NCBI GenBank assembly: GCA_020060805.1
Contig: JAGUZM010000404.1
Coordinates: 1-21,549 of the forward strand
Length of the DNA: 21,549 bases
Reading direction: 5' to 3'
Source: Deltaproteobacteria bacterium
Lineage (GTDB): Bacteria; Desulfobacterota; DSM-4660; Desulfatiglandales; HGW-15
Part shown: positions 1 through 21,549 of the stretch, one piece after another
Layout: each line of letters starts with the position of its first letter
Position numbering within the stretch: position 1 is the stretch's first letter
Translations under genes and position numbers: made by a program
Notes under the pieces: model-generated
Told to the model about the DNA's origin: nothing
The model's database searches: none
Seen by the model: the letters and a program-made list of their open reading frames with translations, nothing else

Positions 1-166
1 ATGTGATGGCGACCTCGCTGACCCTGTTATCCCTCAGCAGAGAAAGGAATTGGCTGTAGGGAATGGTTTTGATCGCCAGAGCCGAGCCGAGATAATTTTG
101 AATCAGCAGAACCACCCAGATCCCCAGAAGGACATACCATATGGAAAACTTAGTATGCTTCTCCAC
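1..166 (-). CDS. ftsH: ATP-dependent zinc metalloprotease FtsH, N-terminal fragment (runs off the window start)
   Basis: Absent from the ORF track because it is <60 aa inside the window. On the reverse strand a GGAGGAGG SD is followed 6 nt later by GTG at 166. The translation is VEKHTKFSIWYVLLGIWVVLLIQNYLGSALAIKTIPYSQFLSLLRDNRVSEVAIT. That gives a basic N-terminus, one TM helix and the I-x-YS-x-F...LL...V-x-x-V pattern typical of FtsH N-termini. The frame stays open to base 1. Confidence 0.55.
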   Translation of the reverse strand, partial: MEKHTKFSIWYVLLGIWVVLLIQNYLGSALAIKTIPYSQFLSLLRDNRVSEVAIT

Positions 167-202
167 AATCCACCTCCTCCTGCGACAACACCGGCGCTAT
201 CG

Positions 203-1705
203 TCATTTATCCTTCACCTTGAATTTCAGCCAGTCGAGCATCTCCTGGATATTCTTGGCCATGTACCATCGGCCGTTGGCGAAAGCACCGTAATCAGCCC
301 CTGCCATGGCAGAGGAAAAACGGGTTGAGTTGGCGTAGAAAAGCCACTGCTCAACCCACCTCTTTTCAATCGCTTCGTTAAAGATGCTGTCATTCTGCGC
401 AAGCCCTTTGGCCGCTCCCTTCTCCCAGGCAGCAAGGACGATCTTCGTAGCGGTCAGGGTCATCTCATTGGTCTTTTGTATGGTGTTTTCGAGACGAGCG
501 AAATGCCCGTCCACCCAACCCTGGCTGTGGCAGGAAAGGCAGACCTTTTGCATCGCCTTTCGTCTACGCTCCTGTTCCTTCTGATCGATGAGGTAAGTCG
601 TCGCAGGTTCGCCCGTCAGCTCCGTGGGCAGGGGGAGACCTGCCTTGTTCCGGATGATCGTCGTATCCGGGGAAATCGGGTGGGGATGGGCGTAGATCAG
701 GCCGAAGATCCGCCAGGGCAGGCGGTCATTCATCTGATGGGTTCTTCCGGCGATGGTTTCTCCATCTTCAGAGACGAGCAAGCTCACATGGCACGTGGCG
801 CAGGTCGGCCCGGTGATGTCTTTTCCCACGGTCCAGGGAACGGCGTCATAGTTCCATGAACCGCCGAGGGAGGAATACATGTTGCCGTGCTTGCTCACTT
901 CGTAGACTTTGAAAGCGGGCACATCGGGGCCCTTATGGCACTGAGAGCAGGTGTAGGGTTTTCTGGCCATTTCGATAGAGAACCGATGCCTGGTGTGGCA
1001 TGCGCTGCAAGACCCCTTGCTCCCGTCCGGGTTGACCCTTCCTACGCCCTGATTGGGCCAGCCCGAGAGCACCGGGAAGGTCATCTCACCGTGATCGGTC
1101 TCTCTTGAAACGTTCCCCTTCACGCTGACCACGGTTCCGTGGCAGGACAGGCAGGCATCGGCGGAGGTCAGAGGGTCAGGGGCGCTGAGGGTCGTGCTCA
1201 TCCCTGAGAAGGATTGAATGCCTGTGGCCGACTTGACGAAATCCTTGTAGACCGGGTTGTTTTCCAGGTTGCCGTAGGCATGGGACATCAGGTTTTTGCC
1301 GTACTGACTCCTTTCAGCAGGATGGCAGGTGGCGCAATCCTCAGGTGTCACGACCGTGTGAACCTCAAGGCCGTTGTGGTCGAAGGCATCTTTGTGTTTT
1401 GAAGAATTCATGGTGTGACACTCCGCGCATCCCACCACGACATGGGCAAGGGAATCGGGCAGCGTGTCGTAGGAGACCCTTCTCTCCTTCTCAGGCAGGC
1501 CCTTGGCCGCACCGGGGGTGACTCTGGACATGCGGCTTTTTTTCCAGTCCGCCACGATGCCCGGGTGGAGCGACGCATGGCATTCGAGACAGAAAGCCGT
1601 GTCTTCGCTGATAGGTGGTTCAGCGAAGACTGCCTTTGGGAAAAGGAAAACCGAAACGACAGCAACAAAAAAAAGCTTAGTACAAGCCTTCGTAAATACC
1701 CTCAC
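203..1705 (-). CDS. Periplasmic octaheme c-type cytochrome (8 x CxxCH; hydroxylamine-oxidoreductase-like multiheme family is possible)
   Basis: The ORF track gives 203..1924. Eight CxxCH motifs are present: CLECH, CAECH, CATCH, CLSCH, CSACH, CSQCH, CATCH, CLSCH. A signal-peptide-like segment (VRVFTKACTKLFFVAVVSVFLFPKAVFAEP) begins at the in-frame GTG at 1705, which is preceded by GGTGGTGA. The 73 codons upstream (1706-1924) translate the two intergenic hairpins and look non-coding, so I prefer the 1705 start. Confidence 0.85.
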   Translation of the reverse strand: MRVFTKACTKLFFVAVVSVFLFPKAVFAEPPISEDTAFCLECHASLHPGIVADWKKSRMSRVTPGAAKGLPEKERRVSYDTLPDSLAHVVVGCAECHTMNSSKHKDAFDHNGLEVHTVVTPEDCATCHPAERSQYGKNLMSHAYGNLENNPVYKDFVKSATGIQSFSGMSTTLSAPDPLTSADACLSCHGTVVSVKGNVSRETDHGEMTFPVLSGWPNQGVGRVNPDGSKGSCSACHTRHRFSIEMARKPYTCSQCHKGPDVPAFKVYEVSKHGNMYSSLGGSWNYDAVPWTVGKDITGPTCATCHVSLLVSEDGETIAGRTHQMNDRLPWRIFGLIYAHPHPISPDTTIIRNKAGLPLPTELTGEPATTYLIDQKEQERRRKAMQKVCLSCHSQGWVDGHFARLENTIQKTNEMTLTATKIVLAAWEKGAAKGLAQNDSIFNEAIEKRWVEQWLFYANSTRFSSAMAGADYGAFANGRWYMAKNIQEMLDWLKFKVKDK

Positions 1706-1747
1706 GTATTCACCACCGAGGCACAGAGGACACGGAGGGGGATATGT

Positions 1748-1847
1748 TTTTCGTCTATCGGGAGATACCGATAGACGAAAATAATCCTCGTAAGATCTTC
1801 TCGGAGCAGAATATTTTTGTTTGTCGGTATCTCCCGACAAACAAAAA
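1748..1847. repeat. Two related perfect hairpins (14-bp stem, 6-nt loop each) in opposite orientation
   Basis: H1 at 1748-1781 is TTTTCGTCTATCGG-GAGATA-CCGATAGACGAAAA. H2 at 1814-1847 is TTTTTGTTTGTCGG-TATCTC-CCGACAAACAAAAA. The two loops are reverse complements of each other, and the stems differ at 3 positions, each with a compensatory change. Confidence 0.8.
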
Positions 1848-1916
1848 CTTTTCTCTGCGCCCTCTGCGTCTCCGTGGTGAACCAAAATTCGTGACGGTAA
1901 TTGTGAAGACCTGACC

Positions 1917-2621
1917 TTAGTCATCAGCTTCTCCTTGTTCGAGACTTCTCAGAGCCCCGATCGCCAGTTCCCCGATCGTATGCTTCTCAAGCCGCTCTCC
2001 CGAGAATATCAACAGCTCAGTATCATCCTGTGTCAAACCCTCGAGCGCTGAGCAGGCCTCACCAACCCGCAGGAGGCCCAAGATTTTGACCGCAAGACCT
2101 CTGTGGGTCGGGTTGGGAGAGTCCAGAAAGGGCCGGAGAAGAGGGAGCGAATTCTTGACAAGGCCGGGACGCACCTCTGCCACCCTTCCTATTCCCCATA
2201 AAACACCCGATTGCAGGACCTCGTTCTCGAGAAGGTTCCCGTCCTCCCTCAGGTACGATATTAGTATATGGGTATATTCCCTTGCAAGCCTGTCATGGGA
2301 GGCAAGGATTTCACCCATCGCCTCGGGAGATCCCCACCCGATGCCGCCCGACTCGTCGTTGAGGTTCCACATCAGCCTGCGCAGGATGACGCGAGCTGCT
2401 TCCATGTCCCCCTCGGCCAGGCTCGCAACCACCGCTCCCATGGCTTTCACAGCGCCCCATTTCAATCTCTCGTCCCCCTCCTGGATCAAGGCAAAAAGGG
2501 GATTAACCGCAACCCGCGGCGGAAACCGGCAGATTTCCTCGATCGCAACGGGCAGGTTCCGTGTTTTCAAGAGTTCCAGAACTCTCTTTTTCAATGCCCG
2601 GCCTTTTGTGGGATGATTCAT
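1917..2621 (-). CDS. HEAT/armadillo-like repeat protein (resembles the 'DVU0298 family' annotation seen in sulfate reducers; assignment from memory)
   Basis: 234-aa ORF of repetitive alpha-helical character (e.g. LKWGAVKAMGAVVASL, VLWGIGRVAEV, RGLAVKILGLL) with an ESGGIGWGSPEAMGEI motif. It lies co-directionally between the rubredoxin and the cytochrome. Confidence 0.65.
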   Translation of the reverse strand: MNHPTKGRALKKRVLELLKTRNLPVAIEEICRFPPRVAVNPLFALIQEGDERLKWGAVKAMGAVVASLAEGDMEAARVILRRLMWNLNDESGGIGWGSPEAMGEILASHDRLAREYTHILISYLREDGNLLENEVLQSGVLWGIGRVAEVRPGLVKNSLPLLRPFLDSPNPTHRGLAVKILGLLRVGEACSALEGLTQDDTELLIFSGERLEKHTIGELAIGALRSLEQGEADD

Positions 2622-2791
2622 AGCGTCCCGAAAGGAGAGCGTGGACCCATGAGGCTCGAGCCTTGTCTTGCACGGGCTTGGACTGGGGCCATCAAGGGAG
2701 AGACAAGGGAATAGCTGATGGCAGATATCCCGGATGGGCAGAAAGAGATACCGATTTTCCCCGTGGGCGATATCTCTTCCTGCGGGTCATT

Positions 2792-2953
2792 CTAACTCTC
2801 CTTTTCAAACTGATCTTTTGAAGCTCCGCAAACGGGGCATACCCAGTCGGCAGGCACCTTGTCGAAAGGGGTTCCTGCCTTAACGCCGTTGTCAGGGTCA
2901 CCAGCCGCAGGGTCGTAGACATAGCCACAAACGGTGCACACATACTTATCCAT
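2792..2953 (-). CDS. rub: Rubredoxin (53 aa)
   Basis: Absent from the ORF track (<60 aa). Reverse-strand translation is [53 protein letters not shown]. It carries the canonical CxxCG...CPxCG pairs and the Y-x-Y-D-P, F-x-x-x-P-x-x-W signature. A GGAGGAG SD lies 6 nt upstream of the ATG at 2953. Confidence 0.92.
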
Positions 2954-3294
2954 AATCATCTCCTCCTCGTAGAATAGTTGGGTTAGGCCAAAAAAGGGTG
3001 CATATCGCCTTCCATCGCAATATCCCAGGGAAAAGGTCCTGGATACCCTGTTTCGAACCGGTGAAACCTCCTTTTTTCTCTGGTCATAAACAAAAAGATG
3101 TTTAGAATGTGACCCGTAAACTCAAATTTCCTTCGAATTGATGGTTATTGGCCAGCTAAAAGCCAGGCCGGGTGAGCACCTGGGGGATACATGATACAAC
3201 AGGGTTAATACTAAGTGCCCAATGGCCTGATGTCAAGGAATCTCAACCGAGTATTACAGTCCAGAAACACCTTGGCACGAGCCTCTGTGTGAAC

Positions 3295-4119
3295 ATGGAA
3301 AGGAGGAGCGATTTCCTGTTGGCCGGCAAAACCATCCCATTCCCACAGCGGTCCACCGCCCAGGATATCATCCTGTTCGCCGTTGTGCTGGCGATAGCCA
3401 CCTGGGTCATGGTCCAGGGCACAACGCATCTCGGGTATCACTGGCAATGGTACAGGGTGCCCCAGTACCTCTTTACCCTGGAGGAGGGGCATTTTCGTCC
3501 GGGGCCGCTGCTGCAGGGGCTGATGGTGACTCTCAGGATTAGCGCTTTCAGTCTCCTCTTGACCCTTGCCTTCGGCCTGGTCACCGCACTGCTCCGGATA
3601 TCGAGTTCTTTCCTGGGCAGGACCTTGGCCCGGGGATACCTGGAAGTGATTCGAAACACCCCCCTTCTGGTGCAGCTTTTTGTCATCTATTTTGTCCTGT
3701 CGCCGATTCTCGACATCAGCCGCTTCGCCTCAGCCGTTCTCGCTCTCAGCCTGTTTGAAGGGGCTTACGCTTCGGAGATCTTCAGGGCCGGCATTCTCTC
3801 CATCCAGAGGGGTCAATGGGAGGCAGCGTACAGCCTCGGCCTCGGGAGCCTGAGCACGTACCGGCTGGTGATTCTCCCCCAGGCGGTGCGTCGTATTCTT
3901 CCTCCCCTGACGAGCCAGGCCATATCGCTCGTGAAAGACTCCGCCCTGGTGAGCACCATAGCGGTCTATGATCTGACCATGCGGGGCCAAGAGATTATCG
4001 CGGAGACTTATCTCGCTTTCGAGCTTTGGTTCACTGTCGCCGCGATGTACCTCTTCATCACCGTGACCCTTTCCATGGTGGTCCACAGGATGGAGGGGAG
4101 ACTGAAAGTGAAAACATAA
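3295..4119 (+). CDS. Amino-acid ABC transporter permease (polar amino acid / His-Glu-Gln-Arg family)
   Basis: ORF 3172..4119. The IRNTPLLVQLFVIYF segment and the EAA-loop region EAAYSLGLGSLSTYRLVILPQA are present. I prefer the in-frame ATG at 3295 because the N-terminus then aligns with its paralog at 5148 (LGYHWQWYRVPQYL versus LNYRWDWAAIPQYL). The exact start is uncertain. Confidence 0.85.
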   Translation: MERRSDFLLAGKTIPFPQRSTAQDIILFAVVLAIATWVMVQGTTHLGYHWQWYRVPQYLFTLEEGHFRPGPLLQGLMVTLRISAFSLLLTLAFGLVTALLRISSSFLGRTLARGYLEVIRNTPLLVQLFVIYFVLSPILDISRFASAVLALSLFEGAYASEIFRAGILSIQRGQWEAAYSLGLGSLSTYRLVILPQAVRRILPPLTSQAISLVKDSALVSTIAVYDLTMRGQEIIAETYLAFELWFTVAAMYLFITVTLSMVVHRMEGRLKVKT

Positions 4120-4190
4120 TGGCAAGAGGGGCAGGGGCTTTTTCAGTAACCTGCTGATTCGTTCACCATGAAAAGGAAAGGAGTTTTGCC

Positions 4191-5024
4191 ATGAAAGCAC
4201 GATCGGCATGTTTCGTCGTTTTGTTCATCCTCAGCCTGCTCGTCATCCCCCTGGACCATGGTTCTGCGGCAAACGTAAGGCAGCAACTCACGGCGGACAG
4301 CACCCTGGAGCAGATTCTCAAGCGGGGCGTCCTGAAGGTGGGCATGTCCACATTCGTGCCATGGGCGATGCAAGACAAAACCGGGAAACTGATCGGGTTT
4401 GAGATCGATGTTGCCACGCGGCTTGCCAAGGATATGGGGGTCAAAGTGGAATTCGTTCCGACCAAATGGGCAGGAATCGTTCCCGCCCTTCTCACGGGCA
4501 AGTTTGACGTTATCATCGGGGGCATGGGCATTCTTCCTGAGCGCAACCTGAAGGTGAATTTCACCGTGCCCTATGACCACAGCGGGATGTCCATGGTGGC
4601 CAACAAGCAGGTTGCCCAAGGTTTCAAAAGCCTGGAGGATTTCAACCGGCCGGACGTGGTTCTGGCCGTGAGGTTGGGAGCAACGCCCGTGGCTGCGGCT
4701 CAGAAGTTCATGCCCAAGGCGCAACTCCGCAAGTTTGACGATGAGTCACAGGCCATGCAGGAACTGCTGAACGGCAAGGCCCACGCGGTCGTCGCCTCGG
4801 CGCCGATGCCCGCCTTCCAGGCCCTGAAGTATCCGGACAAGCTTTTCCTTCCCCTCCCGGAGACCTTTACCAGGGAGCCGATCGGCTTTGCTCTCAGAAA
4901 AGGGGATGTGGACACCCTCAACTTCTTCAACAACTGGATAACGGTCGTTCAGGCGGAGGGATGGCTGGCTGAGCGGAAGCACTACTGGTTCGAGACAACC
5001 GAATGGGAGTCTCTGATTAAATAG
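4191..5024 (+). CDS. Amino-acid ABC transporter periplasmic substrate-binding protein (family 3 SBP)
   Basis: A strong SD (AAAGGAAAGGAG) precedes the ATG. The signal peptide is MKARSACFVVLFILSLLVIPLDHGSA. Type-3 SBP motifs are present: LKVGMS..VPWAMQD, GFEIDVA, W..IVPALLTGKFDVIIGGM. Confidence 0.9.
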   Translation: MKARSACFVVLFILSLLVIPLDHGSAANVRQQLTADSTLEQILKRGVLKVGMSTFVPWAMQDKTGKLIGFEIDVATRLAKDMGVKVEFVPTKWAGIVPALLTGKFDVIIGGMGILPERNLKVNFTVPYDHSGMSMVANKQVAQGFKSLEDFNRPDVVLAVRLGATPVAAAQKFMPKAQLRKFDDESQAMQELLNGKAHAVVASAPMPAFQALKYPDKLFLPLPETFTREPIGFALRKGDVDTLNFFNNWITVVQAEGWLAERKHYWFETTEWESLIK

Positions 5025-5147
5025 AATACCCTGATCAGGAGTGTCGGACAACGGGTTTCCCTTCCCCTTCCGCCTGTCCTCCTTGGCGGAGCACCTGCGG
5101 GGGATGGAGGAGGGGATGGGAGGTCTGGCACCGCCAAAAAGACGCTG

Positions 5148-6032
5148 ATGATCAAGGCCAAGGCAAAGATTAAACCCCTCGATATCATCATAGGCATTGC
5201 CCTGGTGGCGGCAGGAGCGTATGTCACGCACCGGGTCATCGCGGACCTCAACTACAGGTGGGACTGGGCCGCGATACCCCAGTATCTCCTCCGTTACGAC
5301 GAGGAGGAGGGAGGCTGGGTCCCCAACATGCTCCTCCAGGGGCTTTTCATGACCATCAGGCTGAGCGTTTGGGGAACGATTCTCGCCACCCTGATCGGAA
5401 TCGCGATGGGCCTCCTCCGCGTGAGCCGGAGGCTTTTCGGCAGGCTCGTGGCCAGGACCTACGTGGAGGTGATGCGCAACACCCCGCCTCTGGTGCTCAT
5501 CTTCCTGTTCTATTATTTCTTGAGCGGTCAGATCATGACGGTTCTGGGGATCGATACGATCCTGACCGGCCTGTCCGAAGACACGAAGTTCGTCCTCTCC
5601 CTTCTGTTTGGGTCGCCATCCCGATTCTCCGCCTTCACCTCCGCCCTGATTACCCTGGCTATTTTTGAGAGCGCCTACATTACCGAGATCGTCAGGGCGG
5701 GAATCCAGTCGATTGAAAGAGGGGTGTGGGAGGCGGGCTATTCCCTCGGGCTGTCTCGGTGGCAGCTCATGAGACGGGTGATTCTGCCTCTGGCAACGCA
5801 ACGGATCATTCCTCCCCTGGCAGGCCAGTTCATATCCACGATCAAGGATTCCGCGATCGTGTCTGTCATTTCAATCCAGGAGCTGACCTTTCAGGGTATG
5901 GAACTGACGGCCGCCACCTATCTCACCTTCGAGGTGTGGATCACCGTGACCCTCTTGTACCTCGTCCTAACCCTTTCCCTCTCCGTTACCCTGGGTCGGG
6001 TCGAGAAATATCTGAGAAGGAGTGAAGCCTGA
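5148..6032 (+). CDS. Amino-acid ABC transporter permease (second subunit, paralog of 3295..4119)
   Basis: MRNTPPLVLIFLFYYF and the EAA loop EAGYSLGLSRWQLMRRVILPLA are present. It shows clear paralogy with the first permease over its full length. Confidence 0.9.
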   Translation: MIKAKAKIKPLDIIIGIALVAAGAYVTHRVIADLNYRWDWAAIPQYLLRYDEEEGGWVPNMLLQGLFMTIRLSVWGTILATLIGIAMGLLRVSRRLFGRLVARTYVEVMRNTPPLVLIFLFYYFLSGQIMTVLGIDTILTGLSEDTKFVLSLLFGSPSRFSAFTSALITLAIFESAYITEIVRAGIQSIERGVWEAGYSLGLSRWQLMRRVILPLATQRIIPPLAGQFISTIKDSAIVSVISIQELTFQGMELTAATYLTFEVWITVTLLYLVLTLSLSVTLGRVEKYLRRSEA

Positions 6033-7380
6033 GCGCGGGATGACCAAGGAAAATCTACTTACCACGCAACCGATTCCTGAACTGATCCGACGGATCGGCA
6101 TACCCGCCAGCATCGGGTACTTTTTCCACACCATGTACAACGTGGTGGACACCTATTTCGGGGGACTGATCTCCACCCAAGCTCTCGCCTCCCTTTCCCT
6201 GTCTTTCCCGGTATTTTTCATCATCATCGCCATGGGCACGGGTTTTTCTTCAGGAACCACGGCGCTGATCGCAAACGCCCTGGGGGCCGGGAAAGGAGAG
6301 GAGGCACGGGTTCTGGCCGTTCAGAGCATCAGCTTCGGGGTGCTCAGCTCGATCCTGCTGACGGCTTTGGGCCTCCTGATATCGCCCTTCCTTTTCAGGA
6401 TCCTGGGCGCCACAGAAGAATACCTTGCGATGGCTTTAAGCTATATGAACACGATTTTCTGCGGCACGAGCCTCTTCATGCTGGTCTACATGTTCAATGC
6501 GATCCTGAACGGCAAGGGGGAGACGAGGCCTTTTCGAAACTTCCTGATCGCCGCGTTCCTGATGAACATCGTCCTGGATCCCTGGTTCATTTACGGCGGG
6601 CTGGGCGTGCCGGCCATGGGAATCGTGGGTGTGGCTGCAGCCACGGTTCTCATCCAGTTGATCGGGTGCGTGTACCTGGGCCGGAAAGTTCTTCGGTCCG
6701 GCCTGATCGCGATGGCGGACTTCAAGCACGTGATCCCCAGGCTGGGCCCTTTTGTTCAAATCGCCCAGCAGGGATTGCCGGCGAGCCTCAACATGATGAC
6801 CGTGGGGATCGGCATCTTTGTGATCACCTATTTTGTAAGCCATTTTGGAAAAGAGGCGGTGGCAGCTTATGGGGTGGCCATGAGGGTTGAGCAAATGGTG
6901 CTCGTCCCCACGATCGGTCTCAATATCGCAACCCTCACCCTGGTGGCACAAAACAACGGCGCCAAGCTTTTCCATCGCGTCCGCGAAACCCTGCGAACAG
7001 CGTTGACTTATGGCGGCGTGCTCATGGCCGGCGGCGCGGTGGCGCTTCTGATCGGAGCGAGGGTTTTCATCGCCTTTTTTTCCGAGGACCGCTCCGTCCT
7101 TGACATCGGAGCGACCTACCTGAGGATCGATGCCCTCGCCTTGTACGCCTACGTGATCCTATACGTCAATGTGGCGGCCCAGCAGGGGATGAAAAAGCCC
7201 CTGTTCGGCCTCTTCCTCGGGTTGTACCGGCAGATGGTCGCGCCGTTTATCGTCTTCTGGCTTCTGACCCGTGTCCTCGACGTCGGTCTTTTGGGGATCT
7301 GGCTGGGGATATTCGGGATCACATGGAGTGGGGCGGCTTTTTCTATTCTGTACACTCGAAGGCTACTCAGCAGGGTTTAA
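6022..7380 (+). CDS. MATE family multidrug/toxin efflux transporter
   Basis: 452-aa polytopic protein. The N-terminus (LIRRIGIPASIGYFFHTMYNVVDTYFGG) and the second-half repeat (IAQQGLPASLNMMTVGIGIFVITYFVSHFGKEAVAAYGVAMRVEQ) are typical of MATE/NorM-like proteins. The start is either GTG 6022, which overlaps the permease stop, or ATG 6040. Confidence 0.9.
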   Translation: MKPERGMTKENLLTTQPIPELIRRIGIPASIGYFFHTMYNVVDTYFGGLISTQALASLSLSFPVFFIIIAMGTGFSSGTTALIANALGAGKGEEARVLAVQSISFGVLSSILLTALGLLISPFLFRILGATEEYLAMALSYMNTIFCGTSLFMLVYMFNAILNGKGETRPFRNFLIAAFLMNIVLDPWFIYGGLGVPAMGIVGVAAATVLIQLIGCVYLGRKVLRSGLIAMADFKHVIPRLGPFVQIAQQGLPASLNMMTVGIGIFVITYFVSHFGKEAVAAYGVAMRVEQMVLVPTIGLNIATLTLVAQNNGAKLFHRVRETLRTALTYGGVLMAGGAVALLIGARVFIAFFSEDRSVLDIGATYLRIDALALYAYVILYVNVAAQQGMKKPLFGLFLGLYRQMVAPFIVFWLLTRVLDVGLLGIWLGIFGITWSGAAFSILYTRRLLSRV

Positions 7381-7406
7381 CAGGTTGCTGAGAAAGATTT
7401 CAAGAC

Positions 7407-7626
7407 GCCGGCCCGGGGGGGTCTCTGACGAGTCCGCAACCGGAAGTGCACGGATCCCCTCAACCGCCCCCATGATCCAAAGTCTTCTCCGGGGTAGGCG
7501 CAATCCCTCCAGGCCAACCGGAGAGATGCCACCCTGGGACTACAGACATAGCCCTATGACTTTTCGGCGCCGTTTCATGGGACTGAGGAAATGGTTGCGA
7601 CTAGGAAGAGACCCCCCTGGGTCGGC
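7407..7626 (+). ncRNA. Candidate ~220-nt rod-like structured RNA (6S-like?) or MITE-like imperfect palindrome
   Basis: A 20-bp closing helix pairs 7407-7426 with 7607-7626: 18 Watson-Crick pairs plus 2 G-T pairs that are wobbles only on the + strand. Nested helices follow: 7432-7441/7593-7601, 7458-7462/7584-7588, 7469-7475/7575-7581, 7479-7484/7558-7563 and the local hairpin 7486-7492/7518-7524. It lies in the convergent gap between the MATE gene and dodecin, and no credible ORF covers it. Confidence 0.35.
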
Positions 7627-7675
7627 TGCGCGGACAGTCCGGTGGGGGACCAAGGCGTGCGCTGAAAAAAGGCAC

Positions 7676-7708
7676 AAAAAAACCCCGTGGGCCCATTGGC
7701 CCATGGGG
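7676..7708 (-). terminator. Rho-independent terminator of the dodecin gene
   Basis: On the minus strand the hairpin CCCCATGGGCC-AATG-GGCCCACGGGG (11 bp, one G-U) is followed directly by TTTTTTTGTGCCTTTTTT. It sits 20 nt after the stop codon at 7729. Confidence 0.65.
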
Positions 7709-7728
7709 TATGAGATCAGAAAAAATGA

Positions 7729-7938
7729 TCAACCCTCGTACTTGAAGGATAGGTTGACCCTTGCCCGGTAGAGCTTGACCTTCCCTTTCTCAACAGTCAT
7801 ATCCAGTTTGGTCACTTCCGCGACTCTCAGATCCCTGAGGGTTCCTGAGGCGGTTTCCACCGCGGTTTTGGCAGCCTCCTCCCAGGATTTATCGCTGGTT
7901 CCCACGAGTTGAACGATGTTGTAGGTACTTGGTCCCAT
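7729..7938 (-). CDS. Dodecin family flavin-binding protein (69 aa)
   Basis: The sequence is MGPSTYNIVQLVGTSDKSWEEAAKTAVETASGTLRDLRVAEVTKLDMTVEKGKVKLYRARVNLSFKYEG. This matches the dodecin pattern (YK-I-V-E-L-x-G-S-S..W-E-x-A...A..T-L-R-x-L...E-V). The ATG at 7938 is preceded by AAAGGAGGGGAA. The longer track ORF (to 8016) lacks an SD. Confidence 0.8.
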   Translation of the reverse strand: MGPSTYNIVQLVGTSDKSWEEAAKTAVETASGTLRDLRVAEVTKLDMTVEKGKVKLYRARVNLSFKYEG

Positions 7939-7997
7939 GTTTCCCCTCCTTTCAAAAATGTGCCTTTTTTCTTGAATTGCCCCAACCGCCGGGCCAG

Positions 7998-8026
7998 AGA
8001 ATACCCTCCCGGACACGATAAGTCAA
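7998..8026 (-). promoter_or_regulatory. Sigma70-like promoter candidate for dodecin
   Basis: On the minus strand TTGACT (8026-8021) is followed by a 17-nt spacer and TATTCT (8003-7998). This lies ~60 nt upstream of the ATG at 7938. Confidence 0.45.
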
Positions 8027-8077
8027 CAGTCCCTTAAGCCGGCTAAATGACGCGTTACCCCAAGTACACAGCCGAAC

Positions 8078-8608
8078 TCACATCGGGACGAAGCTGTTGG
8101 CCTGAAAATAATCCTCCTTGAGCAACTGAAGCTGGTTCTTGAAGGCTTTGTAATGGTCCTCTTCCCAGGCTGCCAGCTCATGGTAGAAAGCCTTCACATC
8201 CGGGGAGTCCGCTTTGTCGGCACAGGACCTGTAGAACTTCATGGCGTCCTGTTCCAGCTTCATGCCGATGGTGAGGGCGCTCACCTCGAAATGGCTGCTC
8301 TTGATTCGGGATTCGATCTCCTTGCTGAAAATCGGGCCGACGCCGTGCTTGCGGGAGCTTTTTTTCAATTTCTTTTTCAAATCATAGTCCCCGGTGTCAA
8401 GCACAGACCGGTACTGATGCTGCAGGTAATGGAGGTGCCCCATTTCTTCCTGGGCCATTTTCGCAAAGGTCGCCTTTCCCTTCGGGTCCTTGGTGCTTTT
8501 GGCTGCGCTTTTATAGAACTCATGGCCCGTCAACTCCGCTTCAATCGCTGTCTTCAGGCCATCCAGAATTTTCTTTTTGCTCCTTTCCATGGTCAGCTCC
8601 TTGTTCAT
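8078..8608 (-). CDS. Ferritin-like / rubrerythrin-family diiron protein (no rubredoxin domain)
   Basis: Four helix motifs carry the E / ExxH ligand pattern: EAELTGHEFY, QEEMGHLHYL, KLEQDAMKFY, AWEEDHYKAF. Length is 176 aa. Confidence 0.8.
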   Translation of the reverse strand: MNKELTMERSKKKILDGLKTAIEAELTGHEFYKSAAKSTKDPKGKATFAKMAQEEMGHLHYLQHQYRSVLDTGDYDLKKKLKKSSRKHGVGPIFSKEIESRIKSSHFEVSALTIGMKLEQDAMKFYRSCADKADSPDVKAFYHELAAWEEDHYKAFKNQLQLLKEDYFQANSFVPM

Positions 8609-8759
8609 TCATCATCCCGTTTCGGGAGAGAGAAAACCTTTCTTACCCGGAAATGGGCTTTCGGCCCAGGGTTTTTTCGGGCAAGGGCATGACAGCGGAG
8701 GCTTCTCCAATCGCGCCCCTGCCCTTCACCGTCCTCCCCTCCGGCGATCGGAGTTATCC

Positions 8760-9092
8760 TTAAGAAAACTTCTCAGGCGGTCGCCGCTCGGGAACATATT
8801 GAATCGGGGTTTTTCCTTCATTCCACGCCTTCGAGACATAGAGATTGCAATAACAGCTCCCGAACTCCTTCACATCAGGCACCCGGTAGACGCAAGGGCA
8901 GATGATGTCCTGGTCTTTTAGACGGTCTCCTGACGAGAGCCTGCAAGGGCAACACATATACCCATAGCGTTTCCTGTTTTCGATCAACGAGGCCAGGAGG
9001 TCAAAAACCCTTTCCCTGTCTTTGTTGAAATAATAGCCCTTCGGTTCCTGAACCTTTTTCAGGTTCTCATACAGTTTCTCCACCTCGTTCAT
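8760..9092 (-). CDS. Ferredoxin:thioredoxin reductase catalytic (beta) subunit-like protein
   Basis: The Cys pattern CCPCR-x14-CPC-x13-CYC is the FTR catalytic-chain CPC...CPC...C(H/Y)C arrangement. Length is 110 aa. The start overlaps the upstream gene's stop (ATGA). Confidence 0.85.
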   Translation of the reverse strand: MNEVEKLYENLKKVQEPKGYYFNKDRERVFDLLASLIENRKRYGYMCCPCRLSSGDRLKDQDIICPCVYRVPDVKEFGSCYCNLYVSKAWNEGKTPIQYVPERRPPEKFS

Positions 9093-9340
9093 AGTCCGAG
9101 AGCCTCCTTGATCTCTTTCTCCTTGAAGCCCACGATGACCTTATCACCGATGATGATGGTGGGAAAAGAACACCGGGGGTTCAGTTTCCTCACGTCCTCC
9201 AGGATGGCGGTCCTCTCTTCGCCCTCGAGCATATCCACGTCCGTGAATTCGTACTTGACGGCGCATTCGTCCAGGAATTTCTTGGTCGCCTTGCAGTGAC
9301 TGCATGTGCTCAGCGTGTACATCTTGATGCTTTCTTTCAT
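9089..9340 (-). CDS. Glutaredoxin-like / small thioredoxin-fold protein (CSHC active site)
   Basis: The sequence is MKESIKMYTLSTCSHCKATKKFLDECAVKYEFTDVD...CSFPTIIIGDKVIVGF, which has the Grx/NrdH-like topology. The ATG at 9340 is preceded by AAAGGAG. The track ORF's N-terminal extension to 9427 overlaps the upstream gene and is rejected. Confidence 0.8.
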   Translation of the reverse strand: MKESIKMYTLSTCSHCKATKKFLDECAVKYEFTDVDMLEGEERTAILEDVRKLNPRCSFPTIIIGDKVIVGFKEKEIKEALGL

Positions 9341-9359
9341 CAGCGTCGCTCCTTTCTCG

Positions 9360-10193
9360 TCAGGCTTCGCCTTCCATGAGGCGACCCAGGGATGCAAGAT
9401 GCCTCTTTTCTTCTTCCCCAAGGTCATGAAAGACGGCCTTGCTACGATGGTCTTGGCTTTTCCGTGAATAACGCAGGTAGAGATCGAGGGCCTGGGTTTC
9501 GAGCATCATGGCGATACCCAGGACGTTTTCCCTAGTATTCATCGCTTCCTTATTCTGCTCCATGAACTCCTCGGTCGTGAATCCCCCTTCCATGAGTTTC
9601 GAAACGATGCGGGTTTCGAACTGCCCCTGATCCGTTACGGTCCTATCGAGGGTCTGATACAGGTTGAAGAGCTTTTGGCGGTGATTCTCTTCGATGCCGG
9701 CCAACCGTTTCAGAAGGCTTTTTACCTCTGGCTGAGGGGTGGTTTCCGCGATCGCGGTATACCACTCAGACAACCCGGTCTCCATGCCGTATGCAAGAAC
9801 CACCACCTCCGGCGGCTTTTCATCTCCCTTCAGGTAGGCCATTCCCATTTCCGCTGGGCCGAAGGCTGTTCGGCCCTGCCAGGCGGTAATGCCCCCTTTG
9901 AGGTTGTACACTTCCTTGAAGCCCTCACCGGCCAGGAGTTGCGCAGCAGCACGGCTGCGCGCGCCGGTGGCTCAGTACGCAATCACGGGTTTCTGGGGAT
10001 CGAGTTCCCCATTACGGTTGAGGAGCTCCGGCAAGGGGATCAAAACGGCCCCCGGGATGTGCGACTTTTCGTATTCAGAAGGCTGGCGAACGTCAAGAAG
10101 GGAATAGGTTCCTTCTTTGTGTGTATTGATGTAGGTTTTCGCCTCTTCGGCGTTCATGGTGTTGACGGGTGTGAAAAATTTCAACCACTTCAC
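9360..10193 (-). CDS. Rhodanese-domain sulfurtransferase fused to a ferritin-like domain; probable selenoprotein with UGA (9974-9972) at the catalytic Cys position
   Basis: Track ORFs 9972..10193 and 9360..9911 are in the same frame, separated only by one TGA. The read-through translation is ...LDPQKPVIAY-U-ATGARSRAAAQLLAGEGFKEVYNLKGGITAWQG. This is the rhodanese active-site loop (Y-C-x-x-G-x-R-S) with TGA in place of Cys. The C-terminal half carries E/ExxH motifs: YGMETGLSEWY, IEENHRQKL, MLETQALDLY, EEEKRHLASL. The GTG start at 10193 is preceded by AAGGGG 8 nt upstream. Confidence 0.75.
9928..9967 (-). promoter_or_regulatory. Candidate bacterial SECIS stem-loop downstream of the in-frame UGA
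   Basis: The minus-strand RNA is UGA GCCA CCGGC GC GCGCAGC-CGUGCU-GCUGCGC AACUCCUG GCCGG. It has a 7-bp apical stem with a 6-nt loop containing GU at about +23/+24 from the U of UGA, plus a 5-bp outer stem (CCGGC/GCCGG). Confidence 0.5.
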
Positions 10194-10640
10194 GACAGCA
10201 ACCCCTTGGCGTTCAATCGGTCATCGCCCCAGAACCTACTATGGGACGCCTGAAATCTCAAGCAAAACGTGGGCGAGGAAAGGGCGTTTCCTTTGGCGTG
10301 CCCGGTTTTGAAAATCAAGCAGCAATATAATCACTGGATCAGCGCCTACAACCCCTTCTGCTTAAACCCGGGGGAGTGGGCTGCGACCGATCGAGGGATA
10401 CCTTGTCAACCGCCCTGGCGGGGTTTAATATAGGGAAAGAATTAGCCCGGATCTTCGGTCCCACCAGCAGTACGGGGGATCCAGCTGCGAAGCTTGTCCA
10501 ATAACTCCCTCCTTAGAGGGAGAGGGGATTTGGGTTGTCGGGCAGCCTCCGTAACGTCCTTCGAGCGGTAAGGGGGCGCTGGGATCGCACCGGGGAAGCC
10601 CCGACAGAACCGATGATGCGGTGGGGAGGTGAATCATCTC

Positions 10641-11522
10641 ATGGAAAAAGTGGTCATAGAGGGAGTGGAACTGCACCTGACGCAGCCGGATGACGTTCCC
10701 ATGGTTTGGGTCGGCCAGGATGAGCTTGTCACCCAGGTCCTGGCAGCATGGCTCGTCATCGGCGACGATGATTTGCCCCTCCATCCGAGGCTCGTTGGAA
10801 AACCGGGCGTCGGCAAAACCACCCTGGCCTACCATGCGGGCCGTAAGCTCGGGAAACCGGTGTACCTTTACCAGGCGACGATGGACACGCGGCCGGAGGA
10901 CCTCATCGTGACCCCGGTGATCTCGGAAGCGGGCAAGATCAAGTACATGGCAAGCCCCATCGTTTCAGCCATGATCAAAGGGGGTGTGGCGGTCATCGAC
11001 GAAGGAAACAGGATGAGCGAGAAAAGCTGGGCCTCCCTCGCGCCGCTGATGGACAGCAGGCGCTACGTGGAATCCGTCGTTGCAGGAATCAAGATCAAAG
11101 CCCATCCCGAGTTCAGGCTCTGCACAACCATGAACGATGACGCCAGCACCTTTGAGCTTCCGGATTACATCCATTCGAGGCTCCAGCCGCAGATCTTCAT
11201 CGACTTTCCGGAAAGGGATGAAGAACTCCTCATCCTCAGGGCCAATCTGCCCTTTGCCGAGGAGGGGGTCCTGCAGTACGTGGTGGATTTTCTGCAGGCT
11301 GCCCATGAAATGGATGAGCGCTATTCGGTCAGGGACGGGATCAACATCGCCCGGTACGCCTTGAAAAGGCTTGTGGAGAGCGGCGAACGCCTCACCTCCC
11401 AGGAGCGGACGGAGAGGGTCGTTCAGTACATGAAAGAGGCTGCCACGATGATCCTGGATCCCAACGCCGCCCGGTATTTCAAGGACACGGTGGACTCCGG
11501 CGATGACGAAGAACAGGATTGA
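10641..11522 (+). CDS. AAA+ ATPase of the AAA_5 class (MoxR / CbbQ-NorQ / McrB-like)
   Basis: Walker A is GKPGVGKTT and Walker B is VAVIDEGNR. The sensor region is LCTTMN, and an arginine-rich helical lid follows. I prefer the ATG at 10641, with GGGGAGG 11 nt upstream. The track starts at GTG 10629. Confidence 0.85.
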   Translation: MEKVVIEGVELHLTQPDDVPMVWVGQDELVTQVLAAWLVIGDDDLPLHPRLVGKPGVGKTTLAYHAGRKLGKPVYLYQATMDTRPEDLIVTPVISEAGKIKYMASPIVSAMIKGGVAVIDEGNRMSEKSWASLAPLMDSRRYVESVVAGIKIKAHPEFRLCTTMNDDASTFELPDYIHSRLQPQIFIDFPERDEELLILRANLPFAEEGVLQYVVDFLQAAHEMDERYSVRDGINIARYALKRLVESGERLTSQERTERVVQYMKEAATMILDPNAARYFKDTVDSGDDEEQD

Positions 11523-13332
11523 GTGGAAAAACATCCGCTTTGTGCCTGTCCTTCACGGGCGGATGGAATTGGCCCTGGAGGTGAGGAGACAGTTCCGGGA
11601 GTTCAAGCCCGACCAAGTGGCGGTGGAATACCCCCATACCCTGCAGGACCAGATCCTTCGAGGAGTCAAGAGACTCCCCCTTCTCTCCGTTGTCTATTAT
11701 CAGGAGAGCGACGGCGCCTTCATTTACCTCCTTCTGGAGCCGACAGATCCGCTGGTGGAGGCTGTCAGGCTCGCCCTGGAAAACAACGTTCCGGTTCACT
11801 TCGTAGACCGGGACACGGAAGGCTATCCCCTTGATCGGTCCCCTATGCCTGACCCGTATGCGATCACCCGCATCGGTCATTACCTCTTCTGCCAGGCTTA
11901 CCTCAAGACCCGGGAGGGCGAGATGCCGTTCCTGGAAGACTCCCTCCGGGAGAAGACGATGGCCTACCATCTCCAGCGGCTGAACAGAGCAGGGGGGAAG
12001 ACCCTTTTCGTGGGCGGCCTGTACCACCTCCCCGGGATTCTTTCCAACATCGAAGGGCCCCAGGCGGAGGTAATCGGCAGGAAGCACAGGGAAGGGGCTG
12101 GACTGGCCCATCTACATCAGGACTCCAGCGCGGAAGTGTTGACAGAAATGCCCTTTCTGGTGGCAAGGTATGAGCGCTTCAGGGGTGCAGGGGGCGCGGA
12201 AGACCCTGACAGGCTCAAGGTTCATAACGAACTCATCGGCCTTGCCCGCAGGAGCCACTGGAAGAACAACAAAGAGGAATTATCCCGCCTTCAGGTCAGG
12301 ATCATGCACAAGTTTGCCAGGAACTATGCCCTTGTCACGGGCGGGCTGGTGCCCAGTTTCTACCAGCTCCTCGTGGCTGCCCGGGGAGCTGCGGATGACA
12401 ATTTTGCGTATGAACTTTGGGAAAAGGGGAGCGAATACCCGTGGCAGGCAGAGCAGCCCGGGCTGCCCATCATGCGCCTCAGCGGTGAGGATCTTTTCCT
12501 CGACCAGAAAAGGATACGATTCCACCGGAGGCTGAAGGCCTTCCGCAGGCGCCTGGTTCCGGTTCCCGTGAAGAAGAGGATAAGGGAGAAGACCCCGGGG
12601 GAATGGAAGAAAAGCTTCGACCACCTCTTCATCTGCTCTTATCCGCCCGAGGACGTGGTCGTGGAGGGTTACGGCCAATACCTCCAGAAAAAGGCCCTGG
12701 AGATCAAGTCTGAGGAGAACAGCCGGAGCGTTCCTTTTGTCAGTTCCATGATGGATGGGATCGATATCCGGGAGACCGTCAGGAACTGGGCCGAAGCGAA
12801 GATCTACGTGAAGGAGGGGAGGCCTATCCGGGGGAAGGTGGGATCCGTGGTCATGATTTTTGACCCTGACATGGCGGGAAAGGACGGGAAGGAAAATTTT
12901 CCCTGGAAGGTCACCTGGCTCGGTGAGCACGAACAGGAATCAGACATGGCTTTTTACAGCACCCCGGCCGGCGGCGTCATGGACGGGCCGGGTATTTCCC
13001 GGTGCCAGTACGGAGGCTTCATGCTCACCTATCCTCCGCTGAGGGTTTTGGATATATGGCAGGATCCCTTTTTCAACGTGGCGAGGAATAAACCGGAAAG
13101 GCTTCTCATGGCCGCCATAGACTACAGCGCGGAAAAACATGTGGTCTACGTCGCAGCCGACCCTCCCTCGGGATGGTGCCAGACCATGGCCGCGAAGCTG
13201 GGAAAGAAGATCATCTACATGCCCATCGGCGTTTTTTCTCCCGTGGCTCTGAAAAAGATCCGCCAGTTCCACGTCCTTGCCGGCCACCACGTCCGCAGGT
13301 ACGCCAAGCAGTACATCAAAACCGCCTCATGA
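11503..13332 (+). CDS. Large uncharacterised protein, DUF5682-like (partner of AAA_5 ATPases)
   Basis: 609-aa ORF whose ATG overlaps the ATPase gene's end by 20 nt, implying translational coupling. The N-terminus is IRFVPVLHGRMELALEVRRQFREFKPDQVAVEYP...EPTDPLVEAVRLALENNVPVHFVDRD. That resembles, from memory, the start of DUF5682 proteins found next to MoxR-like ATPases. The family call is tentative. Confidence 0.7.
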   Translation: MTKNRIEWKNIRFVPVLHGRMELALEVRRQFREFKPDQVAVEYPHTLQDQILRGVKRLPLLSVVYYQESDGAFIYLLLEPTDPLVEAVRLALENNVPVHFVDRDTEGYPLDRSPMPDPYAITRIGHYLFCQAYLKTREGEMPFLEDSLREKTMAYHLQRLNRAGGKTLFVGGLYHLPGILSNIEGPQAEVIGRKHREGAGLAHLHQDSSAEVLTEMPFLVARYERFRGAGGAEDPDRLKVHNELIGLARRSHWKNNKEELSRLQVRIMHKFARNYALVTGGLVPSFYQLLVAARGAADDNFAYELWEKGSEYPWQAEQPGLPIMRLSGEDLFLDQKRIRFHRRLKAFRRRLVPVPVKKRIREKTPGEWKKSFDHLFICSYPPEDVVVEGYGQYLQKKALEIKSEENSRSVPFVSSMMDGIDIRETVRNWAEAKIYVKEGRPIRGKVGSVVMIFDPDMAGKDGKENFPWKVTWLGEHEQESDMAFYSTPAGGVMDGPGISRCQYGGFMLTYPPLRVLDIWQDPFFNVARNKPERLLMAAIDYSAEKHVVYVAADPPSGWCQTMAAKLGKKIIYMPIGVFSPVALKKIRQFHVLAGHHVRRYAKQYIKTAS

Positions 13333-13349
13333 GCGGCGAAGTGTCCTGT

Positions 13350-13393
13350 CAAAAGTAGTGAGGTTTGCGAACAAAAGTAGTGAGGTTTGCGAA
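13350..13393 (+). repeat. Two perfect tandem 22-bp repeats (CAAAAGTAGTGAGGTTTGCGAA x2): putative transposase end-binding sites
   Basis: Copies at 13350-13371 and 13372-13393 are identical. They are immediately preceded by TGT at 13347. The 22-bp length, head-to-tail arrangement and ..TGCGAA(A/C)AAA core recall MuA/TnsB end sites. Confidence 0.7.
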
Positions 13394-13464
13394 AAGCACA
13401 GGAAATAAAAATCCTGTCCGATTTGGAGTTCAATCGGTCAGGTTTTGAGCCTCTGAAAAGGCCA

Positions 13465-13953
13465 TCAAACTACGGCATTAGAACCCCTTTCTGCCTGTAG
13501 ATGAGTCTTCAAAACGTAAAGGATCTGGACCTCCAAAGGCCTCATTTCTTCTTCACTGAGCGCCCGGATCTGGGCGAAAAGATCAGGATAAAGCTTAAAG
13601 TTTATGATTACCTCCAAATCGGGCCGTGGCTGCATTTTCTCAGGGCGGTCCTTACTAACCTTCACCTTTTTCCCTGTTCCCCTGGAGGCCAACGTCTTGC
13701 GCTTTAAGCGCATGCACTCGGAACACAAACGGTGCGAAGGAGTGATCGTCTGCCGTTGCTCGCACTCTTCACATAATCTGACCGGCTTCTCCTCCATATT
13801 GCTTTGCCCTCGTCTTAGTTCAACCACAAACGGATCTTCTTCACGCTCTCTTTCTACTCTCTCCCCACAGCTTTCGCATCTTAGTGACCTTGTTCTTCCA
13901 TGAACCAATCTACTCAGGCAGGCCGAATAGTGAACACACTCAGGATCGCGCAT
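13465..13953 (-). CDS. Double zinc-ribbon protein with C-terminal ribbon-helix-helix-like region (putative DNA/RNA-binding regulator)
   Basis: There are two Cys4 clusters: C-x5-C-x13-C-x2-C and CEEC-x12-CSEC. The C-terminus DLEVIINFKLYPDLFAQIRALSEEEMRPLEVQILYVLKTHL has a beta-alpha-alpha RHH-like pattern. It is the last gene before the element end. The start is uncertain (ATG 13953, or the internal MEEKP Met). Confidence 0.6.
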   Translation of the reverse strand: MRDPECVHYSACLSRLVHGRTRSLRCESCGERVEREREEDPFVVELRRGQSNMEEKPVRLCEECEQRQTITPSHRLCSECMRLKRKTLASRGTGKKVKVSKDRPEKMQPRPDLEVIINFKLYPDLFAQIRALSEEEMRPLEVQILYVLKTHLQAERGSNAVV

Positions 13954-13976
13954 TTCAAAAGACTCGGCAAATCGAA

Positions 13977-15875
13977 CTAGACCAACTTAGCCTCCCTCAA
14001 CTCTACCAATATCCGGCTGCGACCATATTTGATTGCGCTGGCGAGGCCTTCATCGATTCGGCGTATAAGGTCTTCACTGCCTCCACCGGCGATATTAATG
14101 CTTCCAACGTCGAAATTCAAAATCATCCCGGCTGCCCCGCGCCCCATAGCCGCACCGCCGCTCACACCCTTCAGAACTTCGAACTGGGCTTCAAGAAGTT
14201 GCTTGCTTAGACCGTAGGCCTCTTTTTCTCCAGCGCCCGCATACATCCTGTAAGTCGTCACGTCGGTGAGAGGCCCGAAATCCCTGATCGCCCTGATCGT
14301 CGCCTGCATCGATGCTGTGAGGCTCGCTACTCCGGTAAGGTCGAGGGCATCCTGTATGACGCCACCTACACCCCGAAGGTCGTCCATCATTTCCTGTATC
14401 CCCACGGCCCAGGGCTTTGCAGGAGATTTCTTAATTTGAGGCTCGAACACGAAAGGATTCCGGCCCTCCTCCGCCGCCATGTAGTCAAAAAATTGGGCTG
14501 TACTCTGTGTCGCCTGAGCGATGCTCTCGCTTGCGTTTTGAGCAGCCTCCTGGATCGAATTGATAGTATCGACCACCTTCTCAGCGGCTGCCGAATAAGA
14601 TCCAGGCTGTGAAATAGGCATTCTCACAAAAGGACCTCCGGTCTCCGATGTGCTTTCTATCCCAGAAAGAAGCCTCTTCAGTTCAGGGAAATTGGAAAAC
14701 GCATACTCGCTCAAGCTCAGCTTTCCTGCCGCTACCGCCTGTGCTCCCTTGACCGAATTCTGTACTGCCTCGATGAGATGAAGTCCTGCTCCAAAAACAG
14801 CAAGCCCTTTTTTGCCGAATACGATTGCTGCTACAACTCCTCCCTCCTGAATCCACCCAGGAAGCGATTGAAACGTTTTATAAAGCTCTTCGCCTTTCGT
14901 TATTATTTTCGGCAGATACCTATCCGCGATGTCCGCCAATGAACCCACCGTCCTCACCAATCCCTTCGCCAAATCCAAGATCTCGTCAGCAGTCTTTTTT
15001 GCCCACTCTTGAAGTTTCCCTTCCGAATGAAGTTTATCCACCCGATCCACAACGCCTGCGAGGAAGGTTTCTAGTGACTTCATGACACCGGATTTCATCA
15101 CGAGGCGCTCAAACTCAGTCCAGTAGCTTTTGAGGCTCTCGGTCATTCCCGACCACGTCTTTTGTATCTTCTCTGACTGTCCACCGTAACGCTCCTGCAG
15201 ACCTTCGAATATTGCCTGCACTGCCGCCTTTGCGTTCAGGCTCGACGTCTCCACCTCGCCGAATTTCTTTTTTAGAATGTCGAACACCGGGACACCACGC
15301 TCTGCGAGCTGCATCAGCTCTTCTGCGCTCACCTTTCCTTTCGTGGCAATTTGCGCGAGAGCCCTGGCGATGCCCTGTAAAGTCTCTTCCGTGCCGCCCA
15401 ATGCGCTCATCGTATCGACAAGAATCGTCATCTGCTTAGTGGTTGGATCAAGCCCCATCGCCTTCATCATGATGAAGGTCTCAACCGCCTTCTGGGTATT
15501 CACAGGCATTTTGAGAGCCCACTCATTTAGCATCCTGAAGGTTTCTTCACCTTTCCCTTTTGTAAGAGTGTCAAGGCTGAGCGTCATCTTGTCGAACGAA
15601 GCAGCCGTGTTTACAAAACCAGAGGCAATCCGTTCTAGACGCCATCCCACAAAGGCCGTGGCCGCTATAGTTTTAAGGTTCACAAGCGACTTCCTGACTT
15701 CGCCGATCCTGCCCTTCACACCATCAAAGAGATTCTGGACCCGTTGCAGCCCAGGAGCGGCGCTTGTCCCGACCCCGGAAAGGTTCTTCGATGCGCCGTC
15801 GGTAAACTTCTTGATGTCAGCAAGGGCCTTGTCCACAGCGGCTTTCACGATGATCTCGACCGTATTCTCAGGCAT
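13977..15875 (-). CDS. Phage tail tape-measure protein
   Basis: 632 aa, Ala/Gly/Gln-rich and helical. The N-terminal tape-measure core is FDKMTLSLDTL...EETFRMLNEWALKMPVNTQKAVETFIMMKAMGLDP...TLQGIARALAQIATKGKVSAEELMQLAERGVPVFDILKKKFG. The SD GGGAGGA precedes the ATG. Confidence 0.8.
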   Translation of the reverse strand: MPENTVEIIVKAAVDKALADIKKFTDGASKNLSGVGTSAAPGLQRVQNLFDGVKGRIGEVRKSLVNLKTIAATAFVGWRLERIASGFVNTAASFDKMTLSLDTLTKGKGEETFRMLNEWALKMPVNTQKAVETFIMMKAMGLDPTTKQMTILVDTMSALGGTEETLQGIARALAQIATKGKVSAEELMQLAERGVPVFDILKKKFGEVETSSLNAKAAVQAIFEGLQERYGGQSEKIQKTWSGMTESLKSYWTEFERLVMKSGVMKSLETFLAGVVDRVDKLHSEGKLQEWAKKTADEILDLAKGLVRTVGSLADIADRYLPKIITKGEELYKTFQSLPGWIQEGGVVAAIVFGKKGLAVFGAGLHLIEAVQNSVKGAQAVAAGKLSLSEYAFSNFPELKRLLSGIESTSETGGPFVRMPISQPGSYSAAAEKVVDTINSIQEAAQNASESIAQATQSTAQFFDYMAAEEGRNPFVFEPQIKKSPAKPWAVGIQEMMDDLRGVGGVIQDALDLTGVASLTASMQATIRAIRDFGPLTDVTTYRMYAGAGEKEAYGLSKQLLEAQFEVLKGVSGGAAMGRGAAGMILNFDVGSINIAGGGSEDLIRRIDEGLASAIKYGRSRILVELREAKLV

Positions 15876-15901
15876 CTTTTATCCTCCCCTTCTTCCCTCA
15901 T

Positions 15902-16267
15902 TCAGAGTGGCTTGTAACATCCTCTCACCCTTCTTCTCATGCACAGGCTACAGATATACCACTCGTTATTAAGCTCTTGCCCATCCATAATTCCGAGCAT
16001 CTCAAAAGCCCATCTATCCGCCGCCAACTCTTCCGCCTCATCTGGCCCATCGAACTTGTTAATGAGAACGTGCTTTATTTCGTGGAACAGAACGAAAAAA
16101 GCTAAATATGGGCACTTCAGGTTGTGTGGAGAGATGAGGATTCGGAAACTGCCGTCGCGGAATCTGTGCGCTTCCCCGGCATGATTGTTTTCTAGGTCGC
16201 AGACCATCACGTATCTGATACTTTGGCAATGGTCTTTTGCAATAGAAGTCAGGAAGTCATTTATCAT
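15902..16267 (-). CDS. Small HExxH zinc-metallopeptidase-like protein (ImmA/IrrE M78-like or SprT-like; family ambiguous)
   Basis: FVLFHEIKHVL is followed by EAEELAADRWAFEML, which is like the HExxH...E-x-x-A-N-x-F-A motif of ImmA/IrrE. The C-terminal Y-x-C-x-x-C is also seen in SprT-like proteins. Confidence 0.6.
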   Translation of the reverse strand: MINDFLTSIAKDHCQSIRYVMVCDLENNHAGEAHRFRDGSFRILISPHNLKCPYLAFFVLFHEIKHVLINKFDGPDEAEELAADRWAFEMLGIMDGQELNNEWYICSLCMRRRVRGCYKPL

Positions 16268-16350
16268 CGATCACCCTTTCTTTGTAGAAGGAGGGCCTGA
16301 GCGGGAAAGAAGGAGGAAACCCGCTCAGGCCAGCACATGGCTGCGACGTG

Positions 16351-17526
16351 CTATGAGACCACGGACTTGTAAGCTGATCGGTATTCGACCAAGGCTCCTT
16401 GATACTCGTGCCTGACCTTGTAGAGCCACGCATCCCCTTTAAATGCAGCCTCGCTCAGTGAGTCATCAACGATGATTTCCGGTTCCTCTCGCCCGTTCAG
16501 ATAAGACATTTCGATGCAACCGACATCCTCAACAGGGCGAATGATGCCCCAATCATTCGTGTCGCTTAAGAAGGAGATGATTGCGATTCGCTCATTCTTC
16601 TCCCCGAAGAGGCCGCGAACTGAGTTTATGGTTTTGGTTGTCAGATCATTTCCCGTGTAATAAGAATCGAGTTGGTTGACGCGCACAGCCGTATCCCAGA
16701 GTGAAAGCGGCACAGCAAGCCACCATTTGCCGCCGAGATTGATCCCTATCTTTTCGTTGCTCGGCGAACCCTCGGTCATGTCGCCCAAGGCGCCAACACC
16801 CGTAACCACGGCTGCGATTGAAAGCGCCCCAGATCCAAGGTTCCCATGCCCTCCGGTAAACCAGGCCGTTCCATCCGAACAATTTGCGTTGGAGGTGAAA
16901 AAACTCCAAACGTGTTTAGCATGCGTCCTTCTAGCAGCCCTCGCTACACGGTTAAGGAGTGCTCGCACAAGCCCGATGTTCTCGTTTATCATGCATATTC
17001 TTGTAATCTTAATAACCAGGCCTCGGGTAGTGATTGAGTAGGAAGCCTGTTCATCCCCAAAAGGCGCTATTGCGCCATAATCAGCCGCTTCCGGGTCAAC
17101 GGTCGGGATATCGCTCAAATATCCGAACCTCACAGCCTTAATGCTTCTGAAGTCTTTAGCGGATCGCTTTAAGCCGATCAGGGCGGCCTCATGGAAATCA
17201 ATATCAGCGTACTCTTTGGCCAACCCGACGTGGAGAGCGTTTTGCAATGCGTAGTCAAAGCTGGAGGAGTTGAAATCCTGGCATGATCGAAGATCCGCGT
17301 CCACCCGGTTTGAGTAGAATAACCCCCGCATTTCTACGTCGCCGGTGAAAAACTCATACGCAGGCCGCAAACCAGCGAAGGCAGGTATACCGTTGGAATC
17401 GAACCAGGGATTAATGAGCTTGGTGAGAGCTGCCCTGGCTTTGTCGAGCGCCGTCCGGCCCACTTCGAGCGATGAGTAATACACAGTCCGTTCAATGTCC
17501 CTCAAAAGTTTTTCCTTGCTGTCCAT
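16351..17526 (-). CDS. Putative HK97-fold major capsid protein
   Basis: 391 aa with the SD AGGAGG. The central segment SITTRGLVIKITRICMINENIGLVRALLNRVARAARRTHAKHVWSFF resembles the beta-strand plus long 'spine helix' region of phage major capsid proteins (gpT/HK97-like). It lies upstream of the tape measure in phage-like order. The call rests on pattern recognition only. Confidence 0.6.
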   Translation of the reverse strand: MDSKEKLLRDIERTVYYSSLEVGRTALDKARAALTKLINPWFDSNGIPAFAGLRPAYEFFTGDVEMRGLFYSNRVDADLRSCQDFNSSSFDYALQNALHVGLAKEYADIDFHEAALIGLKRSAKDFRSIKAVRFGYLSDIPTVDPEAADYGAIAPFGDEQASYSITTRGLVIKITRICMINENIGLVRALLNRVARAARRTHAKHVWSFFTSNANCSDGTAWFTGGHGNLGSGALSIAAVVTGVGALGDMTEGSPSNEKIGINLGGKWWLAVPLSLWDTAVRVNQLDSYYTGNDLTTKTINSVRGLFGEKNERIAIISFLSDTNDWGIIRPVEDVGCIEMSYLNGREEPEIIVDDSLSEAAFKGDAWLYKVRHEYQGALVEYRSAYKSVVS

Positions 17527-17578
17527 TTTAGTCCTCCTGCGTGGCCTACAAACCGACCACGGTGATATTTAATGTCAC

Positions 17579-17890
17579 TTATTGCTTCGCTTGATCGGCC
17601 CTAGCTTCACCGGATATTCGCACAGGCTCGGATCTCGCCTCCGCATCCCTCGGCCTTCTTTGGCCCAACTTTGAATCCCAGATCATTTCCTGCTTTGGGG
17701 GAATGCCCGTTTTCTGAACGTCTGTTAACTTGACAGATGCAGGCGCTCCCTTCTTATGGCGGATCTTTGCCCCTCCGTGCGTAACGATCACGATTTCGCC
17801 TGTAGTCTCATCAAACCTTTGAGCGAATACATGTTCCTCTCGAAGGCCATAGACCTTCAGCGTCTCTTGGAATCCTTTTTCATCTCTCAT
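17579..17890 (-). CDS. Hypothetical protein (103 aa), basic C-terminal tail
   Basis: The ORF starts 5 nt after the upstream stop and is co-directional within the element. No recognisable motif. Confidence 0.5.
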   Translation of the reverse strand: MRDEKGFQETLKVYGLREEHVFAQRFDETTGEIVIVTHGGAKIRHKKGAPASVKLTDVQKTGIPPKQEMIWDSKLGQRRPRDAEARSEPVRISGEARADQAKQ

Positions 17891-17895
17891 TTTCC

Positions 17896-18162
17896 CTATA
17901 CCCCCTCGATCTCAAATTTGATGGTGTATTCTCGTCCTCTCGCTGTCATGAACTGAAGAATTGCCATCCGGTTCAGCATGAGTATCTCTCCACGTTTCCC
18001 CATTACGTTGTATTCGATCGTAATCCCTTTTCGTAAATCAACATCCAGCCGGATAGGATACGATTTCTTAATGCCATTAGTGGTAACGTGCAAAATCGCC
18101 CTCGGGTAAGAGTCAAGAAGCGCCAGAATCTCCTCCAATTCTGTTTGCGTATACTCGTCCAT
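17896..18162 (-). CDS. Hypothetical protein (88 aa from ATG 18162)
   Basis: The track ORF starts at TTG 18186. I prefer the ATG at 18162, preceded by GGGAGGAAG. It lies immediately downstream of the structured spacer. No recognisable motif. Confidence 0.5.
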   Translation of the reverse strand: MDEYTQTELEEILALLDSYPRAILHVTTNGIKKSYPIRLDVDLRKGITIEYNVMGKRGEILMLNRMAILQFMTARGREYTIKFEIEGV

Positions 18163-18177
18163 CTTCCTCCCAACAAA

Positions 18178-18283
18178 AAAGCCCAATTGTGCGTGAGATC
18201 CCCTTCGGGGACTTCCTGAGAACCCCTCCGAGGATTTTCTGAGATCCTGCCCAAGGACCTCATGACCGCAACAATTGGGCTTT
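18178..18283 (-). ncRNA. Structured intergenic RNA element / attenuator-terminator candidate inside the element
   Basis: A 13-bp helix pairs AAAGCCCAATTGT (18178-18190) with ACAATTGGGCTTT (18271-18283), plus GCG/CGC across a bulged A. It encloses ~75 nt containing a TCCCC-TTC-GGGGA hairpin (18199-18211), an AGGAT/ATCCT hairpin (18231-18248) and a repeated TGAGATCC. On the minus strand the 3' arm runs straight into UUUUUUGUU and then the SD and ATG of the next gene. Confidence 0.45.
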
Positions 18284-18347
18284 ACTTTACGACTAAACTA
18301 CCCGGCAACTGCAGACCGTCAGCTACCGACCACAACACAGTTAAACT

Positions 18348-18572
18348 TTACTCGCGACCATGTCCCTCCACTTCCGCGACCATGTCCCTCCACTTCTGAA
18401 GTTCTGAGACTATGCCGGTGAACTCCCACAAAAACCAGCTTGCCTCTCTGTTCGCTTTCATGACCCGCTTATAGTCGAACAATGGAATGCTATCCACTTT
18501 TGCACGCAACTCATCTAACCACGCGGGATTGACATACCTAAATTTCTCGCCTCTGGGCCTCTTCGTTTTCAT
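18348..18572 (-). CDS. Hypothetical protein (74 aa)
   Basis: A strong SD, AAGGAGGTGA, lies 5 nt upstream of the ATG at 18572. The last 15 codons are encoded by the 22-bp tandem duplication. Confidence 0.55.
   Translation of the reverse strand: MKTKRPRGEKFRYVNPAWLDELRAKVDSIPLFDYKRVMKANREASWFLWEFTGIVSELQKWRDMVAEVEGHGRE
18353..18396. repeat. Perfect tandem duplication, 2 x 22 bp (CGCGACCATGTCCCTCCACTTC)
   Basis: Copies at 18353-18374 and 18375-18396 are identical. Because 22 is not a multiple of 3, the two copies are read in different frames: KWRDMVA and then EVEGHGR. Confidence 0.9.
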
Positions 18573-18576
18573 ATTA

Positions 18577-19038
18577 TCACCTCCTTTCTTTTCGATTTTT
18601 CCAGCTCTCCAGCACCGGGTGTTCCAAGGGGGCTTTCTCAGGCTCGATCAGGATATAGCAGCCCTCGCTATACTTCCGTGAAGTCGAGATAGATCTAATG
18701 ATCCCCTTTTGCTCCAAGAACCGTAAGTATTTGTGAGCATGGCTTCTAGAAGCACCGCTCAAAAGCACGAGATCTCTCCAGGTAAACCGACCCTTGATTA
18801 TGATCGCCCGCCACATTTTTTCGGTCATGGAGAAGGGGCGTTGTCTCATCTTGTATCGGAAAATCCCCGGCTGGACGGAAACGATCTCGCCGGTCTTCTT
18901 TAAGCCTTTCAAACCGCCCTTGAGCCTCGCCTTTTCAGCATAGCTACGGATGCAGAGGCGGTCAGCGAGATCATGGATCGTGAACTGAACCAACTCGACG
19001 GCTGCCTCTCGAATTTGTTTAGCGAGCTTCTGCCCCAT
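18577..19038 (-). CDS. Putative winged-helix DNA-binding protein (153 aa)
   Basis: There are two wHTH-like segments: FTIHDLADRLCIRSYAEKARLKGGLKGLKKTGEIV and FTWRDLVLLSGASRSHAHKYLRFLEQKGII. The start overlaps the ATPase gene's stop (TAATG). The assignment is weak. Confidence 0.55.
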   Translation of the reverse strand: MGQKLAKQIREAAVELVQFTIHDLADRLCIRSYAEKARLKGGLKGLKKTGEIVSVQPGIFRYKMRQRPFSMTEKMWRAIIIKGRFTWRDLVLLSGASRSHAHKYLRFLEQKGIIRSISTSRKYSEGCYILIEPEKAPLEHPVLESWKNRKERR

Positions 19039-19814
19039 TACGCAACCGCCGCCAACGCTGGTTTTTGATCGCTTCCGCCGTTCAGGATCTCCCCCAACTG
19101 CTCAGGATTCGGCATGCCCTTTGTAACCTCTTTGACCATCTTCGTGCTCACTTCGGCTTTGTTGTTTATTAGACACACCTTTTCGAGACGAACCAATAAA
19201 GCATTCACCAGCCTGAAGTCCCCCAAGGTGATTGTTCTGATCAAGCCTCCCACTTCGGCGTCACACTTCAACCCGCAGAGTTCTTTGGCAATGCCCTGAA
19301 TGTCTTTAGCGCTCAGCGGAGAAAACTCAACGGCTTCCGTGATCCGTGAAAAGAAGTTCCCCAACTCGTTTCTCTGCAAGCTGTTATAGATGCTTTCCTG
19401 GCCGACCAAAACAATCGGGACTTTGCTGATATCCGCAAGGTCTCGAACGGTCTCAACGAGAAGAGATTTGCGAACCACCCTGTCAGCCTCGTCTATAAAG
19501 AACACCACGCCGTGCTTTCGAAGTGTTCGGACAAGCTCCCTCAAATTCTCTTTAACGGTCCTGACCGGCTGAACTCGAAAGGCTAAAAGCATGTCTTCAA
19601 GCATCATACACAGCGACCGGGTCCAAGCTGCGACCGCCCGGCAGTGGAAACTTGGATAGTTGGAACAATACCACTCCGTGAAAGAGCTTTTCCCTAATCC
19701 GGGCCGCCCATAGAGAAGGCCTATGCGGTCAATGCGAGAACCTTTGTCAATCAAGGCTTTGACCATCATGAAAGCCTTACTTACGCTCTCAGTCATCACG
19801 AATTTGTCACGCAT
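19038..19814 (-). CDS. AAA+ transposition ATPase (MuB / TniB / TnsC-like)
   Basis: Walker A is GRPGLGKSS and Walker B is VFFIDEADR. Size is 258 aa. It lies immediately downstream of the DDE transposase and overlaps it by 8 nt. Confidence 0.85.
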   Translation of the reverse strand: MRDKFVMTESVSKAFMMVKALIDKGSRIDRIGLLYGRPGLGKSSFTEWYCSNYPSFHCRAVAAWTRSLCMMLEDMLLAFRVQPVRTVKENLRELVRTLRKHGVVFFIDEADRVVRKSLLVETVRDLADISKVPIVLVGQESIYNSLQRNELGNFFSRITEAVEFSPLSAKDIQGIAKELCGLKCDAEVGGLIRTITLGDFRLVNALLVRLEKVCLINNKAEVSTKMVKEVTKGMPNPEQLGEILNGGSDQKPALAAVA

Positions 19815-21549
19815 TTGCTGCCTCCTCGTCCAATTGGCGTTGCAGATTTTGGGCGATCAGAGAATAGTGATCGTCCTCCTCAAAGGTCTTCATAAATCGG
19901 TGATCATCCAGGCTGAGGACTTCGCCATTCCTCTTCCTCCTCAAAAGCCATGCGTATTTTTCGTCTTGCTCTAGAAAGAGGCCTGATCCTTGCTCCTCAA
20001 CGGTCTTGATAGGTTCATGCAGGTTCGGCACTTCCACAACCTCAAATCTTTGCGGGAACACAAGAGGCTTCTTTTTCTTCGCGGCTTCGATCTGATTCAC
20101 GATCCCTGCCCCGGAAATATCATACTTGCTCAAAAGAGCCTTGTTGGTCTCTATCGTGGCGCGAAGCTCTTTAGCCCGTTGGCGCTTCGCAATCTTGATC
20201 TCTTTGGGAGTGAGATCGCGCCGAGTCATATCCTCAGCCCGACAAACACGTTTCCCCTTAAAATAAACGAGCACGGACGATGCATCGTTATCGTCAATTC
20301 TGAGCACAACCCTGCTTCCTTCTGGGGGCAGCTTCCGATGGAAATATCTACCACCTTCATACATCACACATCCTCTGCGGACTATGCGTTCCTCTTCAGG
20401 CAGGATAAGAATATCCAGGTCCTCTTTATTGATTGTTCTCGCGATGAATCCGAGCTTCGCAAATCGTGCACGTGGTTTCTCCCCTGTCGAAGAATGAACC
20501 GTCTCGGCATATTTAAATGTAACCCAGTCATCGATCAGCTTCTGTAATTCCTCCCTTGAATATTCGACTTTGATTTCCTTTGGCCTATTGGCAAGAGTGT
20601 TCCCTGTGTATCCCGGAAGTCTCCTGAAAAGCCCTTCAGTCAAGGTCCGAAAAGCCCTTTCAATAAAGGGTTTCTCGACGGGTTGCCCGGGATGACAGAG
20701 ATGGTGCTTGGTCCCGACATGTTTAAAAAAGCCGCGAACGCGATTGCTTTTGAAACTTTTTCCCTGATCCGTCCTCGCAACCCCCGGAATGCCCCAACAG
20801 AGGATTGTATCTCTCAAAAAAACAGCCACGGAAAATGCGCTTTCCGGCATAAGCCGAAAACGAACTAGCCGGGAATAGACATCGATGCCGCCAATGATCT
20901 GAGACCGTTTTCCATCATTGGTCATAATGACGCAGTCCTCTTGTTGCCGTTCGGTCAATATATCCGCAAGGGTCGAATCAAGCTCCCATAACTGATTCGG
21001 TTCCGTTAGATTAGCATCCGCACACCCGAGAGCAGGTGTCATACTCCGATCACGCAGACCTTCTTGCCCCTCATGTTTCAGGATCAGGGCGGGAAAATTT
21101 TCTGCTCGGTAGTGCTTAGCGTAGTTTCGGACCTGGAAATATGAAGGCTGATCTTTTGCAGGAAGAAGAAGGCGGAGATCATCGTGGATATCTTGGAAGC
21201 GAATTTTGTAATTGTCCCAGATCAACTTCTCAATGAACCCGCGAACCTGCTCCGAAAGCTTGCAACCCCCATTATTGAAGCCCTCCAGGAGGCCATCTAA
21301 TCCGTTTTCTCGGTAAGCAGACTGCCAGCGATATAGAGTGGATTGACTGATCTTTGGTTTTCTTAGCCGAGCCCGGATCTCTTCGCCTAGAAATCCTTTG
21401 TTAAATTGGTGCAGAAATCTCTTCGCGATCTCCGTTCGTTTCAGGTCCTTCTTGTATTCTCGCTCGAAGGATTCAAATAAATGAAGAAGCTCGCTCTTCG
21501 CCTTTGCATATTCCCGATTTTGTTCTGAACTACCGTCCCATTTATTCAT
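19807..21549 (-). CDS. DDE transposase of the Mu A / TnsB / Tn552 (rve + Mu-transposase C-terminal) superfamily; the ATG coincides with the last window base, so the 5' end may be incomplete
   Basis: An N-terminal HTH is present (ISQSTLYRWQSAYRENGLDGL). The catalytic contexts are LWELDST (D), ARTDQGKSFKS (D) and PVEKPFIERAF (E). The downstream beta-barrel-like region ILILPEEERIVRRGCVMYEGGRYF is typical of the Mu-transposase C domain. Confidence 0.9.
   Translation of the reverse strand: MNKWDGSSEQNREYAKAKSELLHLFESFEREYKKDLKRTEIAKRFLHQFNKGFLGEEIRARLRKPKISQSTLYRWQSAYRENGLDGLLEGFNNGGCKLSEQVRGFIEKLIWDNYKIRFQDIHDDLRLLLPAKDQPSYFQVRNYAKHYRAENFPALILKHEGQEGLRDRSMTPALGCADANLTEPNQLWELDSTLADILTERQQEDCVIMTNDGKRSQIIGGIDVYSRLVRFRLMPESAFSVAVFLRDTILCWGIPGVARTDQGKSFKSNRVRGFFKHVGTKHHLCHPGQPVEKPFIERAFRTLTEGLFRRLPGYTGNTLANRPKEIKVEYSREELQKLIDDWVTFKYAETVHSSTGEKPRARFAKLGFIARTINKEDLDILILPEEERIVRRGCVMYEGGRYFHRKLPPEGSRVVLRIDDNDASSVLVYFKGKRVCRAEDMTRRDLTPKEIKIAKRQRAKELRATIETNKALLSKYDISGAGIVNQIEAAKKKKPLVFPQRFEVVEVPNLHEPIKTVEEQGSGLFLEQDEKYAWLLRRKRNGEVLSLDDHRFMKTFEEDDHYSLIAQNLQRQLDEEAANA

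Follow-up and report, generated by a model that had tools for sequence, protein, structure and literature searches.

A widespread rhodanese–diiron fusion gene of Desulfobacterota with an in-frame UGA most likely decoded as selenocysteine

Rhodanese-related sulfurtransferases containing selenocysteine (Sec; COG0607/PF00581) are listed among the selenoprotein families predicted for prokaryotes (Zhang & Gladyshev 2005, cited from the tables of PMC13188914 and PMC9312934), and the catalogued "rhodanese-like domain-containing protein" forms 2 and 4 have the motif UxxG (PMC13188914). Eight Sec-rhodanese genes have been reported from Olavius symbionts (PMC1976440), and such proteins are abundant in Deltaproteobacteria/Desulfobacterota. 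The gene considered here lies in a 21,549-nucleotide stretch of deltaproteobacterial DNA, referred to as the window. Its predicted product has several features in common with the catalogued proteins, including Sec where a single rhodanese domain normally has its catalytic Cys, the UxxG motif (U-A-T-G in this case), and a selenocysteine insertion (SECIS) element within the open reading frame; having PF00581 with a predicted Sec in UxxG, it falls within the definition tabulated in PMC13188914. The catalogued proteins are, however, defined by the rhodanese domain alone, and the UxxG forms have MBM9537886.1 and MCY3690685.1 as listed representatives, either of which may carry the fusion. The only two curated NCBIfam models for Sec-rhodaneses score the window protein far below their cut-offs (NF041203 rhodanese_LYCAU, 38.7 bits against 115; NF045694 TsoB, 25.0 against 805), and no curated NCBIfam model was found for the rhodanese–diiron fusion. 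A literature search returned no paper on a rhodanese/rubrerythrin (diiron) fusion, and none of the papers found on Sec-rhodaneses mentions a rubrerythrin domain. A preliminary description of the locus, made from sequence, named these sulfurtransferases as a known bacterial selenoprotein family, which agrees with their being catalogued as a predicted one (PMC13188914), and could not place the fused architecture among characterized proteins. The architecture is indeed uncharacterized, but it is neither rare nor unplaceable, since relatives of the fusion protein are encoded in at least 589 GTDB species genomes and homologues are labelled "rhodanese-related sulfurtransferase/rubrerythrin" by JGI. 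The fusion family is widespread, unstudied, and largely mis-annotated, while the kind of selenoprotein to which it belongs is already known.

The diiron domain of the fusion resembles rubrerythrin of the Desulfovibrio vulgaris Rbr type (PF02915 plus a rubredoxin-like domain) in having a four-helix bundle with E, ExxH, E, ExxH ligands, and both proteins are found in anaerobes beside other oxidative-stress genes. Unlike Rbr, the fusion does not have a C-terminal rubredoxin-like FeS4 domain, and an N-terminal rhodanese takes the place of the accessory redox domain; the structures nearest to the diiron domain at the sequence level are TM1526 (1vjx), 2fzf, and encapsulated ferritins, not Rbr. Profile matches of the rhodanese domain in the PDB include GlpE, PspE, CoADR-RHD, and PDO-rhodanese fusions, the nearest being rhodanese domains fused to persulfide dioxygenase, CoA-disulfide/persulfide reductases, or NADH-dependent persulfide reductase. 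The best of these are BpPRF (5ve3-5; 40-44% identity over ~98 aligned columns of the rhodanese domain), CoADR-RHD (3icr), the NADH-dependent persulfide reductase (3nta), and the CoA-persulfide reductase (8a56). The window protein would share a design principle with these enzymes, in which a redox domain containing iron or flavin works together with the rhodanese Cys, but their partner is a metallo-beta-lactamase-fold mononuclear iron domain or FAD rather than a ferritin-like diiron bundle, and they use Cys, not Sec.

Translation of positions 9360-10193 on the minus strand gives 278 codons with a single internal stop (...KPVIAY*ATGARSRAAAQLLAGEGFKEVYNLKGGITAWQG...), which is the TGA at 9974-9972. 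Mechanical ORF calling lists 9972..10193 and 9360..9911 as separate entries, and the NCBI and JGI records for the contig hold only a C-terminal fragment, of 183 and 162 amino acids, respectively. The initial claims that the two ORFs lie in one frame broken by a single TGA, and that standard gene calling splits one gene in two, are both borne out. The GTG start agrees with the homologue N-terminus MxWKQFxTPV, and full-length homologues are about 277 amino acids long. The stretch is most likely one gene and not two, with the UGA decoded as Sec (Table 1); if the TGA encodes Sec, then gene callers have wrongly split one 277-residue protein.

Table 1. Positions of the probable selenoprotein gene, its elements, and neighbouring features in the window
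Feature	Position	Strand	Remarks
Rhodanese–diiron gene, most likely a 277-residue selenoprotein	9360..10193	-	GTG start at 10193; Sec would be residue 74
UGA codon most likely read as Sec	9972..9974	-	Rhodanese catalytic position; motif U-A-T-G (UxxG)
Genuine TGA stop of the selenoprotein gene	9362-9360	-	Single frame
Rhodanese domain, residues ~23-106	9876..10127	-	PF00581, 3.6e-24, 85.6 bits vs gathering cut-off 22.2
Rubrerythrin-like four-helix diiron domain, residues ~129-272	9378..9809	-	PF02915, 3.1e-11, 44.2 bits vs cut-off 22.8
SECIS-like upper stem-loop	9941..9960	-	7-bp stem GCGCAGC/GCUGCGC, 6-nt loop CGUGCU
Extended hairpin with lower stem CACCGGC/GCCGGUG around the upper stem-loop	9926..9969	-	Window only; RNAfold MFE -27.4 kcal/mol
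Glutaredoxin-like protein, 83 aa, CSHC motif	9089..9340	-	PF00462, 1.4e-13; begins 19 nt past the selenoprotein stop
FTR catalytic-subunit-like protein, 110 aa, CPC...CPC...CYC	8760..9092	-	PF02943, 1.2e-18; 4-nt overlap with the glutaredoxin-like gene
Stand-alone rubrerythrin/ferritin-like protein, 176 aa	8078..8608	-	PF02915, 1.5e-13; same position in a related locus (L007)
Dodecin, last gene of putative operon	7729..8016	-	PF07311, 4e-22; also present in a related locus (L014)
Terminator-like hairpin and T-run after dodecin	7680..7703	-	Consensus match only

If the TGA were instead a real stop, the locus would have two products, a truncated rhodanese of 73 amino acids and a ferritin-like protein of 183 (or 162) amino acids started from an internal GTG or ATG. 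This would match the public annotation of the contig, and other genes in the window do end at TGA as an ordinary stop. The first product would, however, end exactly ahead of the active-site loop, and the stretch of 20 codons that separates the TGA from the next possible start (9971-9912) specifies a loop and helix, AxGGRSRxAAQLLxGxGF, that is conserved at the protein level in all TGA-type relatives; the Cys-type relatives are single proteins of 277 amino acids. Two separate products are accordingly very improbable.

For the Pfam search of the read-through product, Cys was put in place of the stop. The rhodanese active-site loop, U-A-T-G-A-R-S, corresponds to the six-residue C/U-X4-[RT/S] loop of the catalytically active type, and its R79 and S80 are invariant across the family in alignments of both 24 and 119 sequences. 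The diiron ligand set is complete (E138, E168xxH171, E232, E262xxH265); in the same alignments E138, E232, E262, and H265 are invariant, while conservation is 90% or more at E168 and H171. The C-terminal rubredoxin-like Fe(Cys)4 domain gave no PF21349 match and the sequence has no CxxC pairs, and because this domain is missing the diiron domain is called rubrerythrin-like and not rubrerythrin. For a Cys homologue 62% identical to the window protein, structure prediction gave a confident model of both domains as one unit (pLDDT 88, pTM 0.88), with long helices predicted at 127-151, 155-182, 221-245, and 249-275. No solved structure spanning both domains was found (TMq ~0.3).

The position of the stop at the rhodanese catalytic Cys, which the preliminary description had proposed together with an alignment to Cys homologues, is supported by 115 of 119 database homologues with Cys in the TGA column. 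Three others show W in that column, and their DNA has TGA. The codon was surveyed in 80 species-level genomes with the fusion, mostly Desulfobacterota and sampled as the closest species genomes; the catalytic codon is TGA in 42 and TGC or TGT in 38, and the same TGA is also present in three metagenome contigs. The TGA type includes the complete genome CP070657.1 and metagenome-assembled genomes attributed to Desulfonema limicola and Desulfomonile tiedjei, while Desulfobacter curvatus DSM 3379 and Desulfonema magnum are of the Cys type. The catalytic codon is followed by an open frame of 202-211 codons in all 84 genes examined, and the conserved loop AxGGRSRxAAQ comes after the UGA. The closest relatives of the window gene are from metagenome-assembled genomes of Desulfatiglandales and Desulfobacteraceae. 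On a neighbor-joining tree the Sec and Cys forms interleave, requiring at least 18 switches. The sequence comparison thus strongly supports a large family, mainly of Desulfobacterota, in which the catalytic residue has been swapped repeatedly between Sec and Cys.

These counts bear on two further explanations of the TGA. TGC and TGT are each one substitution from TGA, the contig is of metagenome type, and Cys is present in 38 of the 80 relatives, so the codon might be a lesion (a pseudogene, sequencing, or assembly error) in a gene meant to carry TGC or TGT. The same codon is nevertheless TGA in 42 independent species genomes and three metagenome contigs, the TGA-form genomes stem from many different projects, and a hairpin kept by synonymous codon choice goes specifically with the TGA forms. 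Frame disruptions elsewhere in relatives, which had been named at the outset as evidence that would count against Sec, were found in none of the 84 genes. The comparative data effectively refute a lesion, leaving it a probability close to nil. The UGA could also be read through without Sec, by near-cognate insertion of Trp or Cys or under a reassigned code, and the three database entries with W might seem to suggest this; those entries, however, reflect the choice of an alternative code by a gene caller on contigs of 1-1.5 kb. TGG is never present at the catalytic column in the 84 genes, a site where Cys is catalytic demands Sec or Cys, and a conserved hairpin at SECIS spacing would have no role in simple read-through. 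In the window TGA ends eight of the 16 confident genes, the selenoprotein gene among these, so the genetic code is not reassigned. Read-through without Sec is therefore very unlikely.

With the T of the TGA counted as nucleotide 1, the stem of the hairpin is formed by nucleotides 15-21 (GCGCAGC) and 28-34 (GCUGCGC), which are 9960-9954 and 9947-9941 in the window, and the loop CGUGCU occupies nucleotides 22-27, with G23 and U24. The stem-loop originally placed about 11-34 nt downstream of the stop, with GU in its apical loop, is thus present, at nucleotides 15-34. In the fdhF element of E. coli, an 11-nt spacer precedes the minimal stem-loop and the loop contains G23 and U24; the window hairpin reproduces both the 11-nt spacer between UGA and hairpin and the G23/U24. 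As in the fdhF-type SECIS, the hairpin is within the ORF just 3' of the UGA, and the distance from UGA to apical loop is 18 nt in the window and 18-20 nt in the family. The two differ in sequence, in the absence of a bulged U from the conserved register here, and in the use by this family of two alternative stem registers shifted by 3 nt. Bacterial SECIS elements have 16-37 nt between UGA and apical loop (PMC10778597), a range into which the 18-20 nt of this family, with G in the loop, fall.

The significance of the hairpin comes from comparative data and not from the window sequence alone. When at least five consecutive pairs were required in one of the two fixed registers, the hairpin was found in 44 of 46 TGA genes and five of 38 Cys genes (Fisher p = 1e-15, in a test that ignores phylogenetic relatedness and uses registers defined after inspection of the TGA sequences), although the peptide RSRxAAQ is common to both classes. 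An unbiased scan placed the best hairpin in these registers in 38 of 46 TGA genes, while the best hairpins of the Cys genes were scattered. The two registers arise through exchanges among the synonymous codons for Ala and Arg, and one gene (L011) has a compensatory A18-U31 pair. The canonical stem is missing in two TGA genes (L005, L036) and kept in five Cys genes. The fold energy of the extended hairpin is not exceptional for a GC-rich stretch (z = -1.1 against shuffles), and its lower stem is not conserved among relatives. The plain MFE of nucleotides 10-42 fails to distinguish the TGA class from the Cys class (p = 0.24), because the RS..AA codons, being rich in GC, can adopt many different folds. 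Rfam gave no relevant family, either for the whole window at the gathering threshold or in a permissive search of 9850-10050, and no matching bacterial SECIS model. Sec at the catalytic position of a rhodanese/ferritin-like fusion, as first suggested, is supported by the Sec/Cys pairing, the intact frames, the TGA-linked hairpin, and the ordinary stop function of TGA in other window genes.

None of selA, selB, selD, or tRNA-Sec was found in the 21.5-kb window, in which ARAGORN detected no tRNA. A scan for TGA-bridged ORF pairs across the window gave only spurious antisense pairs besides the rhodanese–diiron gene, and no further selenoprotein gene is evident there.

The gene neighbourhood of the family is variable. 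An operon with a glutaredoxin-like protein (Grx) and an FTR catalytic subunit (FTRc) had been described, and both genes are directly downstream in the window, but this is not a trait of the family: the module was found in only five of 83 other loci, adjacent to the family gene in four and ~5 kb away in one, and a conserved Grx/FTRc operon was rejected. In relatives the FTRc gene is accompanied by the Grx gene in every case, and across the window and the four adjacent loci the module has two different gene orders. The stand-alone rubrerythrin/ferritin-like gene probably shares the transcription unit of the selenoprotein gene. The commonest neighbour in the family is a Pyr_redox_2 flavoprotein reductase immediately downstream in 21 of 84 loci, which matches TIGR03169 "Nterm_to_SelD" at 8e-74; with a flavoprotein disulfide reductase in this position, these loci are like a split version of CoADR-RHD. 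Other neighbours in relatives include rubrerythrins, a nitroreductase, and a DUF255 thioredoxin-like protein.

If decoding proceeds as in E. coli, SelB with Sec-tRNA(Sec) would bind the hairpin at 9960-9941 and deliver Sec to the UGA, which would place Sec74 in the active-site loop of the N-terminal rhodanese domain of the 277-residue product, whose C-terminal domain is the diiron bundle. We infer a Sec/Cys–diiron redox or persulfide relay as the function, in which the Sec or Cys would probably serve as a redox-active persulfide or selenenyl-sulfide relay partnering the diiron centre. The latter may be an O2/H2O2-reactive site of the rubrerythrin type, with the rhodanese standing in for the usual rubredoxin electron-entry domain. 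To return oxidized Sec to the reduced state, the protein would depend on a disulfide-reductase system, which in the window may run from ferredoxin through the FTRc-like to the Grx-like protein, and in about a quarter of relatives may be the adjacent flavoprotein disulfide reductase akin to the SelD-fused domain. The Grx/FTRc context supports this relay weakly, since it recurs in few loci. The explanation as a whole, in which one gene has its UGA translated as Sec through an in-frame SECIS and its product may take part in a redox relay with the diiron centre, is considered very likely.

The fusion might instead be a factor for sulfur or selenium trafficking or for Fe-S repair, the rhodanese carrying a persulfide or perselenide and the ferritin-like domain supplying or holding iron. 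In its favour are an active-site loop typical of rhodanese sulfurtransferases and the kinship of the commonest neighbour with the reductase domain found fused to selenophosphate synthetase SelD; moreover, rhodanese-bound selenium can act as a selenium donor in vitro. This reading is possible but on the unlikely side, given that the diiron domain matches rubrerythrin-type sites and not iron-storage ferritins, that the neighbours are oxidative-stress and redox proteins, and that the catalogued selenoproteins of prokaryotes almost always have Sec as their redox-catalytic residue (PMC9312934).

If Sec is encoded as proposed, then the window gene and the TGA-type genes of 42 of the 80 closest sampled species genomes are split or shortened in public annotation. 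Split Sec genes, together with the lack of a curated NCBIfam model by which PGAP could recognize the Sec, mean that Desulfobacterota selenoproteomes are undercounted. At least 18 natural switches between Sec and Cys in one enzyme make the family a good system for studying what Sec buys over Cys, and two interchangeable SECIS registers are written into one peptide through synonymous codons. The rhodanese–diiron fusion does not have a characterized or structurally solved counterpart, and its FTRc/Grx and SelD-N-terminal-like reductase partners give testable hypotheses. A more tentative proposal, which must be regarded as rather doubtful, is that the family is an unrecognized enzyme class in which the rhodanese selenol or thiol replaces rubredoxin as the point of electron entry, or hands a persulfide substrate to the diiron centre. 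If this is true, anaerobic Desulfobacterota would gain detoxification of peroxide, oxygen, or persulfide driven by ferredoxin/FTRc/Grx or by a flavoprotein, and a major selenoprotein family, with Sec in about half of the sampled species, would have been missed by annotation pipelines and not described as a fusion in the catalogues.

The fusion gene occupies one 278-codon frame (10193-9360, reverse strand) broken by one internal stop, the TGA at 9974-9972, in the codon context CCC GTG ATT GCG TAC TGA GCC ACC GGC GCG CGC AGC CGT GCT GCT GCG CAA. Mechanical ORF listing reports two ORFs (9972..10193 and 9360..9911), and public records for the contig hold the C-terminal fragment only, as 183 aa (NCBI) or as 162 aa labeled "rubrerythrin" (JGI). 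The preliminary description claimed one frame split by TGA at the position of the rhodanese catalytic cysteine, and comparison with homologues agrees on both counts. More than 2,300 relatives came up in a database search, and nearly all of the best 119, which were aligned, have about 277 residues and the same two domains; the column of the TGA contains Cys in 115, Ser in one (P0099, a full-length homologue seen as protein sequence only), and "W" in three (P0004, P0066, and P0110). The DNA of all three "W" entries has TGA at this codon (metagenome contigs L001, position 527; L002, position 696; L003, position 271). The "W" is a gene-caller artefact, a TGA=Trp code applied to short contigs, and these proteins are therefore hidden Sec forms.

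Scanning one genome per GTDB species brought up at least 589 that encode a relative, and the best 80 loci were analysed. These are mostly from Desulfatiglandales, Desulfobacteraceae, Desulfomonile, and Desulfobaccales, with one each from Scalinduaceae and Acidobacteriota. Among these best 80 of at least 589 genomes, the catalytic codon is TGA in 42 and TGC or TGT in 38. When the three metagenome contigs and the window gene are added, all 84 genes have an open frame of 202-211 codons downstream of the catalytic codon, so the further frame disruptions in relatives that were named beforehand as evidence against the proposal are absent. A neighbour-joining tree of the fusion genes requires at least 18 switches between Sec and Cys. 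The recurrence of TGA, the intact frames, and these switches together rule out a lesion or sequencing error at the TGA, and the alternation is the pattern of Sec/Cys pairs by which selenoprotein families are classically recognised. A reassigned TGA code in the source organism is also rejected, since TGA terminates eight of the 16 confidently identified window genes, including the fusion gene itself (9362-9360).

A SECIS-like stem-loop with GU in its loop had been proposed about 11-34 nt downstream of the TGA. With the T of the TGA as nt 1, the window hairpin follows an 11-nt spacer and has a 6-nt loop, CGUGCU, that includes G23 and U24; the spacer and both loop bases are as in the Escherichia coli fdhF element. 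In the window gene only, pairing of nt 6-12 with 43-49 adds a lower stem to the hairpin. No Rfam model matches the window hairpin, and by folding energy the hairpin alone is statistically unremarkable (MFE -27.4 kcal/mol, z only -1.1 against shuffles). TGA-type and Cys-type genes cannot be told apart by the MFE of nt 10-42 (p = 0.24). Folding energy is uninformative because the GC-rich codons for the conserved R-S-R-x-A-A are complementary to one another and permit many folds.

The informative signal is instead the choice of synonymous codons. In the TGA-type genes among L001-L083, the same peptide, RSRxAAQ, is encoded with swapped Arg and Ala codons, giving two stem registers 3 nt apart. Register A (CGC AGC ... 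GCU GCG) pairs nt 15/16-21 with 28-33/34 around a loop of nt 22-27, while register B ([A/C]GG AGC CGN GNN GCG GCU C) pairs nt 18-23 with 29-34 around a loop of nt 24-28, typically AGUUG. At least five consecutive pairs in either register occur in 44 of 46 TGA genes versus five of 38 Cys genes (Fisher p = 1e-15, with the registers set post hoc and related genes counted as independent). When the longest hairpin was sought without bias across nt 4-60, it fell in register A or B in 38 of 46 TGA genes, and the best hairpins of Cys genes were at scattered positions. In L011, A18-U31 replaces C18-G31 as a compensatory change, through substitution of Ala by Ser. The apical loop lies 18 nt (register A) or 20 nt (register B) from the UGA, and the 16-37 nt range given for bacterial SECIS elements includes both values (PMC10778597). 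Another strong hairpin (GGCCGC...GCGGCC, 9-nt loop, i+j = 46) lies at nearly the same place in a largely Desulfobaccales-like Cys-type clade (L030, L031, L032, L038, L058, L060, L062, and L076), and may be either left over from a SECIS that these genes once had or simply a consequence of their GC-rich codons.

With Cys in place of the stop, the protein matches Pfam Rhodanese (PF00581, 85.6 bits, cut-off 22.2) followed by Rubrerythrin (PF02915, 44.2 bits, cut-off 22.8), as expected from the proposed fusion of a rhodanese to a ferritin-like diiron domain. The loop U-A-T-G-A-R-S, starting at Sec74, is the six-residue sulfurtransferase type, and R79 and S80 are invariant across the family. The putative diiron ligands (E138, E168xxH171, E232, and E262xxH265) are invariant or at least 90% conserved in alignments of 24 and 119 sequences. 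Because the window protein lacks a rubredoxin-like domain, its C-terminal part is best called rubrerythrin-like and not a rubrerythrin in the strict sense. A Cys homologue of 62% identity, standing in for the window protein, gave an AlphaFold model that is a confident two-domain unit (pLDDT 88.4, pTM 0.88). Foldseek searches of the PDB with this model matched the rhodanese part alone (TMq ~0.3), and no match covered both domains. The best matches are all rhodanese domains of fusion enzymes, with persulfide dioxygenase (5ve3, 40-44% identity), CoA-disulfide reductase, NADH-dependent persulfide reductase, and CoA-persulfide reductase as the partners, and a sequence-profile search gave hits of this kind too.

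The preliminary description placed the gene in an operon with glutaredoxin-like (Grx) and FTR catalytic-subunit-like (FTRc) proteins, an arrangement that the gene order of the window bears out but that does not hold across the family. Grx and FTRc form a tight module that adjoins the fusion gene in only four other loci (downstream in L007 and L014, upstream in L012 and L013) and is about 5 kb away in L057; the association thus recurs in two gene orders and is not a family trait. The mechanical Grx-like ORF (9089-9427, 112 aa from ATG 9427) overlaps the 3' end of the fusion gene, but the true start is likely ATG 9340, preceded by the ribosome-binding site GAAAGGAG and giving 83 aa as in relatives. 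The third motif of the FTRc-like protein has Tyr in the middle, where plant and cyanobacterial FTR has CHC, and no gene for an FTR variable subunit is near it. The protein weakly matches an "FtrB double-selenoprotein" model (47 bits, cut-off 160), with Cys at all motif positions.

The commonest neighbour over the 84 loci is a Pyr_redox_2 flavoprotein, encoded on the same strand as the next gene downstream in 21 loci of both Sec and Cys type (for example L071, 6918-8087) and absent from the window. It matches TIGR03169 ("Nterm_to_SelD") at 8e-74, under the model cut-off, and resembles a domain found fused to selenophosphate synthetase. Also recurrent are a nitroreductase-family protein (17 loci), a fatty-acid-hydroxylase-type membrane protein (12 loci), rubrerythrins, a DUF255 thioredoxin-like protein, and a Cu-type P-ATPase. 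By synteny the closest relatives are L007, a TGA-type MAG of the Desulfobacteraceae, and L014, a Cys-type MAG of the Desulfatiglandales; both retain the divergent AAA_5 ATPase and 609-aa protein (73-86% identity). Within the 21.5-kb window there is no selA, selB, selD, or tRNA-Sec, and no second selenoprotein gene is evident. A Mu-like transposable prophage segment occupies 13465-21549 on the reverse strand.

Features of the window and their coordinates
Feature	Position	Strand	Remarks
Candidate SECIS upper stem-loop	9960-9941	-	7-bp perfect stem, nt 15-21 GCGCAGC with nt 28-34 GCUGCGC
Grx-like gene	9340-9089	-	starts 19 nt past fusion gene; CSHC motif
FTRc-like gene	9092-8760	-	4-nt overlap with Grx-like gene; CPC/CPC/CYC
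Stand-alone rubrerythrin-like gene	8608-8078	-	third gene after fusion gene
Dodecin gene	8016-7729	-	after stand-alone rubrerythrin-like gene
Terminator-like site	7703-7680	-	after dodecin
AAA_5 (MoxR/GvpN-like) ATPase	10629-11522	+	divergent from fusion gene
609-aa protein	11503-13332	+	divergent from fusion gene; no family match
Tape-measure protein	13977-15875	-	Mu-like segment
Phage capsid	16351-17526	-	Mu-like segment
TniB/MuB-like AAA ATPase	19038-19814	-	Mu-like segment
Mu-type transposase	19807-21549	-	rve and Mu-transpos_C domains; extends past window end
Multi-haem cytochrome c, 573 aa	203-1924	-	seven-haem-type and MtrC/MtrF-like matches
HEAT-repeat protein	1917-2621	-	start overlapped by multi-haem cytochrome c gene

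The sequence comparisons strongly support one gene whose UGA would be read as Sec via a SECIS within the ORF, with a rhodanese-diiron fusion as the predicted product. The Sec or Cys probably acts as a redox-active persulfide or selenenyl-sulfide carrier cooperating with the diiron centre, and once oxidised would be re-reduced by a disulfide-reductase system: ferredoxin, FTRc, and Grx in the window, and the adjacent flavoprotein elsewhere. This redox role is suggested because rubrerythrins need an accessory electron-entry domain, because the nearest rhodanese domains belong to persulfide-handling fusion enzymes, and because prokaryotic Sec residues are, according to reviews, almost always redox-catalytic (PMC9312934). 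A role in trafficking, with the fusion protein as a sulfur or selenium carrier and iron donor, is a less likely but realistic alternative.

Rhodanese-related sulfurtransferases containing Sec have long been catalogued as predicted selenoproteins (PMC13188914, PMC9312934, PMC1976440, PMC2398784), so the kind is known, in agreement with the preliminary description. A 2026 review lists five Sec-rhodanese forms, two with a UxxG motif (PMC13188914), and the window protein has the same motif, compared by description only. The literature found on Sec-rhodaneses does not mention a rubrerythrin or diiron fusion, and an NCBIfam search with the fusion protein gave no model at or above cut-off. The architecture was initially described as one that could not be placed among characterised proteins; it is indeed uncharacterised, but the fusion is common and JGI labels homologues "rhodanese-related sulfurtransferase/rubrerythrin." The window gene is thus strongly supported as a real, mis-annotated selenoprotein gene in a large, uncharacterised fusion family, predicted to be of Sec type in about half of the sampled species. 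A specialist would not find its identification as a selenoprotein surprising; the finding is of value for the size of the annotation gap, for the candidate SECIS with its two registers, and for a rhodanese-diiron architecture that is unstudied.

Follow-up and report, generated by a model that had tools for sequence, protein, structure and literature searches.

What is a Mu-type transposable element that encodes its own capsid protein but no genes for packaging DNA or building a tail? This question is raised by a contig from a Deltaproteobacteria bacterium (GCA_020060805.1, contig JAGUZM010000404.1), of which positions 1 to 21,549 of the forward strand were analysed (all of this stretch is called the window here). 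A compact Mu-type element is represented in it by its distal 8.2 kb. This element belongs to a conserved lineage of elements of the same kind, approximately 9–14 kb long, which has not been described before.

The element in the window

The region to the left of the element is ordinary host chromosome, encoding a multihaem cytochrome, an ABC transporter, MatE and rubrerythrins, and the GC content drops from ~0.58 to ~0.51 at the element boundary. The element itself presents ten co-directional ORFs between 13465 and 21549 (Table 1). The first-pass annotation had described them as a tightly coupled array of intact minus-strand genes, and all ten were found at their places, without any frame break. 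The 8 nt overlap that it had reported between the transposase gene (A) and the ATPase gene (B) is located at 19807–19814, B and the wHTH ORF have base 19038 in common, and the remaining gaps measure 4–83 nt, with the exception of a single spacer of 185 nt (18163–18347, counted from the ATG of p88; with the TTG at 18186 as start, p88 would have 96 aa). This spacer separates the early genes (A, B, wHTH and p74) from the late genes (p88 through p162). It folds with an MFE of -71.6 kcal/mol (z = -3.7), a value reached by none of 200 shuffles, and it ends with a 13-bp closing stem followed by UUUUUU.

Table 1. Features of the element and the matches on which their assignment rests (E-values in brackets)
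Feature	Position	Strand	Basis
Terminus ("right", distal)	13347..13393	-	TG end and two exact 22-bp repeats
p162, Zn-ribbon/RHH	13465..13953	-	Zn-ribbon hints only in family search
Tape-measure protein (TMP), 632 aa	13977..15875	-	TMP_3 (2e-17), phrog_973 (6e-38)
HExxH metallopeptidase (ImmA/IrrE, M78-like), 121 aa	15902..16267	-	weak Peptidase_M78 and phrog_87 metalloprotease matches
HK97-fold major capsid protein, 391 aa	16351..17526	-	PF25209 Phage_capsid_4 (7e-21), AF2/Foldseek
p103, 103 aa	17579..17890	-	no family match; jackhmmer relatives
p88, 88 aa	17896..18162	-	no family match
Structured terminator-like spacer	18187..18347	-	folding compared with shuffles
p74, 74 aa, small early ORF	18348..18572	-	no family match
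wHTH DNA-binding protein, 153 aa	18577..19038	-	phrog_2030 transcriptional regulator (2e-9), wHTH hints
MuB-like AAA+ transposition ATPase, 258 aa	19038..19814	-	phrog_296 DNA transposition protein (3e-37), AAA_22, TniB
MuA-type DDE transposase, 580 aa	19807..21549	-	phrog_310 transposase (4e-67), rve, Mu-transpos_C

The pairing of a DDE transposase with a MuB/TniB-like ATPase, proposed from the sequence alone, is confirmed by full-length family matches (phrog_310 covers residues 2–578 of the transposase). Residues D191, D261 and E297 do not vary among 16 transposase homologues, nor does the Walker A motif G-x-x-G-x-G-K in the alignment of ATPase homologues. The profile match of the 153-aa protein agrees with its earlier description as wHTH-like, and its homologues directly follow B in 12 related loci. 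Profile searches found no family for p74, p88 and p103; p88 is known only from this element and its exact copy on another contig (L180), which also contains p74.

The 391-aa protein had been put forward as an HK97-like capsid candidate, and it passed the test of its fold: with the AlphaFold2 model (pLDDT 86), the top 50 Foldseek matches were all HK97 capsids or encapsulins, with a probability of 1.0. The p103 gene always immediately precedes the capsid gene, both in the mini elements and in full-size phages, and was detected with jackhmmer in 61 loci, with T37, G39, G40 and G62 invariant. Its function is unknown, but p103 is probably a head-assembly partner. The HExxH peptidase recognised earlier is likewise supported, since H62, E63 and H66 (and also C52, C106, C109 and C117) are retained by all of 25 homologues, 18 of which match Peptidase_M78 (best E-value 2e-5); the protein carries a four-Cys cluster. 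For p162, the suggested Zn-ribbon/RHH-like architecture could be resolved into a pair of Zn-ribbons, a basic linker and, at the C-terminus, an RHH-like domain. Four Cys are invariant, the C-terminal motif IDF...LA.EE.RP..Q.IY.LK is conserved, and the C-terminus of the AF2 model (pLDDT 81) matches RHH proteins only, at non-significant E-values. The p162 family comprises 144 representative clusters. Its gene is always the last one before the right end and was never found in full-size phage loci, and we presume that it encodes a DNA-binding regulator or an end/pac-binding factor.

Capsid and tape measure had been named as the only recognisable virion genes. This is correct for the window copy, in which TMP residues 50–256 are 61% identical to the TMP of a full-size phage contig (L029) and the TMP is 58% identical to that of the Mu-like siphophage L184. 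The tape measure is not a constant of the lineage, however, since its slot is variable: in other copies it is empty, or it contains either a portal-like gene or the gene of another kind of giant TMP-like protein.

At its distal end the element terminates with TG (13347–13348), next to two abutting exact copies of the 22-bp repeat CAAAAGTAGTGAGGTTTGCGAA (13350–13371 and 13372–13393), a pair for which no counterpart was obtained in 100 shuffles. In element orientation this right terminus reads ...(TTCGCAAACCTCACTACTTTTG)x2-ACA-3'. The repeats are probably R1/R2 transposase-binding sites, and two tandem sites followed by ...ACA were also found in the relatives L024, L170, L130, L110 and L010. Because the window stops exactly at the ATG of the transposase gene, this copy shows neither its left end nor its target-site duplication. 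In relatives the left terminus is located 1.2–2.3 kb upstream of A, with c/ner-like genes in between, and a total length of approximately 9.4–10.5 kb is thus predicted for the window element, with its left end outside the window. Bounded relatives measure 9004, 9114, 9015, ~9010, ~9120, ~12.8 k and 13,632 bp, in agreement with the original proposal of a small element with A and B near one end. In L010, TG...CA ends are accompanied by an exact 5-bp duplication (GCATG), which was seen in only this one of eight bounded relatives. The closest relative of the window's early region, contig L107 (A 40%, B 48% identity), starts precisely with a TG left terminus that lies 1879 bp upstream of A, and contigs L024 and L170 have ...ACA as their very last bases. 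Since these three contigs break precisely at element termini and the copies occupy unrelated host contexts, we infer that the elements are mobile in natural populations.

The lineage and its full-size sisters

The search for syntenic copies, which had been suggested as a check, recovered the reduced layout in about 41 distinct loci; Desulfobacterota MAGs and anaerobic metagenomes are the source of most of them. The gene order is ner-A-B-...-p103-capsid-peptidase-(variable slot)-p162-end at 45–55% protein identity, and the signature genes of the lineage are p103, an unfused capsid gene, the HExxH peptidase gene and p162. Relatives also carry Ner (HTH_35), HTH_Tnp_Mu_1, Phage-MuB_C and GemA. Altogether 117 capsid homologues were found. 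The capsid of the window lacks a ~460-aa N-terminal domain that is fused to it in full-size phages, and it falls into a pure clade of 41 mini-element capsids, sister to the full-size phages. Unfused capsids with peptidase and/or p162 were found in 41 distinct loci, none of which contains TerL, whereas neither peptidase nor p162 occurs in any of the 86 loci with a fused capsid, 63 of which contain TerL, portal or MuF within the fetched flanks. No terminase or tail is encoded by the window element and its relatives, a portal-like gene is present in only two to three relatives, and homologous elements do not run on into such genes; the reduced gene set inferred for the single copy recurs throughout the lineage. 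None of the three refuting conditions named in the first-pass annotation was borne out, whether examined on this copy or on relatives.

The capsid genes show dN/dS values of 0.08–0.23 (two short partial pairs left out) and the remaining late genes mostly 0.05–0.5 (peptidase mostly 0.13–0.5, with 0.95 in one near-identical pair). Since the catalytic residues are also invariant, the lineage is not decaying. Some copies are flanked by host genes on both sides, and one MAG contains two different elements. The orthologous insertion of L001 and L124 demonstrates long-term residence for some copies; the left parts of these two are 94% identical (DNA), their late modules only 67–78%. Similarly, the capsids of L104 and L106 are 86% identical, their transposases only 43%. 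Comparison of the copies demonstrates, at the level of sequence, one lineage in which modules have been exchanged. It is monophyletic, mosaic, under purifying selection and present at many chromosomal sites, and it descends from full-size Mu-like phages.

The sister clade consists of such phages, with TerL, portal, MuF, a p103 homologue and an ~800-aa fused capsid, and includes L029, the source of the TMP match; related full-size contigs contain Mu Gam, GemA, MuB-like, Mu_F and Mu_Gp36 genes. This clade is a candidate helper pool. The same genome yielded no helper prophage, and the MAG with two mini elements contained no full-size relative in a single genome scan.

A satellite that transposes?

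Our preferred interpretation, put forward with moderate confidence, is that the element is a phage satellite that moves by transposition and not by an integrase; helper dependence, induction and encapsidation are inferred, without virome or particle data. The lack of an identified helper prophage, the exact duplication in only one of eight bounded relatives and the long-term residence of some copies count against it. The element would be repressed in the chromosome, and MuA/MuB would copy it by transposition. A related full-size Mu-like phage growing in the cell could switch on the late operon (p88-p103-capsid-peptidase-TMP-p162) behind the terminator-like spacer. The element's own capsid protein, without the large N-terminal domain of the helper's, might then form a smaller shell on the portal and scaffold of the helper, a size redirection that is inferred only from genome size. 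A headful terminase of the helper would start at the left end of the element and fill the shell after ~10 kb, which would spare the element the ~30 kb of adjacent host DNA that accompanies engineered mini-Mu into the full-size heads of Mu. The particle would be completed with tails of the helper, here possibly assembled on the TMP that the element encodes, and in a new cell the DNA would be inserted through transposition by MuA/MuB. The functions suggested for the capsid N-terminus, peptidase, p162 and TMP are conjecture.

Like Mu and Mu-like phages (D3112, B3, BcepMu), the element has adjacent MuA-type transposase and MuB ATPase genes near one end, with everything downstream co-directional, and shares with them TG...CA termini with several transposase-binding sites, the 5-bp duplication of one relative, Ner and GemA in relatives, and, with the full-size Mu-like phages, homologous capsid, p103 and TMP. 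In contrast to Mu phages (36–46 kb), the mini lineage measures ~9–14 kb, lacks terminase, tail tube, sheath, baseplate, fibres and lysis genes, contains MuF and portal-like genes only in rare copies, has an unfused capsid, and adds the M78-like peptidase and the Zn-ribbon/RHH protein.

Engineered mini-Mu comprises a few kb with Mu ends and A/B, and helper Mu supplies the virion proteins and packages it into its heads by a headful mechanism; because of this mechanism tens of kb of host DNA are carried along. Mini-Mu elements are laboratory deletions without structural genes. The combination of Mu ends and transposition genes with virion proteins from a helper is what we propose for the window lineage, and the existence of helper-packaged mini-Mu makes this life cycle physically feasible. 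Unlike mini-Mu, the natural lineage has its own capsid gene and sizes that cluster near 9 kb.

Among known satellites, cf-PICIs encode their own HK97 capsid and obtain the rest of the virion from a helper (bioRxiv 10.1101/2022.09.08.507074), as is proposed here, and do not remodel a helper capsid. However, cf-PICIs integrate at att sites with a tyrosine integrase instead of a DDE transposase, and their genes cover the complete head module (portal, protease, connectors, small terminase), with only tails borrowed, whereas our element has only the capsid gene, with or without TMP. With P4, classical PICIs/SaPIs and PLE it shares a genome of about one quarter of the helper's, an incomplete virion gene set and a small-capsid strategy that is expected for it; these have integrases and their own replicons (primase/helicase) and remodel the helper capsid protein via Sid, CpmB or TcaP. 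Mu-type transposition has not been reported for P4, classical PICIs/SaPIs and PLE in the literature searched. The first-pass annotation had known of no satellite that mobilises by Mu-type DDE transposition, and we also found no description of a transposase-based satellite in the searchable literature.

Other explanations

It might also be possible, though we consider it rather unlikely, that the elements are a self-sufficient Mu-derived transposon lineage that keeps capsid, TMP, peptidase and p162 to interfere with related phages by poisoned head or tail assembly or as decoys. Spreading only by transposition and occasional transfer inside other vehicles, they would be a defence or exclusion module and not a packaged satellite. 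Purifying selection on late genes in the absence of packaging genes would fit, the shared insertion of L001 and L124 suggests host retention, and the variable slot, in which TMP-like or portal-like genes are found, is reminiscent of an arms-race locus; assembly-interference systems are carried by known satellites and prophages (PMC11364771). However, PADLOC gave no defence matches except TnsB/TnsC-like ones, the tight sizes near 9.0 kb in divergent copies are easier to explain by a packaging limit, and the spread over unrelated MAGs together with the shuffling of late modules implies horizontal transfer, for which the capsid is the obvious vehicle. Interference and life as a satellite are not mutually exclusive.

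Far less probable is a Tn7/Tn552/Tn5053-type transposon (TnsB/TniA with TnsC/TniB) that has picked up structural genes of a phage as cargo. Transposase and ATPase do also match TnsB (8e-21), TnsC and TniB models, and the 5-bp duplication is a feature that Tn7 and Tn5053 also have, but the best full-length matches are to the Mu-type families phrog_310 and phrog_296 (MuB), the relatives contain the Mu-type genes listed above, TniQ/TnsD and resolvase are absent, and the genes of the "cargo" keep one order and, throughout the lineage, are inherited together with the element ends.

That the element is a one-off, internally deleted and decaying Mu-like prophage, an alternative raised by the first-pass annotation, deserves hardly any credence. 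Capsid, p103 and TMP clearly come from full-size Mu-like phages and the left end of this copy has not been seen; nevertheless, the recurrence of one gene order in ~41 loci with a single capsid clade, two genes absent from all full-size loci, and intact active sites and reading frames with dN/dS well below 1 effectively refute it for the lineage. Reading the relatives as assembly fragments of full-size phages is contradicted by the copies with host genes on both sides.

A domesticated, non-viral HK97 shell (encapsulin-like or GTA-like) on a transposon is just as hard to credit: encapsulin and GTA capsids reach Foldseek scores similar to those of phage capsids and neither portal nor terminase is encoded, but neither a cargo enzyme nor a match to an encapsulin family was found, the capsid is placed among phage capsids, where the full-size Mu-like clade is its sister, its gene is inherited together with that of p103, a partner in phage heads, and in many cases with TMP-like or portal-like genes, and the loci lie at varied positions, bounded by transposon ends.

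Genes and terminus of the window element

All ten minus-strand ORFs that the first-pass annotation had joined into one tight array proved to be real and closely packed. The genes for the transposase (A) and the ATPase (B) overlap by 8 nt, B and the following ORF have one base in common and the remaining gaps measure 4-83 nt; the only longer interval is a spacer of 185 nt between the 74-aa and the 88-aa ORF (p74 and p88). The mobility genes of the element are MuA/MuB (see table), and the catalytic triad of the transposase, D191, D261 and E297, is invariant in 16 sequences. No family match was obtained in the profile searches for p74, p88 and the 103-aa ORF p103. The array terminates at 13347 with TG; after this dinucleotide come two exact copies of a 22-bp repeat, directly adjoining each other, for which the chance expectation is none. 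A drop in GC content coincides with this terminus, and to its left lies an ordinary anaerobe chromosome encoding a multihaem cytochrome, an ABC transporter, MatE and rubrerythrins. The window edge is exactly the ATG of the transposase gene, hence the left end of the element and its left junction are located outside.

The capsid candidate of 391 aa was borne out by structure prediction. Its AlphaFold2 model, built on 26 homologues, has a mean pLDDT of 86, and the top 50 Foldseek matches in the PDB were all HK97-fold capsids or encapsulins with a probability of 1.0, among them HK97 itself, phage Mu, the P4 procapsid and the capsid of a GTA. A non-capsid fold, which would have spoken against a miniature element with its own capsid, was thus not seen. 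PDB sequence searches with capsid, peptidase and p162 profiles gave nothing useful. In the window, Pfam and PHROG profile searches found no terminase, portal, MuF, protease/scaffold, tail or lysis genes. The element combines a Mu-type transposition module and terminus with a private HK97 capsid gene, and the packaging and tail machinery is absent.

The spacer folds into a long compound hairpin with a 13-bp closing stem (GCCCAAUUGU...ACAAUUGGGC) and a UUUUUU run behind it, resembling a regulated terminator that divides early from late genes. No Rfam family was found in the window, the hairpin included, and a scan for consensus promoters and terminators showed no enrichment compared to shuffled sequences.

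Features of the window element, of its surroundings and of related loci (window genes: profile searches)
Feature	Locus	Position (strand)	Size	Observation
MuA-type transposase (A)	window	(-)	580 aa	phrog_310, 4e-67, whole length; rve PF00665; Mu-transpos_C PF09299
MuB-like AAA+ ATPase (B)	window	(-)	258 aa	phrog_296, 3e-37; AAA_22; TniB
wHTH regulator	window	(-)	153 aa	phrog_2030
Capsid protein	window	(-)	391 aa	PF25209 Phage_capsid_4, 7e-21
Metalloprotease-like protein	window	(-)	121 aa	weak match: M78; phrog_87
Tape-measure protein	window	13977-15875 (-)	632 aa	TMP_3, 2e-17; phrog_973, 6e-38
p162	window	(-)	162 aa	Zn-ribbon hints only
22-bp repeats	window	13350-13393		two, abutting
Spacer hairpin, p74-p88	window	18187-18347 (-)		MFE -71.6 kcal/mol, z = -3.7
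Host gene adjoining insertion	window	11503-13332 (+)	609 aa	no Pfam match; stop codon 14 bp from terminus
Neighbouring ORF	window	10965-11534 (-)	189 aa	no Pfam match
Mini element	L001		9004 bp	between RRM gene and ribonucleotide reductase
Mini element	L005		9114 bp	TG...CA ends; between MCP gene and SMC
Mini element	L108		about 9015 bp	
Mini element	L124		about 9010 bp	
Mini element	L126		about 9120 bp	
Mini element	L013		about 12.8 kb	
Mini element	L010		13,632 bp	TG...CA ends; 17/24 terminal positions matching; exact 5-bp duplication GCATG
GGGAT[GA]A-type repeats	L001	3437-3530		
GGGAT[GA]A-type repeats	L005	2909-2960		
GGGAT[GA]A-type repeats	L013	855-940		
GGGAT[GA]A-type repeats	L107	1-70		
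GGGAT[GA]A-type repeats	L124	3514-3600		
GGGAT[GA]A-type repeats	L126	135-220		
Terminal overlap	L106	1-102 vs 9442-9543	102 bp	94% identity; 9543-bp metagenome contig
End-to-end junction	L106	~5560-5760		right end joined to left end within ~150 bp
Fused capsid	L029	8606-11029		capsid is the C-terminal third; also in L135, L017 and others
Split tape measure	L029	15984-17308	250 aa + 188 aa	phage region ends soon after
Reduced element	L041	1749-15225		A, B, wHTH, GemA, then directly a fused 729-aa capsid; no terminase or portal between
Reduced element	L154	573-6003		unfused 377-aa capsid; 488-aa portal-like gene

A conserved lineage of mini elements

We collected 117 capsid homologues from a large protein collection; most have about 400 aa and are about 50% identical, and many are encoded on contigs of 8-13 kb. 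The contexts of the relatives were fetched around the capsid homologues and their genes mapped by iterative HMM searches. The loci split cleanly into 86 distinct full-size phages and 41 distinct mini elements (plus truncated contigs), so that the reduced gene set, which the first-pass annotation had known from one copy, is conserved across hosts. Full-size loci have the order TerL, portal, MuF, often a p103 homologue, a fused capsid of 730-900 aa and tail genes including the tape measure (TMP). In mini elements the order is (repressor)-ner-A-B-(wHTH)-(GemA)-small ORFs-p103-unfused capsid of about 395 aa-HExxH peptidase-variable slot-p162-right end, the slot being the accessory position that in the window is occupied by the TMP. 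None of the 41 mini loci has terminase, tail or lysis genes, one has MuF and two a portal-like gene (plus L154); the small ORFs of complete relatives matched no terminase or portal family. Conversely, peptidase and p162 are absent from all 86 full-size loci. Since Mu Gam, GemA, the MuB-like ATPase, Mu_F, Mu_Gp36 and Phage_tail_S occur in members of the full-size group, the capsid family is one of Mu-like transposable phages.

A neighbour-joining tree (a simple distance tree) built from 130 capsid domains places the window capsid and all other unfused mini capsids, 41 in total, in a single clade without any other members. A full-size clade (including L028, L029, L034 and L135) is sister to it and has members with p103 homologues; two of these, L029 and L034, have TMPs that share 61% and 52% identity with the N-terminal region of the window TMP. 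The capsids differ in architecture: in full-size phages about 460 N-terminal residues are fused to the capsid domain, whereas the mini capsid is unfused. This N-terminal part has no Pfam match and only matches phrog_29592, a family of unknown function.

Mini elements comprise 9-13.6 kb, the contigs of their full-size relatives 36-46 kb. In the bounded copies, which have host genes on both flanks, a continuation into a full phage was not seen; it would have refuted the small size proposed initially, and for the window copy itself the left end is not available. The right ends all resemble that of the window in having two tandem sites and then ...ACA (window TTTTGACA, L024 TTCTTACA, L170 TTCTCACA, L130 GTTTACA, L110 GCTTACA, L010 CCTTACA), and both termini were seen in L010, L005, L124, L126 and L107. 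In the relatives, A starts 1.2-2.3 kb from the left terminus; in L107, the closest relative in the early region (A 40%, B 48% identity), the contig starts exactly at the TG terminus, 1879 bp upstream of A. From these distances, the window element is predicted to have a length of about 9.4-10.5 kb. Inverted GAGGTTTGCGAA-type sites would be expected at its left end. Target-site duplications were sought in eight bounded relatives; one clear 5-bp case emerged (L010), and the other seven showed none. Possible reasons for the missing duplications are chimeric metagenome flanks, rearrangement after replicative transposition, or age.

The genes of the lineage are under selection, with a pairwise dN/dS of 0.08-0.23 for the capsid and mostly 0.05-0.5 for peptidase, p162 and p103 (one near-identical peptidase pair: 0.95). 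L001 and L124 occupy one chromosomal site and share 90-94% DNA identity in the host flanks and the repressor-ner-A region but only 67-78% from B to p162, which indicates that the late module was replaced through recombination with a different element. Likewise, the capsids of L104 and L106 are 86% identical, their transposases just 43%, and one MAG contains two different elements with capsids 74% and transposases 30% identical. In three contigs the break coincides exactly with an element terminus, which is to be expected if the flanking sequence varies among cells or particles. The mini lineage is conserved, selected and mosaic, is found at many sites and descended from full-size Mu-like phages.

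The satellite reading and its alternatives

The mini elements share with phage satellites in general that they are conserved and selected, lack essential virion and packaging genes and have about one third to one quarter of the size of a full-size phage. We tentatively suggest, with a little less than even confidence, that they are the first phage satellites to use Mu-type DDE transposition for both replication and integration and that they parasitise full-size Mu-like phages, the private truncated capsid building small heads for a genome of about 9-10 kb and the variable slot (TMP, TMP-like giant proteins or portal-like gene) tuning which helper parts are replaced. Dependence on a helper, and induction and packaging by it, are inferred: no helper has been identified and there are no particle data. 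The sole indirect support for the use of a helper is the homology of capsid, p103 and TMP to the full-size sister clade.

It might also be possible that the elements are a transposon-borne interference or defence module. PADLOC matched no defence system, yet this possibility is not excluded, and it would be compatible with life as a satellite. A one-off, internally deleted Mu-like prophage, an alternative in the first-pass annotation, is contradicted by the conserved lineage with its single capsid clade, by the dN/dS values, by the bounded sizes and ends and by the intact active sites. A cargo transposon of the Tn7/Tn5053 type does not agree with the Mu-specific Ner, GemA, HTH_Tnp_Mu_1 and MuB_C, and neither a TniQ/TnsD target selector nor a resolvase was found in the window or in complete relatives. 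An encapsulin or a GTA is contradicted by the nesting within phage capsids and the transposon ends; moreover, the Pfam match is Phage_capsid_4 and not an encapsulin family, and the window contains no cargo enzyme gene of encapsulin type according to the Pfam and PHROG searches.

If the mini elements are satellites, they would obtain terminase, portal, scaffold or protease, and tail from a related Mu-like phage. The spacer with its terminator-like structure would part the early transposition genes from the late operon, and growth of the helper would activate this operon. From the unfused capsid a smaller shell would assemble, and headful packaging would begin at the left end and halt once about 10 kb had entered. 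Divergent copies cluster tightly near 9.0 kb, in agreement with such a capacity limit. In the window copy, the element's own TMP may substitute for that of the helper. The peptidase might cleave a repressor as ImmA does, or it might replace the lost N-terminal domain in capsid processing, and p162 might bind the element ends or late promoters; both proposals are conjecture.

A satellite with a DDE or Mu-type transposase has not been described in the searchable literature, which does not cover all journals, so that this is absence of evidence. The satellite families found there (P4-like, PICI/cf-PICI, PLE, PICMI and the newer EPIP and jumbo-phage islands) were each described with an integrase and none with a transposase; DDE transposases are not mentioned for them. 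We sought the markers of P4, PICI and PLE-type satellites (alpA/primase-rep, sid/psu/delta, a full head module, a tyrosine or serine integrase with att), and neither an integrase nor a cf-PICI, PICI, P4-like or PLE marker gene was matched in the window or in complete relatives. The closest analogues are cf-PICI and engineered mini-Mu. The former likewise encode a private capsid, but as part of a full head module, and employ an integrase; the latter is likewise helper-dependent but has no capsid gene. Engineered mini-Mu carries host DNA owing to headful packaging, a problem that small private heads would, if true, solve. A MuA/MuB-based lineage would bring a new principle of mobility and replication to satellite biology; it would be the natural counterpart of the mini-Mu made in the laboratory and would provide a natural test of the fit between headful packaging and genome size. 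The capsid of the helper lineage is fused and has about 800 aa, that of the mini lineage is unfused, and the control of capsid size is therefore directly testable. Since such elements insert nearly anywhere and may package flanking DNA along with their own, they could contribute, so far unnoticed, to gene transfer and genome rearrangement among bacteria of anaerobic sediments and digesters. Current satellite finders, which rely on integrases, would overlook them.

Accessory proteins, end repeats and copies of the window element

The tape measure, initially regarded as a gene of the element, is one in the window copy but does not define the family. A TMP_3-type gene is present only there, and other copies have a different TMP-like family or none. 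They carry large, mutually homologous proteins of 613-1255 aa between peptidase and p162 or just upstream of the capsid, with weak to moderate matches to TMP PHROGs, or instead a portal-like gene in the slot (L009, L013, L154); in some copies the slot is empty, resulting in the 9.0-kb core form. The window TMP is closest to those of Mu-like siphophages and has a normal length for its phage group (541-751 aa). The TMP of the full-size contig L029 comes nearest to that of the window, and its split may be a frameshift or an assembly error; extension of this contig by exact DNA match gained only 1.2 kb. L041 lies outside the main mini clade, as does L154, which groups with other full-size phages, and reduction perhaps happened more than once.

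In the peptidase, HExxH, a downstream Glu (E80) and four Cys are invariant in 25 sequences. Peptidase_M78 (ImmA/IrrE; PF06114) was matched by 18 of these 25 homologues with a best E-value of 2e-5; the window protein scores 15.2 bits, below the Pfam cutoff of 22. In p162, two Zn-ribbons and a basic linker are joined to a C-terminal domain that is conserved and that in the AlphaFold2 model (pLDDT 81) matches only ribbon-helix-helix proteins (Arc, CopG, MatP, AmrZ) with non-significant E-values. A single-sequence word search with p162 found nothing, an exhaustive search 144 representative clusters. p103 has a conserved domain of about 60 residues, common to mini elements and full-size phages and of unknown function.

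Just inside the terminal binding site, the left but not the right ends of mini elements have three to four GGGAT[GA]A-type repeats about 10 bp apart, and even very divergent copies retain them. Possible interpretations are a pac signal, operators for the repressor or additional sites for the transposase. The arrangement of L106 may reflect tandem copies or a circular-looking assembly with a unit of about 9.4 kb. Beyond the right ends of L103, L113 and L129, at the contig ends, sequences appear similar to tRNA genes (ARAGORN was not run), which may be chance or a mild insertion preference near tRNA loci.

Exact look-ups with the window transposase and capsid found nothing, and in scans of genome, metagenome and viral collections the nearest relative had at most 53% identity. 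Exact fragments of the window element recur in a JGI metagenome and in an NCBI MAG. The 3.5-kb contig L180 contains the exact MuB gene and breaks within A. The 4.6-kb JGI contig L178 contains an exact TMP fragment at the identical insertion site, where the identical element is also flanked by the 609-aa host gene.

Follow-up and report, generated by a model that had tools for sequence, protein, structure and literature searches.

A tandem 22-bp repeat as the probable right end of a compact Mu/B3-type transposable element in a Deltaproteobacteria genome

Genes and features of the locus

The window, that is the whole stretch of DNA that was analysed (21,549 nucleotides), lies on contig C626 of the source MAG (G000), an assembly of 627 contigs with an estimated contamination of 7.9%. 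A second contig of this assembly, C291 (L001), also bears part of the element described here.

The left part of the window carries ordinary cellular genes. The last of these encodes a 609-aa protein and stops with a TGA at 13330-13332, which is followed, after a gap of 14 bp (13333-13346), by a TGT and by two head-to-tail copies (R1 and R2) of the 22-bp unit CAAAAGTAGTGAGGTTTGCGAA, with no mismatch between them (Table 1). From 13465 to the end of the contig all genes are placed on the minus strand and constitute a Mu-like gene set. Since host genes are found to the left and this gene set to the right, the repeats mark the boundary between host and element. The sequence-only reading of this DNA had given the stop codon, the 14 bp, the TGT and the two perfect 22-bp repeats at these same positions, and all its coordinates were correct when checked directly on the sequence.

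The gene encoding the 162-aa protein is also kept as the last gene in related elements. The only virion genes detected in the window element are those for the capsid-like and the tape-measure-like proteins. No TnsA, TniQ/TnsD, CRISPR effector or resolvase/recombinase was found among the element proteins using Pfam and PHROGs, and scans for Rfam families and tRNAs gave no matches. Every gene of the element is single-copy in the assembly.

A second perfect 2 x 22-bp tandem repeat was observed within the element at 18353-18396. Placed at the 3' end of an ORF of 74 aa on the minus strand (about 18349-18570), it shifts the reading frame and looks like a recent duplication. In addition, a long hairpin at 18183-18290 on the minus strand (GCCCAATTGT ... 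ACAATTGGGC, then a T-run) encloses 23-bp repeats at 18194-18244. It has no Rfam match and may act as an internal terminator or represent a small RNA.

Table 1. Features of the element and its flanks; positions are those of the window unless a contig is named.
Feature	Position	Strand	Remarks
Host gene, 609 aa	11503..13332	+	no family hit; stop codon just before the insertion; conserved in 33 of the 40 relatives searched
Right copy of the 6-bp flanking direct repeat, candidate target-site duplication	13341..13346		GTGTCC on the plus strand, GGACAC in element orientation
Terminal TGT	13347..13349		ACA-3' on the coding strand of the element; same in 11/11 aligned ends; putative cleavage/joining point
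R1, first 22-bp repeat of transposase-binding type (predicted)	13350..13371		core GTGAGGTTT at element positions 13-21, CGAA at 22-25
R2, second 22-bp repeat (predicted site)	13372..13393		identical to R1; core at positions 35-43, CGAA at 44-47
Predicted terminator of the element operon	13403..13442	-	stem CCUGaCCGAUU ... AAUCGGaCAGG, then AUUUUUAUUU
Last gene, 162 aa	13465..13953	-	two Cys-rich zinc-ribbon-like motifs, basic linker, C-terminal strand-helix-helix, ribbon-helix-helix-like
Tape-measure-like protein, 632 aa	13977..15875	-	virion-type gene
121-aa protein	15902..16267	-	weak metalloprotease-like match
Major-capsid-like protein, 391 aa	16351..17526	-	Phage_capsid_4
Two small ORFs, 103 and 96 aa	17579..18186	-	no family hit
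Helix-turn-helix regulator, 153 aa	18577..19038	-	conserved in all related elements
MuB/TniB-like AAA+ ATPase, 258 aa	19038..19814	-	AAA_22/TniB; phrog_296 at 3e-37
DDE transposase, 588 aa	19807..21549	-	rve + Mu-transpos_C; phrog_310 at 4e-67; start just past the window on the contig
Left copy of the flanking direct repeat	C291:3292-3297		GGACAC; abuts the left TGT
Nested IS ends	L001 (G000:C291) 4662-4766; G000:C626 21565-21592		TGTCACCACCGATGAAGAA and its imperfect inverse; the second just past the end of the window

The probable right terminus

Tandem Repeats Finder, applied to 13350-13393, reported a period of 22 with 2.0 copies, 100% matches and a score of 88. With up to 3 mismatches allowed, the 22-bp unit is present in the window at the positions of R1 and R2 only, and no match was obtained in dinucleotide-preserving shuffles (0/100). 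An identical host-element junction is found in the sequence JGI 3300037880 (4,644 nt, two samples), the single mismatch of which is distant, at 15105; local misassembly at the junction is therefore unlikely.

With the T at 13347 as position 1, the two CGAA blocks begin at 22 and 44. The first of these offsets had already been proposed, and counting verified it, together with the remark that CGAAAA of the Mu L1 site begins at the same position. The L1 sequence given there is correct, as CGAAAA does start at position 22 of AF083977, but L1 is not the best analogy. In the same record CGAAA begins at position 22 of the Mu right end and CGAAAA at 44, with an inverted R3 after them, and since the window has CGAA at both positions the apt comparison is with Mu R1-R2. 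An inverted R3-like core is absent from the window.

Between R2 and the last gene, the earlier reading had recognized two short hairpins, ACAGGA/TCCTGT at 13398-13417 and CCGATT/AATCGG at 13418-13437, and had guessed that they end transcription of the element operon. Both are present and correspond to the minimum-energy fold of the minus-strand RNA, and a role in termination is in line with what we observed. Their description as two separate hairpins is the part that we would change: they are most simply read as one long interrupted stem which, with the U-run, would form the operon terminator. The relatives have a homologous single stem (CCUGaCUGAUU ... AAUCAGaCAGG) and a U-run directly inside R2.

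A degenerate third site had also been suggested at 13437-13449. It was rejected as a right-end site, since GTCAGG in this segment is the complement of the 5' arm of the terminator stem. The conservation of GTCAGG in relatives is explained by its being part of that stem, and it is therefore not counted as a transposase site.

The opposite end and the nested IS

The boundary reading predicted a related repeat at the opposite end of the element, and one was found on contig C291. There a TGT at 3298 is followed by 9 nt and by TGAGGTTT-AGGAA, so that the GTGAGGTTT core and the AGGAA after it stand in the same register as at the right end in the window. We designate this putative site L1 (C291:3298-3322). 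Two further copies of the core, L2 and L3, are located at 3419-3440 and 3453-3474 (+122 and +156) in the orientation opposite to L1. Genome-wide, copies related to the 22-bp unit exist on C291 only, apart from chance-like matches with 5 mismatches on C39 and C619; isolated core matches on C619 and C373 also look like chance. Moreover, the pattern GTGAGGTTTNNGAA, which has 12 specified bases, occurs six times in the 5-Mb genome and five of these occurrences are at the two ends of the element.

The hexamer GGACAC abuts the left TGT and is repeated, in element orientation, next to the right one (Table 1). A 5-bp duplication was considered for the window element and rejected: with TGT/ACA ends only 6 bp match. 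Outside the left end, C291 carries host genes of the SpoVR family and then a 156-aa gene, which precedes the TGT at 3298. Inward of the left-end sites are genes for a MerR-type regulator, a Ner-like helix-turn-helix protein and a 108-aa helix-turn-helix protein, and the counterparts of these three genes in relatives directly precede the transposase.

C291 and C626 each break off at one of the two inverted ends of the same multi-copy IS, which is bordered by a duplication of 7 bp, AGGAGAC. Three other contigs (C339, C82 and C528, at whose tips the IS end was also found) end in the same 98 nt as C291, a stretch that begins with TGTCACCACCGATGAAGAA; on C626, the first 21 nt past the transposase start are an imperfect inverted copy of TGTCACCACCGATGAAGAA. 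The body of the IS is absent from the assembly. This multi-copy IS, inserted between the gene for the 108-aa protein and that for the transposase, physically links C291 to C626 and accounts for the break of the assembly between the two contigs. When the flanks are joined without the IS, the 108-aa protein regains a C-terminus homologous to that of the same-genus relative, and the element without the IS measures 9,589 bp. An early promoter-like site is present at C291:3572-3600. The IS is now placed between this site and the transposase genes, for which reason the window copy of the element may be silent.

The host locus in related genomes

No precise empty site was found among 40 relatives: the host gene of the right flank occurs in 33 of them, always with different downstream neighbours. 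The left flank was recovered from the same-genus genome G001 and, in part, from G022, and from no other relative. If 13347-13393 belongs to the element, relatives without the element should also be without this sequence. Seven relatives have the host gene and no element, and the 22-mer lies downstream of the gene in none of the seven.

In G001 (L006, G001:C297, 2460-2900), the orthologue of the 156-aa host gene has the right end of a related element on its downstream side, in the orientation opposite to that in G000. A MITE-like insert of about 310 bp with inverted ends AAACGTTCAAAAG separates the orthologue from this right end. Two independent insertions beside the 156-aa gene, in G000 and G001, would not be expected if transposition were near-random.

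Related elements

Searches with the transposase revealed relatives in the same-genus genome G001, in the same-order genome G050 and in several metagenome/assembly contigs. A profile search with the transposase alignment found no relatives in viral contigs; in genome contigs it returned two, both of which had been found before. Three of the relatives are complete and all have TGT...ACA ends: that of G050 (9,541 bp, flanked by the 5-bp CCACA), that of L035 on a 1.47-Mb contig (8,847 bp, flanked by the 5-bp CATAT) and that of L037 (9,192 bp, flanked by the 6-bp GCATGC). The left end of the G050 element was placed at L023:3658 by alignment with L027 and L033. The left end of the element of G001 was not found in the G001 assembly.

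Six right and five left ends from seven elements were aligned. The host flanks are unrelated and the similarity starts exactly at TGT, with TGT, T13, G17 and T18 invariant in the 11 ends. At all six right ends a second core occurs 21-23 bp further in, and five related elements share the whole register of TGT, core at about 14-20 and second core 21-23 bp on. Specific to the left ends (5/5) is a G-run at positions 4-12, which the right ends do not have. L2 and L3 have the opposite orientation to L1 in G000, G050, L027, L033, L035, L037 and the second element of L026.

The identity between R1 and R2 is 22/22 in the window element and 18/21 in L035; the others have 13-16 identical positions of 22-23, with 13/22 in G001. 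The spacing between TGT and terminator in G001 equals that of the window element. This unchanged spacing leads us to infer replacement of R1 by sequence of the R2 type, without the gain of a copy. The other perfect 22-bp duplication, at 18353-18396, suggests that the identity of R1 and R2 may partly reflect a local tendency to duplication or conversion.

All four complete elements have flanking repeats of 5-6 bp. These candidate target-site duplications cannot reasonably be due to chance, each having a chance probability of about 1 in 1000. Their length is 6 bp in two of the complete elements and 5 bp in the other two, and one enzyme family need not give both.

The early region and the last gene are shared across the family, and the middle varies. 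Virion-type cargo consists of capsid-like and tape-measure-like genes in the window, a capsid-like gene in L037, a protease-like gene in L035, scaffold-like and tape-measure-like genes in G050 and a tape-measure-like gene in L036. GemA is encoded in two relatives. The four complete copies, from several Thermodesulfobacteriota assemblies, span only 8.8-9.6 kb.

Some arrangements in individual relatives were also recorded. In L026 (7740-8360) two related elements are placed head to tail, the right terminus of the first abutting the L1-like core of the second. The L1 of this second element is without its first 8 bases or so and without the TGT, and has the inverted L2/L3 at the usual distance; the arrangement looks like an insertion into, or right beside, the end of a resident element. 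The elements of L023 (3600-3660, G050) and L027 (600-657) lie at the same position, where one and the same gene for a small membrane protein begins. The two transposases share only 75% identity, which points either to long vertical residence or to a site preference. Directly after the family member in L036, at 8164-12843, are genes for an Mrr-like nuclease, an OLD-family ATPase/TOPRIM protein and a UvrD-type helicase, including a Gabija-like pair. These genes may be cargo or neighbours of that element.

The transposase and its affinities

In a phmmer search against the PDB, the transposase matched TnsB of type V-K CAST with an E value of 1e-22 over residues 38-433, a stretch that includes all three acidic motif positions (D191, D261 and E297, window numbering). 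The similarity to MuA is weak (pairwise E 0.005). The predicted transposase is thus closer to TnsB than to MuA. Its D-to-E spacing of about 35 residues and the candidate 6-bp repeat fit the B3/Tn552 branch of the transposable-phage transposases.

Interpretation of the element and alternative explanations

We consider, with a probability of about 0.88, that a Mu/B3-type transposable element of 9.6 kb has its right end at 13347-13393. The original proposal, an element terminus with tandem predicted transposase sites, is supported by the opposite end with its TGT and core in register, by the GGACAC flank and the IS link, by the register shared among relatives and by the transposase and ATPase genes. 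The predicted element is of Mu/B3 type in its ends, enzymes and regulators; its size and its gene content are not those of a transposable phage.

The same end could also belong to a non-phage transposon of the Tn7, Tn5053 or Tn552 type that took up phage-derived cargo. In that case the element would never have gone through a phage life cycle, and the 22-mers would be sites of the TnsB/TniA type. The transposase is far nearer to CAST TnsB than to MuA and has the D-to-E spacing of TnsB and Tn552-type enzymes, the ATPase matches TniB, and the left ends begin TGTGGG-like, as Tn7 ends also do. However, TnsA, TniQ/TnsD and resolvase families are lacking among the element proteins, so that by gene content this is not a transposon of any of the three types. 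In addition, the early region has the layout of Mu (repressor, Ner-like helix-turn-helix protein, transposase, ATPase), with GemA in two relatives, and one or two virion-type genes are present in every family member. Within the phage collection the nearest transposases are those of complete Mu-like phages, and the asymmetric layout, with L1, a gap and a site pair on the left and a tandem pair on the right, is that of Mu. For these reasons we regard the non-phage transposon as unlikely.

The two remaining explanations concern the repeat itself. It is very improbable that the tandem 22-mer is a recent slippage duplication, or an array for binding a regulator such as the 162-aa protein, that came to lie near the edge by accident. 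The second perfect 22-bp duplication in the element, and the fact that R1 and R2 are identical here and share only 13 of 22 positions in the same-genus relative, would favour such an origin. Against it, nothing has been added between TGT and terminator in comparison with that relative, the two-core layout with its 21-23-bp step keeps the same register in 6/6 right ends, the opposite terminus is marked by the same core, and the near-perfect tandem of L035 stands on a 1.47-Mb contig. An assembly artefact, either a spurious repeat or a chimeric junction, might be feared in a MAG as fragmented as this one, with the contamination given above. It is hardly credible here, given the identical junction of JGI 3300037880 in two samples and the recurrence of the architecture in independent assemblies from other sources, the 1.47-Mb contig included.

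With the repeats read as the right end of a Mu/B3-type element, a mechanism can be proposed by analogy. The DDE transposase of the element would bind the tandem 22-bp sites R1 and R2 and also the single terminal site L1, and both ends would be paired in a transpososome. Nicking would take place at the terminal CA-3' (TGT seen from outside), and the ends would be joined to a target cut with a stagger of 5 or 6 bp. The adjacent MuB-like ATPase probably helps to choose the target, and the hairpin and U-run inside R2 would halt transcription of the element operon before it reaches the end.

Comparison with known systems

Transposable phages are characterized by TG-CA ends, by target duplications of 5 bp (Mu) or 6 bp (B3/Tn552-type) and by genomes of 36-39 kb (PMC8705779). 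The window element resembles Mu in its terminal TG/CA, in the two adjacent right-end sites 22 bp apart, in the positions of the CGAA blocks, in its asymmetric ends (a lone L1, a gap and then a site pair), in the short flanking target duplication and in having the gene for an AAA+ partner after the transposase gene. It differs from Mu in that the sites are unlike in sequence outside the CGAA block, R1 equals R2, no inverted R3 is present in the window element and L2/L3 are inverted relative to L1, whereas in Mu they are direct. Moreover, the flanking repeat is 6 bp and not 5 bp, the length is 9.6 kb against about 37 kb, and the transposase is barely alignable to MuA and has no hit to the Mu-type enhancer-binding domain.

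The closest transposase in the phage collection is that of Shewanella phage vB_SspS_MuM16-1 (MZ568827), with 27% identity. This phage also has TGT at both ends, two GTGAG-type cores about 21 bp apart at the right end, a left end consisting of L1, a gap and two further sites, and, as last gene, one encoding a small zinc-ribbon nucleic-acid-binding protein. In contrast to the window element, its core starts at 19 instead of 13, its L2/L3 face in the same direction as L1 and it is a full phage of 37.9 kb. The inner left-end sites of the window element are thus inverted unlike those of both Mu and MuM16-1, which argues that the left-end complex would not simply be copied from Mu.

With the B3/Tn552 group the element shares TG-CA ends and a 6-bp target duplication (PMC8705779), as well as a transposase of the D, D, 35-residue, E type, as deduced from the alignment. 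Two family members differ from this group by their 5-bp repeats, and B3 is a full-size phage. No clear repeat sites were recognized at the deposited ends of the B3 record.

Type V-K CAST TnsB (PDB 7svw, 8rdu, 8aa5) is the best relative of the transposase among solved structures. The termini of Tn7-like and CAST elements are also TGT, with arrays of roughly 20-bp TnsB sites. The window element differs from them in being without TnsA, TniQ and CRISPR effector, in having phage-type regulators and virion genes as neighbours and in its inverted left-end sites.

The laboratory mini-Mu is a short element between Mu-type L and R ends, some versions of which carry the A and B genes. The window element is likewise short with L and R ends of this type, but its family is natural and recurs at 8.8-9.6 kb with varied cargo. 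Compared with a full transposable phage, it has only 9,589 bp and is without complete head, tail, packaging and lysis modules.

What is distinctive about the predicted element is therefore a combination of features, namely Mu-type asymmetric ends with a TnsB-like enzyme, identical R1 and R2, inverted inner left sites, a left-end G-run and compact size.

A possible satellite way of life and significance

The members of the family keep the TnsB-like transposase, the MuB-like ATPase, the regulators and the zinc-ribbon last gene, and each carries no more than one or two genes for virion remodelling (capsid, protease-like, scaffold-like or tape-measure-like). Their narrow span of 8.8-9.6 kb, together with the one or two virion-type genes of each member, suggests a satellite way of life. 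We are tempted to propose, tentatively and as the less probable side of the question, that these elements of sulfate-reducer-like Thermodesulfobacteriota, about 9-9.6 kb long, form a previously undescribed family of self-transposing phage satellites. No integrase is present in the element, and its mobility would depend on the DDE transposase, unlike that of P4-like, PICI, cfPICI and PLE satellites, which integrate at specific sites by an integrase and rely on a helper phage for their particles. None of the papers searched dealt with natural satellites of transposable phages. If the satellite reading is true, the narrow size range would reflect packaging in the particles of a helper phage, and the G-run of L1 and the inverted L2/L3 would reflect a left-end complex built unlike that of Mu.

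With the termini, the flanking duplication and the nested IS in place, the structure can be described as an element complete at 9,589 bp and not as a vague prophage remnant, and the exact ends allow a family of similar compact elements to be delimited. The ends also indicate that a Mu-style asymmetric layout, with a lone L1 and a tandem R1-R2, may be used by a TnsB-like transposase, with inverted inner left sites. Provided that these sites function, they would belong to a compact and self-contained transposition system from anaerobic Thermodesulfobacteriota. Such a system could serve as a mini-transposon tool made of a right end of about 50 bp, a left end of about 180 bp and two proteins, and would offer a way to test natural mini-Mu elements as phage satellites.
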